Assembly: GCF_019059575.1 (NCBI RefSeq)
Contig: NW_024881729.1
Coordinates: forward strand, 544,406 to 608,405
Direction: 5' to 3'
DNA: 64,000 nucleotides
Source of the DNA: Amphibalanus amphitrite
Lineage: Eukaryota
Shown: positions 1 to 64,000 of the stretch, one piece after another
Layout of the letters: each line of letters begins with the position of its first letter
How positions within the stretch are numbered: position 1 is the stretch's first letter
The notes under the pieces: model-generated
Database searches by the model: none
What the model was told of the DNA's origin: nothing
The model's input: the letters and a program-made list of their open reading frames with translations, nothing else
Position numbers and translations under genes: made by a program

Positions 1-391
1 GGGTGGCGGCCGTGTGTTGGCAGAGCCACCAAGCGGGCCACGGTAGTCGGGTCGGTATAAGACTGTCCATGGCCGCGTATTCAGGCCGGTATGAGACGGT
101 TTACATAAGAGGATAGTATGACCGCGGTGGGTCGACTCCCGCCGCGGCAGAGACGACCCCCGCGCCAGCCATTCTCGCGCCACCCGACCCTATCTCCAGT
201 GACGGCTACTGTGTCGTGGCGACCAAACCACCTGCCGCCACTGATAAGTGGTCGGGCTGATGGTGGAGTCGAATCTAGGGCTACCGAGGGGGGGGGGGGG
301 AGGGGGGCTGCTCGAGAGGCACCCTTCAAACACTGGATGACCTGAAAAGCGGAAAATTCCATATGAAGATCCGCGGGGAACGTATGAAGGC

Positions 392-829
392 CAGGGATGC
401 GGAGCCGTGGAAATTTCAGACGGCTCCGGCTCCGGCTCCGGAGAAAAAATCGGCTCCGGCTCCGGCTTCGGATGAAATGTCATGGCAGTTCCGGCTCCGG
501 CTCCGAGTAAAATGGTCCGGCTCCGGCTTCGGCTCCAGTACCTACTCAGTACATCCTTTATACAATTAAATACGGGTGGAAGAAAAAGGATGAAGAGATT
601 GGTTCACGTTGCTTCTGTATTTGCATAACAAGGCTATTTTGAATACCTACCACATGTTTTACTGCCTTGTACTGTCAAACCGAACTAGGTCAATAATTTT
701 TTCCTCTTCAAAAAAAGGAGCCGCGGAGACGCCGCCTTGTTGACGGCTCCGGCTCCGGGCTATATTGTTTCACGGCTCCGGCTCCGGGGAAAATATGCCG
801 GCTCCGGCGGCTCCGGCTCCGCACCCCTG
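392..829. mobile_element. MITE-like element with 16-bp TIR CAGGG(A/G)TGCGGAGCCG and internal (GGCTCC)n hexamer arrays
   Basis: Starts CAGGGATGCGGAGCCG and ends ..CGGCTCCGCACCCCTG. The left half is copied in inverted orientation at 18540-18739 (the shared ..GAGTAAAATGGTC..TACTCAGTACA.CC..TATACAA tail). Confidence 0.5.
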
Positions 830-1284
830 ATGAAGGCAGGAGAACAAAGGCAGCAGTGCGAGAGTCGGCATCCGTTCCTGCGACTAGCTGATTGGCCTGT
901 GGTCAGGTTTTGAGGTGCGGGAATCTTGAGGAACGGGAGCCCTACTACTACGGGGAGCATAACCATAACACAACATTTGGTTACTTAATCATTGACGATC
1001 TTTAGGGCCGATGGCATGGCTTGCGATTGGTAGGTAAATAACATCCACGAAATTACGAGCAATGGACTAATATCTCCTTCACCAGACGGGCTTCGTGAGT
1101 CGTCTGATGTCGCGCAAAATCTCCATTTTGCCTGACCAGTTCAAATTGTCTAACATGACTCATTCAACACGAAAAACACTAGGTTAAGTCAAGCCCCAGA
1201 CAGCAGCTCGCGCTATTTAGCTCATCGATGAATGACCAGATTAATTGCGGATTAGAAATCCATTGAGTCATCGCAAGTCTCTTC

Positions 1285-2497
1285 AATATCCTTCCAGGCG
1301 GTGGGGGTGGGGGGGGGGGGCATTTTTTGCCCCCCCCCTTTAGTTTTTTCGATATATCTCGAGAACCGCTGCGCCGATCGTCACCAAACTTTCAGTACCC
1401 TCCCGGGAGCAGCTAGCGCACATGGTGACCAAATTTTTTTTCCAAAGGCTATGATAGGTTGGCCGCTAATGACGTCAGAGTGACGTCATTTTTGCCATTT
1501 TCGACCCAAAGAAAGGTTTCGCGGGAAGAGCTGTCAGGCCTACAGCTTTAGAGATACCGAAAAATGTTTCAGACATAAAAGGCGTGGAATTAAAAGGGCT
1601 ACAAACTGCTATTTCGGTTTTTAGAATTTTTTGGATTTTGACCCCCAAAAATCAAAAAATAGATTTTTTGAATATAATAGCCAAAAAAATCCAAAAAGTT
1701 TTTTGAATTTCGAAAAAACCGGAATATATGTGATAGCCCCTACCGCCTTCTATCAACATACCAAATTTGAGATCGATACCTCTTTTTTGGCCAAGTTATA
1801 GCGAAAAAACTGTTCAAAATTGATGACGTCAAATTTTCAAACTCAATTTTTAGCAATTCTAGACCTCGTAGAGCAAAACAAAGACCACCATTAGACTCCC
1901 CGTGACGAGCTGCATCGAATCGATACCCATTTTAGGCAAAAATATCAACTTTGAAATTTGACCTTTTTTTGACCTGACCTTGACCTGACCTCCACCAGAA
2001 AGTGACCTAAACCGTACCTGATGGTCTTATAACCAACACCATTGAGTTGGAAATGAAAAAGTGGCCATAAAACATGCATCGCATAACCTTAGTAAAGTTG
2101 GGCTCATGTGGTGACCCTTGGTGACCTTTGGTGACCTGACCTGTGACCTGACCTGGTATGACCAGTGACCTCTAATAGCAACATATTTACTAGAAAACTG
2201 ACGCCTTATCGCTGATTTTCGACAAAATGCGTTTTACTCGGTGTTATAGCGCTTTCCCTAGAAGCCCCGTGAACGGTGAAACATTTTATCTTTGACCTGA
2301 CCTGTGACGTCATCGGTGACCCCGAGGTCAATGAAATTTGGTTTTTTTGACAAATTTGACAGGGCTATCGAACGCCGTTTGAATTTTCCGGATCCGTCCA
2401 GTAGTTTCGGAGATACGGGGGGGGGGGGGCAAAAAAATGCCCCCTCCCCCCCACCGCGCGGAAGGTGGCTGGTAGGCCCACCGCCTGCCGGGATATT
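1285..2497. mobile_element. About 1.2-kb TIR element. Termini are CAATATCC(T/C)..GGCGGTGGGGG followed by a G12-CATTTTTTG-C8 hairpin at each end. Internally it has (GACCTGACC)n tracts and TGACGTCA palindromes, and no ORF
   Basis: The left end 1284-1340 matches the reverse complement of the right end 2415-2498. The right arm carries an internal duplication. No clear target-site duplication. Confidence 0.45.
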
Positions 2498-2752
2498 GTC
2501 CTGATGACTAAGCATTGTGAGATCAGGCATGTCCCAGCGAAGAAGTTCATTCAACCTGAATTATCATGATTTTCTGAAGTTGAGTTAAGGGTTGATTTCT
2601 ATTGCACGCTGCATGCATCACAACGTCTTGTGTGTCTGTACTTGTAGGTCCGTCTCATTTTGCTTTCTGTTGCAAAAAATCGTCTGACCACTGCTTTCTG
2701 TTTGGCTGACCCTAGCGGCCTGTCTGCCCGCAGGAAAAAGACCCGTCCCGGT

Positions 2753-3342
2753 ATGAAGGTGACCGGCACCCCTCCGCGGAAGGTGGGACGTCCTCCCAGC
2801 GACTCCGGCTCCAGGCACGCGGCGCGCACGGCCTCGCCACGACCACGACCGACCAGCCCGGCGGCCAAGGCGGCCCGCGTCGCCTCCCCACAGCCGGCAC
2901 CGCCGCCTCCGGCCGCTGCCCGTACCCTACCGAGCAGCCCTGACCGGCCGGCGGCCCCGGCGGCCGCTGCCGCACCGCCGGCGCCACCGCCAGCCGCCCC
3001 CGCCAAACGGGGAGCCTCTCCGAGCAAAACACCCGCCACCGCCGGCCAGTCGGACTCAGGCAAGGCGCCGGCAGCCTCGGCGGCCAACGGGGCGTCACCC
3101 ACTGCGACAGGCACAACCCCCACGCCAGCCGCGGCGTCGGCGGAGGCCAAACCGCCTTCCGACGAGAAACCGGTGATGGTGGCCGGTCCTCCGCCTCTCG
3201 ACCAGCTCTGGAAGTCGTTCACCCCATCCATGTCCGTGGAAATGATGGCGCTGCTGTTACAGGAGCAGATTCGAGAAATGCGCTCACACCTGGCACGGAA
3301 AATGGCCGATACCGGAGGCCAGAGCAGTCCGGAGATCGTCAG
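2753..3342 (+). CDS. Pro/Ala/Ser-rich low-complexity protein, exon 1 (ATG at 2753; ends AG|GTGGGT, phase 2)
   Basis: ATG opens a reading frame that continues in frame through the 230-aa track ORF. The GTGGGT donor at 3343 joins in frame to the acceptor at 3551. Confidence 0.6.
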
Positions 3343-3551
3343 GTGGGTCTAGATTGTAGAGAGTGAGCGAGGGAGGGCGTGGGTACCGGAGGACAGAGCA
3401 GTACTGAGGTCGTCAGGTAGTTAGAGGGAAGGGAAAGAAGAGAACGAGAGGGAAACACTACACGTCGCGAATGTTAATGATATCGCACATCGGCATGTTT
3501 TGCCTGATGATTCTTCATTAGTTGACATAATCCGTGTTTGTCTGTTTACAG

Positions 3552-6500
3552 GTATAAGGCGGAGTTGAAACGGCTCCAGACTGCCTTTGATGACGCCACC
3601 AACTTACAACGAAAGACAATGAAGAAGAAGCGCAGCCCAAAGCCGGAGTCTGATAACTCAAAGCCTTCGGGGCCCGGCCGCAAACCAGGCGAGAAGCGAC
3701 CAAAGCACTCGCATCCTCCAAGCGGCGGCTCAGAGCGGAGCTCTGCGCCTCCAGCCGCCCATCAGACCGCTCATCAGACGACCCGGCCTACCAGCCCGAA
3801 ACACCGGCTTCAGAACGGTGGGACCCCGCCGGCGGCTGCGGCGGCGACCTCTACGCCCGCTGCCACTCCTCTCGCCGCGCCGGCCAGGGACCCTGCTGCA
3901 GCCAGTCCTGCCGTCACCTCTGCCTCGAGCGCCGTGCCCTCTGCGCCGGCGACCGCGGCGCCACCTCCTGCTGCAGCCGTACCTCCGGTGGAAACTCCGG
4001 CGGTGACGTCAGGGTTTCAGCTGGAGCTGGAGAAACTGCGGCAGGGGATGAGCAGTTCGGCTCAGCGTTCTCATGAGCAGCGGCAGCAGGAGGCGGCTGC
4101 CGCTGCTAATGCCTCCGCCGCCGCTGCCGCTGCTAACGCCTCCTCTGCCGCTTCCGCCGCTACTCCCGCTGATCGGTCGCCACCGCGCCGCGCCAGTCTC
4201 AGTGGCGCTGGCGGACCGCCGCTGCTGCCGTCTCCAGAGCAGCTGCGGGCTGCCGAGCCTCGCGCGCCGGCCGCGCCGCAGCAGCCGGCAGCCGACCGTC
4301 ACCACAGCCCCAAGAAGATCCATCTGTACGGCAGGTCTCAGAGCCAGCCGACGGCTGCGGCCGGGGTCGAGCCGGCGGACGACGAGGCTGCGACAGCAGC
4401 CGCTGCTGCCACCGCTGCAGCGGAGGCAGAGAAGAAGAAACGCTTCCGGGAGATCAACGAAGCCGAGATGAACGACGCGGTGGCTTCCATCATGGGTGGC
4501 AGCGACGCAGACTTCTCGCTGTGTGTGAGCCCCGAGCCGACGGTGAGCCGGCGACGCACCAGCTCAGAGTCCGGCACTCCGACCACGGCTGCGGCCGACC
4601 TGTCTGTGCGCCGGCCGAGCACGGACAGCCTTACGGAGCGGCTGGCTGCGCTGGACGGCGCGGGGGACGGCCGTGTGTCAGCACCCTGGGAGGAGGAGGT
4701 GATAGGGGGACGGACTGTCGGGGGCGACCGCGGCGGCTCGGTGATCAGCAGAGGCGGCGGGGAGGACAGTGGTGTCAGGGACGAGGCGCCCGAGCGGGCA
4801 CGGACAGCCAGTGCGGACAGTGTGGGCGCGGCCGCGATGGATGCAATCCTCAGCGGTCGGCAGGCGAGCACGGACAGTATCACAAACAGTTTCTTCTCGC
4901 CGCTGACGGACGGGGAGCGGCGCCCCAGTGGTGAGTGCTGGTCGGAGCCGGCCGAGACCGCCAGAGCCGGCCGGCGCTCCAGTCTGACGGACGGACGGGG
5001 CGGCGGAGACTCCCGCCGGCCGCCACCGGCGCCAGAGCCGCCCGCCGAGCCGCCGCCCCCGCCCCCGCCCCCGCCTCAGCCGCCGCCCGAGCCGCCCGCC
5101 GACCAGGGTCTGGACCTGTCCGGCGGCGGCGGCCAGCTAAACGAGGAGCTCGACTGTGTGATCAAGGACCTGATGAGCTTCAACCAGCTGAAGGAGGCGG
5201 CCTCTCCGCCGGCACGCAGCAGCATCCTTCAGCTGGCGGCGCGCCAGGCGGACATTTTCTCACCGGAGGGTACGTCAGCAGGCTCGCCGTTCAGTGCCAA
5301 CCATTCGTCACCGTTCTCGCCGGAGATGCAACCAGTGTCACCGGCGCGATCTGTGGCCACCAATCTGCAGAGTGGGTTCGCGCCGTCCCGCTCGGCGGTT
5401 CTGGCGGCGTTTGAGGGCGGCTCGGCGCCACAGCAGCCGACCCGTCAGCAGCCGCAGCAGCAGCAGCCGGCTGTGTCCCGCTCAGCCTTCAGTCCGGACC
5501 CGTACGGCGGCGGACACCGGCCGGGTGGTGGTGGCGCCCGCGCAGAGCCGGCGCCCCGCTCTAGGATCGAGCAGGCTGAGGGTCTGATGGCGCACTTTGC
5601 GCCGCGCGCGGACCCGGCGCCGCCGCCGCCCCCCAACCCGCCATCACCGGCTTCGCCACACCACCGCCAGCCGGTGTTCGCGCAGCACGGCGTGGGCCGC
5701 GCGGACCCCCAGCTGACGGGTGGGTTCGGCTCGAGACATGAGCAGGCGGTCAGCCAACAAAGCGGGCGGCGGGACTCCACATTCAGCCAGCCCAGCCCCA
5801 GGCAAGAACCGCATTTCAACCAGCCCAGTCCGAGGCAAGAACCTCATTTCAGCCAGCCGAGCCCGCGACAAGAACCGCATTTCAGTCAGCCGAGCCCACG
5901 GCAGGAGACACACTTCAGCCAGCCCAGTGCACGGCAGGAGTCGCATTTTAGCCAGCCCAGTGCTCGCCAAGAGACGCACTTCAGCCATCGTAGTCCGCGG
6001 CAAGAGCCGCAGCTCATTCAGAGGAGTCCGCGGCAAGAACCTCATGCGGGTCATCCGAGTCCACGGCAGGAGTCCTACATGAACCAGCCCAGTCCCCGCC
6101 AGGATCCCCACTTGAATCACCCGAGTCCCCGGCAAGATCATCATTTGAACCATCCCAGTCCCCGTCAGGATTCCCATATGAATCATCCTAGTCCCCGCCA
6201 GGACCATCATTTGAATCATCCTAGTCCTCGCCAAGATCATCATTTGAATCACCCCAGCCCTCGGCAGGATTCCCATTTGAATCACTCCAGTCCTCGGCAG
6301 GAGTCCCACCTTTCTCACCAGGGACTCCGCCAGGATCCCCATCTCACCCACCAGAGCTCCCGTCAGGACTCCCACCTGCTCTCTCACCAGAGTCCCCGTC
6401 AGGAGAGTCGCCTTTCCCGCTCGGACTCCCAGCTCTCACATGGCTCTCCACGGCAGGAGCCGCCACTGGGACTCAGCTCTCGGCGGGACTCCTTCGGTCA

Positions 6501-7033
6501 GTCGACTCTCCGCCCAGAGTCGCTCCCGAGTCAGTCCGGCGGCCGGCGTGACTCCCTGAGTCAGCCCACCTCCAGACATGAACCGGGCCTCGGTCATCTG
6601 TCGCGCGACCTCGGCTCGGCGTCGTCACGTCACGATCTACTCGGTCACGCCGTGTCGCGTCACGATTCGGCCGCCTCCCGGACCGACCCCCTGGCCCAGC
6701 TGAGTCAGGCGGCTGGCCGCGCGCAGCCTCACTACCCTGGTGTGTCGGCTGGGTCGGCGGGCCGCCGCAGCTCGCTGCCTCGTCAGGACTCGGCCCCAAC
6801 CGGCGGTCAGTCGGGACTGTATGCGGCCGGGGAGCCGGCGAGAGATGTGCTCAGTGCAGCGCTGAGTGCGGCGCTCGGCGGCCGGCCGGCTGCTCCGGCA
6901 GCGGCGCGGCCGGCACCGCAGCAGCCGCAGCAGCGACGGATCGTGGACAGCTCCCCGTCCCCAGCCGCGCCAGAGAGGAGTAGTGCGGCAGCGAGTGCTG
7001 CTCAGCGGATGCCTTCGTACTACACTGCGGACG
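3552..7033 (+). CDS. Pro/Ala/Ser-rich protein, giant exon 2 (about 1160 codons)
   Basis: TTTACAG acceptor at 3551. The 1180-aa frame is uninterrupted and ends at the GAC G|GTGAGT donor at 7034. It contains poly-Pro/Ala tracts and an 11-aa repeat array. Confidence 0.65.
5784..6440 (+). repeat. About 20 tandem in-frame 33-nt (11-aa) repeats, PSPRQ(E/D)xH(F/L)(S/N)Q, within exon 2
   Basis: Directly visible periodic translation: SQPSPRQEPHF, NQPSPRQEPHF ... NHPSPRQDHHL. Confidence 0.9.
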
Positions 7034-7341
7034 GTGAGTTGGCCCGCTGGAGTGTCAGACGAGGGAGGGCAATGACATAAACACGTCAACACATTGCTTC
7101 GGTCACGGTCATGAGACATGTGGCAGGCGCATATCTCCCGCTCCATGCTTTGGAGATAGGTTGTTATTTCAATGCGACGAGCCTTGCTACATGACATTTT
7201 TGAACCAATATGCTGCACTTAAGACGCTTTTTGTCTATGGTTCTCACTGATCGGCTTTCTTACTCCGTATACGCTCGACGATAGCGGCCAATCTAACGTC
7301 CTCCGTCTTCCCACCTGACGTTACCCGTCTCTCCTCCGCAG

Positions 7342-7542
7342 TGTCCCCTCGGCGTCCGTCGGCGTCGGACGCGCTGCTGGCCGGCCGGCCGGGCGGCGTC
7401 CCCTCCTCGGCAGCGGCGGCAGCGGCGCTGCTCTCCCAGCAGCGCGACTATGCAGCGGCCGGTCTGCTGCCACAGTTCCAGACGGCGGTCACCTCGCAGC
7501 CGCAGCAGTTCCGAGGGACGGCCGCACTGCCAGATCTGGTCA
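7342..7542 (+). CDS. Pro/Ala/Ser-rich protein, exon 3 (donor choice uncertain: 7538 or 7542)
   Basis: CTCCGCAG acceptor. The frame continues from phase 1 of exon 2. A phase-1 donor (A|GTGGGG) is required for the frame of exon 4. Confidence 0.45.
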
Positions 7543-7809
7543 GTGGGGGATGGGCTGGGAGGGAAGTCGGATTGACTTAGACGAAAGTGTTTCCGTTGTG
7601 TCAAAGGCACAGGCCGTAGGACTTACGGTGTTTCTGATTGGGACTTGTCGACCAATATGGTCGGACTTAACTGCCGTATTAAGAATGTTTTCATTTGCCT
7701 GATCTGCTTCAAGGCCAGTTAGCAGGTTGCCAGCTGGTGTCAGTGGATCTCCTGTGCATGTGGCTCATGTCAGTCTCGCCACCCTCCTTTGGGCTTACCA
7801 CCACTGCAG

Positions 7810-7926
7810 GTTACCTATCTGACCGTCTGCGTCTTGCCTTCCAGTCTCGCCAGCCGTCGGGCCTGTACCACCAGCAGTTCCTGGACCAATTGGGAGAGTA
7901 CGGCGCCCAGCACCTCAGTCAGGCCG
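7810..7926 (+). CDS. Pro/Ala/Ser-rich protein, exon 4
   Basis: CACTGCAG acceptor and G|GTACGT donor. Translates as YLSDRLRLAFQSRQPSGLYHQQFLDQLGEYGAQHLSQA. Confidence 0.5.
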
Positions 7927-8115
7927 GTACGTGGCGAGAGATGAACGGTTAGCTGCTGGCACACGCTTCAAACTCAGTCTGCACTCTGCACCCTATCCTG
8001 TTAAATGCTGTAACTGACACGACTGTTGCCCGACTCTCATGCTAGACTGTGATGGCTGTTATTACCGCGACCAGGGCGACAGCTTCGTTTGACAGTGACC
8101 TGTCGCCTGTTCCAG

Positions 8116-8186
8116 ACCAGTTGCGTCGGCGGCAGCGGTTGCAGCAGGAGCAGCAGCAGCAGCAGCGGCAGCAGTACCCGTTCTGA
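8116..8186 (+). CDS. Pro/Ala/Ser-rich protein, terminal exon (DQLRRRQRLQQEQQQQQRQQYPF*), containing a (CAG)n tract
   Basis: TTCCAG acceptor. The frame ends at TGA 8184-8186. AATAAA is at 8645-8650. Confidence 0.5.
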
Positions 8187-8537
8187 CGCTCCCCACGGAG
8201 CCTCCTGCCTGTACAGTATGTCCGTGTTTGTGTGTGTGAGCTGACCAGACAGTTTTTGAGAATGTGTGTAGCCGGCCGCGTCGGCCGCAGCCCAGTGCCA
8301 GCCGCGGCGGGAAGGGAGGGCCCGGCACGCCCACCCGCCGTCCGCCATCCCTGCGTCATCTATACAACTGTTTATACATGATGCAATACATGTTATTTTG
8401 TTGCAAAACAAATACCGACTCTGGATTGGATGGATCTAGAGTGGGTAATTCATCGACCTAAGGTTTGTGGATTACGGAATAGGCGGCCCTCAAGCCGCTG
8501 GAGTTAGAACTAAAACTATCAGTTCATCACACACAGC

Positions 8538-8543
8538 ATTTAT
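8538..8543 (-). terminator. Candidate poly(A) signal AATAAA for RAD54-like, about 0.7 kb downstream of the stop
   Basis: TTTATT on the plus strand; it is the only canonical hexamer in the 3' flank that I could see. Confidence 0.25.
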
Positions 8544-9226
8544 TAAATATCACATGAGATTTGCGCCGCTTCACAGTCTTGATGACAGGTTTACACATAT
8601 CGTCACTACATATCTAGACAAATACTTGCTTCTGAGTGGTCCAAATAAATGGCGTGACACAGACGGTATGCACAGAACAAAAACAATGACCTGTTGAACC
8701 GACCAACAGACGGCAGTGTCGCGGTTCACTTAGCGGCGACACCTGCTTCGACGATTCGATACGCTTAGCGTCGCACGATGGACTCGATTACTTCTCGGCG
8801 TCATGGACCGAGGATACTCGAACTAGGCGATGGGCATGTTTCATTCAGACATGAGACACGTTGCGCAGTTACAAAAAAAAAAAAATCACTCACCATTTAC
8901 ACTAGACTACTCATACGGTAATGACTGACGATCACCCACAGACACAAGCATTCTGACCCTCCCATCCCCCACACATCACACAAGACGTCCCTGAAGTGCA
9001 ACAGTTATTTAGAGATATCAAGTATCCACGACCTCAGACGAGCTCATGCTCGGTAAACTCATCATAATTACTACGAAGTCTCACAATGCGTCTGTTTTCA
9101 GGTTTGTCCGTCTCCACAGCCAAAGCTACCTCATCAAGCCTCCGAAACATACATGAGCCATGGTCCCCTCCTTTTCCAACATCCCCAGTCCCCACCTCCC
9201 CCTGCGAACCCTCCCCGCGTCCCCCC

Positions 9227-9431
9227 TCAGGGCGTCACCAGCTGGTCGTGGCTGCGCTGGTGGAACACGAACAGTACCCCGGCGTCCCAGGCGGCCCTCA
9301 GCAGCGGGTCAGGCACGCGCCGGCGGCCGGCGGCGGCCGCGTGGTGCCACTGCGACAGGTCGCCGTTACAGGTGGCGTCGTCGGGCGGGGGTCGGAACTG
9401 GGTGCCGTTCACGCAACGGGTGCACTTCAGC
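9227..9431 (-). CDS. RAD54L: RAD54-like, terminal exon (LKCTRCVNGTQFRPPPDD..AAWDAGVLFVFHQRSHDQLVTP*)
   Basis: C-terminal Cys-containing tail conserved with RAD54. GTTGCAG acceptor; TGA at 9227-9229. All 13 exons sum to 2271 nt (756 aa) with consistent phases. Confidence 0.8.
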
Positions 9432-9898
9432 CTGCAACGGGACGGGGACGGTCAGTCGGCCGTGAAGCGATGATTTGTGCATGGCTAGAGGAAGCAGAGT
9501 AGCGGCAAATATAGATAAGACTGCTGATACTATACTCTGTTCCGTTTCAAGCTTGCAGCCGAAGTGTCCTGCTGAAAGCAGTGCGTGAATTCCGTATATA
9601 ACTACAGCTCTTACATTTCAAGACGAAATTCTTGAGCGGAGGAGCGATCTGCCGAAGAAACTCCGACCGCAAGCTTGAGTTGGAACAGACTATAGGCCCA
9701 CAACTGGAATGCAGCCATCACAGCTGAAATATTCACCGATGACTTACGGCAAAGCCTGAAACATGATTTCATGACAGCCGGACCTTCGATTTGTGAAAGT
9801 CTCACGAACGCTGTAATCCCAGCCTGGATAGCCCACGGCCGTCCGTGACCTATGCCATGTGCATCAGGAGTCCGGACCGACCGTCACCTCTCGCTCAC

Positions 9899-10059
9899 CT
9901 GTCGTGCGTATCACAGATGGTGTCCTCGCGTTTGAAGAGCTCCTTCAGCTCCGCCACGCTGAACAGTCTCTGTACGTCTTCCTCGTTATCAACGACACAC
10001 GAGCTGAGCGCCTTCTTGTGCGTCTGACGCTGGAACATCTTCTCCTCGATGGTGCCCGC
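9899..10059 (-). CDS. RAD54L: RAD54-like, exon 12 ([30 protein letters not shown])
   Basis: TGTCAG acceptor; AG|GTGAGC donor, phase 2. Confidence 0.8.
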
Positions 10060-10326
10060 CTGACAGCAGTAACGATTGAGGTCCGTCAGATCGAGAAAGT
10101 CATGTTGAGGTTGGGGAAAATGCTACAGGGGCTGCATGTCGAACCACTTTACCATGATGCCGCATACGACAATGACTATGAGTATTGATTTACGCCGTCC
10201 CAGGTGGATCAGTTTATGTACTACCGAAGCAAATACGCCTGGACTTAATTAAACATCGGCGCTCGACATGCAACACAGGAAAATGCAGCCTGTTATGGAC
10301 ACATTGAACGTCGGCTCTATGCTCAC

Positions 10327-10533
10327 CGCCAGCAGTCTGTAGACGAAGCAGGGCTTCTTCTGTCCGTCTCTCCAGACGCGCGCCATGGCCTGGTCGTCGT
10401 TGGCCGGGTTCCAGTCGGGGTCGAACATCACCAGGCGGTTGGCGCCGATCAGGTTCAGCCCACAGCCGCCCGCCTTGCTGCTCAGCATGAAGATAAACTC
10501 GGGAGACGAGGGGTCGTTAAACCGGTCCACTAT
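10327..10533 (-). CDS. RAD54L: RAD54-like, exon 11 ([46 protein letters not shown])
   Basis: SNF2 motifs V and VI, near-identical to RAD54. TTTCCAG acceptor; GCG|GTGAGC donor. Confidence 0.9.
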
Positions 10534-10785
10534 CTGGAAACGGGCAGAGCGGGATTGGCGGTCGTGGGGAGGAAGCCGGAAAATTGGTAAAATATATTAT
10601 CGAACTAACCAAGAGAGTGCAAAGATCAATGATAATTATTGGACCTTAGGGCGTTTCGCCAGTTGCCCTATGCTCCAACACCGACAGTAGCGTCAAAACC
10701 CAGTCATATAGCTTGTGTGGCGATACCACCAACACAAACGACCTCAAACAAATATGTATCTAACCCTTGTGGGGCGATCGCCCAC

Positions 10786-10984
10786 CTTGGCGCGTTTTTT
10801 GATGGTCATGCTGCCGTCGAGCCGGACGAAGCAGTAGCTGCGCATCTGGCAGAGGGTCTCGAACAGGTCGAGTGTCTGCGTGTAGTTGGAGACGAGCACC
10901 ACCTTGTCGCTGGTCTGCGTCTTCACCAGGGCCAGCAGGTAGTCCAGCACCGACACCTTGCCGGAGAGCTCCGGACGGACGCGT
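10786..10984 (-). CDS. RAD54L: RAD54-like, exon 10 ([44 protein letters not shown])
   Basis: Helicase C-terminal domain, motif IV region. CACTAG acceptor; AAG|GTGGGC donor. Confidence 0.85.
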
Positions 10985-11526
10985 CTAGTGGACACAGGGA
11001 GGGGGTATTAGACACATCAGAAGACACAGACACCCTGCCGGACAACTCCGGACGGACTCGCCTGGAGGACAGGGGCGGGTAGATATTAGAGGACAAAGAC
11101 ACCCTGCCGGACAGGTCCGGACGGACTCTCCTGGAGGACAGGGGCGGGTAGATATTGACACAGACACCCAGCTGCCGGACAGCTCCGGACGGACTCGTCT
11201 GGCGGACAGGCGGGTGCGGACTGCGGAATTTCAGATACGAGTGGACGCGGACACGCCTGGTGGACACAGGAGGGGAGAATGATATACTGTGGTGGTGTTT
11301 GCAGGTTAGTCATTCAGTTGCTTCACGGGATGCCCCTACTTTGTAACCTATACGGACCTTGCTAGTTTCCGACAGCCTCTAATATCGCGAGTCCGTCTGG
11401 GCAGGACTGTCATCCCTGACAAACTCACGGAGTATCTGTCTGAGTTCGTCTTGACTCTCTAACTCACTCTGTCGAGTGTCCGTCTGACTGTCTGAGTTAG
11501 CTCTGCCTCCCGAGTCCCCGACTCAC

Positions 11527-11677
11527 TTTGTCGAGTGTCCGTCTGGATAGAGCTGCAGCAGATGGCGCAGCTCACTGCCCGGCTCAGTGACCTTCTCGTA
11601 GATCAGGTCCGGGTGGTTGCACAGCTTCTTCAGACTGGTGATGGCGGACAGCGCCGACTGAGTCGATTTGCCGTGAC
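11527..11677 (-). CDS. RAD54L: RAD54-like, exon 9 (SALSAITSLKKLCNHPDLIYEK..)
   Basis: Conserved SITSLKKLCNHP block. CGCCAG acceptor; AA|GTGAGT donor. Confidence 0.8.
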
Positions 11678-12106
11678 CTGGCGGTGCAGAAAAGTGAAAT
11701 GATAGGCTAGAATCGCTACCAGCCCGCGCCATTTAATCCACTCCACATTCTTAGGCATAGGTAACGATTTTTGCTGAACTGGAGGTGGCCAAGCTCTCCC
11801 AATTCAACTCCGGCTTGACTTTTTGAGCCATAACAGACGGTGCGGGTCAAGGTCACTGCTAGGGTCGCGGAGGATCTGTAGTGTACGGGCACCCGCAACT
11901 CAGCAGAAATCGACACTTATGTTTATAAGCATTCGCGACTCGCGGTGGTAGTCAGTTTTAGTTTCAGACAAGCACTGACCCTCGTATTATCTAAATAATA
12001 GAGCTAAGTAAGTCCATACATCAGTGTCAATCGACGCAGAAGTCACGCCCAAATCACGACTCTCTCCCCGCGCATCGTTATCTGCATCTCAGCACCCTGT
12101 ACGTAC

Positions 12107-12267
12107 CGCTGCCCTTCTGTCCCATCAGACTCCGACGCACGGCGTCCGAGCGTATAAAGGCGTCATAGAGCGCCAGTTGGCAGTCGGTGAGACGACAGGA
12201 CACCACCAGCTCCTGTTTCACCGGCAGGTACTTGGAGAGAATCGCTGCCGTGCGGCGGATGATACAC
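12107..12267 (-). CDS. RAD54L: RAD54-like, exon 8 ([28 protein letters not shown]..)
   Basis: CCCTCAG acceptor; G|GTACGT donor, phase 1. Confidence 0.8.
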
Positions 12268-12666
12268 CTGAGGGCAGCGACAGTTGCATGTCAGTCATGG
12301 TGAAAACGCTTCACTGATAGAGAAAATAAACCGGAAAATGGCTGATTGGTCGTTTGATGATTGACGGTTGATCCGATGTCAATGATCGTCGGGAAAATTG
12401 GGTAGATGCTCGAAGAGCGCCTTTTTGCTATCAGTCAACGAAATGAGCATAATACAACCCCAAAAGCCAAGCAGCTTCTGTAATTAGGATTCGATCCCAG
12501 ATATTTGTGTCAAGATGGTAAGATTACTGTGTCATAGCTACCATAACAGATGCAGAGAACTCATTTGATTTCTTTGAATAAGAATGCCTATCCTTTGAAA
12601 ACTGCTCGTAAGCCACCCCACCTAAAATATCCTTTCCTCTACCGACCGCCTCCCAGTCTCGCCCAC

Positions 12667-12803
12667 CTGTTGACGATAGACAGCAGCTCCTGGAGGCGCT
12701 CGTTGCCCTTCTTATGCTCGTCATCGGTGGCGTCAGCATCACGACCCCGCAGGATCGGCGTCTCGAACTTACGCTTAAACTCGCTCGCAGTGCCCAGAAT
12801 GCC
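12667..12803 (-). CDS. RAD54L: RAD54-like, exon 7 ([34 protein letters not shown])
   Basis: CCACAG acceptor; AG|GTGGGC donor, phase 2. Confidence 0.8.
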
Positions 12804-13053
12804 CTGTGGAGGGACGAAGAGGGTCGAGAGAGGTCGCTGTGAAAGGCTCCAACATGCGAGTGAGAATTGGAGATATCACCAGCCATATGCCGCGTCGGTC
12901 AGCCGTACTATGCTGTCGCCACTATGGTCGCCACACCCACTCACTGTCGCATTATGTTATCGCCGTTTGTTTATCGGGGTTTCGCCAAACCAAGAGCCAT
13001 CTGCTGCTCGTGACACATCAAGTGCAATATGCTGTCGCCACACCCAGCCTTAC

Positions 13054-13194
13054 CTCATTGACGAAGTGCACCAGACTGAAGTACTCGAGCAGATCGTTCT
13101 GGATGGGTGTGCCGGAGAGCAGGACACGCCGTCGGCAGTTGAGACTCATCAGTGCCGAGTACGTCTGGTTCTCGTGGTTTTTCAGACGGTGACC
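13054..13194 (-). CDS. RAD54L: RAD54-like, exon 6 ([37 protein letters not shown])
   Basis: SNF2 motifs II and III. AATAG acceptor; GAG|GTAAGG donor. Confidence 0.85.
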
Positions 13195-13445
13195 CTATTG
13201 TCAGGGAAGGGAGGAAGACACTGATCAGGCCATCATCCATCGATGTAAGACGATAAAATAAATTTGACATTTGCCACTACTACAAGAGCACCAGCCCTCT
13301 CACTAACCCACTCGACATCCCAATCTGACAATCACCAAATATCTCACCACCGTTCTCACTCCATTACAGAGTCCCAGCTCTTGCACCGACTCTCACATCC
13401 TGCCATCGACCCCTAGTCTCGCCAGTCCTCTCATCACCCTCTCAC

Positions 13446-13664
13446 CTCGTCACAGAGCACGAGTCCGATCTCTCCGCGGTGCAGCAGCGCCGCGTGGATG
13501 CGGAACGTCTCGTAGGAGATGATGAGGATGGGGTTGACGGGCCGGCGGCCGGTGCGCGTCATGAACCCCTCGAGCTGTCGGACCACCTCCGTCCGTCCGC
13601 CGCCGTCCATCGCCAGCGCCGAGACCCGGCCCGACAGCCACTTGCTGATCTCGTTGTACCAGTT
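13446..13664 (-). CDS. RAD54L: RAD54-like, exon 5 (NWYNEISKWL..ILIISYETFR..LVLCDE)
   Basis: Conserved RAD54 block ending in the DE of the DEGH box. CACCAG acceptor; GAG|GTGAGA donor. Confidence 0.85.
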
Positions 13665-13936
13665 CTGGTGGAAAACGCGGGCATAGAAAGACATCGTAAG
13701 GACATATTATGATAGGTGCAAAAACGTAATCACAACAGACTGGCATCACATTTGATACAGACGAGTCGCAAATGAAAAATGACCTGAGTTGGGCTTTCTA
13801 TAGCAAACTGACCGAAGCTCTGTTATAGGCAGAACATCTTCGAAAAGAACTAGGAACAGCCGATGAAAATCGTCACTAGCTATCTACCGGTACGTAATGC
13901 AGCATCTCGCGAGATCCACGTCGCCCTGCCACCGAC

Positions 13937-14131
13937 CTTGACCAGGCTGCTGGGTGTGACGACAATGCAGCGATCGATCTCGGGCCGGCAGTCGGGACTC
14001 TGTCGCAGCAGTGTCCACATGAGGGTGATGCACTGCAGCGTCTTGCCCAGACCCATCTCGTCGCCCATGATGCAGCCGAAGCTGCCCTCGATCCGGCGCC
14101 CGGTCACGCAGTCGTACATGAACTTGACGCC
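13937..14131 (-). CDS. RAD54L: RAD54-like, exon 4 (helicase motif I: [24 protein letters not shown])
   Basis: SNF2 ATP-binding motif almost identical to RAD54. CTCCAG acceptor; AAG|GTCGGT donor. Confidence 0.85.
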
Positions 14132-14387
14132 CTGGAGGAGACGGACAGGTGAACGTGATGCCGCGGGGATTGTTGTGAGCAGTAGGGCACGGCGATGAGC
14201 AGAAACAGATCATGCAGACAAATCCTATCATGGACAAAAGCTGACTCATGCTTTGTCACCGACGAACAGGCGGACAAACTTTATACGACCCCTAATAATT
14301 CCAGCCCTGTGAGGGATTGGGACGTAACGTACTTCCTTACAAAACCGACTCTGGGAGAGGGGGAGGAGAGAAGACAGGGCGACTCAC

Positions 14388-14457
14388 CTCCCGCTGATGG
14401 GGCCGCAGCACATTACTTAGCGCCGGATCCACCACCACGTGTACCAGCTGCTTGTCA
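14388..14457 (-). CDS. RAD54L: RAD54-like, exon 3 (DKQLVHVVVDPALSNVLRPHQRE)
   Basis: TTTCAG acceptor and GTGAGT donor. The phase joins to exon 2. Confidence 0.75.
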
Positions 14458-14772
14458 CTGAAACAGGGGGCGGGCACGCACAATTCAGCAGCAGAGTTCA
14501 GCAGTGCACATTCGGAAAAATTGCAAAACTCCAAAATGCTATCGTAAAAAAACTGGAATGAAATGATTGTATAAAAAAAGAGACAGGAAGGGTATGTGTA
14601 ACTGAATCAACGAGGTCAAAACGAGTGATTGCCCCATCACTCCAAAAGTGACTCAGGCAGAGTTAAGTACGAGTCAGCCATCAACATTCTCTTTTGAATA
14701 GGAGCTCATGACCCAGACTAGTTTCCCCTTTCCGGCTTCCCCAGCCCCGACCTCTCCCTCCCCATCACTGAC

Positions 14773-14972
14773 GCCTGCATGGTGAGCTGCTCGTGTTGGC
14801 TGAGCTGCGGCGGACTGTAGAGCACCAGCGCGCCCGGCTCGTCGGGGTCGTGCAGCGGCTGACGCGCACCCGTGCGCCGCACCCCCAGTCGGCGGTCCGC
14901 CAGTCGCGCGCCGTTGTAACTCGGGATCGGGATCTTGAACGGTCGAGACAGGATCTGACGCAGACGGGCCTC
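14773..14972 (-). CDS. RAD54L: RAD54-like, exon 2 (ILSRPFKIPIPSYNG..LHDPDEPGALVLY)
   Basis: Strong similarity to the RAD54 N-terminal region. CTCCAG acceptor; GC|GTCAGT donor, phase 2. Confidence 0.75.
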
Positions 14973-15296
14973 CTGGAGACAGAGTGGGAACATTGAGCAG
15001 TGAGAGGGCGATGTGGGGTGTCTCACCCGTCCGTTGGGACAGGATGGGTGTGTACCTTTACAGACGTCCATGCAGCAAACCGTAGCTACGGTGTGCTGCC
15101 GTGTGCTACGCGTAGCTTTGGTCCGGCGGCGCTAAACATCGCGTCCGGGACCAGTCGCCGACTCACATACGGAGAAGGGCCCGGTGGACGATTCAGATAA
15201 TCGGTGACTCACCGTGTCCCAGACACGTCAAGCAAGCGACTGACGTTTAATTAACATACGGGTTTAGTGTGTTACGGTTCCGCGAGGGCGACTCAC

Positions 15297-15521
15297 ATAG
15301 TCAGAGACGGGTCCGGTGGGCGACGCGCCGAGCGGCACGTTAATGGGCTGCAGCGGGGAGCGGACCACGGCGGCGCCATCCTCTTCCAGCGCCGGCTGCT
15401 TCCTGCCAGATGCCCGGGAGCAGGACTCGTCCGAGCGCCGCTTCAGCGCCGAGAACTGACTCGGCGCCAGACTCCGACGCTGCAGAGAGCGGGCATCGGT
15501 GTCAGCTAATACATGAAGCAT
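15297..15521 (-). CDS. RAD54L: RAD54-like, exon 1 (..RRSLAPSQFSALKRR..; true start may lie at 15521, 15554 or in an upstream exon)
   Basis: The RRSLAPSQ N-terminus is conserved with vertebrate RAD54. The GTGAGT donor (plus-strand actcac) is at 15291-15296. Confidence 0.6.
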
Positions 15522-16834
15522 AACTAAAAATGACCCTACTCTGGTATTGACCATGATTTGAATGTATATATTGCATGAGCACAGGCCACAACAGCTGTGG
15601 GGCTGATGGACTCTCTAAATTCTGAAAGACAAAAGGCTTTTGAAAGCCACACATGAAAAAGCATTTGCCATTCTCACATGCTAATATTATGAGCATGGAC
15701 TATGGAGCTGGCATTACCATCACCTGCAGTTAAAATTGATGTTATATGCATGCTTACAATCTAAGCATCACTCATTGATCCCCATCAAACAATAAATCTA
15801 GGCAGCTTTTATGATAAACAAGGTAACCTGAGAACATTCAAGGTGGTGAACATGCCTAATACAATAGTAGCAGGACAAGTAATTTTATTTACAAGAAGAA
15901 ACTTACCATTTCTAAGTGAATATATCAAGTAGCAACTGGTGCAAAATACAGAAGTTCTAGTGTATCTAACACAGCAATTTGAATTCTTTCTTCCTCTTAC
16001 ATTAATCTTATCCATTCAATTATTGCACCTCAGCTTGACATCCTCTAAGAATGAAATGCCACAAGTTATCTGCAAATGCAATTAAAATAATGCCTTAGTC
16101 TTGCACACATGAAAATGTGCAGCATTTAGAAGAAAGCAGATAATCATAAAAAGATAATAAGCACCCAACAAATGGCTGGATCATGACTGGGTCACATAAA
16201 AGCAAATAGAAATACCTAGCTTTACTTTATAAACTTTTAGCACTTTTTTGGGACAGAACCAAAGCAAAAGGGCACCAAGAATTAAGTAAAAAAAAAACCT
16301 GTGACATTGGAACAAACACAGTGTCAATATCAATCAATATTTGGTCATCACAAGTCAAAACTGTTGAGCCCCATGATTGTGATTGAGTGTTATCACCTGG
16401 CTATCTGTATCAGGCCATCTGTTTATTTCTTTCAGCATATATACTTAATACTGCACAAAGGTCGACCTTTGTCTCTTAGATCCTTGGATCCTCTTAGATC
16501 TCTTAGATCAAGATCCCTTGTCAAACTTAGATCCTGTTATCTAAGTTGAAATGCCTACTCTCCCTTGACTAATGCACTGATCAATTTGGGATGATTGGAT
16601 TGTAATTTAATAATGCTAATCAAATTCATTCATTTTGAAAAATGTGATGCAACTAGGGCTTATCTTATGATCTTATCCAAACAACGCGGCTATTTGCCTT
16701 GTCTTGGTCTCGAGATAGGAATAGGTATAGGTATAGGTTCAGTGGACTAGGATTAGACGATGGTCTATTTGATGTCCACATCGGTCATGGGTGGAGGCAA
16801 TTACTCAGGAATGGTTGATTGTCATGATCATATG

Positions 16835-17117
16835 CAGGGCTGCGGAGTCGGAGTCGGAGTCGGAGTCGGTCGGAGTCGACAGTTGTGACCAGAGTCGGAG
16901 TCGGAGTCGGAGTCGATTTTAGAAACCCGAGCCGGAGTCGGAGTCACCGAAAATCTGTCGACTCCGCAGCCCTGCTAGGTCTGCAGAGTCGGAGTTGGGA
17001 GTTGGAGTCGGTCGGAGTTGACAATTCTGCCCGGAGTCGGAGTCGGAGTCGGAGCTGGTTTTTGAAAGCCGGAGTCGGAGTCGGAGTCGCCGAAAATCCA
17101 TCGACTCCGCAGCCCTG
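16835..17117. mobile_element. Two adjacent palindromic MITE-like units (16835-16974 and 16981-17117) of the same family, (GGAGTC)n arrays between CAGGGCTGCGGAGTCG TIRs
   Basis: Unit 1 starts CAGGGCTGCGGAGTCGGAGTCGG and ends CGACTCCGCAGCCCTG. Unit 2 is a near-duplicate. Confidence 0.55.
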
Positions 17118-17998
17118 ATCATATGTCATCACAGAAACAGCTTAAAGCCTTTGCTGAAGGTACTAGGCACATAAATAACATAGCACAATAACAATAATAT
17201 AAGAAAGGATACAGATCAATAACTATATCAATATAGTGCATTTATTATCAACAAATTACACAATTGCAAATATCAAAATGTGTGTGTTGTGTGCGCATCC
17301 TCAGCGGGAAAATTTATACGACCATGGCGCATTAGTTTAGAAATCGCGCCAATCACGATAATATAAGCCTTTGTAAATGACGTATTACTTAAAAGTTATT
17401 TCTTTGGAAAGTTAAAAATCATGGAATAGATATGCTTTGCTTTGCTTATTTTGCCAAAAAGAGCTTGGTTTATGATATCTTATGCTTAATTGTTTAAAAA
17501 ACGTTGAAATGGCAAAGGTAGCAAGGCAAATGAGATGTTTAAGGATCAGCATGCATTTTTTTAAAACTGTTATCAATTTAAGCCTGCCTACAGTTTTAAA
17601 TTTTTCTTAAGAAGTCAAATATTTTAGTCAGCTTTAAATCAACTTTATCGTTTATATAGCCTCGATGCTGTTTACACAGTCTTGTACCAAACTCTATGTG
17701 ACGTCATATCAGATCAAAACAAGATCGAGCCTATGACGTCATATTTATTCTGTAGTTTATTTGGAACACTGCATTGTATTCGGCCCTGAGCGCTCACACA
17801 TTTTTTGTCTTTTCAAAGAGAGAAAAAAGAGTGGGAGGGGACGTACTAGACACTGCCGGATATTTATATTTTCCATTAAATATGCATAATGCATTAATGG
17901 TGTTTTCCCTCATTTCGTCTTTGTTTTCTTCGACGAAATAACGATGACGACGGAGGCTGACTGCTGAGGCGTCCTACACTCGCTCTGCGGCTGGTGAG

Positions 17999-18093
17999 TA
18001 GATATCAGTTGGGCAAACTAGGCGGCGGGAATCAAAATATGGAGGCATCAAAATATTGATTCTAGTGGGCGGAGCTTTGACCATATATGGGCA
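17999..18093 (+). repeat. 95-bp perfect inverted repeat, left copy; partner at 21508-21602; contains the palindromic 18-mer GAATCAAAATATTGATTC
   Basis: ATATCAGTTGGGCAAACTAGGCGGCGGGAATCAAAATATGGAGGCATCAAAATATTGATTCTAGTGGGCGGAGCTTTGACCATATATGGGCATA recurs as its reverse complement 3.5 kb downstream. Further GAATCAATATTTTGATTC-like motifs lie at 18240-18360. Confidence 0.85.
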
Positions 18094-18539
18094 TACGTGC
18101 AGACCATCACAGAAACGTCAATTCTTCAGCAACCGGCTATAATTTCAAGATAGTTTCTTCACAAAATGTAGAACAACGTTGAAGCTACCCGCCAGGCACG
18201 AAACAATAGCCCTAACCTCTTCGGTTAGTTTAGGAAAGCGTCTTGAAAATAATCAAGATATTGATTCATCACGGCGGCTAATCCCGGCGAGAATCAATAT
18301 TTTGATTCCGCAAACAGCTGGCTAATCATTATTTTGATTCTGAAATCAGCTGGTTTATCAATATATTGATTCTGCGAACTGACTTTCTGCAGACGTACTT
18401 CACTCTTCAAATTGACTTATGGAATGTTTCTTGTGTGCAAATAATGCAAATTCAATAAATTCATGAAGATATTATCAGCACAGGATCGTGTAATTTTTTC
18501 TAGACCTTATTCCCACGGTAGACCAGGGATTTTCAGCAC

Positions 18540-18739
18540 TCACCCTAGCTCCCTGCTCAAAGCTGCAAGCCTTCGAGGGAATGCGTCAAGGGAGCCGTGC
18601 TGACCTTTGTATAGGGGTTGTACTGAGTCGGAGCCGGAACCGAAGCCCGACCATTTTACTCGGAGCCGGAGCCGGAGCTGGAGCCGATTTTTCCTCCGGA
18701 GCCGAAGCCGTCTAACATTTTCACGACTCCACATCCCTG
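18540..18739 (-). repeat. Inverted partial copy of the GGCTCC-array element (compare 392-565)
   Basis: The reverse complement begins GCAGGGATGTGGAGTCG..(GGCTCC)n..GAGTAAAATGGTCGGGCTTCGG..TACTCAGTACAACCCCTATACAA. Confidence 0.6.
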
Positions 18740-21507
18740 CTTTGTAGCATTGATTTTGAGTAAAAAAAAGTTCACTTATCGTCTTTCACGTGTTCATGAA
18801 TGTGTTTCTACGCATCTGTATCCCGTCCCATTTCTGTGGAGTACAGTAAGAGATATTTCGCCGAACAATATACTCCTCAAGCCCGTTGCACAAATTGCAC
18901 AATTTGAATGAAAATATGATACACGGATGTATTTGCAGTCGCAAATAATACGATGATATTCATAACACATTTCACAACGATCCCTGCAATTGCCACACAT
19001 TTGCCATCACAAAGCCCTGTCGTTGATGCTCACATCCCATGCAAAGCAATACTCACTTTTAGGACACGTCTCTTATTCAATATGGCTACGTATTTGCAAA
19101 ACATGCAGTTAATAATATTTAAAACTGAGACCTAACCAATAAGACATACCGTGGACAGGTAAGAAAAAACAAATAAACTTCTGGAGAATGACTTCAACGT
19201 CTCGATGTTGCCTAATTACAAAGAGCAATTTCCGGTTTCGAATCAAATACATGAAATAAATATAAACAAAATTTGTACAGATACACTCAATATAGGGTTT
19301 ATGATTAGCACGGCTACCTAACACATCAATCCTGTCAGGTTGAGCCACTTATGTCCACACCCAAAGCAGGTCGCTTTGGAACATCACAAGATTCCATATT
19401 ACCACCGAAAACGGTCACCAATTGGTCTACGGATCAGCATCTTCAGAACATTCTCGACCGAAAAACTATCAGTCCTGCCTGTGTTTTGGTTCGCTTCATT
19501 TGGGCTATGCACACGTTTTTCTACTCCGGTTCTAGGGACGAGATAGCAGTCATCACGCGCTGCACCAGCTCGTTCTTTGACAGGTTGGTGACGCTGTCGT
19601 CATCCGGCAGGATAAACACGTGGCGCATTTCACCCTCGGCCCCGCCAGCCACATACACACTTCCTCACGTCATATTGTTTCTCGCCACGAGATCAAAGTT
19701 CAAAAAGTCGTGATGTAGGTAGTCTCCACCCAGCCCGAGTCAGGTACTCCACCGGTTGGTCGGGTGCGGCCAGGTCCGCGCAACGCCGCCCTACTTCGGT
19801 CGACGCTCTGGTTGACAGGGATGGCGTTGTCATACAGTTGCCTGTCGACTGAACAGCGATTCAAGACGCCATCCTTGACCCTCTGAAGCCAATCCCCGCA
19901 ACGACCAGTGTTTGATCATTGGTTGACCTGCAGCAAACAACAGAACACAATAATTAGGACATTTGTGGACAATAAATTAGGAAACTATATGTGTTATTAT
20001 TCTACTTGTTCAGCAACTATTAATTTTAGAATATATTCAATAAAAAATTAATTAAAAAATTAAATAATGTCACTTAAATTTCCACTGAACGCCACCAGGT
20101 GCGCCAACAACTGTCATCTCATGCAGTTATATAAATTCTGCCAAAAAAGTATATCTGAGGCCAGTTGTACCAACAGAAAAATAGGTGGCTGCTGGATTTT
20201 TTTTTTGTCTAAAAGTTACTTCACATACAGAGCATGAACGGTACAGCCTTATCCGTTTACGTGCCCATCATGTTAACGCTCCATATGTGAAGCAGTCTTT
20301 GGGCAAAAAAATTCCAGCAGGCAGCTATTTGTGTCGATAAAACTGGCCTCTATAATTAACTTTGGCATGGACAATCCTGAAAATTAACTATCCAGCATTC
20401 CCTGGACTGACATACATTAGACGCATAATTTTCTTGAAGACTACGCATAATGTAAATATGGCTTACACCATTCAGCAACTTGCTTTTGTTACACTTAAAA
20501 TAAGCATCATTAAATATGTAGCAAAAATGGGCGAAGCAATTACAAGCCAAGCATACATACCTACTATTTAAATAAGGCAAACACCAACATGCACTAAGAC
20601 CTTTCAATCTTAAATCGGAACAAGTCAATAACCTAGTTGCCCTTAAAAAATTTAAATGCTACAAATTAAAGTTGTAGCAACAATTGGGTGAGTGAGACAC
20701 AAGCAGAGGCTAAAACATCCAAATTATGTAAAATACTGGACATGCACTGCCCCCATTTCATGAGTCCACCCAACAATTCTATCATGTGAGACAAAACATC
20801 AGGCTTCTTGTAACTAATTTATACCGTAACTTTTAAAGGACATCATATTTCACTGAAATACTACACCTAAGACATCATTTTCGAAAAAATATAGCTTAAA
20901 AAGACAATAGAAGAGTGAGAAGGCGTCCCGCGCCGCTGATGTCGCTACCGCGCCATGTTCCTAAAACCATCTCTTAAAACGAGTTTTTGGTAAGAAACGT
21001 TAAGATCACATGCCTGAAATTGAAAAACACACTTCAAAGTATCTTAAAATATGATCCATTGTTACTTACACTTCAGAAAAGGTCGCTTAAACAAAATAAA
21101 ACCGGGAGCACTACGTTGCATCCAAACACCCACGACGCCGGCGCGAAATGGCGGGAACCGGAAATCGTGGCTAGATACAAAGAAAAAGAATATTTCTTAT
21201 AAATGAATTATACAACTAAATAACGCATTTTTCATTTTCTTTTAGACAAAATTATGAAAAAAATACAAAGGCTCGTCGTTAATGATAAACAGAGCAAGTT
21301 TTAACAGCACGTTTTTGTTGAATTATGGCGGCGAAATCTTTATGCCATTCGTAAAGGTACGCGCGACAAACGGCTGATAGCCATGCAGCGAAAAATTGAA
21401 GCGGGGAAGTTTTTTGTGTTGACTTGTCAAAAAATCTCGCCGTCATGGGGGTTTTTTCCGCCGTAACGGGTCGTCTGAAGGTGGGAATGTCCCAAATTGA
21501 ATCAAAA

Positions 21508-21602
21508 TATTGATTCTATGCCCATATATGGTCAAAGCTCCGCCCACTAGAATCAATATTTTGATGCCTCCATATTTTGATTCCCGCCGCCTAGTTTGCC
21601 CA
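21508..21602 (-). repeat. 95-bp inverted repeat, right copy
   Basis: Perfect reverse complement of 17999-18093. Confidence 0.85.
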
Positions 21603-21779
21603 ACTGATATGGCGATTGGCGTCTATTTCAATTTTGATTTTAACCAATGACATTTTCAGTGTTAAGTGTGAATTGATAATTGTGGGCACACACTATTAAA
21701 TGTGAAGATGAAGTCCAAGTAGATAAAAATCTAACGACTGGTCAGAGGTGCTGACGTATCCTAGCATTTTCGGTACCTA

Positions 21780-24700
21780 TCGGTAAAGCTGGCGTCACCG
21801 TCGGCGGTAGGTAGGTAGGTTATGTTGTGGGTTCAGTAGGTGGAACTATGGTCATGAGTACCCAAATATAGGAACGTTCCCATTTTTGGGAACGGAGTTC
21901 CCAAATATGGGAACGGGCGTTCCCATTTATGAGAACGGAAGTTAATTTTTCGGCCGTTCGCCCACTAAAACTCATTAGTGCATCACGTCTCAAAAAAGTG
22001 CACGCTAATTTAAGTATCTACTAAGTCGATTCCAGGACAAATCTTCGTATGGCATTTCTTCGTCGCGCAATTCTTCGTCCGCATTTCTTCGTCCGCAAAT
22101 CTTCGTCGGCGCATTTATTCGTGTCGCATAACTTCGTCTCGCATTTCTTAGTAAGCGCAAATATTCGTAGCGCATTTTTTCGTATCCGCATTTCTTCGTA
22201 CGCGCATTTCTTCGTCAAGCATTTTTTCGTCCACGCATTTCTTCGTCTACGCAAATCTTCGTCCGCATTTCTTCGTCCACGCAAATCTTCGTCTGCGCAT
22301 ATCTTCGTCCGCAAATCTTCGTCCCCGCAAATCTTCGTCCGCAAATCTTCGTCCACATTTTTTCGTCCACGCATTTCTTCGTCTACGCAAATCTTCGTCC
22401 GCATTTCTTCGTCCACGCAAATCTTCGTCCCGGCAAATCTTCGTCCGCAAATCTTCGTCCGCAAAACTTCGTCCGCAAATCTTCGTCTGCAAATCTTCGT
22501 CCGCATTTTTCGTCCACGCATTTCTTCGTCCACGCAAATCTTCGTCCGCAAATCTTTGTCTGCGCATATTTTCGTCCGCAAACCTTTGTCTCCGCTATCT
22601 TCGTCTCCGCAAACATTCGTCCACAAATGTGGTTCAATAAAACCATGAAGAAATATCAGACCATCAAGTGATTGACGAATTTAATGCATGGAATGGATGA
22701 TCGAAACTTTTGAAGTCAGGTAGATGAGGTCTGTCAGGTGAAGCTATTGTATTTGGGAGCCGAGAATTGAAACATTCCATATCATTTGTGTCCCGGACAT
22801 TCTTTTTTCGCGGTCGATGAATGACAATACAATCTCTTGTACCCTCGCCGGCATAGGCGGCGGAACGGGGAGGGCACCGGGGCACCGTTCCCCTCTTTAA
22901 TTTGGCCTTTTAACAGTAGCCCTATGGGCGTTGCATGGAAAGAATGGGACTAAAAGTCGGCAGTGCCAAGCCCCCCCCCCCCCCTAATTGAATGTGTTCC
23001 GCCGCTACTGCTCGCCGGACCTATTTGTTTTCTACATATACGCCGGCCGAGGGGGGGGGGGCGGGCACGACCCCCCCCCCCTTCCCCCCATCGCCGTTTC
23101 GCCACTGGTGGAGCTAGCGCGTCGCGGAAAAAAACGAGCGTGTGCGCCGTTACGAGACGCAGAGATTAATACCCGATTTTAAGGCCTTCTAGGTCAGGGG
23201 TCGGCTTACGGCCCGCGGGCCGGATCCGGCCAGGAGGGTGACGGTTCGATCCGGCCCGCGACCATCTGACGTCCGGCCCGCGGCTGGTATCATCGACTTA
23301 CATCGTGTTCCGGCCCGCGGTTCCTTCAGAAATCGACTCCGATATAAAAGTGACTTAAATGTGCTTTGGCACAATAGTTCTTCCTTCGCACACTTCATGA
23401 GTTTATAAACACCATTTGCGGGTGTTTTTGTCTAATTCTACTTCTAGACAAAACTTGCGCGGGCCGGACGTCAGATGGTCGCGGGCCGGATCCAACCGTC
23501 ACCCTCCTGGCCGGATCCGGCCCGCGGGCTGTAAGCCGACCCCTGACCTAGAAGGCCTTAAAATCGGGTATTAACCTCTGCGTCTCGTAACGGCGCACAC
23601 GCTCGTTTTTTCCGCGACGCGCTAGCTCCACCAGTGGCGAAACGGCGATGGGGGGGGGGGGGGTCGTACCCGCCCCCCTCGGCCGGCGTATATGTAGAAA
23701 ACAAATAGGTCCGGCGAGCAGTAGCGGCGGAACACATTCAATTAGGGGGGGGGGGGGCACGGCACTGCCGACTTTTAGTCCCATTCTTTCCATGCAACGC
23801 CCATAGGGCTACTGTTAAAAGGCCAAAATTAAAGAGGGGAACGGTGCCCCGGTGCCCTCCCCGTTCCGCCGCCTATGCCGGCGAGGGTACAAGAGATTGT
23901 ATTGTCATTCATCGACCGCGAAAAAAGAATGTCCGGGACACATGATATGGAATGTTTCAATTCTCGGCTCCCAAATACAATAGCTTCACCGGACAGACCC
24001 CATCTACCTGACTTCAAAAGTTTCGATCATCCATTCCATGCATTAAATTCGTCAATCACTTGATGGTCTGATATTTCTTCATGGTTTTATTGAACCACAT
24101 TTGTGGACGAATGTTTGCGGAGACGAAGATAGCGGAGACAAAGGTTTGCGGACGAAAATATGCGCAGACAAAGATTTGCGGACGAAGATTTGCGTGGACG
24201 AAGAAATGCGTGGACGAAAAATGCGGACGAAGATTTGCGGACGAAGATTTGCGGACGAAGTTTGGCGGACGAAGATTTGCGGACGAAGATTTGCCGGGAC
24301 GAAGATTTGCTGGACGAAGAAATGCGGACGAAGATTTGCGTAGACGAAGAAATGCGTGGACGAAAAAATGCGGACGAAGATTTGCGGACGAAGATTTGCG
24401 GGGACGAAGATTTGCGGACGAAGATATGCGCAGACGAAGATTTGCGTGGACGAAGAAATGCGGACGAAGATTTGCGTAGACGAAGAAATGCGTGGACGAA
24501 AAAATGCTTGACGAAGAAATGCGCGTACGAAGAAATGCGGATACGAAAAAATGCGCTACGAATATTTGCGCTTACGAAGAAATGCGAGACGAAGTTATGC
24601 GACACGAATAAATGCGCCGACGAAGATTTGCGGACGAAGAAATGCGGACGAGGAATTGCGCGACGAAGAATTGCCATACGAAGATTTGTCCGGTTACGTA

Positions 24701-26600
24701 CTAAGTCTCTATAAAATTATCTTTAATCTGACCGTTGCACAAGGAAATTGACCGTCGAATGATATTTTTAATGATTTTTTGAAATGACGGAATGGTGAAA
24801 ACATGGGTTATACTACATTTAACTTGCAATTTTAAGGAAAATGAAGCGTTTTTTACATTTTGAGGTCAAGTACAATAATTTTCGCCTGGTTATGAAGTTT
24901 CATACTAGCGACACCAGATGCTGACATATGCAAGCGAACACGCGGACAGTCCCGAGGTAATATTGTTGACTTTTGGTGTCGGGGCGCACGACCGCGTGGA
25001 ACGTCAGTGATTTTACCGAACTACTGTTGTAAACTCGGTTTCAGTGGTTTAAAATTATTCAGCTGTATTTTATCATCCCGGAAAGACATATTTTATTTGG
25101 ATGCTAGCTGTTAAAGGGACCCTCCCACCTTTAAAAAAGTTTATGAATTGGCATGAAAGTGATGTCGCTCGGTTCAGAAAGAGCGAAAACGAATATCTAC
25201 CAAATTTCACCGAAAAATATTCACCGGTTTTGAAGATATTAGACTTTTACTTTTGTTTACTTTTTGGGATCTCCGCTGTTCCTAGCGACTTTATTTAAAA
25301 GTGCGGCATTTGTTGCGCGCAACGCAGCATATACCACCGCGTGCTACAAAACGTTTTAGTCAAACATTTAACGGACGTTCGAAAGCCTGATGACGTCATC
25401 AGATTTAAGTGCCTATACCAATACATTGTGGCACTTATTTGCACAGATGTCAAAATCAAACTCAAATTTCTTTGCGATGAAGTAATTGCTGGAGAAACGG
25501 TTTTCACGGCACTGATTTTCAAAGAACGTCCATCAAGATGGCTATCTCAACTCAAATCTAATGTTAAGGTGGGACAGTCCCTTTAAGCGTTGTTTTATAA
25601 GGAGCGTCATGAGCGTGATTTTTGTCTTCCGTGTTTCTAAGCACGATCGTTTTGGGGGAATTTCTCTTATATAGGTCGCTTTGTGTGGCTTATTTATAAT
25701 TTTTATGCTGATCTCGATCATTCCTCGTGCCCATCCTACCAGGCCTTTTGCCACTTACACCCATCAAGAAAGGAAAAAACTAGATTTTCATTGGGACTAG
25801 GTGTTTTGAGGGTGTAACATATTCAGCGTTCCCATTTTTGGATACTTCCTTGTGCTCGTCAACTATCGGTGATAAACAGACAGGTGCTTGACATGTCTCC
25901 ACCCTCGGCGCGGACGGTGGATATAGGTATGGAAGACCTTGTTGAACATCGCTGAGCGTTGTGAACTACGTAATCCTGCAGAGGGGGGCGTGCCCGCTGC
26001 GAGATCGACGGGAATAAAAGCGCAGAAGACCGGGCGTAACATGCGACGGTCTTGCCGGAAAGGTCATCTGATGATTGTTGCGTTAACAATAATTTGCGGC
26101 GTTGGACGTGATGCTTGTTAATGAAAAGAGCCCCTGAAAGGCGTCGGTGAAATCGTTCCCAATTTTGGGTACGCCGTTCCCATAATAAGGAACGCTTGCA
26201 GCGCCAGTGTACGAGAGCGTTCCCAAATTTGGGCTCGCGGCCCGGATGATGGACTGCTTTAGAAATAGGGGAACGATTTGAAACTACGATGGGCCTTACA
26301 ATATCAAACTCTTTCCCAACAATATTGGGACAAATATCAGGCGGTTCACGATCGTTTTTTTTTTTTTTTGGACGTCATTTAACGGTTCTTTTTCTTGTTT
26401 TAAATAATGCCTACATGGCGTTCCCATATTTGGGTTTATCGTTCCCAAACATGGGAACGAAAATGCGTTCCCGAAAATGGGTACGCTTGACCATAGTTCC
26501 GCCTACTGGGTTTGTAGGTTGTAGGCTGGTTGGTTCAAAGTGTGTAGGCTGGTAGGTTGTAGGTAAGTAGGTAAGGCTAGGTCAGGTTAGATTATGTGTT
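21780..26600. mobile_element. Candidate larger element enclosing the foldback. Long inverted termini (about 21795-21960 versus 26400-26560) are built from palindromic GTTCCCAnnnnTGGGAAC motifs and carry (GTAGGT)n at the outer ends
   Basis: Left GGGTTCAGTAGGTGGAACTATGGTCATGAGTACCCAAATATAGGAACGTTCCCATTTTTGGGAACG.. matches the reverse complement of right ..CGTTCCCAAACATGGGAACG..GACCATAGTTCCGCCTACTGGGTTTG. More motif copies lie at 25831-25850 and 26140-26235. Confidence 0.4.
22038..24692. mobile_element. Foldback-type element: a 2.65-kb near-perfect palindrome whose arms begin with tandem arrays (about 600 bp) of a degenerate 14-18-bp unit (CTTCGTCCGCAAAT-like), followed by inner unique sequence and a second, smaller palindrome around the centre (about 23190-23560)
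   Basis: The left arm 22038-23390 is the reverse complement of the right arm 23410-24692. The track ORFs 22021..22626 and 24087..24677, and their antisense partners, are simply translations of the arrays. Confidence 0.7.
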
Positions 26601-26625
26601 TTACTCTAACTTCATCTACACATTT

Positions 26626-27600
26626 AGCTGTTAGTGGTGATGGTGGGGCTCTGTCCTGGGGCCCTTACTCTTCCTGGTGTATATCAATATTAATAGTGTG
26701 GCGTCCACCCTCAAGTGCCAATACAAAATTTTCACTGACGACCTCAAGATTTACGCATGCGTGAATCATACACGACTGTCTGAGACGCCAGCGGTATCCC
26801 ACCAATGTGTCCAGGATGACATCAACTCACTCCACGACACTGCTCTATCTTGGGGTCTTCATATGAATGTCTCAAAATGTGCAGTCCTTAGTTTTTCTAG
26901 GAGGCGCAATAGCGATGCTCCAGCTTACTTCTTGAATGGCAGAGAAATCCCTCGGGCCAATTCAGCTAAAGATTTGGGAGTCACGGTCGATACTGATTTG
27001 AAATTTCACACCCATATTCAAAACGTGTGCCACAAAGCTGGCGGTCTTGCTCAGAACTTTCTCAGATCAACGGTAAGCCGCTCTCCGGAGTTTATGTTGT
27101 TTTTGCTCAAAACACACATCCGACCTATCTTAGACTATTGTTCAAGCCTTTGGAACACAGGTTACCTGCAGGACCTCCGGCTACTGGAAAGGGTGCAGCG
27201 ACGCTGGACTAAACGGATCTCTGGACTTGAAACTCTCAGTTATGCTAATCGTCTCCAGTCATTGCAATTGTACTCTGTCCAGGGCAGACTGAAGCGGGCC
27301 GATCTTCTCCTGTGCTGGAAAATCTTCCATGGACAGTCCTTCATCTCTCCAGATGATCTTTTCCTTACCACTCCCTTGAACCGCACCAGAGGCCATAGTT
27401 TCAAGATTCATCGCACACACGGTAACACGTCCACCAGACAACGTTTTTTCTCAGTGAGGGTGATTGATACGTGGAACTCGCTGCCAGATTATGTGGTGAA
27501 TGCCCAAAGTATACAGAACTTTAAAAAAATGTTGGATGCCTGCATTCCAGATGTACTGTTTTCTTACGTTGACTGAATCATGCCATGTTGTGACTATGTA
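26626..27600 (+). mobile_element. 5'-truncated LINE fragment (CR1/L2/RTE-like RT C-terminal half)
   Basis: ..LGPLLFLVYIN.., FTDDLKIY, KCAVLSF, LGVTVDTDLKF, LERVQRRWTKRISGL..SYANRL, and a C-terminal WNSLPDYVV..SIQNFKKMLD. Stop at 27576. Confidence 0.7.
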
Positions 27601-30128
27601 CACACATTGTTTTCTTTTGTAATTGTGTAACCTAACAATGTAACTAGGCATAACTCCAGAAAGCCTGACAATGTTTTGGTAATAATGTCACCGGAGGCGC
27701 ACTATACCAGTCATTCTCTTAGCGAATGTTAACATGTGCATTGTTTCCGTTGATGACTGGCGCGTCTCGAGCAGTGTGGGTTCCTCATTTCCTCTCTGAC
27801 TGTCCTTTGAAACCACTCCAAAGATATGCAGGAACCAACGAGAAGAGTAAACGAGGTGAGGGTGACGCCAGCTTTACCGATACCGCATTTTCATTGTGAT
27901 TCATGGTTAATTGGGCTGTTCTGTTGACCACTCTCCAGGGCCCGGGCAGACTGCACCTGCACTGCAAAGTGAGACAACAGAGACAATGACACTCACAAGC
28001 TCATTCGACAAATCTGCACCAGCCCATGCCAAACACCAGAAAGCCACACCAGGCTGTACCCAACAGGACCCATTAATTTTTGCCCCCAAATGCACGAGAT
28101 ATATGCACTTATGATATCAAAACTAGTGCTGCAGAGTTGGAGTCAGAGTCATCAACTGCAGGGTCAGGGATGGCCGCTAGGGGCCGGGGTCTGAGTCAGT
28201 TGGAGTCAGCAGTTTTGCTTTTGCCCAGAGTCAGAGTAAGAGTTTTTGATCTATAATTGATCATTAGAGCCCTACCAATTTTGGAAAAGTGATGCCCGTG
28301 GGCGTGAATGTGCAAGGACAGCAGTTCAGTATAGTGGCACATTGGGGCCAGCTGTACAGCTCCAAGCAAAATCCACACTCCAACATTGGAAATCAGCACA
28401 GCACCATGCACCACCTGTTTGCCTGTGCACTGACAAGATCCTATTAACAATTAACATTGCCATGCTTTGCAGTCTGGATCTGCAGTGCACTGATTAATCT
28501 AAAGTGTATCCTCACACTGTCAATTGCCAATGTCCCTGCTGAACATAGCCCTTATCCCTTACCCTGCCAGCACCCAGCATGCATAATATCACAGCAAGTA
28601 CTGGTTTACACACTGGGGCTCAATGGTATTGGCATTGGTGCACTTGACTCATGAATGCTGACAAGTGACACTAGACAGTTTCATGGCTTCCTGCCAGTGG
28701 GGCAGATTTTGGGGATCCTGTCAGAGTGGAAGATAGCTCTAGTGTAGGGCACTGATTATGTGGAAGCTGATCAAGACCCAAATGGGTCAAGACCCAAATG
28801 GGTTTGTTCTGGTTAGGCATGTAAATCCTCTCTCACATTCCATTTTGGGTGTCCAGCATGAATATGATCATACTGTTTAGCTTCTTTGCCTGGTACTACT
28901 CGAAACTGCAGCCAGCTAGCCGATATCGCCGAAATCGGCTGGGGCTGCTCGGTGGACTCTGCACCGATGGAGCGTTTGGCTCCGTCCTCGCCTCCCGGCC
29001 GCGTATTCGCCAGAAATGGCGTCTCCAATGGTGGGGTGAGGCGTCGCGCGATGCTTTCATAGGAACGGAGCGCTCGCGCGATCCAAAAAGCGAATGTGAA
29101 CAAACCGGGCTGTCACCCGTTGAGCTCAACGCTCCACCAACTGAGCTGCGGGACTGACGTGATTTGAGAAAAAGTATCTGATGCGGGGACGCGATTGGGT
29201 CCTGTTGTCTGCTTCCTGCAATGGGATCTCATTTATCGCTCCTTTAAAAAAAATGAATTTCATATTTTCTCAGAAAGCCCCAAACCTACGAACTCCAATG
29301 TTCAATAGGCGGAGGACGAATAACTTGCCCCGGTGTCGTTGGGGTCAGGTCAGGCCTCAGGGTGGAACGAATGACGTGTGCTGGCTCGGGGACAGGTGGG
29401 ATGGGACGAATGACGCGCCCCAATACTGGCGGGCTTGGACGACTGACGTGTCCCGGGATCGGCTTGGTGGGCCATCATTCAAAGACCAGCAGTATTGCGT
29501 GCGACAGCCTGTAGAGACTAAGATTAGCCATGATAAAAATCAGTTAATGGACCACCCTGCCGGGCTGAAAAAAAATTAACACTTGACTCTTAAGCTTTAG
29601 CTTTGTTATTGATTGTAATATCCTTTTCAGGGAGAGTGTGAACCATCTGGAGATCAACATTCCAGCTGACTGAGGGTGACGATGGCGGTCAACTCAACTC
29701 ACCAAGACCGTAATGTAAGTTTTGTGGTTTTGTGAATGCAGTAATAATTGTTTTGTTGTCTTTCACTATCATATTTTATAAATTGATCCATGCATTTGCA
29801 CTTTTCTCGTTTTGTGAACGACAATTCATTTATACTGCATACTCTGGATTTTTCAAAATGTGGTTTGAGGTTATTCCTCTCACATATGACCAGGAGTTCC
29901 ATTCTGCTTTCAGTGTGAACTTTTTGTAAAAGTCAAACTTAACCCATTCTTCTGCTAATTTTCAAAATTTAATTGCAGTGACTGGCCATAATGAATTAAT
30001 ATTACATACAAATTGCATGTCACTGCCGTTCAGGCAGGATGGTGCCAGGCCAATCTGTGCAGTAGGCAGTGAAGCTGGCTCATCCTCAGTAGCCTATTTA
30101 CCATTCAGTTCCATGTCCCCGCCTCCAG

Positions 30129-30296
30129 GGTATTGGGGTGCACCGAAGTCTGCAGCGGACCAACTCTGCGCCCAAGGTTGCCATTCCGTTCGTGGTGGCC
30201 GGTGGCCGGCGCCTCGTGAAGGAGCTCCACATCAACTACAACATGCGCGAGGTGCTGGCCGTGCTGGCTGGCGACCTCAACTACCATCCGGATGAT
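30129..30296 (+). CDS. UBL/IQ-domain gene (IQUB-like), first identifiable coding exon (..NSAPKVAIPFVVAGGRRLVKELHINYNMREVLAVLAGDLNYHPDD)
   Basis: CTCCAG acceptor and GTGAGT donor, phase 0. Upstream exons were not identified. Confidence 0.5.
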
Positions 30297-30493
30297 GTGA
30301 GTGGCGTGGGGGCACAGGACGGCGGCTAAACGGGATAAATACAGCCACTGTTCGGTGACAGTCAATGTTACAGTTAAAAATGTTACGATTGTGGTTGTTT
30401 GTGCAATTCTACGTAGACAGTGATGTGAGGTTACTTGTCAGATCGTCTTAGTCTGCTTGTGACCTTCCATCCTCGTTTGTGATTGTCTCACAG

Positions 30494-30671
30494 CTGGAGA
30501 TCTACCTTGGCACGGAGCCGGTCTCGGACAGTCTGGTGCTGGCCGGACTGGACCTCGAACAGCCCGGGTTCGTGCTGAATGTGCTGGAGAGGATCGTGCG
30601 CCGGCGACCGTCCTCGTCTGACGGCCCGGGAGCGGGCGGCGGCGGCGTGCGGACCGTCACCGTGCACACAG
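30494..30671 (+). CDS. IQUB-like, exon (LEIYLGTEPVSDSLVLAGLDLEQPGFVLNVLERIV..; ubiquitin-like fold continues)
   Basis: CTCACAG acceptor; G|GTCGGT donor, phase 1. Confidence 0.5.
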
Positions 30672-31160
30672 GTCGGTCCCCGGAGCTTCCGCCGTGCAGG
30701 TTAGTCACAGTGAGCTGCCTTGTGGAGGGTAGGTCTTAGGGTCCCCTCTCGTAGACTCGGTTGTGAGCTATGTTTTGGGATTAGTCCTTTGTAGTTGCAT
30801 GGTCTTTGCCCAATCTTTTACTACTTTTTGGTAGATCTGCACATGAAATACCGTAGAATTGTACCGTAGAAGCGTGGAGTCATACCGGACACTTCAAGTT
30901 GGTGTCTCAGTCTATTGACCGTTCTAGATGGTTTGATTTGCTCAATTAATGACTAAGCATTCCCCATTCATGCCTCCTGGTAAAGGTAAGCCTTATGCAA
31001 ACGCGAATGTTGTTCATTCATGGTGCTGGCTACTTGGGGTGCCTCTCAACGACAGTTTAATGACACTTCCTAGGGTATCTATACCTTACGAACTGAACCA
31101 ATACCTTGCCCTGAGTTCAGCGTGACATATCTGACCTATTCGCCACTCTGTCCTGTGCAG

Positions 31161-31319
31161 AGGGGGAGGACGGCGGACGGCGGACCATTTCGGTGGCTAT
31201 CGAGCCGGGAGACGGCGAGAAACCGTTCTTAGGCGGATACCGGGACAAACGGGACGGCACCGAGTACCTGCACGCCACCGCGCAGACCTACACTCGGCCC
31301 TTCAGAAACTACGCCTATG
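31161..31319 (+). CDS. IQUB-like, exon (EGEDGGRRTISVAIEPGDGEKPFLGGYRDKRDGTEYLHATAQTYTRPFRNYAY)
   Basis: CTGTGCAG acceptor; G|GTGAGT donor. The phase joins the previous exon. Confidence 0.55.
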
Positions 31320-31709
31320 GTGAGTCTTTCAGTTCGGAGCAGCGCGGAGTGCCGCGGACTCTACCGGCAGCTACGTTGAAGTTATGCTTATCGCGTGTTA
31401 AACCGTCGGTGGCCCGTGTCCCTGACTGGTTCCCACTATCCGTGTCTTTAACCCTCTGTGAACCTCGTGCTAGACTGTGATCCGTGTTCAGGACCGTGTC
31501 CGTGCCATTTTTCTGTGATCCGCGTCTGTGACCGTTGTCCGTGAACCATGTGCTATCGTGATCTTTGACCCATATTCTCGAAATCTCGACCCAACGGGCC
31601 TGTCCTCGACCCACGCCTGTTCGCAACTCGTGTCAGGTCGTGAATTGTCAGCGCCATTGATCTTAACCGTCCGTTCGTCCAGAGCGCCACGAGCGGGACG
31701 CGCAGACAG

Positions 31710-31864
31710 CATGGGGCCTGCCGGCGGCCGTGCAGACGAACCGCGACACGTGCACCCAGATGCCCAAACCGGGTGTGTGGCAGGACCACCGGCGCGAGCG
31801 GGTGCTGTCCTACAGCGGCGCCTACCAGACGGCTGACGAACTGCTCCAGCTGCGAACCGATAAG
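31710..31864 (+). CDS. IQUB-like, exon (..QTNRDTCTQMPKPGVWQDHRRERVLSYSGAYQTADELLQLRTDK; acceptor position uncertain)
   Basis: AAG|GTGAGA donor at 31865. The only phase-compatible acceptor is GACAG at 31709, which is a weak site. Confidence 0.35.
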
Positions 31865-32301
31865 GTGAGAGCGGCGCCGCGCTGGGTCTTGCACTGGCGG
31901 CATGCTCACAAACAGTATTACAGCCATGGTGTGGGATTTTGGAAATTATAACTAGCTTCGCTATGTTTAACCATTCATAAACAATCAAGTACCCTCACAT
32001 ATTTCGCTTAGCTTGTAAAAATAATTTATTTTGACACTTGACAGTGGTCTGGTCCATATCAGCGACAATCTGTGCCTCTCGCTGATATGCCGTGCCCCCC
32101 CCCCCCCCCCCACACGCACCAACAGTCTTCCCCTCGCCCTCACAGGTAGTCGTTCCTCACAAGCACTGGCGTCGCTGGCTGGCCCGTGTGACTGTCTCCC
32201 CGCGTCTGACTATGCTCCCGCTGTCTCTGCAGGCGATCGTTCTGCAGAAGTACTGGCGTCGTTTGTTGGGCTGTGTGTCTCTCCCACAGACAGGCCCCAA
32301 T

Positions 32302-34073
32302 CCGACGACCAAATCCGACACCTCGGGACGAAGAAGGCGCCAGGACCGGACCGGGTATGCACCGAACACCTGCGGCACTTCGGACCGACGGCCTACCGGA
32401 CCCTTCTGGCACTCATCAACAGATCGTGGTCCAACCTCGAGACGCCCGCCTCATGGCGACGGGCGACCATCATCCCTATCTTTAAGGCCGGCAAAGACCC
32501 CAAACAAGTGGGCAGCTACCGCCCGATCGCGCTCACGAGTCACATCGCCAAGCTAGCGGAGCGGATGATCGCGGCCCGGACGACCTACCTCATCGAGCGA
32601 GACCGACTGGTGCCCCCCGAACAGGTCGGGTTCCGCCGCGGGAGGTCGGCGGAGGACAGTCTGGCCCGCTTGGTCCAAACGGTTCAAGATGGCTGGAATC
32701 GCCCCAAGCCGAGACGAGGCCCGGAGGATGGCGTGACGGCGGACCGCTTTGTCCTCCTGGCGTTCGACTTCTCCCGTGCCTATGACACGATCGATCACCG
32801 GATGTTGCACCTGAAGCTCCTCAAGCTCCTCCCCAGATGTCTCGCGACCTGGAAATTCCGGTTCCTTCGCGGCAGGCGGGCCCGCGTAGAGGTCAACGGC
32901 GCGCACAGCAGCGAGCGCGTGTTCCGCGCGGGCCTGCCGCAGGGCTCGGTCCTGGCACCGACCATCTACACGCTCTGGGCGGCGGACCTTATCGAGACCC
33001 TGCGGAACGCCTCGGACCGCACGGACGTCCTGATGTATGCGGACGACAGGGCCACACTGAGCGCTGGAGCCACCGTAGAGCTTGCGGTGGCTCGCGCCCA
33101 GAAGTCGGCCGACGCCCTGGCCCGATGGGCAAGGCACTGGAAGATGTCCATCGCCGGACAGAAGACCCAGGCGCTGCTGCTGACTCAGCGGAGCAGGGAC
33201 GAGCGCGGCGTGCAACTCCTGGCGAACGGCACGCAGGTCACCGGTGGCACCAGCCTACATCTTCTGGGGGTGACCTTCGACAGACTTCTACACTTTAAAG
33301 ACCACTGCGACTCTCTGCTGCGGCGGAAGGTCCGGCCGCGGACGGCACAGCTGCGGAGGATGACCGGCCGGGCCTGGGGTCTCCGCGAGGCGCAGCTCAG
33401 GACAGTCGCGAACGGGTATGTCCGGGGAGCCCTTGAATACGCAGCGGGTGCCTGGCTCCCGGCCGCGTCCCCGTCACACGTTCAGCTGGTGGAGCGCGAG
33501 CTGCTGGCGGCAGCCCGGGTGGTGACCGGATGCCCAAGGTCCACCCCCAGGGATCCCCTGCTGGCCGAGGCTGGCATCCCTTCAGCATGGTCCACCAGGA
33601 AGACGCTGGCCGCGCGAACGCTCTGCCGAGCGCTCGCCCTGCCGGAGGACGACCCTCTTCGCCGCGTCGCGGAGGCCGACCCACCCACTCGACTGCGGTC
33701 TACCACCGGCTGGCGACAACTGGGGCGATCGGCGCTGATCGAGGCGGGCGCCGAGGGAGTGACGGTGGAGCCGCGCCTCGAGGTTCCCCTCCTCCCGTGG
33801 ACAACCTGCCGCCCGATCGCCTTCAATCTGGACGTGGGACCCGGCGGTCGTCGAGCCTCCTCCAACGAGACGCGACGAGAGGCCGCGCGGCAGCACCTGG
33901 CGGCGCTCCCAGCCCAGGCCACGTGGATTTGGTCCGACGGCTCTGCGGACGCTGGGGTCAGGCGAGGCGAGGGGGCGGCGCCATCATCTTTACCGCGTCG
34001 GGGGAGACTCTCGAGGTTGAGGTGGTGGCGGGAGACCTCTGCTCCAGCACCCGTGCGGAGCTGTTCGCCCTGA
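32302..34073 (+). pseudogene. LINE RT-domain reading frame (frameshifted relative to the downstream RNase H/CCHC part at 33957-34801)
   Basis: The two overlapping track ORFs (680 aa and 423 aa) together cover RT, RNase H and the zinc finger. Confidence 0.6.
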
Positions 34074-34837
34074 GGGCGGCGCTGGAGCGGGTCCGGGATG
34101 AGCCGTCCCCCGCCCCGCTGGTGGCGTGCTCTGACTCACGAGCCGCCCTGAGCCTCCTCAGCGCGGGAGCGGCCGCCCAGACCTCCACTTTCGGCGCGGC
34201 GATCTGGAGGACGCTGCTGGACATTGCCGAGCGCCGGCAGGTGACCCTGCAGTGGGTCCCTGCTCACTGCGGGCTGGCGGAGAACGAGCGCGCTGACGCC
34301 CTGGCCAAGCAAGCGGCCACCCTGCCCCAGGGCGCCGTGCCCTCGGACGCTCGGCCCCTGACACGGGCAGTTCATCGGACGACCACACGTCAGTGGCGCG
34401 AAAACTGGCCCGACTCCTTTTTCAAGGCTATCTTCGGGAGCACCCTGCCGCTCCCCATCCCCGGAGAGGACCGAGAGGCCGCCATCTCGGTGCACCAGTG
34501 GAGGGTGGGCCACTGGGGCCGCTCGCTCCAATACCTGCACCGGATCGGCCGCCACCCCTCCGTGGCATGCCTGCAGTGCCCCGATAAGCGGTGCCCCACG
34601 GCGCTCTGCGCCGTGTGCCGGGAAGAGGCGGACGTGCCGGAGCACGTGTTGCTCCGCTGCCCGGCCCTCGCTGGCGCCCGCCTGCGGCTAACTGGCAGCA
34701 TTCACGTCGACCCGTCGCGGCTGCGGGACGCCGACCTGGTGGCTGCCTTGGAGGCCGGCTACCTTCGCCATAGGGAGCCTCTCGGCTATGGTCCTCCGTA
34801 AGGAGGTCCCAGGGGGAACAACAACAACAACAACAAT
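32302..34837 (+). mobile_element. 5'-truncated non-LTR retrotransposon (LINE) with RT, RNase H and a C-terminal CCHC; I/R1/LOA-type domain order; frameshifted
   Basis: RT motifs KAPGPD, FDFSRAYDTIDH and YADD. The RNase H block (TRAELFALRAALE) is in a different frame after a roughly 1-nt indel near 33960-33980. CCHC is CLQCPDKRCP..C..C. A (CAA)6 tail sits at 34819-34836. A 10-bp target-site duplication AGGCCCCAAT lies at 32292-32301 and 34838-34847. Confidence 0.75.
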
Positions 34838-34959
34838 AGGCCCCAATTGTCTGACGATGTTCCCTCTCCACCACAGGCGATCGTTCTACAAAAATACTGG
34901 CGCCGCTGGTTGGCCCGTGTTACTCCCCTGTCTGACGATATTCACGCTCTCCACCACAG

Positions 34960-35079
34960 GCGATTCTTCTACAGAAGTACTGGCGCCGCTGGCTGGCCCG
35001 TCGCCGGGTACAGCGGATGGCCAGGGAGCGGGATGTCGTGCTCCAGTGGATTGTGGACGACGCAGAACGGCGCAAACAG
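34960..35079 (+). CDS. IQUB-like, IQ-motif exon (AILLQKYWRRWLARRRVQRMARERDVVLQWIVDDAERRKQ)
   Basis: CCACAG acceptor; CAG|GTCAGA donor, phase 0. It matches the IQ consensus and is the last member of a tandem array of degenerate copies. Confidence 0.6.
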
Positions 35080-35322
35080 GTCAGATACGGGTCATTGGGT
35101 CATCGGAGGTCACCAGAGACTCCGGAGTGCGGCATTGCAACGTTAGTCGAGTGACCAACGCTCACACTGAACACTAATTGACCTATCTTAGATTTAGTGT
35201 TGTTAATGTTTTCTTTGTAGCTTATCTCTCTCATGGCGATCATTTCCTCCTCTTATCTGCAGCTGTTGCTGTAATTCTGTTCGTTATTGCCGACGCTGAC
35301 CTGTATTCGGCCTGGGTCCCAG

Positions 35323-35589
35323 GCTCGGCTGAAGCGTCGCGCCGGAGTCGTCGAGCGGAAGATGGACCCCAAGAGCAAGAACGACTTCGACATTCTGTTC
35401 AGCTCGCTGGAGGCCTGGCGGAAGAAGGCCATCGCCTACTGTTACTCCACCAAGTCGGGTGGTGAGCTGAAGGCGGCGCTGTGTCAGCTGCTGGAACAGG
35501 AGGCGGAGATGCTGAAGGCCATCAACGGCCATCAGAGCCGCGCGGCCGCCTGCGGACAGGCCAAACGCATACACCGGCTGCTGGAGAAG
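35323..35589 (+). CDS. IQUB-like, exon (ARLKRRAGVVERKMDPKSKNDFDILFSSLEAWRKKAIAYCYSTKSGGELKAALCQLLEQEAEMLKAING..)
   Basis: CCCAG acceptor; AAG|GTACGT donor, phase 0. Confidence 0.6.
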
Positions 35590-35901
35590 GTACGTGAAGT
35601 TTGGATTGGTCTAATAGGTACTATGATTGAACTCAACATGTAATGATATTTCAGATCAACGCTCTTGGTTCGGGAAAATAGTTATCGAATCATAAGTCGA
35701 CGTTGCATGGACACTTTTGAATGGCACTGCCTACCACAGGCCGGCTCGTCAAATCAAACTTGCATTGCGTCGTTTAAAGCAGGGTCAGGCATACGTACTT
35801 TGTGTTGCTGCCTACTCCTCTCTATGACAGCGAGTCGCCTATGCTGTGCCTGTATCAGCAGTTACACTGTGTCTAAGCCCTTTACTCCCCTCTCTTGACA
35901 G

Positions 35902-36066
35902 ACGCAGGCACCTCTGCGCTGGAAGGGCCGTGACGGCGAGCCCATTTCGGTGGACAACTCAGTGACGCTGTGGGCGCGTCAGCTGCGCGACATTCACACC
36001 TCGCTGACCCTGCCCGGGCTGAGCGCCGACGAGCGGTCAGACATCTTGGCCACGCTGGCCGACCTG
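35902..36066 (+). CDS. IQUB-like, exon (TQAPLRWKGRDGEPISVDNSVTLWARQLRDIHTSLTLPGLSADERSDILATLADL)
   Basis: TTGACAG acceptor; CTG|GTGAGA donor. Confidence 0.6.
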
Positions 36067-36407
36067 GTGAGACTGGATCGGACTTGGGAGGGTGAGAAAA
36101 TCAGCGCACGATTACGTGTATTTTGCGCAATCATGTGACAGGTGTCAATACGTTGAGTTATGGAAGTTGTCAGGTTTTGGGGGGTGGGACCATATGGTGG
36201 GCATCTTTTTGTTAAAATGTGTTGTTTCGGTTACCGTGAGCACTGTTGAATCTGTTTTGGTGTTCATATTATAAGAGGAGTAATACGTTATCATGCGGAG
36301 TGAGTTTGGTAACCATCATTTTATTCGGTCGATTGTTAGCCAGTCAGATGTGCGACATATCCGCGCTTCTCCCTCCTATTCGGCTTCTAACGCCCATCCG
36401 TCCGCAG

Positions 36408-36593
36408 ATCGCCGGCCTGCCGTTCTCGGCCGATAACCACGAGCTGCGGGACCTCTGTAAGCGCGAGATGGACCTGCTGTCGCGCGGGGTGACGCCGCGG
36501 CACCTGGCCGGCCTGAGACACCGCTCCCTGCAGCTCTTCTGGCGACTGCTGAGGGATGTCAACTTCAACCCGGCCTCGGCCAAATGCCAGAAG
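36408..36593 (+). CDS. IQUB-like, exon (IAGLPFSADNHELRDLCKREMDLLSRGVTPRHLAGLRHRSLQLFWRLLRDVNFNPASAKCQK)
   Basis: CCGCAG acceptor; AAG|GTGCGT donor. Confidence 0.6.
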
Positions 36594-36858
36594 GTGCGTC
36601 CTAGGCCACAGTGGCTAGGAGTTCTGCTGGGTCTGGCATGGCTAGCTAACAGGGTCCACTTTTGATACTATCCTGGCTGATAAAAATGTACATAATTTAC
36701 CGCGTTTTTTCATGATGTTTGCTAATACTCTATGATGCTTACACATGTTGCTTCACTGCCTGTAAATTTTCCTCATCTCGCCTTATTGCTTTTGGATGAT
36801 GTCTGCCGTCACCATCACTGTCCCCGACTGACGTGTGCCTTGTTTTGACGTGCGTCAG

Positions 36859-36971
36859 GTACCGCTGGACCCAGAGTCGATCCGCGGTGACGTCAACACG
36901 TGCACCTCGTGCCACCGCTGTCTGCCGAGACACCAGTTCCAGGTGGACGCCAGCGACGTTACCCTGAGGAG
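36859..36971 (+). CDS. IQUB-like, exon (VPLDPESIRGDVNTCTSCHRCLPRHQFQVDASDVTLRR)
   Basis: CGTCAG acceptor; AG|GTACGT donor, phase 2. Confidence 0.55.
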
Positions 36972-37251
36972 GTACGTCAGAGCGGCGGGGAATTGGTGGG
37001 TGTGGGAAAGTGCAGTGGGATGGATATTGATTTAGGGGTCGTGAATGAACTGATGTCCCATATCAGACTTAAGGACTTATGCCGTCATAAATAATGCAGC
37101 TAGCGAATGCCATTATTGTCTTATTTTTTACAGCCTAGTGGTGACTTGTGCGCAGTACAGAGTGCCTCTGTCGTTGGCTTCAACTCTAGTTAGATGTGTA
37201 ACCACTAACCACCAACCATCCTTACCGCTCCGTCCCGCTACTTTCCCTCAG

Positions 37252-37387
37252 GTGCCGTATGTGTGAACAGCTGCAGAACTGGGCGCTGCGGCGTCACGAC
37301 AACAACGTGCTCGGGAAGATGCTGGAAGAGCTGCGCCGTGACGAACAGAACCGGTCACCGGGCTCGGCAGCCGTCTGCCTCATACAG
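37252..37387 (+). CDS. IQUB-like, exon (RCRMCEQLQNWALRRHDNNVLGKMLEELRRDEQNRSPGSAAVCLIQ)
   Basis: CCCTCAG acceptor; CAG|GTCAGC donor. Confidence 0.55.
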
Positions 37388-37796
37388 GTCAGCGGAGGAT
37401 TACTGACGGGTCAGTGGTACTCTAGTATATGTGAGAGAGGACAGCCTGCAGTCGAAGTACGGGGAGCGTGCGTGGGGTTTGGTCACTGGCAAGTCTTTCC
37501 TCGCTACATACGGTGTGAGAAAGGTGTACGACTTTCGCTACCCATGTGTGTGCGAGGCCTACGTGTGACTTATGATCTGGGTATGGGACAGGTTAATGAG
37601 TCTGACACATGTATTTGTTTCTGTGACAGGAGTCTGACTTCCGCCACCTGGTGCTGTCGCTGTGGGGCGGCCAGTCCTGTCTGACATACCACCTCTGTCT
37701 GTGTGTTACAGGAGTCTGACTTCCGTCACCTGGTGCTGTCGCTGTGGGGCGGTCAGTCCTGTCTGACATACCACCTCTGTCTTTCATGTGTTACAG

Positions 37797-37982
37797 GAGT
37801 CTGATTTCCGTCACCTGGTGCTGTCGCTGTGGGGCGGCCAGTCCTGCCTGAGCGCCGATCCGGACCTCTATGAGCTGCTGCTCTGCCGCTGGGACGTGGA
37901 ACAGCCCTGGACGCCTTGGAACTGCGTCCTGCTCACCAGAGACGAGACCGAGGCGCACTACAAGCTCGGAAAGCCGCAGCAG
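37797..37982 (+). CDS. IQUB-like, exon (ESDFRHLVLSLWGGQSCLSADPDLYELLLCRWDVEQPWTPWNCVLLTRDETEAHYKLGKPQQ)
   Basis: TGTTACAG acceptor; CAG|GTCAGT donor. Two degenerate tandem copies of the acceptor plus exon start lie immediately upstream, at 37621-37796. Confidence 0.6.
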
Positions 37983-38278
37983 GTCAGTGATGACACACCT
38001 GGAGGTGCGCGTGCGTTCTTAAAGTGGATGACGATCCAGGAACGAGACGGCTATACCAATCATGATTTCAGTGTCTCGTTATACTTCTCGCGTGACCAGT
38101 GTGTGCTTTGTCCAAACTCTCCCACCTCCAGCTAGCAGTACGGCCTGTAATATATGTATCAGGTACCGGTGTGCTCCTCTCCTTTCTTCCCAGTAGCGGT
38201 ACTGACGAGTGTGACCGTACCTCATCTCCCTCACAGCGGTACTGACCGTTTTGTGGCTGTACTCCTCTTCCCCGGCAG

Positions 38279-38449
38279 CGGTACGGGCCGGAGCTGTGTC
38301 AGCGGGTGCGTCTGCGGCACGTGGCCGCCAGTCGCTACTTCTGCCACCTGCCGGCCATGGTGGCCCGCCTGGAGGCCGGGCTCACGGAGCGCGAGACGGG
38401 GCCGCCGTCACCGGGCGCCTGCCGCCGGCCGGCCGCCGCGCCCGCCTGA
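38279..38449 (+). CDS. IQUB-like, terminal exon (RYGPELCQRVRLRHVAASRYFCHLPAMVARLEAGLTERE..*)
   Basis: CCCGGCAG acceptor; TGA at 38447-38449. It is preceded by two pseudo-copies of the acceptor plus exon start. Confidence 0.45.
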   Translation, partial: RYGPELCQRVRLRHVAASRYFCHLPAMVARLEAGLTERETGPPSPGACRRPAAAPA

Positions 38450-39083
38450 CCTGCCGAGAGGCCACCACCGCCACCCGGGACCTCCAGCTGACGGAGAAAA
38501 CCGGGCGGCACGGACAACGCACCGCTCCGACGCGCCTTGTGATAAATTAGCGCCACGTCAGGCCGGGCTCGAACGAAGCGAACGTAGTCGAGAGATCTGA
38601 CTAGTCATGTAAATCGGTGTCTGTGGCTGCATGTTTGTGCCAGGTGATATAATGCACGGGTTTGGCGCTTGCGTTGGCGGTCTCTCGTTATTTTGGAGGG
38701 GTGTATTGTGGCATCTCTGCTGGTGTAGTAAATATCATGCTGATAGATATCCTGCAAAATCGTGTATTCCATGCCAAGCAATTGTCGTTTTGTCTGCTTG
38801 TCTTTTGTCCTTGGACCAACAACGCCGCATTTACTCAGTTGAATAAAATTGCGTGCTTTGCCTATTTGAATTTTCACAACAAAATCCAGAACCAGGGAAA
38901 AGCCACGCAGCTTTTGAAAGCTCTCATCACCAGAGGTTAGTTTCATTCTCTTCAGATTACGCTTGTCGAAGTGCTAGGACAACGGTGAAAGCTCAACCGA
39001 TCATATATCCCGCGTGTGTTCTCCACTCGGATTCTTCCACAAAAGTTGTAGACCGACGCAAACGCCGATTGTATAATAGGCAG

Positions 39084-39320
39084 TGTGGCTTGATAGTTTC
39101 CTCGCGTTGTGTCTTTTTCTTAATAAACTTAATGACTTAAATGAGAAACAACTAAGAACTTCAAATTCTCTGTCATTTCTGTATTTTCTTAACATTTTCA
39201 CTGATAAGCCATTTTTATGACTCACGCGTCCTCACTCTGGGGCACCTCTCAGCCACTCACATAAAATAAGTTCATTCACCCGCCACACTTTCAATAAAAA
39301 CAGTTCTTTTCTCATCAACA
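39084..39320 (-). repeat. BEL/Pao 3' LTR (237 bp)
   Basis: Differs at one position from the copy at 45052-45288. Confidence 0.9.
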
Positions 39321-39332
39321 TTTCCCCCCGAC
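39321..39332 (-). promoter_or_regulatory. Polypurine tract of the BEL/Pao element (minus strand TCGGGGGGAAA), immediately 5' of the 3' LTR
   Basis: Purine run abutting the TG start of the LTR on the element strand. Confidence 0.5.
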
Positions 39333-39404
39333 ACTGAATGAGCACGTCATTCAGAACACTACGTGCCGGAACATCGACCGGCCATTCATGAGCTCTCAGT
39401 TACT

Positions 39405-42400
39405 TCAGTTGTCTAGCTCCAGTCGCACGATCTTGGTGACCGGTCGTTTGTACACACCCTTCCGCGTGTTCACCTCCACGACGCGGACGAGGCCGTCCTG
39501 ACCGGGGAACGTTCTGGCGACTCTGCCCAGGGGCCACGAGCCTCGAGGCACCGATGAGTCTGCGATCAGCACCATCTCTCCTTCACGCAGATTGCGTGAC
39601 ATCTCCGTCCACTTCTGTCTTGTCTGAAGACTTGGTAAGTATTCTCTGATCCAGCGCCGCCAGAACTCTGTGTTCAGCTGCTGGAGTCGACGCCACCTTT
39701 TTCTGGCGTTCTCGGGCGTGTCAGCGTCTTCAGAGCAGATATCCAGCTGGGTGTGACCGAGCAGGAACGCTGCCGGGGTGAGCGGTGGCGCATCAGACGG
39801 GTCAGATGAGACCGCGGTCAGTGGCCTGGTGTTCAGAAGCGCCTCCGCGCGGCAGAACGCGGTCATCAGTTCTTCATCTGTCAGATGGGCGGCTTCTAAA
39901 GTTCTTCGTAGTGCCCGCTTCGCACTTTTTACCATCGCCTCGCAGCCACCATTGAAATGAGGCGCTCCCGGAGGAATGAACTTCCAGTCTATGTAGAAGT
40001 GAGCGGTTTGTCTCTTGATCACTTCTTGGTCCAGAGCTCCGACTAGCTTCCGTAGCTCGCGACTTGCTCCAACAAAATTCTTCCCGTTGTCGGAGATGAT
40101 CTCAGACGGCCTCCCTCTTCGAGCGATGAATCTCAGGAATGCTCGCAGAAAACTGTCAGTGTCGAGTCCGCAGGCCATCTCCAGGTGCACCGCTCTACTC
40201 TGTAAGCACAGGAAGACGCAGAGGTAGCGTTTCAGCCGAGTCTTCCCTCTTCCCTGTCTGGTCTCGAACGGTCCTGCGAAGTCCACCGCGCAGTGACTGA
40301 ACGCGCGGCAGGAATACATCACTTCAGCTCCAGTCTTCGGCGCCATCATCTGCTTCTCTGGCTTCTTGGATCTCTTGATGCACTCTGTACAAGATCTGAT
40401 GCATTTCTTGACTTCTTCTCTGGCACTTATCACCCAGAACCGCTGGCGAAGTTCCGATATGGTGTGCTCAACGCCGAGCTCGTGTTCACCCTGCTCATGC
40501 ACATGACGTACCAGGAGACGGGTCACTTGATGGCCCTTTGGGAGAAGCACTGGGTGCTTCACATCAAATGGCAAGTCGCTTCTCTGGAGGCGTCCGCCGA
40601 CTCGCAGTAGTCCATGGTCATCTACAATCGGACACAGTCTGCGGATGCTGCTGCTTTTGAAGACTTGACCCTGTTTGCTTTCACCGGACGGGACTGCGAC
40701 TTGTGCTTCCAGCTGTCTTCGCTCCTTGGCAAAACATTCCTGAGCTCGCAGGAGCCAGAATGTCTCTGCAGAAGACATCTCCCGCCTGTCCAGTGATGAT
40801 GATGTGCCGTCGTTGTGTTCATCTGGGCACTCTCCTCTTGTTAGTCTCTTCAGTTTCTCGATAAACCTTAGAACCCACGCCGTCACCCTGACCAGCCTCA
40901 TCCAGCTTGAGAAGTGACTTGGGTGTAGCCGGAGGTCATCTTGAGTTTCTTTGATCAGAGTGCTGTGTACTGTCTTCGTCTTCTTCATCTCGCTCCTGTC
41001 GAATGGCTCTGATTGTAGATCTCTTGGCATTGGCCAGTTTTCTCGCTCTTCCACAAGAAATGCAGGGCCCGACCACCACAGGTCACTGGACTTCAGAACT
41101 TCCAGTGTTACGCCTCTGCTGGGAAGATCTGCTGGGTTTTGATTTCCGGGAACATGCTGCCATTGCTCAGGATCTGTCACTTCCCGAATCTCTGATATCC
41201 GATGCGCCACGAACGACTGGAACTGCTTGACTTCATTTCTGATCCAACAGAGCACGTTGATGGAGTCAGACCAGAACAGCACATCTGATATCTGGATCCT
41301 GAATGCTGCACAGGCCTTCTTCGCCAGTCGCAGACCCAGGAGGGCAGCCATCAGCTCAAGACGAGGGATGCTGACCTTTCTAGAGCGTGGGGTGACTCTG
41401 ACTCTTGCTAGAGCCAATCTTGCGGCAACGCCATCTTCACTTGTGGTCACGACGTAGACTGCGGCTGCATATGCCTGCTCAGAGGCATCTGAGAAGGCGT
41501 GTAGCTTCTGAGCTGTAGCCTTGGAGAAGGGGTGGATGCATCGGGGCACTAATAAAGAGCTCACGCGCTCCAGCTCCGTCACCCATTCCGCCCACTTGCG
41601 CTTCATGTCGGCGGGCAGCTCATCGTCCCATTGAAGACCTCGGGACCAAGTTTCCTGGAATAGGATCTTGCTTCGGACGGTAAATGGACTCATCAAGCAT
41701 AGAGGATCGAAGATGGCTGCGAGCGTCTTGAGACAGATCCTCTTGGTAGGCTTTGGCGTCATGTTCTTCTGAATGGTAGCATTGCTGCTAATGCTCAGCT
41801 TGTCTTCATCCGCATTCCAAACGACTCCAAGTGCATTGGCACGAGTTTGAGGGCCATCTTCGATAGTGAAACTTGACTCTTTGGCTCGCTCTTCTTCTGG
41901 TATGCTGTCCGTCACTGAGCTGCTACTGCTTCTCCATTTTCTTATCTTCATGCCGGCCAACTGCATCAGCTCTGTGAGTTGCTTTCTGGCTTCCTTCGCT
42001 TCATCTTCACTTTCGAATGAGACGAGGGCATCGTCCATGTAGAACGAGTCCTTGATCGTGTTGGAAGCGAGAGGATATCGTGAAGCGTGCTGCTTGGCAT
42101 TCTCCTTCATCGCGAACTGGGCTGCAAATGGTGCTGCAGCGTTTCCGAACAGCCACCTTTGTGCTTCATAGATATCTGGCTCTCTTCCAGCTTCGCAGTT
42201 GCGCCAGAGCACACGATGGAACTTCTGATCACCATCGGGTAGCTTCACCTGGAGAAACATCTCCGCGACGTCTCCAGTCAGAGCGATCGCATGACGGCGA
42301 AATCCCAGCAGGACTTCTATCAGGTCGTTACAGATGGATGGTCCAGGATAGAGTTCATCGTTCAGACTTCTCCCTTCAAATTTTGCAGCTGCATCGTACA

Positions 42401-44963
42401 CTACCCGTATCTTCGTCGTGGCGCGATCTTCCTTTACTACCGGGAAGTGGGGCAAGAACCAGCCGTCTAAGGATGCAGCCTCTCTATCTTCAGGTACGAT
42501 CTTCTTAAGGTATCCTTTAGATACGTAATCTTCAAAATTCGCATTGTACTTTTCTAGAAGAGACCTGTCTTCATTCTTTATCAGGCTCTGCTCAGTTTTT
42601 CTTAATCGGCTCACAGCGTATCCGAAGTTTCCACTCAACTCGGGCTGATCACGACGCCAAGGTACTGCTACCTCATATCGCTCGCCGTCGTACTTGAGTG
42701 AGTCTTGTGCCTTCTTAAGTGCGGACTTTTCCTCATACGAGAGAATCTTCTCATTCTCGTTTCTCACTCCGAGTAGTTCCAAGTCGGTCATAGCATGGAT
42801 GGCGTCTATTTCATCCTGATTGTTCACTGATACGTGAGTCCGTAGCGTCTTGCTGAAGTTTTTCTTCTTCGCATCTTCCACAGGCCCGAAGGCTGTCCAG
42901 CCGAGCGGGGTTTTCACTCCCACAGGTTCATGTGCTTCGCCTTGTCTTGTCTCCAGAGGAAGGAACAGCGACGTCGTAGAAGCCGTCAGTCCGATCAGCA
43001 TATCGATCCCCTGTCTTCGTGAAACGTTGGGGAAAGATATGTTCTTCAGATGGTTCCACTTGCTCTTCGTCATGTTCCAGTCAATTTTGGCTGAAGCGCT
43101 GGAGAGGTCATTAATGACGTACACGCCAATGCTGGTCTTGAACGGGCCGATTGTGGAACACATTTCCACCTCCGACTTCTTCATGTTCACTTGACTGCTG
43201 CCTTCCACTGTTCCCAGCTCAAACTGCTCTGGAACACCCTGGAGACCCAGCTCCTTAGAAGCGGCGTCCGTCAAGAAACTGGCATCCGAGCATGGATCCA
43301 GCAGGGCGTTGACGATAAGAGATCGTCCATTCGCCTTCACCTTCACGGGAACTGTCTGAAAAACGACGCGGCCTGAGTTCTGAGTCGCTGAAGCAGCGGT
43401 CCGATGAGTTAGCTCCCCTTCATGCTGTTCCTGAACTGGCAGTCTGGCAGTAGTATGACTTTGTGTCATCGCAGGGGTAGAATCACCGCGAGTCGCGTGG
43501 AGAAGACTATGATGGCTGCCACCGCATCCTGCCACTTGACATCCTGGGAACTTCCTGCAGCTTAATCCACGATGAGTGCCAGCCAGACAGCGAAAACATA
43601 TTCGCTTCGTCTTGCAGTAGCTGTACCGGCTGCCGACTGTCCACTTCTGGAACAGTGGGCAATCTGGAAGTTGGTGTTCTTTCTCGCAATAGAGACAGCT
43701 TGATGCCCCATGTTGGCTCTGTCTCTCTGTCTTGGTACTCCAGGTCTTCTTCATTTTCCTGGGAGAGTTCGTCTCTTCCTTCTTCATTCGGGAGCTGCTT
43801 GACATTTCTAGAGCTTCTTGTTCGTATTGGGCTTCTTCTGTGAGCCAGGTGGCGAACATCTTCAGATTGTCCTTCGCTCTTTGTCCTTGGATCCATCTTC
43901 GGTAGTTCTTCAGAAATGTCACATGTAGCTTTTCTTTGACGAGGATGTAGTAGGCGGACACGTCGGCCAAATCGCCTGCTGAGCCATGCTCTTCAAGATT
44001 TGTCACCAGGCTTTGAACCCGATCAGCGAGTTCCTCCAAATCTCTCGTAGCGCCCGGACGGACTGGCCTGATGCTCCGAATCTCCTCCAGCTGATGCCTG
44101 ATCCGTCTGCTGACGCCGCCGTACTTGCGTTCCAGCTCTGCCATGGCCTTCGTGAACCCAATGTCTGACGGTCTGTACCTGTCTACTAGTTTCAGAGCGT
44201 CACCTGCGAGACAGTTCTTGAGTTGCATCATTTTAAATTTTCCAGGAACGTTTTCGATGGTTACAAAGGCGTCAAACGTAGCTCGCCAGTCCTCGTATCT
44301 GTTTGTCTCGCCTGTAAAGACTGGAAGCTGTGGTCTCTTCAGTCCGTAGTTCGCCCAGTCGACCTTCACTCTCTCGTTATCTCGTGGCGACCGAGTGCTG
44401 TGACGTCGACCTTCGACTTCAGGTGAGGCTGCTTGCTCTTCTGGTTGCTGAAGCGCATCAGTTTCTTCAGTGACTGACTGATGCGACTCCGTTTCGTGCC
44501 TCAGGGCCTTCGTCTCGTTGCTACGCTTGTCTAGAGCTGCAGAAACTACAGTTCTCACTGATTTATTTGCCAGCCGCAGAGTCTTGGATATTTCTCGCTG
44601 AATATCGTCGTATTCTTCCCACGGATCTTCATCCTCCTCTTGTCCACTAGACATCTTGTTGGCCATCTCTTCCACTATGTTCAACAACTCATCGCTTGCC
44701 TTGTCTAGCTCAGAACCTATCTGCGAGATCTGCGAGACAGTTAGCTCACTGGTTTCAATCAGTGAATGCAGTCTGTTCTGTCCATCGCGTAGATCCCGAA
44801 GTAGTCTCGACTTCTTTCTTCTTAAATTCACTTCAGTTGTCCTCACATGGCTTTCTGTAGAAGTGGTAGTTGACATTGTCCCTTCAGTTCCATCCGTTAC
44901 TTCTTCTTGATTCTGACTGGTTTCAGCTTCACCTTGCTGCGTCTTCTTGCGCCTGTTACCCAT
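39405..44963 (-). CDS. Gag-Pol polyprotein (1852 aa) of the BEL/Pao element
   Basis: Uninterrupted ORF with diagnostic motifs: PQLPVFTGE..W..F..F (Gag DUF1759), CLYCEKEHQLPDC, LLDPCSDASF (protease), FYMDDALV (RT), DASEQAYAAAVY (RNase H), and H..H..C..C plus DFAGP..E (integrase). Confidence 0.85.
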   Translation of the reverse strand: MGNRRKKTQQGEAETSQNQEEVTDGTEGTMSTTTSTESHVRTTEVNLRRKKSRLLRDLRDGQNRLHSLIETSELTVSQISQIGSELDKASDELLNIVEEMANKMSSGQEEDEDPWEEYDDIQREISKTLRLANKSVRTVVSAALDKRSNETKALRHETESHQSVTEETDALQQPEEQAASPEVEGRRHSTRSPRDNERVKVDWANYGLKRPQLPVFTGETNRYEDWRATFDAFVTIENVPGKFKMMQLKNCLAGDALKLVDRYRPSDIGFTKAMAELERKYGGVSRRIRHQLEEIRSIRPVRPGATRDLEELADRVQSLVTNLEEHGSAGDLADVSAYYILVKEKLHVTFLKNYRRWIQGQRAKDNLKMFATWLTEEAQYEQEALEMSSSSRMKKEETNSPRKMKKTWSTKTERQSQHGASSCLYCEKEHQLPDCPLFQKWTVGSRYSYCKTKRICFRCLAGTHRGLSCRKFPGCQVAGCGGSHHSLLHATRGDSTPAMTQSHTTARLPVQEQHEGELTHRTAASATQNSGRVVFQTVPVKVKANGRSLIVNALLDPCSDASFLTDAASKELGLQGVPEQFELGTVEGSSQVNMKKSEVEMCSTIGPFKTSIGVYVINDLSSASAKIDWNMTKSKWNHLKNISFPNVSRRQGIDMLIGLTASTTSLFLPLETRQGEAHEPVGVKTPLGWTAFGPVEDAKKKNFSKTLRTHVSVNNQDEIDAIHAMTDLELLGVRNENEKILSYEEKSALKKAQDSLKYDGERYEVAVPWRRDQPELSGNFGYAVSRLRKTEQSLIKNEDRSLLEKYNANFEDYVSKGYLKKIVPEDREAASLDGWFLPHFPVVKEDRATTKIRVVYDAAAKFEGRSLNDELYPGPSICNDLIEVLLGFRRHAIALTGDVAEMFLQVKLPDGDQKFHRVLWRNCEAGREPDIYEAQRWLFGNAAAPFAAQFAMKENAKQHASRYPLASNTIKDSFYMDDALVSFESEDEAKEARKQLTELMQLAGMKIRKWRSSSSSVTDSIPEEERAKESSFTIEDGPQTRANALGVVWNADEDKLSISSNATIQKNMTPKPTKRICLKTLAAIFDPLCLMSPFTVRSKILFQETWSRGLQWDDELPADMKRKWAEWVTELERVSSLLVPRCIHPFSKATAQKLHAFSDASEQAYAAAVYVVTTSEDGVAARLALARVRVTPRSRKVSIPRLELMAALLGLRLAKKACAAFRIQISDVLFWSDSINVLCWIRNEVKQFQSFVAHRISEIREVTDPEQWQHVPGNQNPADLPSRGVTLEVLKSSDLWWSGPAFLVEERENWPMPRDLQSEPFDRSEMKKTKTVHSTLIKETQDDLRLHPSHFSSWMRLVRVTAWVLRFIEKLKRLTRGECPDEHNDGTSSSLDRREMSSAETFWLLRAQECFAKERRQLEAQVAVPSGESKQGQVFKSSSIRRLCPIVDDHGLLRVGGRLQRSDLPFDVKHPVLLPKGHQVTRLLVRHVHEQGEHELGVEHTISELRQRFWVISAREEVKKCIRSCTECIKRSKKPEKQMMAPKTGAEVMYSCRAFSHCAVDFAGPFETRQGRGKTRLKRYLCVFLCLQSRAVHLEMACGLDTDSFLRAFLRFIARRGRPSEIISDNGKNFVGASRELRKLVGALDQEVIKRQTAHFYIDWKFIPPGAPHFNGGCEAMVKSAKRALRRTLEAAHLTDEELMTAFCRAEALLNTRPLTAVSSDPSDAPPLTPAAFLLGHTQLDICSEDADTPENARKRWRRLQQLNTEFWRRWIREYLPSLQTRQKWTEMSRNLREGEMVLIADSSVPRGSWPLGRVARTFPGQDGLVRVVEVNTRKGVYKRPVTKIVRLELDN

Positions 44964-45051
44964 ACTTAAATCTCGACTTAATATTACTTTAGAATTACAT
45001 TACGTTACCTAATATCGTAACTCCGAATATCTGGGTCACTTTGCACTAAAA

Positions 45052-45288
45052 TGTGGCTTGATAGTTTCCTCGCGTTGTGTCTTTTTCTTAATAAACTTAA
45101 TGACTTAAATGAGAAACAACTAAGAACTTTAAATTCTCTGTCATTTCTGTATTTTCTTAACATTTTCACTGATAAGCCATTTTTATGACTCACGCGTCCT
45201 CACTCTGGGGCACCTCTCAGCCACTCACATAAAATAAGTTCATTCACCCGCCACACTTTCAATAAAAACAGTTCTTTTCTCATCAACA
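45052..45288 (-). repeat. BEL/Pao 5' LTR (237 bp)
   Basis: Differs at one position from the copy at 39084-39320; followed by an 88-nt leader before the Gag ATG. Confidence 0.9.
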
Positions 45289-46167
45289 GGCAGTATATTC
45301 CAAAAATACGCGTACTGCGTAGAAAACTACGATGAAATATGATAAGCGATGAGATTCTCTAGCAATCCCAGCGTATTTCACGGGGAATGGTAAGCGATAT
45401 TTAGCCAAAAAGCTCAGCGTGCAAATCTAAAACAGAACTACGAACGGGGTGTGCAACGTACGAGCTTAATTAAAAAACAACGCACATCAATTATTGATTC
45501 ACTGCGGGTGCATTGGACGGACTAAATCAGCAGCCACCAGCACTCCAGATGAACTCGCAAGCATGCGAGTTGCGAATGGATTACACAAACAGCTAGCTAC
45601 GTCCCAGCACGCTTCCAGAGTCGACACATTTGGTGACATCAATTACATACCAGCAGTAATACCTCGGCTATCAGAAGCAACCCGACAAGTTGGAATGTTA
45701 CAAACAGTCTCGATAACGCTGACTGCCGGGGAGATTCAGACAAAATGGATGTTCGGCAGAAAGCCGATGGACGGACGTATTTACACAGCGCTGGAGACAA
45801 CAAACGGACGGACGGACGGACGGAGGCGCGAGCCTGTTGCCCGCCTCGATACAAGCCTCAACACTGCGCAGAACGGGCAGGTAGATACATGAGGGAGAGA
45901 AAACTCCGTTTCCTCAGAACACGTTCTGTGGATCGGTCAACAGTCAACACCTATCCCGATCGTCTGAAAGTAGCAGCGACGACCAGAGCACTCATCAGCA
46001 ACCGATCACTAAAAGCAGTAGACCCAGCCGCTACCACATCTCTCCCAACGGCGGCAGGGCAGGCCGAGTCCCAACTGGTGACCGTAATACCCATCACTGC
46101 CTCGGGCACCCAGCGCTAGCGCCGCGTGCCACCGATGAGCACTCGAAACCATGACCGCACTCGGCGC

Positions 46168-46308
46168 TCACAGCTGCGGGTAGTACACCTCGATGATGGG
46201 CATCTGGTTGAACTTGATGAGCTGGTACTGCGAGTAGACGCACAGGTGGCAGTAAAAGTGCAGCGCCGCGAACAGGTACAGGATGACGAGCGCCATCACC
46301 GAGTACAG
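46168..46308 (-). CDS. 4-TM protein, terminal exon (LYSVMALVILYLFAALHFYCHLCVYSQYQLIKFNQMPIIEVYYPQL*)
   Basis: TTTCAG acceptor; TGA at 46168-46170. The four exons total 522 nt (173 aa) with consistent phases. Confidence 0.55.
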   Translation of the reverse strand: MYSVMALVILYLFAALHFYCHLCVYSQYQLIKFNQMPIIEVYYPQL

Positions 46309-46518
46309 CTGAAACGACAGTGGTAGTAGTGTCAGCGGCGCAGTAGGTAATCAAGAGGTACACAATCAATGTGTAGCGTCTACGGTACATCAGTGGTCCA
46401 TCAGCCAGTCGTATATAGGCGTTACGTTAGCAGTATGTCATCGATTGGACGCTACAACCGAAGTGCCGTCCGATCTAATACTGAAACAATTTAATTCACA
46501 CATGTCGGCACCCTTGAC

Positions 46519-47438
46519 TTAACCCTCGCCCGCACATGCCATTTTCCCATCCTAGAACGCACATGGGGGGGGGGGGGTGGTTGCCACCCCCCCGCGCCAT
46601 TTCGTTCCTGTTGGAGATAGAGCTTAGCAGTAAAGACCAAAAAGATTCTTTGGGAAGAGACGAATCCAATGATACCCAGTTATACCTTCTCAGGTCAGTC
46701 ATTGACCTTCCAGGTCAGGTCAAACTAAAAAATGTTGCTGTTTTGGGTCACCGTTGGATATCAAGTGTGCTGCTTATCAAATACCGATGACGATGCTGTT
46801 TTCTGGTGCCAAGCCAGCTAGAACCTCTTTGTCACACTACCCGACCAGAATTTTGCTGCTGAGGTCATTTCAGGTCAAGTTAGGTCAAGGTCAATTATAT
46901 GTGTTTGTATGTCTGTGTGTGTCTGTGTGTATACTGATGTGTGCACCGATTGTTTTTGGGTCCATATTACATAAAATCATGATCTGAGAAGCTTTTACCA
47001 AAAATGCAGTCAAAAAACTTCAAAAAAAGTAAATTCAGCTTGCCTAAAACGCAATTATCTTAGGTGACCTAGGTTGACCTTGACCCTGACCTTGACCCCT
47101 GTACATCGTCGAACAACATGTTCCATGATAGGTAGGAGGTAAGACTGGCAAAAAAGGCCGAAATCAGGGTGTCAAAAGCTCATAAGGCCCATGGCAAACG
47201 CAAGATGTTGAGAATTGGCCATTTGGGTCATGACATGACCTGAAAAACAAGGTCATATCTCCGAAACCAAAAATCACAGAAACTTGAAATTTTCAGTGGA
47301 CATCAAGAAAGAATAGAGGAGCAGCTATACCAAAAATCAGCCTTCTAGCTCTAAAAATGTTGAGTGCAGAGCAGAAAGACTACCTGGGGGGGGGGGGTGG
47401 CAACCACCCCCCCCCCCCCATGTGCGGGCGAGGGTTAA
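46519..47438. mobile_element. piggyBac-like nonautonomous element (about 920 bp) flanked by TTAA. TIR CCCTCGCCCGCACATG, with a subterminal G12-TGGTTGCCAC-C8 hairpin at each end and internal (GACCT/GGTCA)n tracts
   Basis: Left TTAA|CCCTCGCCCGCACATG.., right ..CATGTGCGGGCGAGGG|TTAA. The G-run/C-run hairpins are at 46561-46600 and 47386-47420. It lies in an intron of the 4-TM gene. Confidence 0.6.
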
Positions 47439-47571
47439 CCGGCACGGTCACCAAATAAAACCGTCTGACCCATTCTGAGCTTATATGAATAATACACGTT
47501 CACACCGAGAGAGTCAAATCAGTCCACCACTACCAACGCAACGATCCGCGATGCAGTATGTGTATACCCAC

Positions 47572-47759
47572 CAGTGAGTAGTACGTGTAGACGAGCCAGC
47601 CACCGAACACGAGCATCAGCAGCACGAACAGGAAGTTGTAGATGATCCACGGCAGCAGCATGAAGCGCAGCTCGCGCTTTACGCCCGACGACATCATCAG
47701 CGTGAGCGAGGCGAAAATCACAAAGTACAGGATAAGACCGAGGCCCCAGCCCAACGTCG
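47572..47759 (-). CDS. 4-TM protein, exon 3 (TLGWGLGLILYFVIFASLTLMMSSGVKRELRFMLLPWIIYNFLFVLLMLVFGGWLVYTYYSL)
   Basis: CCCACAG acceptor; CTG|GTGGGT donor. Two TM helices. Confidence 0.55.
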
Positions 47760-48045
47760 CTGTGGGTAGACAGACGGTCAGGTAAGAAACGGCTCAGAGA
47801 TAGCGATCGTGAGCTGACTGGTCATTTATTGACTGCATATTAACTACCTATCAAATAAGATAAGAGCAAACGAATCTTGAAAGTCGACAAGAACAGACGG
47901 AGGCGCGGTTGCCGAGACACAGCCAAGTCACAGAGTCAAACATATATAATAAAGACCCAAACTAAAAGCCAGTCGGCCTAGCCTCATCTATCCCGCCTCC
48001 GCTGCCGCCCAGCAATCCAGCCTCAGCCGCCGTCCCAGCACTCAC

Positions 48046-48154
48046 AGTTACTATATCCGCCGTTGTTGCTCTCGAAGAGCGGCAGGTAGAACTGGGACGA
48101 CTCTCCGCCGGCCATCTGGTAGATGACGAACACAATCGCCAGGATGTTCATCAC
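48046..48154 (-). CDS. 4-TM protein, exon 2 (VMNILAIVFVIYQMAGGESSQFYLPLFESNNGGYSN)
   Basis: CCCAG acceptor; T|GTGAGT donor, phase 1. Hydrophobic TM1. Confidence 0.55.
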
Positions 48155-48560
48155 CTGGGAACACAGACAGTGGACGGACGGTGTGAGACATGAAGCGAGC
48201 GGATCCACAGCATAGGCTGATAATGATAAAGTGAATAATTAAGTCATCACGGGGTATCGATGCACAACATCAGTACCTAAGTTATAAAAAAGAAGTCAGT
48301 CACATGGTGGCCATTGTCAGCCAAGGAATGAGCGGTAATCAACTACACATAAAATAGGTGACGCAGAAATAGTTTAGGATGGATAGAAGCAGGATAGTCA
48401 CGAATATTGAATAAATGCAGTTCTTCTGCTCATTGGGTACCTACCTGTATTAGTACCAAATAGCAATGCATAATTCATATTCAATGTACAAAGGACAATA
48501 TATTAAAAAAATGGATCACCAGAAGCTCCTAGACAGGAAACTAGTGCTCCAGACACTCAC

Positions 48561-48644
48561 CAAGCAGTATGCGGCCACAGCATGGCTTCCTTGTCTGGTG
48601 TTGTCATAAAACATCCAAGGACTCCAGCAGGACCGGATGATCAT
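48561..48644 (-). CDS. Small 4-TM membrane protein, exon 1 (MIIRSCWSPWMFYDNTRQGSHAVAAYCL)
   Basis: ATG (minus strand) at 48642-48644; TTG|GTGAGT donor. Confidence 0.5.
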
Positions 48645-49070
48645 TTTGCAGTCTCCTTTTCAATTCTGAAACAAAAGTTAACATTCAGCTACTGGGCATT
48701 GACAGGTAAAAATATTATACAATTCTCTAAATGGGCATTTCACATTCAGTCAGACTGACTGTCAACTAGTTTATCATTTGTCCCATAGATTAGGTAGGTA
48801 TATTGGATTACAAAACATTTGATCCACCTTAGCCTGTGGTGGAACTTGGAGCCTGGCCATAATGACGATTCCAAAACAACCCCAGTTTCTTCAGTGTTAA
48901 ATCTAAATACCTACATGAATAGCATGTGACCTCAACAAGGCTGGCCTGGTACACAGGGCCTGGTTGGTTGGTCTATTGTTAGGGTGAGTACATGCAGAAG
49001 CCAGGTGATGAAAGTGAAGGCTTCTGCATGATAATGCAACCTTTAACACGATAAATTGGACATGAAGCTA

Positions 49071-50422
49071 CAGGGTGTCCCAGAATTACCCGGACATTTA
49101 TTTTCTGGCTAAAAGTACGATTACGCTCGATTCTAATGATATACAAGCATCATACTTTTATAAGATATCCCTAAGCTATCAAGCTTGGGGACTGTGTGCT
49201 TTTGGTGGCCGGTAACAACTCGAGTCAAGTATTATCTAGAGTCAAGTAAGAGTAGTCCTTTTCCGTTTTCAGCTTAAGCCACTTATAGGCAACGATGGTC
49301 AATCAACTCCCGTTTTCAACTTTGTAAACGGACTTTCGGCATGGTTTTCGCTGGAGAGCTTCAGCAGCTCATCTGCAAGCAGTTAGGATTGAGCAAAGCG
49401 CAATTATATCAGCTAACGAAGCCAGAGAGAGCAAGAGATAAACCTGATTGACAAGCTTGGGCTCGGCCATAAAGGGCCATGCACCAGTTGTCAAACGGGT
49501 GGTTGCTTGTCATGGACAACAAACGTCACTGATCTAGCTAAAAACTAGCAAAACGATAGATCAGGATTATCTAAAGAACATCAGTCTACTTTCCACCACT
49601 ATCTTCGCAAAATTTTGGAATTTGGGGTCCCTCGCCTGAAAAAGATGCGAAAACTACGGGAAAAGCAGCGAAAATCACTACAATTCATCCCAAAAATATA
49701 ACATATACAACAAAAATTATATTGAAGCACACTTTGTGGTCTAACGAAGGTATTCTGTCATTTGAACCGCCCGAAAAAGGCTTGTGTGAACGTCAGATGG
49801 CTACAACGCCCCAACAGCAGAGACGGCCAGGCACCCGTCGAAAATCAAATTGTGAGACATTTTGAGCCACCGTGCACTCATTGGGCTTGATATGATGGCC
49901 CAACGACAGCCGTTAGCACAAAGTGCTACTGCGGTAATATTCTACCAGTAAAAAAACTGGATGCCGTAAACCAAATGGCCATGAACGGGTTTGTTTTGGA
50001 AATCAAATCTATTGGAAGCCAAAGGTCCCGCCATGTTCAGACATGGAGCTTCTCCACTTCAGATGTAAAAAACGCGGCAAAAGTGGTGTAGGCAGCAATT
50101 TTTGTTTTGGGGGATAAAGCCTTATGACCCGGGAACACTTTGATGTTAAGTTTATCTTATATGATCGTATTATCCTCCGGCAACAGGTCAAAGAAAACAG
50201 GCCTTCGCCCAGTTTCGGGAGAGCCGTAAAACAACTGAGACCAGCAATGGCTGGCATTTTCAATCATTGTCGGCTGATCTTGTAACAAGCGTATCTATTG
50301 CATGTGCTATTTCACAGCCACCCTAGTTGACTATATAGGACGACAAAAAGAAAAAAGCGCAATCATGTTTGCCTTATTTTATACGCTAATTAACAATGTC
50401 CGGGTAATTCTGGGACACCCTG
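49071..50422. mobile_element. Tc1/mariner-like nonautonomous element, copy 1 (1.35 kb), with a TA target-site duplication
   Basis: Perfect 28-bp TIR CAGGGTGTCCCAGAATTACCCGGACATT at both ends. Flanked by TA on both sides; no long ORF. Confidence 0.6.
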
Positions 50423-50436
50423 TAGATGACAATGTA

Positions 50437-51783
50437 CAGGGTGTCCCAGAATTGAGCGAACATTCATTTCCTGGCTAAAAGTACGATTGCGCTCGATTCT
50501 AATTAGATATACTTTTATAAGACATGCCTTAGCTATCGAGCTTGGAGACTGTGTGTTTTTGGTGACCGGTCACGACTCGAGTCAGTTATTATCCAGAGTC
50601 AGCAAAGACTAGTCCTTTTTCGTTTTCAGCCTCAGCAACCAAAAAAAAATTCATGGTGAATAATTCTGAAGTTCGTAAACGGACTTTCGGCATGGTTCTT
50701 GCTGCAGAGCTCCAGTAGCTCATTTGCAAGCAGGCAGGGGTGAGCAAACTGCAGTTATATCAGCGAGCGAAGCCAAAGAGAGCAAGAGATAAGCTGATCG
50801 TCAAGCCTGGGCCGCGACCAAAAAAGAGCATGCACCAGTCGTCAAGCGGGTGGTTGCCATGTCATGGACAACAAACGTCACCCATCTACCCAAAAACAAG
50901 CTAAACGACAGATCAGGGTTAGCTACGAAACATCAGTCTACTTTTGACCACTATCTTCGACAAAATTTTGGAATTTGGGGCCCCTCATCTGAAAAATATG
51001 CCAAAACTAACGGAAAGACAGCGCAAATCACTACAAAGCAGCCATAAATCATAACATATGCAACAAAAAAGTGAATGGAAACACACTTTGTGGTCCTACG
51101 AAGGTATTCTGCCCTTTGAAGCGACATAAAAAGTCGTGTGTGGACGTCAGATGGTGACAACGCCCCAACAGCGGAGACGGCCAGGAACTCGTCGAAAATC
51201 AAAGTGTGAGGCATTTTGAGCCACGGTGCACTCATTCAGCTTGATACGATGCCCCAAAGACGACCGTTAACACATATTGCTACTGCGGTAATATTCACGC
51301 ATTACAAAAACTGGTTGTCGTGAACTGAATGGCCATAAACGGGTTTGTTTTGGAAACCAAATCTGTTGGAAGCCAAAGGTCACGTCATGTTCAGGCATGG
51401 AGGCTCTCCACTTCAGATGTCAAAAAACAGCGCAACAGTGGTGTAGGCAGAGTTTTTGGTTTTGAGAGAAAATGCCTCATGGCCTGAGAACAGTTTGGAT
51501 GCAAAGTTAATTGAAAATATTTATAGTATCCACCGGCAAGAGGTCAATGAAAACCGTCTTACAACCAGTTTCGGGAGACCCGTAAAACGACTGAAGCCAT
51601 CATCGTCTGGCATTTAGCTACAATTGTCGGCTAATGTTGTAGCTAGCGTGTCTATTGCATGTGCCATTTCGAAGCTACCCTCACTGGCTATATCGGACGA
51701 TAAAAAGAAAAAAAAAACTGCAATTATTTTTCCCTTAACTTATGCACTGATTAACAGCGTTCGGTCAACTCTGGGACACGCTG
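50437..51783. mobile_element. Tc1/mariner-like nonautonomous element, copy 2, in tandem with copy 1 and more diverged
   Basis: Co-linear with copy 1 over its whole length. TIR CAGGGTGTCCCAGAATTGAGCGAACATT..CAGCGTGTCCCAGAGTTGACCGAACGCTG. Flanked by TA on both sides, separated from copy 1 by TAGATGACAATGTA. Confidence 0.55.
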
Positions 51784-52235
51784 TATGCATCACATGCCTC
51801 TACTCAGAGAATACATCTAGGAAAACTAAGAAAATAAAACCAACCTCAATGTGGCCTTGAATTTGGTCCCCAAAGCTTGGAAGATATCTAAGAGTGCTAA
51901 AAGACCAATAGCTTCCTGAGGGGACAGCAGACTGCAGTGTGCTCATGCTGTGTCCCAATGACCATTATCTTTGGCCATGTTGCACCAGCCACCATAACCT
52001 CGATAAGCACTGCACTGAGGTAAGGCTAGCACAGCTCCAAATAAGATATGCAACAGCTTCCTGACACAGCAGCAAAACTGCAGAGGCATCACATCATAAA
52101 TTAGGCATAGCCCCACCTCACTGACAGTCGTCAGGTAATACAATGTTGTGCATTATAGTCTGTGTACCTCTCGCTGCTGTTATATGCAACTTCAAGTAGG
52201 TAGGTTAGGTAGGTAAAGGCTTAAAATCATTTAAC

Positions 52236-53150
52236 AGCATGCAAATTTGATGCAAGCTCTTCGCCGACGACACGAAGATTTACCGTCGGATGGTGGGCAA
52301 CCGGGATGACGTGGGCCTGCAAGCCGATATCGATGCGCTTGGTGAGTGGTCTCGGAAATGGATGCTTCCGCTCAATGTCGCGAAATGCAAGGTAATGCAC
52401 ACTGGCCATCACCATCCAAACCTGACCTACACGCTGCACGGTACCCCGATTGAAGCGAGCGACGAGGAAAAGGACCTTGGGATCGTGATCGACAGCGACC
52501 TGAACTTCAAGAAACAGGCATCAGCGGCCGTGTCAAAAGCTCGTCAAACCCTGGCTGTACTGAGACGCTCTTTTGCGAACATCAACGAGTCCACGCTACC
52601 ATTGCTTTTTAATGCTATGGTCAGGCCGTTGTTGGAATACGGTAACACGATATGGGGACCATTCAGTACCTATAGGCAGCCAGAAGAGGCTGGAACGAGT
52701 TCAGCGCCGGGCGACCCGAATGGTCTCGTCCGTGAGACACTTGCCATATCGAGAAAGACTACATAGCCTCGGAATGCCTTCACTGTTCTGCCGCCGCCGC
52801 CGAAGAGATATGATCACCGCGTACCAGCTGTTGCACGGAGGCATGGCGCTGACACCGGAGAAGTTTCTGACATTGAACGAGTCTGACCGGACAAGAGGAC
52901 ACAGATGGAAGCTGGGCAAACCACATGCTAGAAAACTTGTGAGCAGAAACTCCTTTAGTATCAGAATAGTCAACGACTGGAACACACTTCCAGACTCTGT
53001 GGTGTCAGCGACGTCGGTGAACCAATTCAAGGCGCGACTGGACAAACTCTGGAAGAACAAGATGTATGACATCCCTTTACCCTAAGAGTCCAGTATGTAC
53101 ATCCTCACGAGCTTGATGAGAGCGGGATCCTCAGGCCAAGTGGCCTTCTT
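52236..53150 (+). mobile_element. 5'-truncated LINE fragment from the same or a related family as 26626-27600; frameshifted near 52690
   Basis: FADDTKIY, KCKVMHTG, LGIVIDSDLNFK, LERVQRRATRMVS..YRERL, and WNTLPDSVV..SVNQFKARLD. Flanked by (GGTAGGTA)-type microsatellites at 52196-52225 and 53166-53190. Confidence 0.7.
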
Positions 53151-55859
53151 TAACCCGAACACCTTGAAGGTAAGGTAGGTAAGGTAATTGTCAATGACAA
53201 GGCCACAGCCCACATCAGCGCAACCCACTTGCAACTGTTATAGTTAAGGTAAAACATCCAGCAAGGCTCATCGCCCAATAGGTAGGTAGGTACTGTAAAA
53301 AAGCAATGTTCACTCATAACCCATCTTGGTCTACATGAACAAACACACACAAACACACTTTTAGGTAAACACTTAAGACAATTTGAGCTTGGAAGAAAAA
53401 TATCCAGCAAAATATTCAAATAGTGCTTTATCCCCGGGCCGGCTTGGGCTGGCAGTTCAAAAAGCTTAGAAGTCCTGACTTCCTGAGGTAACTCAAGCAA
53501 TTGAAATTGAAATGTACACACTGATTTAAAAAAAAAAATAAGAAAAATTCCGAATTCCTTCTCTCGCTTTAGCCGTTGAACCCAAGTTGAACGAGTTGAA
53601 CCAAGGCCAACGGTATTGACGGGTATGTGGTAAGCGTCGCTGTTCAGAAGATAAAGTAGTAGCAACCTGTTGCCTAGCAGTTTGTTTGAATTGTAACATT
53701 TCTCGCATACAATTGGCTTAGAAGATACTTAGCGAATGCAATATAACTGCAAATCCTGTGAGCGAACATAATACGCCCTGCGCCATGAGCGTCTTTAGCA
53801 CGTTAAATGAAACTTTTAGGTAGGAGCTCAAGTGAGCCGGCGTCCTATTCCAACAACAACAACAACAACTCAAGTGAGCCATTCACGGTGACTATGAGCC
53901 ATTGAGCTGCCATTGAGCTAAAAAGAGGAGCAAAAAATCTCAGGCAAGGCCAATGGATTAGAAAGCAGTATAGAAATAATCATAAATTTAAAGTGAAGTG
54001 GCCTTGAGTGTAGTTATTGAGTGATGAACTGGTAGTATCAGTATAACCTTGTAGTTGGATTAGATTTGTTCAGTCAGTCTTAGCTCTGTTTGGTCGCTGT
54101 TTTTATATCAGCATGCTGTCAGCGTTCCCCATACAAGGAAATTATTGCTGGCGCTTCTTGGCCTCGTCTCATTAGTCATTGGTCTAACGAATAGACCACC
54201 GGCTGAATAAGTTGAATTCGACCAATGAGGAGCCAAGAAGTAGCAGCTAAGAACTAAGCTCCACCCACCGCATCCCTACGTCAGCCTTCCGTCACCACAC
54301 ACAGCAACCGCTGTGGTCGATCGGGACTGGCCACATGGAATCGTTCACCACACTGTGATGTCATAGCCACCTACCCATCCCCTAAACCCCACACCTGCTG
54401 CACACACCGGCCACTGCACTCAGCAGTTTGCGGTGCCCGTGAACAACCCTCTTGCTCATCACTCAGGCTGCCCAAGGTTAAGGAGTCAGCCTAGCATTTG
54501 TCAAGCATGGCTTGAACATCTCTGCAGAAGTTGCATTAGCCATTTTAGTGACCAGATGATCCATGTTGCCTTTGACATGTTTTGAGTGATGGACAGAATG
54601 CGCTGAAATTTTGGTGCAGCTTCTGGTGTAATTTTGCACAAAAATTCTGGCACATGGGTGGACAAAGAAATTTTGGCACTAGCCACTAACAGATGATATT
54701 AGAAATTTCTGTGCAAGATGGCAAGAACTTACCTTAGACCAACCTTAGCTCACTTCAATTGCTGCACTCTACTTTCAAATCATTAGCCCAGGTCAAGTAC
54801 TGATCGGTGACTGGGTCTGCCCCTGCCCAAGCCCCCTGGGTTTGCATTTGTGACAGCTGTCAGATGATTGGAGCTAAAATGCAGACTGGGCTGGTTGATC
54901 TTCAGGCTCCTAATTGCTGAAGTTGTGTCTGCAGCCATAGTAAACAGTCTATAAGTGGGGTTTCACAGGGCCCAAGAAGACTTGTCAAACTACTAGACCT
55001 AAGGTTCCTGTCCATGCCCTGTAATGTGGGGTGCAATTACATTAGGAGGAAGCTTGTTCGCTGAGTCGTCTGAAGATACATTCAGAAGTTTTGCATGCAG
55101 TTCAGTTTGATGATCAATGTTCAGTGCTCTGGATGATTGTCTATTATCCAGTGCTGTTGCTATGTCGAGTGATATTCCCGAGCTTTATGTCTTTTATGTC
55201 CTGGAATGAATGAGACAATACCGCCCTACGGGCTGCTCGCGAAAATGTCATGGTTTTATAAGTGCCATATCCATATCGCAGGCTCATGTCATCTCTCATT
55301 TCATTTTGGAAGTAGGTACAGGTCTCGCGGGTTTAACGGTAGGTTTTGCACCTAGAAAATTTAGTGTACTTCAGACTATATCTTCGTCGTTCTAAGCTTT
55401 TAAGTGTTGAAGATGCGATCGACTTGTTGGGTAACAAGCCGGCCATGATCGTGTAAAATGGCTTCATGGTAGATCGTTTAGTTTCTGAGATATAACCGGA
55501 AATGTAAAAGTGCAAAACCTACCGCTTAATCTCGCTAGAGCCGTACTTTGAGCCGTGACTATAGCGACAGAAAAACATTCTTGTCGGGAAAGCATTCTTG
55601 TTCAATGCTTTTTATCCAGTCTCTTTGTTATTTGTTATCTAACTTTTTAACGTTGGTGGCATAGATAAGCATGTGTAGGTGCGTGAATGGTAAAAAGGTA
55701 GACACAATATGACACGAATAAGCTTCAACTTTCGGCACGAATTGTGCTAAAATTTCTACGCAAAACCGCTTGCGCCGAATTTCGGCGCTTGAGGGTCCCT
55801 TAGGCGTCCGGCGTAGTGTATAGATTTTTCCAGTCTAGCTCAGTGGGAAGGCGGTCATT

Positions 55860-56400
55860 CAAAAATTTATTGATTGGACCAGGGGGTGTTCACGGGCACC
55901 GCAAACTGCTGAGGGCGGTGTGTGCGGTGTGTGCAGCAGGCGTGGGGGTAAGGGATGGGTAGGCGGTTCTGACGTCACGGCTGCGTTCGGTGGACGGTCC
56001 CCTGTGGCCGGTCCCGAGGGCTGTTCACGGGCCCTGTGTGCGATCGGACCGTACACAGCCTCCAAGCTCCGCCCACTGCGTCCCTGCATCAGCTTTCCGT
56101 CACCGCACACAGCGACCGCTGTGGCCGGTCAGGACTGGCCACAGCGGACTGTCACCGCACGCAGCCGTGACGTCAGAACAGAACCGCCTACCCATCCCCT
56201 ACCCCCACGCCTGCTGCACACACCGCACACACCTCCCTCAGCAGTTTGCAGTTCCCATGAACACCCCTCCGTGTTCCGACCGACCACAGCGGTCGCTGTG
56301 TGCGGTGACGGAGGGATGACGTAGGGACGCGGTGGGCGGAGTTTGGAGGCTGTGTACGATCCGACCGCACAGAGGACCCGTGAACAGCTCTCAGTAATAT
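55860..56400. repeat. Composite palindromic repeat (segments X-Y followed by rc(X)-rc(Y)); a related single copy lies at 54240-54470
   Basis: 55880-55980 is the reverse complement of 56160-56260, and 55990-56135 is the reverse complement of 56275-56400. 54250-54470 shares CCGTCACC(A/G)CACACAGC(A/G)ACCGCTGTGG..CTACCCATCCCCTA..CACCTGCTGCACACACCG. Confidence 0.6.
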
Positions 56401-57739
56401 GTATTATGTGCACTGCCAGATTCTGGAGTTTGCTGTTTGGTTTTCTATTGGTGACCCCTGGTCAACAATACCTACTGTTGGAATTGGATTAAATATAGTC
56501 AAATACAGAAAAGGTACTGTCAGTTGAGTGTGGCATTGGCTAGGTCTATTGTTAGCTGTCTTACCTATAGTCATACTATTACCACCATAAGCTGCCAACA
56601 CCTACTGTTTATAGTATACACACCCACCAGATGCCTCCTAAGCGTAGCTCATCTCATAACCAGCAACTCCATCCTGCTGGCCCATCTGGTGAGTCTCAGT
56701 CAGGGACCACTGGTACCAATGCTTGGAATATACCACGTGGGTAAGTTTATGATCGCATTCCTCACGGGCTTCCTGCACCTCCAGCTGCTTGATTTCACTT
56801 ATGGGCATCACCTTCACATGGCTGCAGACATGGGTGCTCTATGGTATAGGCTTGGTAGGACCCGAGCCGTACCAAATATTTCACAATTTTAACCTTATCC
56901 CCAGGGTGCTGCATGGTGAGAATGGCTTTTGTATCCTAAAGTTAACCATTAGAGCCCTATCCTAAAATTTCATCAATAAAGTGACGCCCGTGGCTGCAGA
57001 GCTGCTGCGATGCAGATAACTTTTGAGCACAGTGGCTTCAGTCATTTCATGTGCAGGGTCGTCATAAGGGACCGGTAGTCTGTTACATCGGGGAATCACG
57101 GCGAAAGCCTTTCCATCTTTTGGTCTAATAATAATTTCTACATTACACTCCAGACGCTTTGGTGGGACGCTGTTCACGTTCACGTTGAGTGCTCTGCCCC
57201 TCGGCGTGGGGAGATGCAACCGAGTTTGGCTTCCTGGGCAATATGGTTCGCACCTCGCAGCTTGATCGCTCTGCACTTTGGATCCGTGAACTGCCTAGTT
57301 AGTCCTGTATGCCATGCCACACGATTTTATTCGGTACGGACTTTGCTTTATCTTTGCGAGGGACGGTTGTGTGTGTCTGTAAGTGGGCTCATTGGTGTGT
57401 GTGTGGATGAATGTTTGCCATTTTTAAGAAGTGTGCTTTGCATTTATTTTAGCATGCATCTTTTATTCACGGTATGATTCTCAGATGAAAACGATTTTTT
57501 TTTTCGATGGTGCTGCACGACGAACTCACCCTTGTCAATTAATGTTGCGACTCTACTGTCCAGTGTCCATGCACATGTGTGTGTGTTTTTTTAACTTATG
57601 TTGCGTAGCTTTAGCTGTAAACTTCTTTCCTTATTGGCCAATGAATCACCCAGTATAATTGAGTTCATTTTTATTGGAAATGGGTGACAACCCATGCGTG
57701 TGATTTCATCTCACCTGTTTTGTTTGCAGGCTTCTAAGA

Positions 57740-57799
57740 ATGCCGCGAGGAAGACCGAGACAGTCTCAGAATGGGACCAGAGCCACGCAGGATGATGAC
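57740..57799 (+). CDS. NSMCE3: NSE3/MAGE-domain protein, exon 1 (MPRGRPRQSQNGTRATQDDD)
   Basis: ATG at 57740; GAC|GTGAGT donor. Confidence 0.6.
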
Positions 57800-58232
57800 G
57801 TGAGTGACGGTCGTCCCCAATACTGACTCACCGGGCATCCAACTGATTATCCGCTGACGACAGCTGGTGCGACAGTCTAATACTGACGGTCTTGTCCGTC
57901 CCTATCCCGTCTGTAACGGTCTATGTTATCTATATTATGGACGATGCCTCGGTCCCAATGGCCCAGGCACTGGGTGACCCAAGAGTGCGGCTATCGTTTC
58001 CCGTGTATAACCTGTGAAGGTAAATGATCCCGCTCCCTGTCAATAACCCCTATGTTCAAATCCGTTTCCCGTCTGTGACGCTTATGTACGCTTCTCGTTC
58101 CCCATACCTATGTAACGCTTTTGTGTGATTTCCGTTCCCCCACATATAACACCTATGTGTCACTCCCGTTCCCCGCCTGATAACCCGTTCACCGCCTGTA
58201 ACCCGTCTGTGCGACTCCCTCTCCGCCGCCAG

Positions 58233-58472
58233 GACGGGCCGCTGTCGCAGTCACTCTCGCAGTCGCAGTCGCAGACCCAGCGGCGCTCTCAGCGGCGCCT
58301 GTCTCCGGTCGAGGAGGAGCGGCTGGCCGCCCGCGTGGTGCGCTACGTGCTGGCGGCGCACGGCCGCGGCGAGCCGCTGCGCCGAGAGAAGGTGCGCCGC
58401 CTGGCGCTGGAGCCGCAGCACGGCGGCTACGTGAACCAGGTGCTGCAGGCGGCCGACGTCAAACTGAGAGAC
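58233..58472 (+). CDS. NSMCE3: NSMCE3-like, exon 2 (..RRLSPVEEERLAARVVRYVLAAHGRGEPLRREKVRRLALEPQHGGYVNQVLQAADVKLRD)
   Basis: CGCCAG acceptor and GTGAGT donor. This is the start of the MAGE homology domain. Confidence 0.75.
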
Positions 58473-58565
58473 GTGAGTGGGGCGGCGTGTGTCCTCTCTG
58501 GGCCGACCGGGTAGGGAACTGAGCTAACTGGGGGGAGCGGATGAGGCGTAATAGATTGGGATTTA

Positions 58566-58608
58566 TGCCTGTGTGTCATCCCTTTCTCTCTCTCTCTCTC
58601 TCCCCCCC

Positions 58609-58681
<73 letters not shown>

Positions 58682-58688
58682 CCCCTCC

Positions 58689-58719
<31 letters not shown>

Positions 58720-58740
58720 CTCCCTTCGGCCCTCCCCACT
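58566..58740. repeat. (TC)n/(CT)n microsatellite of about 170 bp in NSMCE3 intron 2
   Basis: Visible run of ctctctct with occasional c or t insertions. Confidence 0.95.
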
Positions 58741-58908
58741 TCGCTTTCTCACTGTAGGCACATGTTGGTACGCTTCCCGTTGCTACCAGTGTTCGTTCTC
58801 CCTAACTAAATGTAAGTCTTATCCGACATCACTGGACCCTTCGCTGGTTTATCCAGCTGAGCTACCCCTCCCTCCCCGCCGTGCTAACTCTAACATCGTC
58901 ATCCCCAG

Positions 58909-59086
58909 GTGTTTGGTATGTCGCTGGAGGTGTTGCCCAACAAGCGGGACCTGCTGCTAGTTAACCAGCTCCCCGTGGTGGAAAATGCGCCGCCACTGCT
59001 CGCAGAGTCCGAGCTTCAGAAGCACGGCCTGCTCGTCGCCATACTGGCGCTCATCTTCATGAGTGGGGACGCCGGCGTGGATGAGG
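58909..59086 (+). CDS. NSMCE3: NSMCE3-like, exon 3 (VFGMSLEVLPNKRDLLLVNQLPVVENAPPLLAESELQKHGLLVAILALIFMSGDAGVDE)
   Basis: Core of the MAGE homology domain (the VFG..L.EV.. and LL..L.LI.M.G. pattern). CCCCAG acceptor; G|GTACGT donor. Confidence 0.8.
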
Positions 59087-59510
59087 GTACGTAGATAAAT
59101 CAGAGCGACTGCGGCGGACGGACGTACGCGGTACGTGGCATTGTTATCTGTCAGATGCGGGTTATTTTTGCTGTTAGAATTGCGTATCACAATAGAATCA
59201 ATGATCAAAGAATAAAGAGTATCATTGTCCTGTATGGTGGCCCTGTGTAACTTAGCGTCTCCAGGTATCAGGATCTGTGGCAACGGGTATAGACAGAACC
59301 CCTGCGGTTTTGAATCCGACATGTTCGGAGCGGTGATGAGCCACAGAAACCGATGCGCTCCCCGCAGCTGTGGTAGAGCGACATGACGACCGGTTCCGTC
59401 AGTAATCTCATTAGTTTAAGTCTGAGCTCCGAGCGCTGGTGCTGCGCCGCCGTGGATCTGTATTTGTGTGACTAACGGGAGCGATTCCCCGTCCCTATTC
59501 CGCCGGGTAG

Positions 59511-59599
59511 ATACGCTGTGGAGGTTCCTGTCAAAGCTGGGCGTCCACAAGGACCATAAGCACGAGTGTTTCGGCAACGTGAGGAAACTGGTGACCGAG
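59511..59599 (+). CDS. NSMCE3: NSMCE3-like, exon 4 (DTLWRFLSKLGVHKDHKHECFGNVRKLVTE)
   Basis: GGGTAG acceptor; GAG|GTAAGT donor. Conserved MAGE block (W..L...GV.....H...G..RKL.T). Confidence 0.75.
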
Positions 59600-59963
59600 G
59601 TAAGTCAATGGGGCTGTGAGGCTAGTCAGCCTCTTCACACTACCATTAATTATGAGGCCGGTGAGAAGTGCATTAGGCTAGTCAGGAACGTATGACCGAG
59701 GTTTTTACCAGGGGTGGCGGACCGTGCTGACGAGTAATGACTGGTGTGACTGATGACTGATAAGTGACTGATATGACTGTTGTCACGGCAGCTGAACGCC
59801 TCACTGAGGTGTTACTGGAGTTCTGTCACGCCGGCTATGATCTTTCGTGTTTGACGCTGGCAGGAGTTTTGTCGCGACAGCTATAATGTGTAGTTTGTCT
59901 AACGTCGACAGGATTTCTGTCGCGCCGGCTATGATTTGACTAACTGGCTTCTGACGTCGACAG

Positions 59964-60095
59964 GAGTTTTGTCGCGCCGGCTACCTGCGTAAAGAGGAGG
60001 AGGTGGTGAAGGGTGTCACGGTGCTACGGTTCTTCTGGGGAGACGCCGCTTCTGTGGGTGTCGACGCCGTCGACCTGCTCAAGTTCGTCTGTACG
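59964..60095 (+). CDS. NSMCE3: NSMCE3-like, exon 5 (EFCRAGYLRKEEEVVKGVTVLRFFWGDAASVGVDAVDLLKFVCT)
   Basis: CGACAG acceptor; ACG|GTGAGA donor. Two degenerate tandem copies of the acceptor plus exon start lie upstream. Confidence 0.75.
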
Positions 60096-60364
60096 GTGAG
60101 ACACTCTTCGAGCTGAGTGAACGGAAATTGGGGAAGCATTCGAAAGTAATGGAAGTATGAATGGTAAGCTAACGAGTGGTGGGTTGATTTAGGAACTCTA
60201 CACAAGGGAAGTTACGTAAGCGGGACGCTTAGAGGGAGGAGTTGAGTGAGAAACTCCAGAGTCCCGAAGAGGGTGTGTATATTATCACCGATATCACTAA
60301 ATGTATTCTAGTTGCCCTGCGAGCGCCGTTGATCGTCCCGTCTCCCCCCCCCCCCTCCCCACAG

Positions 60365-60472
60365 ATCTGGGGTGACGAGGTGGAGCCAGAGCAGTGGCAG
60401 GAGCAGTATGAGCGCGCGCTGCAGCTGCAGGAGGCCCGCGAGCAGCGCGAACAGGCTCGGCAGCAGCAGTGA
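60365..60472 (+). CDS. NSMCE3: NSMCE3-like, terminal exon (IWGDEVEPEQWQEQYERALQLQEAREQREQARQQQ*)
   Basis: CCCACAG acceptor; TGA at 60470-60472. The six exons total 807 nt (268 aa). Confidence 0.7.
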   Translation: MWGDEVEPEQWQEQYERALQLQEAREQREQARQQQ

Positions 60473-61714
60473 CGGCCCGCGGTCCGTGCCACGGGCGCCC
60501 CGCGGCTCAGAGTGTGAGAGGAGCCTGCAGTACAAACTGGTAAGCTGTGGAAGGTAACGCGGGTAGCGCCGCGAGGTGGAGAGTGTTCGACCCGGGACTT
60601 TGTGCTGGGAGCGCGGACGGTGCTTGAAGTTCGGAATCAGTTGGCGAAGAGGTGCTTCAGACCTTCTGTCTAAGCCCAACGTCATGAGATTATTGTGTGA
60701 GATTTGATACCGAGGTGGTTCTGATGTACCGATGACAGGCTTGTCAAAGTAGCGCCTCATACTGAACAATTACGTTGCATTCGATGTCATTTTCATAACT
60801 GCCACCCGACTATCCCCGGGGTTTTCGCTTGTGCCTGGATTTGTCCACCATATGGACCACACTCACTCATCACATGTTGCCCCGGCTGCGTCCGTGATCA
60901 ACGCACCCGATTCGGACTTTCGGACGGAAAAGCCATAGCTCGTCCGGGCGCTCTAGCGGCTTCGTCCTCGCTTGTACCTGAGCTTTCACGGCATCGAGTG
61001 TCTGTGCACGGTGTGTTGATTGTGCTTTGATTGTTCGCGAAGATACAACGTTGTTCCTTATCTTATGTGATGAACTGGAAGAATCGTGGATTTTCTGGGG
61101 CACACACCCGAACCACACATTAAGCGGAATGTATACTGTATGTATTTTATCACAGTCAATATCGGCTCCGACGGGGCCCGCCGCGCCTCGGTGCCCGATC
61201 TGCGGGACCTCCAGGGTCCGGCGCCCAGCCGAGGAGTCACCCTCAGGGACCAGCTCCTGATCTGATGTACCCTGTTACAGTGCACAACAAAAACCACCGT
61301 GCCAATCCATACCGAACAACAGTTGTCACAAGCACCCGCAGTCGACACGTCAACCGTGCTACCACAACACGTATCGCAGTTCGCACAGAAATAACAATCA
61401 TCTCGCAAGCTTACATAAAATATTGAGCACAACAGCATCAAAATAGCCCGGTGATAACGCTCTCATTACAGCTCGTCATTAGGACACAGAGTTCACAGAG
61501 GACAGTTCCTGACAATACCATGTCGTATGACCGTCCGCCGATGCCCCCAGGGCCCGGCGGATTTACACAGATTAAAGCAGGACGACGCTCCGAGCCGGCG
61601 GGGCGACCACTGGCCCGCGCGGTCTCAGACACGCGAAAAGTACCGCAGGCCCGGGCGGGGAGCGTCGCGGGTTATCACAGCGCCAAGAGTTCAGCCAACA
61701 CCCACGGTCGGCTG

Positions 61715-61939
61715 TTATGCGCCCGGCTCGGGCCGCCTAGTTGCCGATTTGGCCGCCTGGCGGCGCGCTCGGACAATCTGTAGATGTCGCTGTATGTAGT
61801 CTTCGTCGGGCGCCAGCCGAGCTGCCCGCTCCAGACACTGCTGGGCGCGCTCCAGGTCGTCCCGCTTCACGTGGACTACGCAGAGGTTGTGCAATCCCTG
61901 CACGTGATCCGGATCCACGCGCAGAATCTGCTCGTAACA
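61715..61939 (-). CDS. TPR-repeat (TMTC-like) gene, terminal exon (CYEQILRVDPDHVQGLHNLCVVHVKRDDLERAQQCLERAARLAPDEDYIQRHLQIVRARRQ..*)
   Basis: CCCGCAG acceptor; stop at 61715-61717. TPR-like helices. Confidence 0.55.
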   Translation of the reverse strand, partial: CYEQILRVDPDHVQGLHNLCVVHVKRDDLERAQQCLERAARLAPDEDYIQRHLQIVRARRQAAKSATRRPEPGA

Positions 61940-62219
61940 CTGCGGGCGACAGAGCGAGGGAGCAGGTAAGAGAATGAACGATAGAGCGCGGGGGAAATGA
62001 GCGCCATCCACCGGCCACCGCCGCCGGCCGCTAACCACTCAGGCGTTCAAAACTGACCGACCACGGAAACAGTGCAACGCAAGCAATAGTTGATCACTCA
62101 TTAAGCCATACATTAAGCCATACAGCATTACTTTTGATCACGCCACCAAGCTGCCGATTCGGGACCCATAGACAGCCTGAGAACGCCTCCTACCGGTTTG
62201 CCGTACCCACGCAGCCCAC

Positions 62220-62414
62220 CTTTTGCGCCTCGTCCAGGTCCTCGATGTTGTTGATGTAGATGTCTCCGAGCAGGATGAGCGCCTTGACGTGGTCCGGGTG
62301 ATGTTGTACCAGCCGGGTGAGGAAGGGCACGGCCTCCAGCGGCCGGCCGGCGTCACTCAGCAGCAGCGCCAGGTTAAACAGCGCCGAACGGAACTCGGGA
62401 CGCACCTCCACCGC
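62220..62414 (-). CDS. TMTC-like, TPR exon (AVEVRPEFRSALFNLALLLSDAGRPLEAVPFLTRLVQHHPDHVKALILLGDIYINNIEDLDEAQK)
   Basis: CTCTCCAG acceptor; AAG|GTGGGC donor, phase 0. Confidence 0.55.
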
Positions 62415-62644
62415 CTGGAGAGGGGACCGGCGGGAATCAGCCTACTGAGAACACACAGCGCGGCTTTACAGAGGAAACTGAGCATACTAGGCACGCATCA
62501 ACACTAAGGCTACCTCAACTTCGAACTGCCCGCTTGGCCGACCAGCCCGCGCCGCTAAACCACTTACACGATGGACGCGGGGTGCCGAAATGAGCTCAGT
62601 CACAGTTTGAACAGTCACTCTAGTCCTTGGCTCGCATTACTCAC

Positions 62645-62926
62645 CTTTTTGAGCCAGGCCTCGGCGGGCACCAGGTCGTGGTCGTCCATGGCCAGCATGC
62701 CCAGGTTGAAGTAGACCCTGTCGAGTCCGACGGCCGACGGTCGGAGCGCGATGAGCCGGTGGAGCCGCTGGTAGGCGAGCGGCCGCCGCTCCGGGGGCCC
62801 CTCCTCCTGGATAATCACCGCCGAGTTGAGCAGCGCCTGCTGGTGGTCGGGGTCGTGCTCGAGCGCTCTGTCCAGGTAGGCCTGCGCCTCAGCCTGGAGG
62901 CCCTGCTCCAGACACACCACGCCCAG
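62645..62926 (-). CDS. TMTC-like, TPR exon (LGVVCLEQGLQAEAQAYLDRALEHDPDHQQALLNSAVIIQEEG..LGMLAMDDHDLVPAEAWLKK)
   Basis: CTGTTACAG acceptor; AAG|GTGAGT donor. It is preceded, in the transcript 5' direction, by two pseudo-copies. Confidence 0.55.
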
Positions 62927-63837
62927 CTGTAACAGACGAGAGAAGAGGAGGGAGGGGTGTTAGAGCATACAACTCCAGTCCCTGGGCCTGGAGGCCCTGC
63001 TCCAGACACACCACGCCCAGCTGTAACAGAGAGGAGTAGGGGGAGGGAGGGATGTTAGAGCACGCAACTCCAGTTCCTGGGCCTGGAGACCCTGCTTCAG
63101 ACACACCACGCCCAGCTGAGGAAGGGAGAGGAGATGGTGTGTTAGACAACCAAATACTGCGGTAGTCTCACAGCGAAATGAGCCCACGAGAAGAAGCGAA
63201 GACGGAGAGGAGGATGTAATCATTACGTTTACTAATCAATCACGTTTTGTTCTGTTGCGAGCTACACAACATAGCGTCTGGCACACAGCCCGTCAGTGAA
63301 GATAAGCCCACGCCGTGTGTGCTAGGCGGCCACCCCATCTCACATCATTTTCTCGGGAATCGGATGGTCCGCAGCCCCCACACCCCGTCCCAGTCGCCAT
63401 GGCGGCCCGGGTGGTAACACGACGCCTGACGCCGTATCGCGGGCCAACAGACGTCCGGCCATCGGCCCGCACTGCACACAACAGTGTGGTAAAGGAAATA
63501 CTACCACCAGACACCGCCCAGCAACACTGAACGCCCCAGCCCCCACCGACAGTGTGTATACTGTCTACATAACCACAGCCACAACAGGCTCCAACAGCCA
63601 GAACAGGGGGAGGGGTGGGTTGGGCCCCCGGCAATGGATAGTTAAATGACACGCTGAATGACTGGCAGGCTAGCCCACTGGCTGGCTGGCTAGCTGGCTG
63701 GCTGAAATAACTAACGACTAAATGAACAACGGACTGACTCACGGAAAATGACTGCTGTAAGGGAAGAGATCGGATTATCAGTAACACCCATTGACCAATG
63801 TAGCACCGACTGGTCCCGTTCACTCACGTTATAGTAG

Positions 63838-64000
63838 ATGTCCGGGTTGTGACTATCGTAGGTGAGCGCCGTCTCGTAGACCCGGCGCGCCTCCTGCGTA
63901 CGGTTCAGCTTGATGAGCACATCACCCCTGTTGATGTAGGCCTGCGTGTAGTCGGCCCTCATGCCGATCGCCTGTCGGTAGAGAGCGTCCGCCTCCTCCA
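63838..64000 (-). CDS. TMTC-like, TPR exon, partial; the gene continues beyond the window (..RADYTQAYINRGDVLIKLNRTQEARRVYETALTYDSHNPDIYYN)
   Basis: AAC|GTGAGT donor at 63832-63837. The frame is open to the window edge. Confidence 0.5.

Follow-up and report, generated by a model that had tools for sequence, protein, structure and literature searches.

Genomic Context and Allelic States of the Locus

The window analysed here, a 64-kb stretch of the genome of the barnacle Amphibalanus amphitrite, contains on its minus strand the exons of a RAD54-like gene (RAD54L, positions 9242-14972; the assembled protein is 98% identical to the RAD54-like protein of A. amphitrite). An intergenic segment enclosed by perfect inverted repeats is situated about 2.1 kb upstream of this gene (18006-21606, designated E1); at a distance of 220 bp, it is followed by a second segment with repeated ends (21834-26508, designated E2; see Table 1).

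Table 1. [quoted passage not shown]
Feature	Position	Strand	Remarks
Left TSD	18002-18005		ATAT (or TA, 18003-18004); single ATAT in the empty allele of L011
Left TIR	18006-18095	+	90 bp, starts CAGTTGGGCAAACTAGG; 100% complementary to 21517-21606
Half-site and one full near-palindrome in left TIR	18029-18062	+	GCATCAAAATATTGATTC
Non-coding interior	18096-21516		without transposase; E1 non-autonomous
Left subterminal array	18250-18372		four near-palindromes, starting at 18250, 18291, 18323 and 18355
Diverged short repeat bearing (CGGAGY)n	18607-18739		further copies at 392-821 and 16834-17117
Right subterminal exact 18-mer	21499-21516	+	adjoins inner edge of right TIR
Right TIR	21517-21606	-	90 bp, ends ...CCTAGTTTGCCCAACTG
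Right TSD	21607-21610		ATAT; single ATAT in the empty allele of L011
E2 with flanking repeats	21830-26512		separate, older element, present in both assemblies

The window was compared with locus L011 (VIIS01000581.1) from an independent A. amphitrite assembly, GCA_009805615.1. Both are colinear over window positions 1-29586 (98.6-99.95% identity), except that L011 is devoid of exactly 3605 bp carried by the window: it proceeds from position 18005 straight to 21611. The corresponding site in L011 (...GTGAGTAGATATGGCGATT...) joins both window flanks by one ATAT; its junction, GGCTGGTGAGTAGATATGGCGATTGG, consists of left flank and right flank with this single ATAT and without a footprint (empty allele, GTAGATATGGCG; occupied allele, GTAGATAT(CAG...CTG)ATATGGCG). 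The initial annotation, which had recommended a search for such an empty-site allele, considered either an inverted duplication or a non-autonomous element delimited by long TIRs. The empty allele lacks exactly the segment enclosed by the repeats and retains a single ATAT; this observation argues for a transposon and rules out an inverted duplication. An intron-like unit of about 56 nt around the insertion point of the empty allele (GGTGAGT ... TTTTCAG) was considered and dismissed, as no gene model of L011 covers it.

An assembly artefact, i.e. sequence inserted spuriously into the window or collapsed in GCA_009805615.1, is scarcely credible: although two different assemblies are involved and were judged at the assembly level only, their difference runs exactly from TIR to TIR, the 4-bp duplication is resolved to the base, and the flanking sequences show identities of 99.8% (3.6 kb) and 98.6% (10 kb). 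It is also highly improbable that the 3.6-kb segment is ancestral and non-mobile (e.g. an old inverted duplication) and was deleted from the other assembly via GATAT microhomology. The two breakpoints do have 4-5 bp (GATAT) in common, as in microhomology-mediated deletions, and one single copy of E1 was seen in the 64-kb window, the loci L009-L011, the JGI metagenomes and the viral contigs. However, such a deletion would have to coincide exactly with the outer limits of the perfect 94-bp inverted repeat, and recombination between inverted repeats results in inversion, not deletion; moreover, the segment possesses classic transposon ends (CAG...CTG termini, motif arrays restricted to the ends) and adjoins E2, a related element with a TSD. 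As to the searches for a second copy, two TIR patterns found nothing in the JGI metagenomes, the 18-bp motif described below gave eight lone chance matches and no E1 copy in the viral contigs, and the six-frame translations of both E1 ends gave nothing at E<=10 against 5.8 billion proteins.

Terminal Inverted Repeats and Target-Site Duplication

The inverted repeat of E1 is perfect, as annotated initially, over a length of 94 bp instead of 95 bp (18002-18095 and 21517-21610); its arms are separated by 3421 bp, and similarity is lost abruptly at the inner and outer edges of both. No target-site duplication had been recognized at these ends. The empty site, however, keeps one ATAT, so that the ATAT at the outer edge of each arm represents the duplication, and the TIRs (90-94 bp, 100% complementary) coincide with the borders of the inserted segment. 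Two readings of the junction result: a TSD of ATAT with the element CAG...CTG and 90-bp TIRs, or a TSD of TA with the element TCAG...CTGA. Given that ATAT is palindromic, TSD lengths of 4, 2 and 0 are equally compatible with the empty site, which limits the duplication to 5 bp at most.

The 90 identical base pairs bound the divergence of the TIRs only to less than about 3%; the earlier view of a very recent event is thus supported more by the presence/absence polymorphism than by the identity of the arms, and the insertion can be described as fairly recent.

Near-Palindromic Motifs at the Ends

With up to 3 mismatches allowed, the 18-mer GAATCAAAATATTGATTC accounts for 15 strand-matches at nine sites, compared with 0.09 matches expected by chance; all nine sites lie within 18029-18372 and 21499-21583, with none elsewhere in the 64 kb. 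The motif is built from 7-bp arms around an asymmetric AATA core and is not perfectly palindromic as had been assumed: its reverse complement, GAATCAATATTTTGATTC, reveals a symmetry of 16/18. Likewise, the description of the repeats as rich in this 18-mer is to be modified. Each 94-bp arm contains one copy with 1 mismatch and one half-site (the first site in the left TIR begins 24 nt from the terminus), whereas the exact copies are positioned just inside the arms (18291-18308 on the minus strand, 21499-21516 on the plus strand). The several copies reported next to the left repeat correspond to the left subterminal array, in which the TTGATTC half is invariant and the last three sites are arranged in tandem with a spacing of 32 bp.

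The 18-mer is a plausible candidate binding site for a dimeric protein, and its confinement to both ends, together with the analogous motif array in E2, is consistent with this idea. The CC(A/T)6GG (CArG-like) cores in the TIR and in the E2 palindromes were also considered as SRF/MADS sites; motifs of transposon ends explain them better.

Interior of E1

The interior was correctly described as free of open reading frames: the longest one encodes 120 aa and has neither a Pfam match nor a meaningful homologue. No match was obtained for the interior in a six-frame Pfam search or in Rfam and tRNA searches, and a HMMER search of the 120-aa frame against 1.84 billion representative proteins retrieved a sole match (E=1e-4), which is repetitive and was judged spurious. 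Neither this frame nor the Pao polyprotein was retrieved by an exact look-up; tblastn with the Mos1 and Tc1 transposases detected nothing in the element or the window. As E1 encodes no transposase, it is non-autonomous. The GGCTCC-array element noted earlier between the repeats was confirmed as the (CGGAGY)n-bearing repeat (Table 1).

In its lack of a transposase remnant and its content of a diverged, unrelated short repeat (18607-18739), the interior resembles ordinary intergenic DNA. This would be in agreement with a composite origin, in which captured genomic DNA is mobilised as cargo by a pair of solo ends or short MITE-like copies that are inverted relative to each other. Such an origin is nevertheless very unlikely: the inner end of the 94-bp arm is unrelated to its outer end, and since each arm has no inverted repeat of its own, the arms are not complete MITEs. 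It is, in any case, a sub-variant of the main explanation and not an alternative to transposition.

The Neighbouring Element E2

E2 terminates in CAGTAGGTGGAACTATGG and CAGTAGGCGGAACTATGG (21834 and 26508). Its TIRs, about 95 bp long, are imperfect, and its ends carry 11 copies of an 18-bp near-palindrome of its own, GTTCCCAAATATGGGAAC. It is flanked by an unambiguous 4-bp direct repeat, GGTT, that contains no TA (21830-21833 and 26509-26512). The termini of E1 and E2 are identical at 12 of 17 positions (binomial p about 1e-4), and the layout is alike in both elements (first 18-mer at nt 24/25, AAATAT core). Owing to the similar terminus and the 4-bp duplication of E2, the 4-bp reading of the TSD is favoured for E1. 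Four of the first 11 terminal positions differ; in consequence, the two non-autonomous elements would not be assigned to one superfamily under the strict Repbase rule (PMC4455052). A third terminus-like match (L011:26113) is devoid of a motif array and was rejected as a chance match.

A Foldback-like element is nested in E2 (22028-24698). Foldback elements are characterized by long arms of tandem subrepeats that form most of the element; a Foldback identity was rejected for E1, whose arms measure only 90 bp and enclose 3.4 kb of unique DNA.

Nature of E1, Proposed Transposition and Implications

E1 is very probably a single copy of a class II TIR (cut-and-paste) transposon that is non-autonomous and whose insertion is polymorphic in A. 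amphitrite. Against this reading stands the single copy seen in the sequences covered, as a transposon family is defined by its repetition in the genome. A DDE/DDD transposase would be supplied by an autonomous relative located at another genomic site. This enzyme may recognise the conserved terminus CAGTWGG...AACTA as well as, probably in dimeric form, the 18-bp near-palindromes of the TIRs and of the subterminal regions; it would pair the ends of E1 and then excise the element, whose integration via a staggered cut would generate the 4-bp (ATAT) duplication.

Polymorphism is high and repeats are very abundant in barnacle genomes, whose transposons have scarcely been curated. The locus provides a barnacle example of a segregating DNA-transposon insertion resolved to the base, i.e. 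population-level repeat data of the kind called for recently (bioRxiv 10.64898/2026.04.27.721231). Its position 2.1 kb upstream of RAD54 could make the insertion a presence/absence marker, and the putative terminus and binding-site signature of E1 and E2 could help to locate the autonomous partner, possibly an active crustacean transposase. Beyond marker and signature, E1 is an ordinary non-autonomous transposon of an already known kind that leaves the general picture unchanged.

Superfamily Affiliation

Any assignment of E1 to a superfamily, Sola included, would be founded on the TSD and the structure of the ends. Several superfamilies were rejected on these features: hAT, P, MULE and Merlin (TSD of 7-10 bp, compared with no more than 5 bp permitted by the empty site of E1), piggyBac and Kolobok (duplication of a TTAA target, for Kolobok see PMC9587614; the E1 junction is ATAT), and Ginger, with 5'-TG...CA-3' termini and TSDs of 4-6 bp (PMC10741241), in contrast to the CAG...CTG termini of E1.

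A polymorphic non-autonomous Tc1/mariner element, with the ends TCAG...CTGA (18005-21607) and a duplicated TA, was favoured at first on terminal resemblance. The TSD of this superfamily is always TA (PMC10741241); a TA duplication at the exact junction agrees equally well with the empty site, and the additional A...T match would then reflect an A-TA-T target preference. TA/TCAGTTGGGCAAACTAG resembles mariner ends: the terminal TCAGTTGGGCAAAC of E1 is similar to TTAGGTTGGTGCAAAAG, TCAGGTGTACAAG and ACAGGTTGGCTG, with 9-10 of the first 17 bases common to the Hsmar1, Mos1 5'/3' and Himar1 ITRs (sequences confirmed in PMC5714172, PMC2642840 and PMC2553598), and an anchored gapped alignment to Hsmar1 yielded a shuffle p of 0.001-0.004; the mariner ITRs, however, were picked for comparison post hoc. 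Based on the GGTT duplication of E2, the mariner affiliation was demoted and appears doubtful: the E2 terminus is more similar to that of E1 (12/17) and its architecture is the same, yet its flanks contain no TA. In addition, E1 is a non-coding element of 3.6 kb with extra palindromic motif arrays, and neither the Pfam nor the tblastn search revealed a DD34D/DD34E transposase or remnant in the element or the window. The TIRs of mariner measure about 30 bp, compared with 90 bp in E1, and mariner elements are, to our knowledge, not characterized by a separate palindromic motif arrayed in the subterminal regions.

Judged from the TSD and end structure, it is slightly more likely than not that E1 belongs to the group with 4-bp TSDs, as a Sola-like element. 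In the cited descriptions, Sola elements have 4-bp TSDs, TIRs of 11-1124 bp and variable termini (PMC10741241); an AWWT duplication is called a hallmark of Sola1 (PMC3845634), ATAT is included among the TSDs of Sola2 (PMC3627910), and non-autonomous derivatives occur in arthropods (PMC3845634). The ATAT of E1 fits the published 4-bp AWWT duplications, which suggests a Sola-like element, and the very variable length and terminal sequence of Sola TIRs are compatible with 90-bp TIRs. On the other hand, the GGTT of E2 does not fit the AWWT preference (n=2 elements, E1 and E2), a Sola DDD transposase is neither present in nor linked to the locus, and the insect Sola1 TIR (GGACCGTTTATTTTG...) is unrelated to the E1 terminus CAGTTGGGCAAAC. 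We also know of no description of 18-bp near-palindrome arrays as a feature of Sola ends.

An affiliation with another or an undescribed superfamily is rather unlikely. In one such reading, for which the chances are similarly low, E1 and E2 would be two families of an undescribed cut-and-paste lineage, possibly outside the named superfamilies, with E1 at least still transposing; this lineage would be characterized by 4-bp duplications, TIRs of about 90 bp, the CAGTWGG...AACTA terminus and family-specific arrays of 18-bp near-palindromes that share an AAATAT core and might serve a dimeric transposase as operators.

Irrespective of the superfamily, the motif arrays of E1 are reminiscent of Ac/hAT, the P element and En/Spm-CACTA, whose transposases recognise the ends via such subterminal repeats: copies of a short motif occur in both orientations within a few hundred base pairs of the ends, unequally split between the two. 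These systems differ from E1 in their termini and TSDs (8 bp in hAT and P, 3 bp in CACTA, compared with at most 5 bp). E1 also resembles MITEs in its TIRs, its TSD, its lack of coding capacity and its presumed mobilisation in trans; high copy number is the other hallmark of MITEs, and with 3.6 kb E1 is considerably longer than the usual MITE of less than about 0.5-0.8 kb.

An empty allele and the limits of E1

E1, the segment that the inverted repeats delimit, is a non-autonomous cut-and-paste transposon of a known kind, having terminal inverted repeats (TIRs), a target-site duplication (TSD), presence/absence polymorphism, no coding capacity and motif arrays restricted to its ends. Its main interest lies in being a clean polymorphic example from an under-studied genome. 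The comparison locus L011, which carries RAD54 in another A. amphitrite assembly (GCA_009805615.1, contig VIIS01000581.1:458457-485138), is colinear with window 1-29586 (window 25212-21606 versus L011 4311-7911, 99.83% identity; window 18005-7837 versus L011 7907-18073, 98.6% identity) and lacks 3605 bp, window position 21606/21610 adjoining 18005 directly. Its junction (...GCGGCTGGTGAGTAGATATGGCGATTGGCG...) consists of the window's left flank to 18005 and the right flank from 21611, with one ATAT and no footprint. By this comparison, the segment is a discrete insertion segregating in the species (precise loss being much less likely), and the outer ATAT of each arm is a duplicated target lying outside the element. 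The initial annotation had seen no TSD, which was mistaken, and had considered an inverted duplication, which the empty site excludes; its other proposal, a non-autonomous element with long TIRs, was borne out by the empty-site check that it had itself suggested. Since the empty site is clean and without footprint, the L011 haplotype appears never to have been occupied, rather than to have lost the element through excision.

As ATAT is palindromic, the empty site is compatible with three symmetric readings: an ATAT duplication of 4 bp with an element CAG...CTG (18006-21606, 90-bp TIRs), a 2-bp TA duplication with an element TCAG...CTGA, and zero duplication. The empty site rules out hAT, P, MULE, Merlin and others with TSDs of at least 6 bp, as well as piggyBac and Kolobok with their TTAA target. 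In the empty allele (17988-18001 plus 21611-21659) the insertion site follows a splice-donor-like consensus GGTGAGT by 8 nt and precedes an acceptor-like ...TTTTCAG by 49 nt; no gene model covers these splice-like sites in the annotation of the other assembly. Two TGACGTCA palindromes and one TATTTATA are located 130-300 bp upstream.

Features of the analyzed region (window positions)
Feature	Position	Strand	Remarks
Open frame, 1180 codons	3538-7080	plus	60-70% GC
RAD54L gene, complete	9242-15911 (exons 9242-14972)	minus	~13 short-intron exons
Inverted repeat of E1, including outer ATAT	18002-18095 / 21517-21610		Arms 94 nt, 100% complementary, spacing 3421 nt
(CGGAGY)n-bearing short repeat	18607-18739		Diverged copy inside E1
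E2, second non-autonomous TIR element	21834-26508 (21830-26512 with flanking GGTT)		Imperfect inverted ends ~95 bp; present in both assemblies
Foldback-like element nested in E2	22028-24698		Inverted arms ~1.3 kb; present in both assemblies
Retroelement RT and RNase H ORFs	32031-34801	plus	
IQUB-like exon	36246-36665		Adjoins the RT/RNase H retroelement
Pao/BEL retrotransposon polyprotein, intact	39405-44963	minus	1852 aa

Termini and interior of E1

The perfect inverted repeats reported initially at 95 bp are real, their length including the outer ATAT being one base shorter, and similarity between the arms is lost sharply at the inner and outer edges alike. The 18-mer GAATCAAAATATTGATTC, described as perfectly palindromic, is in fact an imperfect palindrome with 16 of 18 positions symmetric (AATA flanked by 7-bp arms). 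A scan of the window allowing up to 3 mismatches gave 15 matches on the two strands, corresponding to nine sites, all confined to 18029-18372 and 21499-21583 (0.09 expected by chance across the window): six at the left end within 370 bp, three of them as a 32-bp tandem array, and three at the right end within 110 bp. Sites 2-7, read along the plus strand, all keep the TTGATTC half unchanged and vary in the other half.

The interior (18096-21516) contains no ORF of more than 120 aa, no Pfam match in any frame and neither an Rfam family nor a tRNA. Its short repeat belongs to a (CGGAGT)n-filled family of ~140 bp, bounded by GCAGGGCTGCGGAGTCG...CGACTCCGCAGCCCTGC, with further copies at 392-821 and 16834-17117, the latter being two such elements in tandem. 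Nested short inverted repeats at 20157-20350 (20157-20179 with 20328-20350; 20200-20239 with 20272-20311) may represent a small hairpin-forming insert.

No further copy of E1 or autonomous partner was recovered by metagenome and viral sequence scans, and no relative or partner by six-frame translated searches of its ends against proteins; exact-ORF look-ups offered no route to a partner, a full HMMER search with the longest interior ORF recovered none, and tblastn with the Mos1 and Tc1 transposases found nothing. An autonomous relative would supply the transposase in trans; the protein may bind at the conserved terminus and at the 18-bp near-palindromes, as putative binding sites, their symmetry suggesting a dimer, and would then synapse the ends, excise the element and reintegrate it through a 4-nt staggered cut. 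In its unequal motif numbers at the two ends E1 resembles Ac, P and En/Spm with their subterminal binding-site arrays.

The neighboring element E2 and the superfamily question

E2 is older than E1. Its termini, CAGTAGGTGGAACTATGG and CAGTAGGCGGAACTATGG (combined form CAGTAGG[T/C]GGAACTATGG), are directly flanked on the outside by a 4-bp direct repeat, GGTT (chance of a fixed-position 4-bp match, 1/256), and an 18-bp near-palindrome, GTTCCCAAATATGGGAAC, with cores of the form CC(A/T)6GG occurs in 11 copies at the two ends only (0.07 expected). E1 and E2 have 12 of their first 17 terminal bases in common (binomial p ~1e-4), the first 18-bp motif starts at nucleotide 24 and 25, respectively, and both motifs place an AAATAT core between arms of 6-7 bp; a scan of the whole window found such palindromes clustered solely at the ends of E1 and E2. 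Since 4 of the first 11 positions differ, the pair falls outside the strict Repbase criterion for co-classifying non-autonomous elements (PMC4455052). The two are also of interest as a pair of related families, each with its own palindromic end motif. If E1 is related to E2, then it is the CAG...CTG element with a 4-bp ATAT duplication.

Classification draws on TSD and ends, and any assignment is provisional. We lean towards a Sola-like element or another group with 4-bp TSDs for E1. In the published descriptions of their TSDs and termini, Sola transposons have 4-bp TSDs and TIRs of 11-1124 bp with highly variable termini (PMC10741241), AWWT is given as the Sola1 hallmark (PMC3845634) and AWWT duplications including ATAT are listed for Sola2 (PMC3627910); the 4-bp ATAT reading of E1 agrees with these descriptions, whereas the GGTT of E2 departs from AWWT. 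A Tc1/mariner origin is unlikely: TA|TCAGTTGGGCAAACTAG does resemble mariner ends, with 9-10 of the first 17 bases equal to the inverted terminal repeats (ITRs) of Hsmar1, Mos1 and Himar1 (confirmed in PMC5714172, PMC2642840 and PMC2553598) and a shuffle p of 0.001-0.004 for the anchored alignment to Hsmar1, but the terminal match to E2 exceeds that to any mariner ITR compared, and E2 itself, with GGTT and no TA at its junctions, is ruled out as Tc1/mariner, which moved the balance away from this superfamily. Membership of some other group is slightly less likely. Ginger, with its 5'-TG...CA-3' termini, is at odds with the ends of E1.

E2 also holds a simple indel: a 58-bp segment of the window (25213-25269) has no counterpart in the other assembly, and the junction shows CCG microhomology. 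On either side of the Foldback-like element stands the 9-bp sequence TACTAAGTC as a perfect direct repeat (22019-22027 / 24699-24707); in each arm of the element, the outer 600 bp consist of a 14/16-nt unit, CTTCGTCCGCAAAT, arrayed in tandem.

Age of the insertion

A very recent event had been proposed on account of the identical arms. Arm identity alone carries little information on age, as 0 differences per 90 bp bound divergence only to <~3%; the presence/absence polymorphism is better evidence of recency, even though barnacle populations retain very old polymorphism (Balanus glandula: 3-5% diversity; bioRxiv 10.64898/2026.04.27.721231).

Other genes and elements

The genes and retroelements of the window mark it as animal DNA. 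Its assembled RAD54 protein shares 98% identity with RAD54-like of the barnacle Amphibalanus amphitrite and 90% with the Pollicipes pollicipes protein, and the gene thereby identifies the window as A. amphitrite. The annotated start codon of this gene lies ~2.1 kb from the E1 insertion site. The nearest relatives of the Pao/BEL polyprotein (57-78% identity) are located on ENA metagenome contigs (best: Tara metagenome TARA_SAMEA6022973), which suggests barnacle-like DNA in those metagenomes; the closest named match, from the sponge Sycon, has 36% identity. For the other assembly, the public annotation merges RVT_1 and IQUB in a single gene model of 1361 aa, which is probably chimeric. The product of the 1180-codon frame is low-complexity and Pro/Ser/Ala-rich, with ~25 tandem SPRQ[ED]xH[FL]xxx units; this stretch has only ~93% identity between the assemblies, compared with 98.6-99.9% elsewhere, and is spanned in the L011 annotation by a 758-aa gene on the strand opposite to the frame.

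Follow-up and report, generated by a model that had tools for sequence, protein, structure and literature searches.

RAD54L (minus strand) and IQUB (plus strand) are divergently transcribed neighbours in the barnacle Amphibalanus amphitrite, and a long inverted repeat lies in the intergenic region that separates them. In this study, which was based on a 64,000-nucleotide stretch of the contig NW_024881729.1 (hereafter, the window) and on related loci from other datasets, we asked whether this palindrome is a genuine mobile element and, if so, what kind of transposase might have moved it. Our main reading, to which we assign a blended probability of roughly 0.8 for both of its parts, is that of a non-autonomous foldback class II (cut-and-paste) transposon that would have been mobilised by a Mutator/Phantom transposase. 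That window positions 22028–24698 are a genuine non-autonomous foldback transposon is in itself very probable, and the involvement of a Mutator/Phantom transposase is reasonably likely.

Architecture and coding content of the element

The element spans 2,671 bp, most of which is made up by its two arms of 1,255 and 1,241 bp, and from the outside inwards it consists of a 9-bp target-site duplication (TSD), an asymmetric 7-bp end, GGA, approximately 39 tandem units, a unique domain of approximately 655 bp and a 175-bp middle, after which the order is mirrored (Table 1). When the left arm was aligned globally with the reverse-complemented right arm, the alignment ran unbroken from 22035 to 23282 against 24691 to 23458 and gave an identity of 97% when gaps were counted and 98.9% at the aligned bases. 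Inside the 7-bp termini, 14 substitutions (1.1%) separated the arms and the alignment had 16 gap columns, mostly located in poly-C/G runs. A repeat finder returned the arms as colinear inverted pieces of 396, 373, 125, 108 and 154 nt, among others, that were 93–99% complementary. An earlier note on this DNA, made from the sequence alone, had described a near-perfect palindrome of 2.65 kb at 22038–24692; the inverted arms held, but the limits had to be moved to 22028 and 24698 and the centre proved to be 175 bp of non-palindromic sequence. The second, smaller palindrome that had been placed at the centre is simply where the same arms continue inwards; it looked separate because homopolymer indels split off their innermost stretch. 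Short local palindromes (GGCCCGCGGGCC and CCGGATCCGG) are found within this stretch. When 22640–24085 was folded as DNA, the middle gave small local hairpins only, and the predicted folding energy of these central 1,446 nt was -888.6 kcal/mol.

Table 1. Features of the foldback element and its flanks, in window positions.
Feature	Position	Strand	Basis or remark
Left TSD copy, TACTAAGTC	22019–22027	.	9/9 identical to 24699–24707
Left asymmetric 7-bp terminal motif, GATTCCA (class 2)	22028–22034	+	Non-complementary to the right 7 bp; 5/7 positions differ
Left outer arm domain: GGA + CAAATCTTCG, then ~39 units of 13–16 bp	22035–22628	+	TRF, unit parsing
Left inner arm domain: unique, 56% GC, poly-C/poly-G runs, repeated CCGGCCCGCG motifs	22629–23282	+	Aligns continuously with 24098–23458
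Middle domain: 175-bp non-palindromic loop, 42% GC	23283–23457	.	Unaligned between the arms
Right inner arm domain: inverted copy of 22629–23282	23458–24098	-	Repeat finder and arm alignment
Right outer arm domain: inverted tandem array, ending ...CGAAGATTTG-TCC	24099–24691	-	TRF, 14-mer count, alignment
Right asymmetric 7-bp terminal motif: plus strand GGTTACG, inward CGTAACC (class 1)	24692–24698	-	Class recurs in other loci
Right TSD copy, TACTAAGTC	24699–24707	.	Matches the left copy

In the tandem arrays, TRF detected periods of 14, 16, 30 and 46, and parsing of the individual units gave 39 units per arm with a length of 13–16 bp each, instead of the 14–18 bp that had been read initially, and the general form CTTCGT-N2-4-GCA-WWT, as in GCAWWTCTTCGTNN and GCAWWTCTTCGT. 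The 14-mer GCAAATCTTCGTCC, with one mismatch at most, occurred 30 times in the window and all 30 occurrences were within the element; 0.03 were expected by chance. The unique part of each arm was longer than had been estimated (approximately 655 instead of 550 bp), and no second copy of this inner domain was detected in the rest of the window or in the loci that were fetched. An origin of the inner domain from a nested insertion was considered and rejected: the palindrome runs unbroken across the junction between the array and the inner domain, where it would be disrupted if a later insertion had brought in a target duplication of its own. The near-identity of the arms probably results from the inverted duplication of one arm, or from intra-element conversion that kept both arms alike.

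The lack of coding capacity, which had been claimed from the outset, was confirmed. The open reading frames of approximately 200 aa in the element are read-through of stop-free repeat units in several frames, and no match was found for the element in Pfam. Rfam gave no match either, both with the whole window at the gathering threshold and with the element at E-values of up to 1. The Rfam search also revealed no histone stem-loop like that of Tm1-HH, and the tRNA search found none. Across the long open reading frames of the window, Pfam recognised retroelement domains only and no frame with a MULE or FLYWCH domain, and inspection of those of the related loci (L003–L026) showed none that was transposase-like.

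Termini, target-site duplication and the family of related loci

The outer junctions, which the earlier note had suggested inspecting for a target-site duplication, carry an exact one: a perfect direct repeat of 9 bp adjoins the element on both sides. It abuts boundaries for which other loci, through their conserved terminus, provide an independent definition, and the chance of a 9/9 repeat at fixed boundaries is approximately 4^-9. Flanking repeats were also observed for two other complete elements, in which 7/8 positions (L021/L016; 8 bp) and 7/9 positions (L014; 9 bp) were identical, while the small element in L012 is uninformative in this respect as its contig stops 5 nt past the element.

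A search with the translations of the array, based on its open reading frames, yielded 10 matches, at loci with arrays that were 75–82% identical, and a pattern scan of the JGI contigs yielded 17 loci, 12 of which matched the element by blastn, some of them being compact foldbacks with both arms. Four loci from the pattern scan (L017, L018, L023 and L024) were discarded as unrelated chance matches that were GC-rich, bacterial-looking or AT-rich. The terminus of approximately 50 bp, together with arrays, was found amid unrelated flanks in L003, L005, L006, L007–9, L012–L014, L016/L021 and L022/L026, and it was conserved in at least eight independent insertions. All of these other loci come from marine metagenome or JGI contigs; the short JGI contigs with family members may be transcripts.

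The outermost 50 nt or so were conserved over 11 ends, with the 50-bp consensus NNTNNNNGGACAAATCTTCGTNNNGCATTTCTTCGTNNCGCAAATCTTCGT, and the last 7 bp fell into two classes. Class 2 ends read GATTCTA or GGTTCTA in L014, L019, L020, L022, L026 and L013, and class 1 ends read CGTTACC (L005), CGTGTCC (L012, L016 and L021), CGTGTTC (L014, right end) or CATTCCC (L006). Every complete element, i.e., that of the window, L014 and L021/L016, had one end of each class, and in the window, GGA adjoins both motifs (GATTCCA-GGA and CGTAACC-GGA). The outermost units of the window were colinear, unit by unit, with those of L003. In L005 and L006, the inner domain is a 20-bp array in place of the unique sequence, and the array length differs between L016 and L021, which are copies of one insertion.

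The insertion locus in two A. amphitrite contigs and in Pollicipes

When the RAD54L exons were concatenated, they shared 98% identity with A. amphitrite and 90% with Pollicipes. The same element was found at the same locus in an independent A. amphitrite contig, VIIS01000581.1 (GCA_009805615.1), which was 99.83% identical to the window over 3.6 kb; within the element, the homopolymer lengths alone differed and all of the arm-to-arm differences were reproduced. The DNA near the element diverges by 1.4–6% between the two contigs and a 3.6-kb insertion in one of them is missing from the other, which indicates that they represent different haplotypes or individuals. A DNA transposon that neighbours the element is polymorphic. 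There is no empty site among the two contigs, as both carry the insertion.

These observations bear on the concern, raised in the earlier note, that the palindrome could be an assembly artefact, i.e., a chimeric or collapsed inverted duplication that arose in long-read assembly, for example from a palindromic read with a missed adapter. Long-read assembly is known to go wrong by producing long, near-perfect palindromes, and the homopolymer-length noise shows error-prone long reads to be the source of the sequence. However, the arms are not identical, as they differ in 14 substitutions as well as indels, a 175-bp non-palindromic middle lies between them, the last 7 bp of the two termini differ in the manner typical of the family, the 9-bp duplication is exact on both sides and related foldbacks are present in unrelated datasets. 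Moreover, a second, independently assembled contig with the neighbourhood of a different haplotype has the same structure and the same arm differences, which makes an artefact very unlikely indeed. The exact TSD, the family that extends over many loci and the presence of the same element in an independent contig bear out what had been proposed originally, a transposable element of the foldback type whose arms contain tandem repeats and which lacks coding capacity.

In Pollicipes, the orthologous interval between RAD54L and IQUB, which is alignable only at the exons, contained no sequence of the family. The interval has a length of approximately 1–3 kb in Pollicipes versus approximately 15 kb in Amphibalanus, and the added DNA of the latter holds several transposon-like sequences. 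The window also contains a BEL/Pao polyprotein, for which no identical protein is on record and the homologues of which were found only in marine metagenomes (up to 78% identity) and in Sycon (36%). These matches misleadingly pointed to a coral or sponge; it was the RAD54L exons that settled the host.

It could be argued that the structure is an immobile local inverted duplication, produced, for example, by template switching at a replication fork, that caught a minisatellite and involved no transposon. This would agree with the absence of the inner domain and the middle from all of the other loci that were looked at and with the presence of the structure in both available haplotypes. We consider it highly improbable, since the exact 9-bp repeat lies at boundaries that match the terminus of at least eight independent insertions with unrelated flanks, the outermost units follow those of L003 one by one and such a sequence is missing from the Pollicipes interval.

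Another explanation, which we regard as quite improbable, is that the element, besides being a transposon relic, has been co-opted, for example as a long hairpin RNA locus for siRNA or piRNA pathways, or for regulation or insulation between the divergent promoters of RAD54L and IQUB. Its predicted near-perfect hairpin of 1.25 kb with the folding energy given above, its position between two divergent genes, the occurrence of related elements in short JGI contigs that are possibly transcripts, and the identity of both haplotypes at the element amid nearby DNA that differs by 1.4–6% are all in line with such a role. However, the element is not conserved beyond the species, as it is missing from Pollicipes, and the identity between the haplotypes continues for approximately 5 kb past the element, which signifies local haplotype sharing and not a constraint on the element itself.

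Relation to known foldback elements and proposed mobilisation

Among the known systems, the closest layout is that of Tm1 from Meloidogyne (root-knot nematodes), which was described by Gross and Williamson (2011), and whose autonomous member encodes a Phantom transposase with FLYWCH and MULE domains (PMC3169594). The ends of Tm1 comprise a 9-bp duplication, the asymmetric 7-bp motifs A1 and A2, GGA and tandem repeats of 13–15 bp (PMC3169594). The barnacle element shares with it the length of the duplication, the asymmetric, non-inverted 7-bp end motifs and the GGA just inside them, and in both families the inverted repeats consist mostly of tandem units in variable number, the derivatives are non-coding and MITE-like and the number of repeats varies among the copies. 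The sequences themselves differ: the 7-bp motifs are CGGTTAA/CCTACCC in Tm1 and CGTAACC/GATTCCA in the barnacle, and the repeat unit is CGATTCAGTATCCGC versus GCAWWTCTTCGTNN. A comparison by eye of the published Tm1 motifs with those of the barnacle showed nothing in common beyond the GGA and the layout, and the repeat units could not be convincingly aligned. In addition, the GA-rich motif D of Tm1 is absent from the barnacle element, whose much longer arms of 1.25 kb include the 655-bp unique inner domain, whereas whole Tm1 elements measure approximately 1–2.6 kb (PMC3169594), and the autonomous copy with a Phantom transposase that Tm1 has was not found for the barnacle family. Crustacea are among the hosts of the Phantom family, which generates 8–10-bp duplications (PMC6446971), and the duplications of the barnacle family (9 bp in the window, 8 and 9 bp in two other elements) fit the Mutator/Phantom range of 8–10 bp (PMC3169594, PMC6446971). 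Our placement in the Mutator superfamily is drawn from two features, the duplication length and the end architecture.

The foldback shape could, however, be convergent, in which case the element may have been moved by a transposase other than Mutator/Phantom, such as a P/Galileo-like, hAT, Merlin or another one. Several superfamilies, including P (Galileo) and Tc1/mariner (Mcmar), acquired the foldback architecture independently of one another (PMC3169594; for Galileo, PMC3688188). As neither the window nor the fetched loci yielded a transposase partner, we infer the superfamily. In favour of another superfamily, Merlin elements generate duplications of 8–9 bp and hAT elements of 8 bp; on the other hand, the 8 bp of hAT and the 7 bp of Galileo differ from the 9 bp of the barnacle. 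What renders a transposase of another superfamily unlikely is the duplication of 9 bp here and of 8–9 bp in two other copies, the asymmetric 7-bp ends, GGA and units of approximately 14 bp, which are the layout of Tm1, a carrier of a Phantom MULE transposase, and the listing of Crustacea among the Phantom hosts (PMC6446971).

The literature on Mutator places some Foldback elements in this superfamily (PMC4079207, PMC3169594). The FB element of Drosophila melanogaster has, like the barnacle element, long inverted arms of short tandem subrepeats, a 9-bp TSD and mostly non-coding copies (PMC4079207, PMC3169594). There is no detectable sequence similarity between the two, and their hosts are an insect and a crustacean. 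Unlike the barnacle element, FB has repeats throughout its arms (units of 10, 20 and 31 bp) and little or no unique inner domain. The TU elements of sea urchins, known from papers of the 1980s such as that of Liebermann and colleagues in 1983, reportedly have outer tandem repeats of approximately 15 bp, a non-repetitive inner domain and a middle segment, form a family with swapped modules and are said to generate 8-bp duplications. The barnacle element would have the same modular plan, and L005 and L006 are comparable to the swapped modules, a likeness drawn from the descriptions of TU; the host belongs to a different phylum.

Muta1 of Aedes aegypti is a Phantom-group MULE, termed a "type 2 foldback", in which subterminal repeats raise transposase binding and excision (PMC5499845). 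Like the barnacle element, it combines a terminal motif with tandem repeats in a subterminal position, but it is autonomous and has short arms (145 bp with nine repeats). Tetris of Drosophila virilis, also a non-autonomous foldback, is divided into flanking, outer, inner and middle domains and generates 8–10-bp duplications, and it was on these grounds alone that it was assigned to Mutator (PMC4079207). In contrast to the barnacle element, for which no satellite expansion was seen, the repeats of Tetris are approximately 220 bp long and seeded a satellite.

In the mechanism that we propose, a DDE transposase of the Phantom/Foldback branch of the Mutator superfamily would be encoded elsewhere in the genome and act in trans, recognising the terminal motif and, as in Muta1, binding the subterminal repeats cooperatively. 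The tandem units of the outer arms are presumed to be these subterminal repeats, a role suggested by Muta1 (PMC5499845). Excision would proceed through double-strand breaks, the flanking DNA being left with hairpins, and the ends would be joined to staggered cuts 9 bp apart, the repair of which would yield the duplication of TACTAAGTC. In principle, a near-perfect inverted repeat of 1.25 kb could be extruded as a hairpin or cruciform and favour rearrangements, of which no consequence was observed here.

There is a slim chance that the element represents a still-active, undescribed crustacean lineage of Phantom/Foldback elements with Tm1-type ends, and that its hairpin between the promoters of RAD54L and IQUB is also a source of hairpin RNA or siRNA or a fragile site. 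Such a reading would agree with the 98.9% similarity of the arms, the variation of the array between L016 and L021, the polymorphic transposon nearby and the JGI contigs that are possible transcripts. If it is true, Tm1-type ends in a barnacle would imply either an ancient, conserved recognition of the ends by the transposase across Ecdysozoa or horizontal transfer.

The barnacle element is a new family within a well-known kind of mobile DNA and otherwise an ordinary copy of a non-autonomous transposon; because foldback elements have long been known in animals and plants (PMC4079207, PMC3169594, PMC5499845), its presence, which had been called notable, is only modestly so. Nevertheless, the long palindrome is documented as a real sequence rather than a mis-assembly, foldback transposons gain a crustacean family, the Tm1-type layout of the ends is not restricted to nematodes, and the conserved 50-bp terminus provides a handle for tracing an autonomous Phantom-like partner.

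Architecture and authenticity of the palindrome

The foldback element is a long inverted repeat of 2,671 bp, and a global alignment in which the left half was matched with the reverse-complemented right half gave a single unbroken arm pair. Inward of the terminal 7 bp, 14 substitutions (1.1%) separate the two arms, together with 16 gap columns, most of which fall in poly-C/poly-G runs. The repeat finder reported the arms as colinear pairs of 396, 373, 125, 108, 88 and 154 nt, among others, with 93-99% complementarity. What the earlier note took for a separate, second smaller palindrome at the centre corresponds to the last 154 nt of the arms before the spacer. This stretch contains the short self-complementary words GGCCCGCGGGCC and CCGGATCCGG and was listed apart only because homopolymer indels break ungapped extension. 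The 175-bp spacer did not pair with itself in the arm alignment; when the central 1,446 nt were folded as DNA, the prediction zipped the arms fully (-888.6 kcal/mol) and left only small local hairpins in the spacer.

Tandem repeats (TRF periods of 14, 16, 30 and 46) occupy the outer approximately 595 bp of each arm; parsed with CTTCGT as the anchor, they resolve into 39 units per arm, 13-16 bp long and of the form CTTCGT-N2-4-GCA-WWT. With at most one mismatch allowed, the commonest 14-mer of the array was counted 30 times in the 64-kb window, always within the element; 0.03 occurrences would be expected by chance. The inner approximately 655 bp per arm is unique sequence of 56% GC, in which homopolymer runs of C or G occur and the motif CCGGCCCGCG recurs. 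The repeat finder, the global alignment and TRF thus agree with the arms described in the earlier note, i.e., a tandem array followed by a unique inner part.

A palindrome of this length could be produced by the assembly itself. It is, however, a real sequence and not an artefact, because the arms are not identical and enclose a non-palindromic spacer, the last 7 bp differ between the two ends in the manner typical of the family, and an exact 9-bp direct repeat stands on both sides. Moreover, an independent A. amphitrite contig (L027, VIIS01000581.1 of assembly GCA_009805615.1), which aligns to positions 1-29586, carries the same element in the same place. Only six single-base homopolymer-length differences separate the two copies across 2.8 kb, so all of the arm-versus-arm substitutions are reproduced there. 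This contig is nevertheless distinct: identity is 98.6% over the adjacent 10 kb and 93.7% over another 5 kb, and it lacks a 3.6-kb insertion that is present in the window.

The RAD54L-IQUB interval and its surroundings

The concatenated RAD54L exons showed 98% identity to RAD54-like of A. amphitrite, 90% to that of Pollicipes pollicipes and at most 71% to all others. Comparison with the Pollicipes locus (L028) revealed that RAD54L and IQUB are neighbours in divergent orientation. Their first conserved exons lie about 15 kb apart in the window (14987-30162) and about 3 kb apart in Pollicipes (8234-11239 of L028), in which approximately 1 kb separates the annotated genes. The added sequence holds several transposon-like sequences, including the 3.6-kb element, the foldback element and a 311-aa ORF, and no trace of the foldback repeat unit was found in the 28 kb of the Pollicipes locus. 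The 3.6-kb element sits 420 bp to the left of the foldback element; its empty site in L027 reads GTAGATATGGCG. This comparison identifies it as a polymorphic insertion flanked by a TA or ATAT target duplication, and therefore as a recently mobile DNA transposon, possibly Tc1/mariner-like.

Elsewhere in the window, the BEL/Pao element looks very young; its closest relative, on a Tara metagenome contig, is 78% identical. Further reverse-transcriptase fragments were also observed. In the public annotation of L027, one gene model in the region of the GC-rich ORFs matches both RVT_1 and IQUB, which suggests a chimeric gene call.

Features of the window, by position
Feature	Position	Description
Low-complexity ORF	3538-7080	1,180 aa, 70% GC DNA; sole Pfam match sub-threshold, TFIIA-like; the corresponding region of L027 carries an annotated gene (758 aa) that lacks Pfam domains
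RAD54L exons	about 9200-15130	minus strand
3.6-kb element	18006-21605	non-coding; perfect 94-nt terminal inverted repeats 18002-18095 / 21517-21610, CAGTTGGGCAAACTAGGCGG...
Short repeat	21875-21939	three copies of 21-22-bp unit GTTCCCATTTATGGGAACGG(A), partly palindromic; outside the foldback element, ~90 bp to its left; also in L027
Target-site duplication	22019-22027 / 24699-24707	exact, 9 bp, TACTAAGTC
Foldback element	22028-24698	2,671 bp
Arm pair	22035-23282 / 24691-23458	
Spacer	23283-23457	175 bp
Stretch missing from L027	25213-25272	60 bp; surroundings 99.8-99.98% identical
ORF	26641-27573	311 aa, unannotated; reverse-transcriptase-like by eye, without Pfam match
GC-rich ORFs	32025-34800	about 66% GC; RVT_1 and RNase H domains; within IQUB gene region
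BEL/Pao LTR retrotransposon	39084-45288	intact; 237-bp LTRs 100% identical (TG...CA); 5-bp target duplication GGCAG
BEL/Pao gag-pol ORF		minus strand; single, 1,852 aa; Peptidase_A17, RVT_1, rve, DUF5641
Tandem duplication	49069-51713	~1.35-kb unit, ~75-88% identity between copies
Interleaved inverted repeats	55883-56392	pairs 55883-55971/56179-56267 (94%) and 56016-56135/56273-56392 (88%), GC-rich; possibly two small palindromic MITE-like elements

A dispersed family with a conserved terminus

Two checks proposed in the earlier note, a search for other copies of the array and a target-site analysis of the outer junctions, gave related arrays on other contigs and a target-site duplication. A protein-collection search with the translated array (22021-22626, minus strand), aimed at ORFs predicted on comparable arrays, gave ten ENA matches; their contigs (L003-L009) bear arrays of the same unit with 75-82% identity in blastn. 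JGI contigs were scanned with a pattern of two neighbouring units; 17 loci were found, 12 of which match the element by blastn. The loci outside A. amphitrite are on metagenome or JGI contigs. All arrays share one terminus, located 7 nt past GGACAAATCTTCG, and the flanks beyond it are unrelated; the first approximately 50 nt are nearly invariant among 11 aligned ends. The boundaries are therefore fixed at both ends with no freedom, and the chance of a 9/9 flanking match is about 4e-6. Two more complete elements have flanking repeats of 7/8 (L021/L016) and 7/9 (L014). Two classes of 7-bp end sequence are seen (CGTAACC, CGTTACC, CGTGTCC, CGTGTTC and GATTCCA, GATTCTA, GGTTCTA, CGTTCTA), and each complete element (window, L014, L021/L016) has one end of each.

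The family is modular and heterogeneous, as foldback families are, because its members differ in inner domain and in length. In L005 (positions 5014-6058), which carries a foldback of 1.55 kb, and L006 (5496-6078), the inner arm domain consists of a second tandem array, with the 20-bp unit CCGTCCCTCGGCCCTGACC, in place of unique sequence; the family exchanges its inner modules and retains the outer repeats and terminus. L021, L016 and L014 are compact foldbacks (173-793 bp). One insertion with identical flanks and ends, present in two JGI contigs, measures 534 bp in L016 (782-1315) and 793 bp in L021 (997-1789), which indicates array expansion or contraction at one locus.

Mobility and relation to known systems

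The earlier note's statement that the element lacks coding capacity holds: its approximately 200-aa ORFs, present in at least four frames, arise by reading through a repeat unit that is free of stop codons, none matched Pfam, and Rfam gave no family match even at E up to 1. The element is non-coding, bears the ends of a transposon, is flanked by a 9-bp target duplication and has relatives set in other sequence contexts. All of the testable defining features of foldback elements were observed, which agrees with its initial description as a foldback-type transposable element, and we place the probability that it is a genuine non-autonomous foldback transposon at about 90%.

In duplication length it resembles Drosophila FB, and in its division into outer, inner and middle domains the sea-urchin TU elements; Galileo duplications are 7 bp long. 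The likeness in domain plan extends to Tetris of Drosophila virilis (PMC4079207). The closest likeness in the ends is to Tm1 of Meloidogyne, in which two asymmetric 7-bp motifs (A1/A2) are accompanied by the 3-bp motif B (GGA) and a motif C of 13-15 bp, and the duplications measure 9 bp (PMC3169594). The layout of 9-bp duplication, asymmetric 7 bp, GGA and tandem repeats (13-16 bp in the barnacle) is common to both; GGA is the only part of the published Tm1 motifs to which the barnacle sequences can be aligned. An autonomous Tm1 member encodes FLYWCH and a MULE (Phantom) transposase (PMC3169594), and Crustacea are among the listed hosts of the Phantom family, which has 8-10-bp duplications (PMC6446971). 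Mobilisation by Mutator/Phantom is thus probable, though less firmly held, because the foldback shape is convergent, as in Galileo (P superfamily) and Mcmar (Tc1/mariner) (PMC3169594), and no transposase was found in the window or in the fetched related loci.

The element would be moved in trans by cut-and-paste. In Muta1 of Aedes aegypti, a Phantom-group element, the terminal motif is bound by purified transposase; additional subterminal repeats strengthen this binding, are required for cleavage and raise excision, which runs via hairpins formed on the flanking DNA (PMC5499845). The 39 units in each arm may, by analogy, be multiple transposase-binding sites, and the 9-bp duplication would be the repair product of staggered target cuts.

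No description of foldback elements in barnacles was found among the papers searched, and the barnacle foldback is a new family of a known kind of element. Its presence, which the earlier note considered notable in itself, is biologically unremarkable. What is useful is that the palindrome is real, that crustaceans, too, have the Tm1-type end layout and that the conserved terminus provides a probe for the autonomous partner.

Follow-up and report, generated by a model that had tools for sequence, protein, structure and literature searches.

Our results point to a nonautonomous class II transposon (cut-and-paste, with terminal inverted repeats) that was active recently and of which window positions 21834-26508 are one copy, its native length being about 1523 bp, a reading that we hold with a probability of about 0.85; the window is the whole stretch of DNA that was analysed, 64,000 nucleotides long. 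The class II features found are inverted repeats with defined tips, a target-site duplication of fixed length and dispersed copies in different sequence contexts. The first-pass annotation had suggested a novel nonautonomous DNA transposon family, and sharp ends that recur, together with a 4-bp duplication, bear this out, the novelty holding at the level of the family only: the family is new, its kind is already known. The element and its borders are located as follows.

21834-26508, plus strand: whole outer element as sited, 4675 bp, with tips identical in all copies and flanks diverging right outside them
21834-21915, plus strand: left terminal inverted repeat, about 82 nt, made of the tip CAGTAGGTGGAACTATGGTCA and then palindromic units (end alignment and blastn)
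26419-26508, minus strand: right terminal inverted repeat, about 90 nt (end alignment and blastn)
21830-21833, no strand: target-site duplication, left copy, GGTT (window flanks)
26509-26512, no strand: target-site duplication, right copy, GGTT (window flanks)

The element starts with CAGTAGGTGGAACTATGGTCA and ends with its reverse complement, and the tips CAGTAGG.../...CCTACTG are the same in every end examined. When the inverted ends are compared by blastn (21834-21915 against 26508-26419), they are about 76% identical over about 91-93 nt, the right one having an insertion of 8 nt, between units 1 and 2, when it is set against the left one. Inverse-complementary ends had been described over 21795-21960 and 26400-26560; such ends do exist, but they are narrower, the sequences at 21795-21833 and 26509-26560 being G/T-rich, low-complexity host flank, which is in direct orientation and not inverse-complementary. 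Similarly, the duplication that had been sought further out, at 21780-21800 and 26560-26600, is present as the 4-bp GGTT listed above, directly against the tips.

Of the 4675 bp, 1523 bp are native element, the rest being the two nested insertions with the target bases that they duplicated, and the 1523-bp sequence was reconstructed by excising 22028-24707 and 25115-25586 from the window element. The insertions are the following.

22028-24698, no strand: foldback element, 2671 bp (inverted repeats, tandem repeats, empty paralogous site)
22019-22027, no strand: 9-bp target-site duplication of the foldback, left copy, TACTAAGTC (sequence comparison with other copies)
24699-24707, no strand: 9-bp target-site duplication of the foldback, right copy, TACTAAGTC (sequence comparison with other copies)
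25115-25582, no strand: MITE, 468 bp, with inverted ends AGGGACCCTCCCACC... and ...GGTGGGACAGTCCCT

The arms of the foldback, of about 1.25 kb each, are inverted and 97-99% complementary, with a 175-nt loop at 23283-23457, and the outer 600 bp or so of each arm is made of 14-16-bp tandem subrepeats. Foldback-type elements, such as the FB elements of Drosophila, have long inverted arms that contain tandem subrepeats, as well as target-site duplications of 9 bp, and all of these are found here. The structure of the nested insertion is further like that of the FB elements in its very long inverted arms with subrepeats on their outer side, its short loop and its lack of an ORF; it is unlike them in that it lies in a marine animal and is seen as a single copy. 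The MITE is flanked by TTAA at 25111-25114 and 25583-25586, a duplication of the piggyBac/Kolobok type that is absent for the outer element, for which these TTAA-targeting families were rejected. The MITE holds the short ORFs of the 25101-25586 region, which had been taken for the contents of the larger element; that only short ORFs lie inside is correct, but those of this region belong to a separate insertion. Three other contigs (L033, L035 and L036) also carry this MITE in their flanks, at 91% identity over 312-316 nt.

The inverted termini bracket the foldback in the window, and the first-pass annotation had described a larger element enclosing it; the whole 4.7-kb unit might then have moved as one composite element. 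This is practically untenable, being refuted by the empty sites and by the separate duplications of both insertions. The foldback is absent from all the other copies that cover the site (7/7), where the 9-mer TACTAAGTC or a close variant occurs once, unbroken, and its repeat was not found in the metagenome loci compared. The MITE site is likewise empty, with a single TTAA or TTTA, in 10 other copies of the outer element. Judged from the sequences, the foldback is an independent later insertion that is not part of the 1.5-kb outer element, and the MITE is another.

The other copies were retrieved through outward ORFs crossing the inverted repeats, which matched 13 spurious "proteins" and, through these, gave 12 contigs (L027-L038) of marine metagenomes in ENA and Logan, among them Tara Oceans (PRJEB4352). 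The host is thus represented in marine metagenomes, one Tara Oceans run of that project included. Five of these contigs hold complete, uninterrupted copies of 1519-1522 bp, which are 97-98% identical, end to end, to the reconstructed window element. The family consensus is 1526 bp long, with all copies but one being 98-99.5% identical to it and the partial copy L037 95% identical. At least 10 distinct insertion sites, with at least 10 distinct flanks on each side, are found in independent marine metagenome assemblies, the divergence of the flanks falling exactly at the tips in all copies, and the sequence outside the tips being unrelated to the window flank in every other copy. Recurrence of the termini with defined ends, on which the transposon reading had been made to depend, is therefore observed. 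An exact scan for the tip in bacterial and archaeal genomes and in viral contigs gave no match.

The two ends of each complete metagenome copy carry non-matching 4-mers (5/5), which we attribute to chimeric assembly across the repeat, as shown for L034 and presumed for the remaining four. On L039, an uninterrupted paralogue, the flank to the right of the L031 copy and the one to the left of the L034 copy share exactly 4 bp (AAAA), and the rebuilt empty site aligns to this paralogue over 943 nt (85%), the junction being crossed without a gap. This paralogous empty site proves that the duplication is 4 bp long. Over 18 ends, the flank logo reads A (15/18; p=1e-6), W (15/18), A (11/18) and T (14/18; p=4e-6), with ATAT as the commonest 4-mer (7/18), and positions 5-12 are unbiased, the preference being confined to the four bases A-W-W-T.

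The length of this duplication contradicts another assignment, that of a Tc1/mariner/pogo-type or hAT element. Many Tc1 and pogo elements have CAGT or CAGTA tips, and the tip found here does begin with CAGT. The first two outward bases are nevertheless TA in none of the 18 ends (7/18 after a one-base shift), an 8-bp duplication of the hAT type is not seen (TGTGGGTT against GGTTTGTA), and the duplication read from the paralogous empty site measures exactly 4 bp, all of which makes both possibilities extremely unlikely.

The ORFs of the element do not exceed 84 aa, none of the internal ORFs gave a Pfam match above noise, no Rfam match was obtained over the whole window, and no protein is encoded by any copy recovered, so that the element is nonautonomous. 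An autonomous relative encoding a transposase, whose existence had been proposed as a check, or a longer copy with the same termini, was looked for among the recovered metagenome copies and none was found. MITEs have been defined as miniature elements of less than 800 bp (PMC5199201). As the native length (1523 bp in the window, 1526 bp in the consensus) is above this limit of about 800 bp, "nonautonomous element" is a better name.

Concerning the superfamily, a 4-bp duplication and an AWWT/AWDT target preference are reported as the hallmark of Sola1 (PMC3845634, citing Bao et al., 2009). Both the 4-bp duplication and the AWWT target are found for the outer element, and Sola1 is consequently our best guess at the superfamily, a tentative one with about an even chance. 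The outer element is like nonautonomous Sola1 elements such as Sola1_NA, which occurs in Bombyx mori and Rhodnius prolixus, in its 4-bp duplication and A-W-W-T preference, and also in its inverted repeats, high copy homogeneity, lack of coding capacity and animal host. It is unlike them in its terminus, which is unrelated to GGACCGTTTATTTTG, in its size (1.5 kb, versus MITEs of 200-700 bp) and in its inverted ends, which are arrays of 18-bp palindromes.

A genuine nonautonomous cut-and-paste transposon of another superfamily has, in our opinion, somewhat less than an even chance. It could be sought among the groups with 4-bp duplications (Sola2/3, Ginger1/2, CMC-Chapaev, Academ) or be an undescribed one, recognising palindrome arrays. 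Besides the fact that no transposase was recovered, this possibility is favoured by an unrelated MITE family of 545 bp, found in different marine metagenomes (L005/L007), whose inverted ends are made from the same GTTCCCA/TGGGAAC half-sites, a hint at a distinct group with one DNA-binding specificity. Against Ginger in particular stand its termini, TGT...ACA, which are not seen here. A further point in favour of a superfamily other than Sola1 comes from the Repbase rule for nonautonomous elements, which relies on duplication length and an 11-nt terminal match (PMC4455052): the latter is not found with GGACCGTTTATTTTG..., the single published Sola1 terminus compared (PMC3845634), to which neither CAGTAGGTGGAAC nor the tip CAGTAGG has any similarity. 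Conversely, AWWT within a strict 4-bp footprint fits the hallmark reported for Sola1 in that source, which also gives TATA as the preference of Ginger2 (PMC3845634); TATA starts 0 of the 18 flanks, position 1 being A in 15 of them, and Ginger2 was rejected.

The inverted ends owe their structure to a repeated palindromic unit, (C)GTTCCCA-N4-TGGGAAC(G), located by motif scan at the following positions.

21858-21936, no strand: four left units, consecutive 18-bp palindromes (21858-21875, 21876-21893, 21897-21914 and 21919-21936)
25828-25845, no strand: isolated internal unit, GTTCCCATTTTTGGATAC
26155-26236, no strand: three right-subterminal units (26155-26172, 26176-26193 and 26219-26236)
26420-26484, no strand: three right terminal units (26420-26437, 26441-26458 and 26467-26484)

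Eleven units are thus counted, at 3 mismatches out of 14 at most: 4 in the left terminal array, 3 in the right one and 4 more inside, all toward the right end. These numbers agree with the "three or four" palindromes per end noticed initially, and the four internal units account for the extra copies placed at 25831 and 26140-26235. With one mismatch at most, GTTCCCA-N4-TGGGAAC has 5 matches in the window, versus 0.00 expected, and CGTTCCCA occurs 11 times in the 64 kb, always within 21875-26459, versus 1.95 expected. In the family consensus, 21 half-sites are present (one mismatch at most), versus 3.4 in shuffled sequences (maximum 9).

The left units are spaced by 18, 21 and 22 bp from start to start, the first one beginning 24 nt from the tip and the fourth one lying just past the part that can be aligned with the right end. 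In a mirror arrangement, the last right terminal unit ends 24 nt from its tip. When left and right ends are compared, the half-sites are kept, while the N4 centres and the inter-unit spacers differ, and the distance from GTTCCC to GGGAAC is 6 nt in 11/11 units; in each of the three right-subterminal units, the GTTCCCA half has stayed intact, its partner being degenerate. Folded as single-stranded DNA, the left end forms hairpins (z = -5), which is an automatic consequence of the palindromic units and was not counted as evidence. The motif is far from being a ubiquitous low-complexity repeat, which would have undermined the first proposal, as, out of 241 million metagenome records, no more than 26 contain two adjacent sites. 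None of these 26 loci comes from the outer-element family, one is a separate MITE family, and most look unrelated, or like prokaryotic chance or operator-like sites. No description of such a transposon was found in a literature search combining the half-sites with "transposase". We infer that the 18-20-bp palindromes are putative transposase binding sites.

The palindromes could otherwise form a host cis-regulatory cluster for a dimeric factor, for example RFX, the locus being immobile or the sites serving transcription. Their half-sites GTTCCC/GGGAAC are indeed functional X-box halves (GTTNCC/GGNAAC), and GTTCCC-AT-GGGAAC would be a perfect X-box, from which the units differ only by 4 extra central bases. 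RFX consensus sites have, however, a spacing of 0-3 nt. In C. elegans, where X-boxes include GTTCCCATAGCAAC, GTACCCATGGCAAC and GTTTCTATGGGAAC, the spacing of the 14-bp X-box is 2 nt (PMC3245922), versus 6 nt here. Moreover, the sites lie in transposon termini and not in promoters, and their mirrored 24-nt offset from each tip fits end recognition. Above all, it is the whole 1.5-kb unit, sharp-ended and with inverted termini and target-site duplications, that is dispersed, so that the locus is a transposon; the regulatory palindrome cluster offered initially as its possible identity is rejected, and we consider the regulatory explanation as a whole very doubtful. Transposases do not usually bind palindromic sites. 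As the palindromes also resemble RFX X-box half-sites, a host factor could be the one that binds them.

To move, the outer element would need a transposase that an autonomous relative provides in trans. A dimer, or DNA-binding domains with two-fold symmetry, would bind each 18-20-bp palindrome, and the units are stacked every 21-22 bp or so (about two helical turns) from 24 nt inside each tip, a phasing with which several protomers could load on one DNA face and pair both ends. The non-palindromic tip (CAGTAGGYGGAACTATGGTCA) would give polarity and position the cleavage, the extra sites on the right only would render the two ends non-equivalent, and integration would proceed by a 4-bp staggered cut at AWWT.

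Multiple subterminal transposase-binding repeats are known in En/Spm-CACTA elements (12-bp TnpA motifs), in Ac/Ds (hexamers) and in IR/DR Tc1-like elements. Like these, the outer element repeats short sites within or just inside its inverted ends, in numbers that are unequal between the ends. It differs from them by sites that are near-perfect palindromes, phased at about 21-22 bp, by its duplication length and by its tip sequence.

It is conceivable, though unlikely, that palindrome arrays mark an undescribed transposon clade of marine eukaryotes, whose transposase would have a dimeric, possibly RFX-like winged-helix, DNA-binding domain, or that the elements use their half-sites, which resemble those of the X-box, to recruit host RFX, as might serve expression in the germline; if such a clade exists, the 545-bp MITE family L005/L007 would be its second member. 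The regular palindromic sites provide in any case a handle on the cognate transposase and its assembly on transposon ends. The family is probably still mobilisable, and the availability, for a young family, of a consensus, exact ends, a duplication length and a target logo should help the annotation of the genome of this marine animal. The three-layer nesting, with the foldback and the TTAA MITE inside the element, also puts insertion events in time order. Apart from its site architecture, with ends made of unusually regular palindromes, the element belongs to the ordinary contents of an animal genome and is of modest interest. A BEL/Pao element was also found, which points to a metazoan host.

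The features described in the first-pass annotation, which had proposed a DNA transposon with inverted termini at 21795-21960 and 26400-26560 enclosing a foldback, are visible on reading the window between 21500 and 27000. The transposon interpretation is correct, but boundaries and structure needed correction, as follows.

Outer element and its nested insertions (window positions)
21834-26508: outer element, nonautonomous DNA transposon with tips CAGTAGG and CCTACTG
22028-24698: foldback, later insertion into the outer element
25115-25582: TTAA MITE, later insertion into the outer element

When the reverse-complemented right end is aligned to the left one, a real inverted repeat is confirmed, but it is narrower than claimed: its left arm starts at 21834 and its right arm at 26508, both with CAGTAGG(T/C)GGAACTATGGTCA, and they span about 82 nt and about 90 nt respectively, with an 8-nt indel between them. 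Beyond these tips lies G/T-rich low-complexity DNA in direct orientation, excluded from the inverted repeat, which had been misread as terminal sequence (21795-21833 and from 26509 onwards). This tract hosting the element (21795-21833 and 26509-26575) has a 23-bp period and is (GGTA)n- or GTAGGTTGTAGGCTGG-like. The palindrome GTTCCCA-N4-TGGGAAC is matched five times in the window with at most one mismatch (0.00 expected), and all 11 occurrences of CGTTCCCA in the 64 kb fall within 21875-26459, against an expectation of 1.95.

Copies were searched for using as queries the translations of ORFs that read outward across both inverted repeats, which returned 5 and 8 spurious "proteins", identical through ...TIVPPT and unrelated beyond. 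The loci concerned (L027-L038) are from marine metagenomes, namely ENA SUMM22-1, KIMD21-1, Tara Oceans (including PRJEB4352) and Logan runs. Five contigs carry complete, uninterrupted copies of 1519-1522 bp, 97-98% identical to the window element minus its nested pieces (1523 bp), and seven more carry partial copies. Identity to the 1526-bp consensus is 98-99.5%, except for one partial copy (L037, 95%), and similarity among copies ends exactly at CAGTAGG / CCTACTG in every case. The rest of the window holds nothing else resembling the outer element, the foldback or the TTAA MITE.

As the foldback site is empty in all 7 other copies covering it, and the MITE site in all 10, both are later, independent insertions. 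The foldback (2.7 kb) has arms of about 1.25 kb, 97-99% complementary, and a 175-nt loop; the outer 600 bp of the arms consist of 14-16-bp, CGCAAATCTTCGTC-like tandem subrepeats, with poly-G/C tracts inside. It is bracketed by the direct 9-mer TACTAAGTC at 22019-22027 and 24699-24707. A 9-bp duplication is a criterion for FB-type elements, which the foldback resembles in architecture as well as in this duplication. Neither the window nor the metagenome loci examined show a further foldback copy. The TTAA MITE (468 bp) has inverted ends AGGGACCCTCCCACC... / ...GGTGGGACAGTCCCT with TTAA on both sides, and contains the short ORFs previously noted inside the element. Its family recurs, at 91% over 312-316 nt, in the flanks of 3 of about 12 short metagenome contigs (L035, about 119-432; L036, 1-53; L033, 1-19), and must therefore be very abundant in this genome. 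It would belong to piggyBac, Kolobok or some other TTAA-targeting group.

A target-site duplication, for which a check had been proposed, is found: the window copy has GGTT at 21830-33 and 26509-12, and the 4-bp length is backed by an empty site. The left and right flanks of the five complete metagenome copies do not match each other, an apparent conflict that is resolved by the flank logo, the window copy's own deviations and the empty site. A logo built outward from the element on 18 distinct flanks shows A at position 1 in 15/18 (p=1e-6), A or T at position 2 in 15/18, A at position 3 in 11/18 and T at position 4 in 14/18 (p=4e-6); there is no bias at positions 5-12, and ATAT accounts for 7/18. 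Symmetric and no wider than 4 bp, this footprint is what a palindromic 4-bp target, AWWT, should give. The window copy departs from AWWT in a complementary way, position 1 on the right being G and position 4 on the left, read outward, being C, which is exactly what a true duplication predicts.

A representative library, searched with the ORF that reads outward in L034, one of the complete copies, gave P0014, a paralogue of the L034 flank, at locus L039. In L039, positions 820-1553 align with the left flank of L034 and positions 612-823 with the reverse-complemented right flank of L031, a different contig; the two flanks share exactly the 4 bp next to the element there (AAAA). Against L039, the empty site so reconstructed is gapless across the junction, over 943 nt at 85%. 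These results prove the 4-bp duplication. They also prove L034 to be a chimera assembled across the repeat, since its own right flank comes from another copy. Chimeric assembly likely also explains the other mismatched contigs (L027, L033, L035 and L036); the joining of flanks from different genomic copies in contigs spanning the full repeat is proven for L034 only. Caution is thus needed when target-site duplications are read off short-read metagenome assemblies.

The outer-element consensus contains 11 palindromic 18-mers with at most 3/14 mismatches.

Palindromic units of the outer element (consensus positions)
25-103: left end, four units
846: internal, one unit
1173-1254: right-subterminal, three units
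1438-1502: right end, three units

Each tip, itself non-palindromic, is separated by 24 nt from its first unit, and units are spaced by 18-26 bp, mainly 21-22. Half-sites number 21 in the consensus at up to one mismatch, versus 3.4 in shuffles (maximum 9). Between left and right ends, the half-sites and flanking C/G are kept while the N4 centres and inter-unit spacers differ, a pattern in agreement with constraint on the half-sites. This regular palindromic end architecture is the sole unusual feature of the element. The palindromes could be binding sites for a trans-acting transposase acting as dimers; several dimers would load in phase at each end, both ends then being synapsed. The asymmetric tip might set polarity and cleavage site, and the additional right-side sites may make the two ends distinct.

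RFX X-boxes have the half-sites GTTCCC/GGGAAC in common with these units, but spaced by 2 nt instead of 6 nt, a resemblance and not membership (PMC3245922). Identical half-sites also occur in a separate MITE-like family of about 545 bp, which differs in tip and internal sequence. Its two copies, 92% identical, lie on metagenome contigs Ga0314687_10192617 and Ga0115008_10067495 (L005, 1-545; L007, about 590-1140); their inverted ends start GGAGAATGGCG and carry 4-5 back-to-back GTTCCCA-N3-5-TGGGAAC palindromes.

A clean copy of the outer element has no ORF above 84 aa and no Pfam match above noise; it is nonautonomous. The element is shown to be mobile and recently active, with inverted termini and a 4-bp duplication at AWWT. 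TA, TTAA and 8-bp duplications are ruled out by the flank logo and the L039 empty site, and a MITE in the strict sense by the 1.5-kb length. In PMC3845634, 4-bp AWWT/AWDT targets are reported for Sola1-derived MITEs and termed the Sola1 hallmark, and Ginger2 prefers TATA. The element thus behaves like Sola1 in the length of its duplication and in its target preference. Membership is nevertheless unproven, because its terminus does not match the one published Sola1 terminus compared, the Repbase rule (PMC4455052) additionally demands an 11-nt terminal match, and no transposase is linked to the element. It represents a new family, though of an already known kind, and is probably Sola1-like.

The window is transposon-rich metazoan sequence, with several reverse-transcriptase fragments. 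An apparently intact BEL/Pao LTR retrotransposon (39084-45288) has just one ORF, of 1852 aa, on the minus strand (Peptidase_A17, RVT_1, rve, DUF1759, DUF5641); its 237-bp LTRs (39084-39320 and 45052-45288) are 100% identical. A very recent insertion is suggested. Non-LTR-type reverse-transcriptase remnants lie at 26677-27576 and 32031-34801: directly right of the outer element, a 299-aa ORF has an FTDDLKIY motif without Pfam match, and farther right a GC-rich stretch (61-66%) has RVT_1 and RNase H domains. Two adjoining units of about 1355 bp (49069-51713), 75-88% identical, each begin TACAGGGTGTCCCAGAATT, and L039, the repeat hosting the L034/L031 insertion, terminates in similar inverted TACAGGGTGTCCCATAAGTTC (193-223 and 1523-1553); they may represent a Tc1/mariner-like family (TA + CAGGGTG...). 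Finally, a 1180-aa open frame at 3538-7080, in DNA of 60-70% GC, specifies a low-complexity, Pro/Ala/Ser-rich product with about 25 tandem SPRQ(E/D)xH(F/L)(S/N)xP repeats, whose sole match is a weak, low-complexity, TFIIA-like one; it may be a large host-gene exon.

Follow-up and report, generated by a model that had tools for sequence, protein, structure and literature searches.

One of the questions raised by this locus of the barnacle Amphibalanus amphitrite is why the beginning of one exon, which codes for an IQ motif, is found four times in a row, and whether the additional copies supply the protein with additional IQ motifs. An earlier note on this DNA described the copies as a tandem array of degenerate exon copies split by a LINE insertion, and offered as another option that they are mutually exclusive or cassette IQ exons. 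We analyzed the array within the whole 64,000-nucleotide stretch (hereafter the window). Based on this analysis, the array is very probably a 'mirage'-type minisatellite that straddles the 3' splice site of IQUB intron 5, with upstream copies that are intronic decoys and not cassette exons.

The host gene of the array is IQUB and the IQ exon is its coding exon 6. IQUB is a cilia gene, and IQ is a calmodulin-binding motif. RefSeq IQUB isoform X1 (labelled P0146) maps to the window at 100% as 13 exons by exact spliced mapping, which places the parts around the array as follows (a slash marks a splice boundary):

31683..31864, + strand: IQUB coding exon 5, ending ...LQLRTDK, with the donor AAG/GTGAGA (exact spliced mapping of isoform X1)
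31865..34959, + strand: IQUB intron 5, 3095 nt (549 nt before the LINE), holding three decoy units and the LINE (isoform X1 mapping)
34960..35079, + strand: IQUB coding exon 6, the sole real IQ exon, 120 nt, phase 0-0, AILLQKYWRRWLARRRVQRMARERDVVLQWIVDDAERRKQ, with the donor CAG/GTCAGA (isoform X1 mapping, Pfam IQ)

The real IQ exon scores 21.5 bits against the Pfam IQ family (PF00612; cut-off 20.3, E 1.7e-4) and aligns with the single IQ motif of mammalian IQUB (PDB 9fqr, 8j07). In the gene models of RefSeq isoforms X1 and X2 (nine XP accessions in the cluster) all sequences read ...LRTDK/AILLQKYWRRWLARRRVQ... with one IQ unit, and IQUB of Pollicipes and of mammals likewise has a single IQ motif at this place. 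From these RefSeq gene models and the orthology, we infer that the last acceptor is the one used exclusively in vivo. An Rfam scan of the window gave zero matches.

A repeat search in the 64-kb window found a family of four copies at 32133-32187, 32220-32274, 34864-34918 and 34947-35001, with 76, 71, 100 and 91% identity to the reference copy, respectively. The copies are spaced by 87, 2644 and 83 nt, and the middle spacing becomes 98 nt once the LINE and one copy of its target-site duplication (TSD) are removed, so that the four units stand head-to-tail in tandem. The array spans 32110-35002, with units of 83-98 nt; TRF reports 34848-35001 with a period of 83 and 89% matches. When the four units are made into a profile, nhmmer matches it to the 64-kb window at their own four places and nowhere else (E 5e-24 to 2e-19; next match E>2). 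The four copies of the earlier note, two on each side of the LINE, are thus confirmed, and there are only four. The parts of the array are:

32095..32111, + strand: poly-C tract (17 C), directly 5' of unit 1 (TRF)
32110..32190, + strand: unit 1, the oldest decoy, with the acceptor ...ccctcacag/G at 32145/32146 (nhmmer E 2.4e-19; acceptor PWM 9.7 bits)
32195..32291, + strand: unit 2, a decoy, with the acceptor ...tctctgcag/G at 32232/32233 (nhmmer E 5.9e-21; acceptor PWM 9.7 bits)
34848..34920, + strand: unit 3, the youngest decoy, with CTGAC, a pyrimidine tract and the acceptor ...ccaccacag/G at 34876/34877 (nhmmer E 5.1e-24; acceptor 7.3 bits)
34921..34959, + strand: the part of unit 4 that comes from the intron and serves as the 3' splice-site region of intron 5, with a CTGAC branch-point-like motif, a pyrimidine tract and AG (acceptor PWM 8.3 bits)

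With the boundary set by the exact RefSeq IQUB mapping, intron and exon sequence are found together in each unit, with the splice site between them. About 41 nt come from the 3' end of the intron (a branch-point-like CTGAC, a pyrimidine tract and AG) and 42 nt are the first 42 of the 120 nt of exon 6. The units are therefore copies of an intron/exon junction rather than copies of an exon; only the first 35% of the IQ exon, its first 14 residues, is repeated. The array adjoins the authentic boundary, and unit 4 continues into exon 6 (34960-35079) as the terminal copy.

The earlier note was right about the IQ-motif coding content. The real exon lies above the Pfam threshold, unit 4 encodes AILLQKYWRRWLAR..., and the 42 exon-derived nt of unit 3 translate as AIVLQKYWRRWLAR. 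The older copies have lost the motif. The exon-derived part of unit 1 translates as VVVPHKHWRRWLAR and the IQ glutamine is therefore lost, while that of unit 2 translates as AIVLQKYWRRLLGC; in both the motif has decayed (VVVPHKHW..., ...RRLLGC) and the IQ consensus is gone. Pairwise divergence among the four copies is 9-39%, and the exon-derived part of units 1 and 2 has decayed to 61-69% identity. Unit 3 differs from the real copy at 5/42 exon-derived and ~4/31 intron-derived positions.

The insertion that separates units 2 and 3 is bounded as follows:

32292..32301, + strand: 5' copy of the TSD, AGGCCCCAAT (10-mer search of the window)
32302..34837, + strand: 5'-truncated non-LTR retrotransposon (LINE), sense to IQUB (Pfam, ORF layout, TRF tail)
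34838..34847, + strand: 3' copy of the TSD, AGGCCCCAAT (10-mer search of the window)

The window holds the 10-mer of the TSD at just two places, 32292 and 34838, against ~0.06 occurrences expected for a random 10-mer. Pfam finds RVT_1 (E 2.7e-24, ~32499-33275) and RNase_H (E 5.1e-13, ~33974-34318); the RNase H is in another frame than the RT, which places one frameshift near 33965-34070. The 3' part has a Cys-rich C-terminus followed by an (AAC)6 tail at 34817-34836. The element begins inside the RT region and carries neither endonuclease nor ORF1, and no other copy of it was found in the sequences compared in this analysis. The RT ORF, the simple-repeat 3' tail, the perfect flanking TSD and the 5' truncation are all those of a LINE, as had been proposed. 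It landed in the intron-derived tail of unit 2, and the TSD, together with the tandem spacing after its removal, supports the earlier reading that it was inserted into a pre-existing array. The decoys and a LINE in sense orientation can mislead gene predictors: the model of assembly GCA_009805615.1 fuses an RT domain with IQUB, and the decoy copies can be misread as an IQ-repeat expansion.

The IQ array belongs to a recurrent class of minisatellites that span splice sites. Four further acceptor-spanning arrays were found in the 64-kb A. amphitrite window, five in total, and in the direction of transcription the real exon always comes last:

IQUB exon 12 acceptor: 82 nt x 2.8
RAD54L exon 10 acceptor: units of 69-77 nt
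TPR gene acceptor: 95 nt x 2.5
MAGE gene acceptor: ~48 nt x 4

Such arrays are over-represented at exon boundaries in comparison with a random-placement null. The window also contains MITE-like (CGGAGT)n palindromes and inverted satellite arrays, which were checked and excluded as mirages. The RAD54L exons of the window share 98% identity with A. amphitrite RAD54-like, compared with 91% for Pollicipes and 73% for Branchiostoma, and the A. amphitrite RAD54-like protein maps to the window with 0 mismatches. An amphioxus origin of the window, which the literature on mirages had brought to mind, was rejected on these values and on the exact mapping of the barnacle proteins. The RAD54L array, the only one compared between assemblies, lies in a stretch that is identical over 441 nt in the independent A. 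amphitrite assembly GCA_009805615.1. RAD54L of Branchiostoma floridae and of Lepeophtheirus salmonis, taken as controls for that gene, has no boundary-spanning arrays.

Arrays of the same class lie at IQUB and RAD54L boundaries in two other barnacles, Pollicipes and an orthologous barnacle contig (L001) that was reached via a metagenomic ORF matching IQUB. The intron orthologous to IQUB intron 5 is 433 nt long in L001 and 393 nt in Pollicipes, where a poly-C tract stands at the equivalent place. The acceptor of the IQ exon has four units in A. amphitrite, whereas L001 has a single additional copy there, degenerate and differently bounded, and Pollicipes has none; at the donor side of the same exon Pollicipes has an array of 53 nt x 9.2, and L001 also has a donor array. 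The exon-12 array has 2.8 copies in A. amphitrite versus 12.4 copies (97% alike) in L001, with an identical exon-side junction. In L001, an intron at 7812-8880 is filled by 7 mirage units and no such intron exists in the A. amphitrite window. It was considered as a gained intron, which was rejected on finding a Pollicipes intron at the same codon and phase; this intron (STKSG/GELK), the one difference in intron presence that was seen, is shared by Pollicipes and L001 and missing from A. amphitrite alone, which indicates that A. amphitrite lost it.

A mechanism that would fit these data is that a segment of ~83 bp was duplicated locally over and over into a tandem array, presumably by slippage during replication or by unequal exchange, for which microhomology may have provided the seed. 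A GTCTGA microhomology marks the bounds of the exon-12 array, as would fit slippage. Simple slippage does not explain why arrays are concentrated at splice sites. CTGAC-like motifs lie at the 5' limits of the units or follow them within a few nt. An origin from a reverse-transcribed lariat intermediate, with a unit reaching from the branch point to the exon, was also considered and is not supported, as the 5' limits are not consistently at the branch A. Whatever its origin, each unit has a complete acceptor module (CTGAC, pyrimidine tract and AG), and 42 nt from the start of the IQ exon follow it. The remaining 78 nt of the exon and its donor are joined to the 3'-most unit only, which alone can give an in-frame mRNA; the three upstream units are intronic decoy acceptors. 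Use of a decoy would add at least 83 nt to the mRNA, shift the frame and probably trigger nonsense-mediated decay (NMD), and the array would therefore be neutral to slightly harmful rather than a supplier of additional IQ motifs. Of the four units the two at the 5' end are old and decayed and the two at the 3' end young, and the LINE retrotransposed later into unit 2.

Another question is whether the decoys are kept by selection. Splice sites were scored by PWM, and the decoy acceptors reach 9.7, 9.7 and 7.3 bits against 8.3 bits for the real site; even the old units 1 and 2, in which the exon-derived part has decayed, match the real site in strength. This retained strength could hint at selective maintenance. 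The decoys might then be 'poison' 3' splice sites that tune NMD, or a reservoir of branch points and pyrimidine tracts that aids the recognition of the real exon. The persistence of arrays at orthologous acceptors in different barnacles, such as that of exon 12, and their enrichment at boundaries also point in this direction. However, a pyrimidine-rich composition can last without selection, and species differ freely in how many copies they have, in the length of the unit and even in the side of the exon on which the array lies. One array was lost with its whole intron in A. amphitrite while the other two species carry it, and a LINE sits inside the IQ array itself. We therefore consider selected regulators unlikely.

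Less probable still is that the copies are functional IQ mini-exons, cassette or mutually exclusive, which would vary the number of IQ motifs among IQUB isoforms. For this option it can be said that unit 3 still codes for the intact AIVLQKYWRRWLAR, that all decoy acceptors are strong, and that a GT directly after codon 14 would yield a 42-nt in-frame mini-exon. In addition, the three substitutions that can be assigned to unit 3 since its split from the real copy are all synonymous (a small sample; p is roughly 0.02-0.05, as a rough estimate), a bias that is offset by the equal divergence of the exon-derived and intron-derived parts of this unit. The donors speak against it. The 37 real barnacle donors that served as reference score 8.9 +/- 3.2 bits, whereas the candidate donors after the decoy copies score -0.7, 2.5 and -5.4 bits, and just two of these candidates are in frame, CGT/GTGACT (-0.7 bits) and CGT/GTTACT (-5.4 bits). 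The latter, which is the GT that follows unit 3, stands at the 36th percentile when all GT dinucleotides of the window are ranked, and both in-frame candidates are without the +5 G that is present in 37/37 real donors. A strong donor, CAG/GTCAGA at 35079/35080 (9.4 bits), is reached only from the last copy, in agreement with the earlier remark that only this copy has a proper donor. Although acceptors of 7.3-9.7 bits are present, a usable donor does not accompany each copy, and neither a frame-compatible unit nor an open reading frame is kept in every copy: none of the unit lengths (83, 87 and 98 nt) is divisible by three, reading on from the acceptor of unit 3 breaks the frame (83 nt), and the motif is lost in units 1 and 2. 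Annotated isoforms never have more than one unit, orthologs from Pollicipes to mammals have a single IQ motif, and a 14-residue insert would give only partial IQ motif spacing. The same architecture is also found at four other exons of the window without any repeated motif.

An assembly artefact, in the form of collapsed or mis-joined haplotypes or long-read stutter, is the least credible option: barnacle genomes are highly heterozygous (the window and the other A. amphitrite assembly differ by 0.05-6% and a 3.6-kb indel) and the IQ array was seen in one assembly, yet its copies are 9-39% apart and therefore not stutter copies, a LINE with clean TSDs lies within it, the RT-IQUB fusion in the GCA_009805615.1 gene model implies that the LINE is there too, the sister array of RAD54L is identical in that assembly, and independent projects on two further barnacle species show this kind of array as well.

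As a single locus, the mirage array of IQUB is mainly of annotation value, and a lineage-wide pattern would be of more interest. Duplicated, intact 3' or 5' splice sites adjoin the real ones in several unrelated genes of three barnacle species, and the annotated mRNAs use the terminal copy only. It is quite possible, and we put it tentatively, that splice-site-anchored minisatellites lie at a sizeable fraction of barnacle introns and recur or persist at the same exons across lineages. If this is true, either a mutational process is aimed at splice-site regions or selection keeps serial decoy splice sites. Such arrays would be a natural test bed for how the spliceosome chooses the last among up to 12 near-identical acceptors. 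In them, splice-site choice is put to a natural experiment: the branch point, the pyrimidine tract, the AG and 30-50 nt of exon are common to all copies, and only the rest of its exon and its donor set the real copy apart. They are also relevant to models of intron and exon-boundary evolution.

Several known systems resemble the barnacle arrays in part. Tandem exon duplication reportedly gives rise to mutually exclusive or cassette exons, and shares with the IQ array the tandem intragenic coding copies with an acceptor before each. In the known cases, however, a unit comprises an entire exon, has a splice site at either end and is compatible with the frame, whereas the barnacle units hold 35% of an exon and no donor. 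Decoy or pseudo 3' splice sites and poison exons are likewise strong, unproductive intronic signals, the use of which would give a frameshift and NMD. They are usually single, unrelated sequences, whereas the barnacle decoys are serial paralogues of the real site with copied downstream exon sequence. In intron gain by tandem duplication of an AGGT-containing segment (the model of Rogers, 1989; Hellsten et al., 2011, PMC3265369; potato RdRp, PMC4974935) a short intragenic tandem duplication also copies splice signals, and splicing from copy to copy restores the mRNA. Unlike in this model, the IQ array creates no intron but sits at the edge of a conserved one: intron 5 is common to all three barnacles and is not a new intron absent from outgroups.

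The closest likeness is to the 'mirage' minisatellites of amphioxus, described for Adh3 (Canestro et al., 2002, NAR 30:2871, as presented in later papers), for globins (Ebner et al., 2010, PMC3087553), for PGBD5 (PMC3902484) and for TnC, RDH and presenilin. In both groups head-to-tail units of tens to ~160 bp run across an intron-exon boundary and duplicate the splice site, and the authentic boundary is the terminal copy. Although AG or GT signals are present in the copies, the mRNA has been reported as normal or, for the barnacles, is annotated as such. Acceptor-side and donor-side versions both exist, copy number varies between alleles or species, for the barnacles in the comparison of species, and there is concerted evolution within arrays. 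As far as we found, the phenomenon has been published so far for amphioxus only, with no account of mirage-type arrays in barnacles in the literature. The barnacle case differs in its host, which belongs to the Arthropoda (Cirripedia) and not to the cephalochordates, in the age of the IQ array, with its two decayed units and LINE insertion, and in its local density of five acceptor arrays in 64 kb, which seems high and has no published counterpart that we found. This suggests that the amphioxus phenomenon is not a cephalochordate oddity, and mirages may be a feature on which some highly polymorphic genomes of marine invertebrates have converged.

The open stretches on either side of the IQ array correspond to the radial-spoke protein IQUB (PDB 9fqr and 8j07; E about 1e-30), and the IQ exon aligns with the single IQ motif of mammalian IQUB. 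RefSeq IQUB isoform X1 (P0146, 687 aa) maps onto the window at 100% in 13 exons. Isoform X2 (P0122) uses an alternative frame of exon 3 (30579-30698) for its start and is without the ubiquitin-like domain. On the minus strand, the exons of a neighbouring gene share 98% identity with RAD54-like of Amphibalanus amphitrite, 91% with that of Pollicipes pollicipes and 73% with that of Branchiostoma, and the A. amphitrite RAD54L protein lies on the window with 0 mismatches. The RAD54L and IQUB matches of A. amphitrite therefore identify the window as barnacle DNA. A second A. amphitrite assembly, GCA_009805615.1 (locus L002), is 98.6-99.95% identical to the window across the shared part, with one 3.6-kb indel; the segment at 18005-21606 is missing there (an indel polymorphism).

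A repeat search of the window gives a four-member direct-repeat family that ends in the IQ exon (identities are to the reference copy):
32133-32187: unit 1, 76%
32220-32274: unit 2, 71%
34864-34918: unit 3, 100%
34947-35001: unit 4, 91%
34960-35079: IQ exon, IQUB coding exon 6, phase 0-0, from the exact mapping of P0146

TRF finds a period of 83 nt with 89% matches in the 3' pair, and a profile HMM of the four 85-nt units recovers precisely these four copies (E 5e-24 to 2e-19) and nothing further below E=2 in the 64 kb of the window. These results bear out the earlier note, which had seen at least four tandem copies, two on each side of a LINE. When the copies are anchored at their AG, each unit consists of ~41 nt of the 3' end of the intron (a CTGAC branch-point-like motif, a pyrimidine tract and AG) followed by the first 42 nt of the exon, AIVLQKYWRRWLAR. 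Past these 42 nt the copies revert to intron-like sequence (GTTACTCC..., GTGACTGT...), and the last one alone goes on through ...RRRVQRMARERDVVLQWIVDDAERRKQ until it reaches the donor CAG|GTCAGA at 35079/35080. What has been duplicated is therefore an intron/exon junction and not an exon. The earlier wording, 'IQ exon copies', is right about the IQ motif of the real exon (Pfam IQ, 21.5 bits) and wrong about the extent of the units. Directly upstream of the array there is a poly-C tract of 17 C (32095-32111), and Pollicipes has a 14-C tract about 50 nt upstream of its IQ acceptor (about 5747-5762 of its IQUB locus, L003). Since both species have such a tract, the array seems to have expanded in the space that separates a conserved poly-C from the exon.

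The 10-mer AGGCCCCAAT occurs in the window at 32292 and 34838 only. The insert between the two sites is 2536 nt long, carries, in two frames, the domains RVT_1 (E 2.7e-24) and RNase_H (E 5e-13) and has (AAC)6 at its 3' end (TRF); it starts inside the RT region and is therefore a 5'-truncated LINE. Taking out the LINE and one copy of its 10-bp target-site duplication brings the intron back to 549 nt and the units to spacings of 87, 98 and 83 nt, which confirms that the LINE lies inside the array, as had been proposed. In the annotation of GCA_009805615.1 (L002 1-1761) a 1361-residue gene model joins RVT_1 and IQUB. This indirectly indicates that the LINE is present in that assembly too, and the model is most likely the intronic LINE wrongly annotated as coding exons.

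Another reading, also raised earlier, is that the upstream copies are cassette or mutually exclusive IQ exons. We scored splice sites with position weight matrices built on 37 acceptor and 37 donor sites of real introns, which belong to IQUB of A. amphitrite and Pollicipes and to RAD54L of A. amphitrite. The decoy acceptors of units 1-3 reach 9.7, 9.7 and 7.3 bits, the real IQ acceptor 8.3 and real sites on average 7.1 +/- 3.4. The best candidate donors behind the decoys reach only -0.7, 2.5 and -5.4 bits, compared with 8.9 +/- 3.2 for real donors, so that a proper donor exists at the last copy only, as first noted. The only frame-preserving candidates, CGT|GTGACT and CGT|GTTACT, both lack the +5 G that is found in 37/37 real donors. 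An exon running from the unit 3 acceptor to the real donor would be 83 nt longer and out of frame, and the motif is gone in units 1 and 2 (VVVPHKHW..., ...RRLLGC). What speaks for exon use is that the substitutions assignable to unit 3 are synonymous in 3/3 cases; yet this unit has diverged equally in its exon-derived (5/42) and intron-derived (about 4/31) parts, and the pattern is therefore read as chance. Exactly one IQ unit is present in Pollicipes IQUB and in each of the two RefSeq isoforms, for whose cluster nine XP accessions are listed. Weak donors, frameshift, motif loss and single-unit isoforms thus leave the cassette or mutually exclusive reading unsupported.

Junction copies are found at four further exons of the window. 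The remaining TRF arrays of 60-100 nt period all span an acceptor, and a fifth array, of ~48 nt, was detected by self-BLAST:
37622-37851, plus strand: IQUB exon 12 array, 82 nt x 2.8, real exon from 37797
10948-11215, minus strand: RAD54L exon 10 array, units of 69-77 nt, about 3.8 copies, exon 10 at 10786-10984
62892-63133, minus strand: TPR-repeat gene array, 95 nt x 2.5, real exon from 62926
59814-59983, plus strand: MAGE-homology-domain gene array, about 48 nt x 4, real exon from 59964

In the direction of transcription, the final copy is the real exon at all four, and nearly all decoy acceptors score like the real one (in RAD54L exon 10 up to 11.5 bits vs 9.0); the AG is lost in the most 5' copy of the MAGE gene array. 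The RAD54L array stretch is identical over 441 nt in GCA_009805615.1.

The other local repeats of the window are MITE-like palindromes, inverted satellite blocks or coding repeats. The palindromic elements (410-821, and two in tandem at 16836-17117) have (CGGAGT)n / (GGCTCC)n runs and inverted termini CAGGGCTGCGGAGTCGGAG...CTCCGCAGCCCTG. Inverted blocks of about 600 bp of a 16/30/46-nt satellite (22038-22628 and 24099-24698, about 1.5 kb between them) are perhaps the ends of a large transposon. A very GC-rich, low-complexity open frame of 1184 codons (3526-7077, plus strand), without a clear Pfam family, has at 5782-6405 about 19 in-frame copies of a 33-nt (11-aa) repeat with the pattern SPRQ(E/D)xH(F/L)(S/N)(Q/H)P. 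Just downstream of IQUB there is a BEL/Pao LTR-retrotransposon ORF (39405-44963, minus strand, 1852 aa without stops) with Peptidase_A17, RVT_1, integrase, DUF1759 and DUF5641 domains; the element is probably young.

A metagenomic contig (L001; ENA ERZ25068762) holds the orthologous IQUB of a related barnacle, with exons 75-95% identical in nucleotides to the window. Its IQ acceptor has no LINE and one degenerate extra copy, whose exon-derived part runs to +50, compared with +42 in the window. A 24-31-nt array begins at the donor of the IQ exon, a 48 nt x 1.9 array covers the donor of the exon whose orthologue in the window is coding exon 4, and the last acceptor has a 53 nt x 2.6 array. The exon-12 acceptor array of the contig (11918-12896) counts 79 nt x 12.4, 97% alike. 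It shares with that of A. amphitrite the exon-side junction after CTGA (CTGAC in the copies, CTGAG in the exons), while their intron parts are different; an old array under concerted evolution would be expected to look like this, and so would a microhomology-bounded event that recurred.

In Pollicipes the IQ exon has no acceptor array (L003) and a 53 nt x 9.2 array over its donor (L003 5924-6412). Two RAD54L donors are spanned by arrays, one of 41 nt x 3.2 (L004 14265-14393) and one of 44 nt x 9 (L004 14769-15166), and in the Pollicipes donor arrays every unit carries the final 1-14 exon nt together with GTGAGC or GTGGGT. At IQUB exon 7b the acceptor has an additional copy, an array of 29 nt x 15 reaches up to a PAN3 acceptor, and a further array (38 nt x 24) lies entirely within an intron.

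The A. amphitrite exon at 35323-35589 (plus strand) is interrupted in L001 by an intron (7812-8880) full of acceptor-type mirage units (7 copies of 74 nt), a mirage being a tandem minisatellite whose unit spans an intron-exon boundary. Pollicipes also has a phase-1 intron at the codon concerned, STKSG|GELK (L003 6790-7156), with one extra acceptor copy and a GC donor, G|GCAAGT. Its presence in both means a precise loss in A. amphitrite; a gain by duplication is ruled out by the matching codon and phase in Pollicipes.

When a tolerated 50-80-nt segment is placed at random in four exactly mapped genes, 10-16% of placements span an acceptor, 10-16% a donor, and 68-80% are purely intronic. In the mapped genes, acceptor arrays make up 3/3 in A. 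amphitrite and boundary arrays 4/6 in Pollicipes, which by our own arithmetic gives p of roughly 0.004 for the former; when both species are pooled, boundary arrays are 7/9 and p is about 0.006. The excess at boundaries is real, in a small sample. No boundary array was seen in RAD54L of Branchiostoma floridae and of the salmon louse.

The IQ array is most likely the product of local tandem duplications, brought about by replication slippage or by unequal exchange, and the GTCTGA microhomology that bounds the exon-12 unit fits such an origin. The array would then have expanded, its 5' units would have decayed, and the LINE would have inserted later. The last copy is probably chosen because no other copy has the rest of the exon and a donor behind it (exon definition); a transcript spliced to a decoy would be frameshifted and probably a target of NMD. 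As for the clustering at splice sites, one speculation is that a selectively conserved terminal copy anchors the array and keeps re-seeding it, another that the pyrimidine tract is prone to form structures.

After their original description, mirages were also reported from the globin, TnC and PGBD5 genes of amphioxus; their units measure 10-160 bp, copy number differs between alleles, no effect on the mRNA is reported and the mechanism is described as unclear (PMC3087553, PMC3902484). We found no report in the open-access literature of mirages in barnacles or other arthropods, or of a genome-wide survey. The barnacle IQ array has the structural features of this class; splicing neutrality and allelic instability are addressed only indirectly. 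By itself it is of modest interest, and what is worth following is that arrays of this kind appear to be prevalent in barnacles and to recur there. The IQ array adds a barnacle case, one with a LINE insertion, to the known class of mirages.

Follow-up and report, generated by a model that had tools for sequence, protein, structure and literature searches.

Mirage-like tandem duplications at splice junctions in a 64-kb region of the barnacle Amphibalanus amphitrite

Introduction

In a 64,000-nt stretch of genomic DNA from the acorn barnacle Amphibalanus amphitrite (hereafter the window), an exon of an IQUB-like gene is preceded not by one 3′ splice site but by three in close succession, each followed by what looks like the start of the same exon. 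This raises two questions, namely which of the acceptors belongs to the gene, and how a splice junction comes to be repeated in tandem. We consider it likely that the triplication is a 'mirage' minisatellite, that is, a tandem duplication whose unit straddles an exon–intron junction. In what follows we describe the triplicated acceptor, identify its authentic copy, and place it among similar arrays in the window, in a second assembly and in other species.

Anatomy of the triplicated acceptor

The preliminary description of this DNA had read the locus as a tandem triplication of an intron end, its AG and the following exon start, and this is borne out by TRF (37622-37851, period 82, 2.8 copies, 93% matches, score 395), by a repeat search and by the sequence itself. 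The structure, referred to below as array A, is laid out as follows (a slash within a sequence marks the splice junction throughout, except between alternative letters in brackets).

37622..37851, + strand: array A, three tandem units with spacings of 82 and 85 nt (TRF, repeat search, sequence)
37598..37629, + strand: native intron 3′ end, 5′ of unit 1, GTCTGACAcatg...gtgacag (sequence)
37630..37711, + strand: unit 1, with decoy exon start 37630-37679 and intron-like part 37680-37711; its acceptor AG is at 37628-37629
37712..37796, + strand: unit 2, with decoy exon start 37712-37761 and intron-like part 37762-37796
37797..37982, + strand: authentic IQUB-like exon (ESDFRHLV...KLGKPQQ), whose first 50 nt are unit 3 of array A; donor GT at 37983 (homolog alignment, tblastn, Pollicipes ortholog)

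Each unit measures 82-85 nt and extends from the branch-point region (about −32) to position +50 of the exon; within it TCTGAC, which resembles a branch point, is followed by a pyrimidine tract, by ACAG and by the first 50 nt of the exon. The exon-like starts fall at 37630, 37712 and 37797, with ...(G/T)(G/T)ACAG before each. The exon part, earlier put at about 58 nt per copy, measures 50 nt; it reads GAGTCTGA(C/T)TTCCG(C/T)CAC...GGCGG(C/T)CAGTCCTG, and any two copies are 96% identical. The intron part (32-35 nt) opens with TCTGACATACC and follows the pattern TCTGACATACCACCTCTGTCT..GTGTTACAG. Both upstream copies possess the branch-point motif, the pyrimidine tract and the AG, and the view of them as perfect decoy acceptors holds. 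Substitutions and a 3-nt indel separate the copies from one another. Within the window a 26-nt core of the array occurs exactly three times and a 21-nt piece of the intron part exactly twice, with 0 matches in shuffled sequence; the unit has no dispersed copies elsewhere in the window, and neither terminal inverted repeats nor target-site duplications were seen in the sequence around the array.

The 9-mer GAGTCTGAC (37598-37638, +) stands both at the branch-point position (−32) of the native intron and as the first 9 nt of the exon. Given this double occurrence, the native intron end at 37598..37629 may itself be a remnant of an older unit. The next acceptor may take its branch point from such a copied exon start, both here and in array H (see below), where the decoy exon parts CGGTACTGAC form a near-consensus branch point and the real exon has CGGTACGGGC.

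Identification of the authentic acceptor

All three copies of array A translate QESDFRHLVLSLWGGQSCL in a tblastn search. Copies 1 and 2 then enter ...TYHLCLCVTGV and a stop, and only copy 3 proceeds into ...SADPDLYELLLC..., as expected from the earlier reading that the third copy alone continues into coding sequence. Use of the upstream acceptors would add 82-167 nt to the transcript and would reach a stop after 29-30 codons, the acceptor of unit 1 giving the translation ESDFRHLVLSLWGGQSCLTYHLCLCVTGV followed by a stop.

A protein search with the IQUB-like exons returned two distant homologs (P0001 and P0002, with IQ and IQUB-like domains), in both of which the alignment runs uninterrupted across ...LIQ/ESDFRHLVLSLWGGQSCLSADPDLY... 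and the motif is single-copy. A single ...IQ/(E/D)SDFRHLV... is present in these distant homologs and in the ortholog from a second, stalked barnacle, Pollicipes pollicipes, where the counterpart of the ESDF exon shows 90% protein identity and is preceded by an intron at the same position that carries no duplicate. Taken together, the homologs, the tblastn result and the Pollicipes ortholog identify 37797 as the authentic acceptor and the upstream copies as intronic decoys. The same evidence supports the view that the upstream copies were no part of the ancestral protein. Because Pollicipes has the intron at the same position without the duplicate, array A arose in the Amphibalanus lineage, at a time when the intron was already there.

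Junction arrays across the window

Repeats of this kind are not confined to one exon. A self-BLAST for direct repeats offset by 30-400 nt, from which microsatellite-based, satellite and coding 33-nt repeats were set aside, left arrays that all lie on splice junctions; array F, missed by the self-BLAST, came from the repeat search, and array H was spotted by eye. The four further loci for which the same architecture had been claimed are found again as arrays B (IQ exon), C (TMTC3-like), E (MAGE/NSMCE3-like) and H (last IQUB-like exon), to which a RAD54 acceptor (D) and two donor duplicates (F and G) are added. In all, the window holds at least eight junction arrays, at six acceptors (A-E and H) and two donors (F and G). 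Those other than array A are listed here, together with a LINE that interrupts one of them.

32133..32290, + strand: array B, acceptor and start of an IQ-motif exon in two old copies that match the real one at 71-79%
32291..34838, + strand: 5′-truncated LINE inside array B, between copies 2 and 3, with a 10-bp target-site duplication AGGCCCCAAT
34839..35079, + strand: array B, the real IQ exon at 34960-35079 and before it the proximal decoy, with an exon-like start at 34877; unit 83 nt
62892..63133, − strand: array C, a TMTC3-like TPR exon whose acceptor is repeated in three units of 94-95 nt; real start 62926
10948..11275, − strand: array D, 4-5 units (58-77 nt) at the acceptor of a RAD54 exon; real start 10984
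59804..59983, + strand: array E, a MAGE-domain (NSMCE3-like) gene whose last coding exon has its acceptor repeated in four units of 46-52 nt; real start 59964
11453..11545, − strand: array F, donor-spanning duplicate (59 nt) in RAD54, in the intron shared with D; real GT 11526-11525, decoy 11467-11466
3310..3418, + strand: array G, donor-spanning duplicate (74 nt); real GT 3343, decoy GT 3417
38186..38290, + strand: array H, 40-42-nt units, ..cag/CGGTACTGAC.., before the last IQUB exon; real start 38279, CGGTACGGGCC

The second part of array B spans 34839-35001, and the LINE that parts it from the first (32133-32290) is a non-LTR retrotransposon with RVT_1 and RNase H domains, a C-terminal Cys/His motif and an (AAC)n tail. 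Array F sits at the 5′ end of the RAD54 intron whose acceptor carries array D, and the two account for a large share of the 537 nt of that intron. The host exon of array G ends ...GTCGTCAG and lies upstream of a large ORF (3538-7080). Acceptor units copy only 10-55 nt of the exon start and include no donor, and donor units copy the last 14-33 nt of the exon. The decoy AG is kept in every copy of arrays A, B, C, D and H and in three of the four copies of array E.

Under a generous assumption of 100 junctions in 64 kb, which is an estimate and not a full annotation, the chance that eight of eight arrays overlap a junction is ~3e-5, and the chance that a junction falls in the terminal unit of all eight is ~2e-8. 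About 10% of the junctions in the window, acceptors and donors together, carry arrays; the sample is a small one, made up of the 64-kb window plus 28 kb. It had been suggested that a systematic process acts at 3′ splice sites. That the pattern is systematic rather than due to chance is upheld by the placement of all eight arrays on junctions, but its restriction to 3′ sites has to be given up, in view of donor arrays F and G and of several donor arrays in Pollicipes.

Elements of other kinds are also present in the window. At 39405-44963 (−) lies the polyprotein ORF (1852 aa, apparently intact) of a BEL/Pao LTR retrotransposon, with the domains DUF1759, RVT_1, Peptidase_A17, Integrase_H2C2 (integrase zinc-binding domain), rve and DUF5641; the presence of this element points to metazoan DNA. 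Two inverted arrays at 22038-22628 and 24099-24698, each of ~600 bp and with ~1.5 kb between them, are built of 14-16/30-nt units (GACGAAGATTTGCG and variants); they have a foldback-type look and are found also in the contig L001 of the second assembly described below. Within ORF 3538-7080, positions 5717-6416 (+) hold about twenty in-frame 33-nt repeats (PSPRQEPHF(S/N)Q variants), and the product of this ORF is a large protein of low complexity in which no Pfam family passes the threshold. Scans of the window for Rfam families and tRNAs returned nothing, and exact-ORF look-ups were empty for the BEL/Pao polyprotein, for a reverse-transcriptase fragment and for two ORFs overlapping array A.

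Comparison with a second Amphibalanus assembly

Part of the window (1-29586) is covered by contig VIIS01000581.1 (L001) of a second A. amphitrite assembly, GCA_009805615.1. At the DNA level the two are 98.6-99.95% identical, with some stretches at ~93%, and judged by sequence they are the same species in another haplotype or assembly. Concatenated RAD54 exons of the window are 96% identical to Amphibalanus amphitrite, 88% to Pollicipes pollicipes and 68% to Branchiostoma, values that speak against amphioxus as the source of the DNA. Over the 861 nt of RAD54 that take in arrays D and F, the window and GCA_009805615.1 show no difference. Array G is likewise present in both assemblies, on haplotypes diverged by ~6% (31 of 481 aligned columns differ, including a 6-bp indel between the copies). 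The copy numbers of arrays D, F and G are equal in the two sequences compared. The annotated RAD54 protein (P0003) reads ...GHSTK/RVRPELSGK..., which implies use of the first donor and the last acceptor copy, and Pollicipes RAD54 has the same length as P0003 at the D/F junction.

Two side observations concern this comparison. Window positions 2493-7560 are only ~93% identical to L001 18764-23858 (99.9% elsewhere) and differ by many small indels, in keeping with reports of very high heterozygosity in barnacles; assembly errors in one of the two sequences may account for some of the coding 1-bp indels in this stretch. For the IQUB-like gene of A. amphitrite (L001 1-1761 and beyond; window ~27826 onwards), the GenBank model is 1361 aa long and has RVT_1 and IQUB domains, and the Pollicipes IQUB-like product has 723 aa. 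The longer model is probably a read-through of the intronic LINE, which would be an annotation error.

Junction arrays in other species

In Pollicipes (L002, L005), no duplicates were found at the junctions orthologous to those of arrays A, B, H and D/F. The genes concerned do carry arrays at other positions. RAD54 has them at two donors, in the form of about nine 44-nt units (CGACCGCGCCAAGG/GTGGGT...CCTCAG) and a 41-nt array; the IQ exon donor has an array of 106-nt units; an acceptor duplicate reads CGCCGGCAG/GGGGAGAGCTGAAGGCC and then CGCCGGCAG/GCGGAGAGCTGAAGGCGGCG; and in PAN3 about fifteen 29-nt units stop exactly at an acceptor. Five of the seven arrays touch a junction, the remaining two being apparently intron-internal. 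Since different junctions are affected in Amphibalanus and in Pollicipes, the arrays must be born and lost quickly. The same scan recovered a three-copy donor-spanning array in an adaptor-protein gene of the amphioxus Branchiostoma floridae, and no junction arrays in ~73 kb of copepod, Daphnia and Lingula loci.

The Pollicipes locus L005 also shows, on its reverse strand (L5rc 4784-5142, ~L005 4859-5217), an extra GC-AG intron, G/GCAAGT...CGGCAG/GC, which splits an exon that is continuous in Amphibalanus (...STKSG/GELKAAL...) and has an acceptor duplicate at its 3′ end; it represents either a gain in Pollicipes or a loss in Amphibalanus. In B. floridae (L003 5944-6244), an adaptor-complex subunit gene contains a tandem pair of whole exons, VSLNGHVLQSEIVGAIKMRVFLTGMPELRLGLNDKVLFQNTGS and VSVNGVVLRSEIVGGIKMRIYLSGMPELRLGLNDKVLFEITGS, which are probably mutually exclusive exons.

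Unit divergence and the origin of the arrays

The units of an array have not diverged evenly. In array D, the two internal units are 90% identical to each other, 80-84% identical to the real copy and 53-59% identical to the outermost one, and in arrays B and E the nearest decoy is the most identical to the real copy; minisatellites typically behave in this way. Half of the 40 distinct differences between decoy and real exon starts are synonymous (20/40, with ~10-12 expected; P ~2e-4 to 1.5e-3), and 22 of the 40 lie at third codon positions, against 13 expected by random change. Constraint on the real copy alone would, by our estimate, make ~42% of the differences synonymous (42.5% in the test). 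Distal decoys fit this null (15/31 synonymous), and proximal decoys exceed it (12/17, P = 0.018), the latter being a post hoc contrast on 17 codons. Because the differences of the proximal decoys are mostly synonymous, the data suggest that arrays gain units at their exon-proximal end and that each new unit was copied recently from a functional exon allele.

A possible course of events can be outlined from these features. The unit of array A opens with GTCTGAC, and GCCTGAG stands after the last unit as an imperfect direct repeat, a pair that points to microhomology-mediated slippage as the way in which the first duplication would have formed. Unequal exchange or gene conversion would then have supplied the later units on the exon-proximal side, with functional exon alleles as the source. 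The decoys would be ignored by the spliceosome, or their products lost to nonsense-mediated decay, and their non-use is suggested by the homologous and annotated proteins; in either case the arrays would be nearly neutral. Acceptor units have an intron part that begins close to the branch point, and selection is the simplest account of this boundary, as an acceptor without a branch point would break the gene and any duplication that parts the two would be selected against. A cDNA-mediated origin, in which the intron part of the unit would be the end of the upstream exon, was considered and rejected, as the match is weak in array A and absent in array D.

A neutral model in which duplications arise at random and are retained leaves one observation unexplained, namely that purely intronic duplications of similar size are absent from the window. 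The slower decay of an exon-anchored copy would give only a ~twofold advantage, and for this reason one has to reckon seriously with a mutational bias at exon borders. The explicit alternative is that a junction-targeted mutational process creates the arrays, as opposed to random duplications being retained; it bears on origin only, agrees with the mirage structure, and is in our view possible though not probable. Such a process could act through repair or recombination intermediates of diverged haplotypes that end at conserved exon borders, through R-loop boundaries, or through reverse transcription of lariat-3′-exon molecules that stops at the branch point. It would be in keeping with the placement on junctions of eight of eight complex duplications in the window and five of seven in Pollicipes, with donors and acceptors both being hit, with the mostly synonymous differences of proximal decoys, as captured alleles would show, and with acceptor-unit intron parts that begin near the branch point. 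However, that boundary is equally well explained by selection against units without a branch point, and Pollicipes has its two intron-internal arrays.

Diversity offers a further argument of the same kind. Barnacles have a pi of ~5%, with introns higher (barnacle genome literature), and amphioxus and barnacles, the two taxa with the pattern, are both hyperdiverse. This suggests, rather than shows, a link with recombination between diverged haplotypes, and counted in favour of a junction-targeted process it amounts to two taxa set against three small control loci. A broader proposal, which we put forward as doubtful, is that barnacle and amphioxus arrays alike come from exon-border-targeted mutation, the favoured form being unequal inter-allelic repair or gene conversion for which conserved exons of hyperdiverse genomes serve as anchors, and that the arrays are a major and general driver of intron growth and splice-site turnover in species with very large populations.

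Alternative explanations of the decoy sites

An alternative to silent upstream copies is that the decoys are functional, either as regulated alternative sites that feed nonsense-mediated decay or as in-frame micro-exons that add peptide repeats to the protein. The retention of AG, pyrimidine tract and branch-point motif would fit such a role, as would the enrichment of decoy codons for synonymous differences, but constraint on the real copy alone would produce much of this bias, and the distal decoys are in line with that null. Unless a further donor is used with it, every decoy acceptor would bring a premature stop, after 43-51 codons in array C, 45-70 in D, 9-26 in E and 2 in H, besides the 29-30 given above for A. 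Use of the decoy donor would lengthen the exon by 59 nt in array F and by 74 nt in array G, with a frameshift in either case. In-frame micro-exons would suit array B, whose 42-nt exon parts are in frame and then meet a GT, and array D, with 27 nt to ...GGCAG/GT; they do not suit array A, where the 49 nt to the only nearby GT are out of frame. Since the homologs, the Pollicipes orthologs and the annotated RAD54 are moreover single-copy, and the arrays are not conserved between the two barnacles, we judge a function of the decoys unlikely. Nested or recursive splicing is also unlikely at array A, because its junctions read ACAG/GAGTCT instead of the AG/GTRAGT of recursive splice sites, and AG/GAGTCT does not regenerate a 5′ splice site.

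The arrays might also be read as introns in the making, by tandem duplication under the Rogers model or the mirage-to-intron model of Ebner, or as the insertion of a mobile introner-like element. Mirages have indeed been proposed as a route to intron gain (PMC3087553), and arrays do make up a large share of the RAD54 intron, but the intron before the ESDF exon occupies the same position in Pollicipes without duplicates and so predates the array, and the unit contains pre-existing intron sequence. An introner would further have to be reconciled with a unit that is not dispersed in the window and lacks visible terminal inverted repeats and target-site duplications; we regard this whole group of explanations as very improbable.

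That the assembler spuriously expanded a single junction is hardly credible even though array A lies beyond the end of L001 at window position 29586, as its copies differ by substitutions and a 3-nt indel, its sister arrays D, F and G recur in GCA_009805615.1 (G on a ~6% diverged haplotype), and the same architecture is seen in the unrelated Pollicipes assembly and in amphioxus.

Significance

Mirages have so far been treated as a curiosity of amphioxus. With about one junction in ten affected in two distantly related barnacles, they would not be specific to cephalochordates, and the hyperdiversity of amphioxus and barnacles provides a testable lead on their mechanism. Introns grow longer through the arrays, which make up much of the 537 nt between the two RAD54 exons; the arrays also set competing splice signals beside the real ones and may serve as raw material for new exons or introns. 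For gene annotation they pose a practical risk as well, in a region whose IQUB-like GenBank model has 1361 aa against 723 aa in Pollicipes.

Comparison with known systems

In amphioxus, mirages are minisatellite-like duplications of intron/exon boundaries in the globin genes BflGb6 and BflGb9, with units of 10-160 nt at 3′ and 5′ boundaries; splicing was normal by RT-PCR, copy number varied between haplotypes, and the way in which mirages arise was described as 'unclear' (PMC3087553). Further cases are known from amphioxus PGBD5, TnC and other genes (PMC3902484). In the literature that we searched, mirages are described only in amphioxus papers and none outside cephalochordates, and the barnacle genome papers make no mention of them. 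The amphioxus Adh3 gene is reported to contain a mirage as well.

Among other systems, mutually exclusive exons resemble the barnacle arrays in arising by local within-gene tandem duplication that includes splice signals, but there whole in-frame exons with both sites are copied, whereas the barnacle units hold part of an exon without a donor, break the frame and run into premature stops. The Rogers model of intron gain (PMC3265369, PMC4974935) likewise involves a short within-gene tandem duplication that is tolerated by splicing, but in it a purely exonic, AGGT-containing unit becomes an intron, whereas here the intron is older and the unit straddles an existing junction. Closer to arrays F and G is intron 7 of human F7, where the first unit of a 37-bp VNTR spans the exon 7/IVS7 boundary and the repeat gives rise to a series of pseudo 5′ splice sites (PMC1557585); this analogue differs in being a single locus, at a donor only, in a genome where such arrays are exceptional.

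The likeness to amphioxus mirages extends to most of the features that can be compared. In both, the unit spans the boundary, 3′ and 5′ sites are involved, AG/GT signals are present, there are several copies of tens to ~160 nt, the authentic copy adjoins the exon body, and internal units evolve in concert. Amphioxus mirages differ in their host and in the haplotype length polymorphism reported there and not seen in the three arrays compared here between two sequences (D, F and G); the high barnacle density, at eight junctions in 64 kb, is a further difference. Arrays A-H all consist of head-to-tail units that contain the boundary, with one terminal unit authentic. Both boundary types are represented, donor arrays being found also in Pollicipes RAD54 and IQUB, many units keep their AG or GT, and boundary units evolve apart from the internal ones, as seen in array D and in the gradient of arrays B and E. 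On these grounds the barnacle arrays would extend the known mirage class to a new phylum (Arthropoda, Cirripedia).
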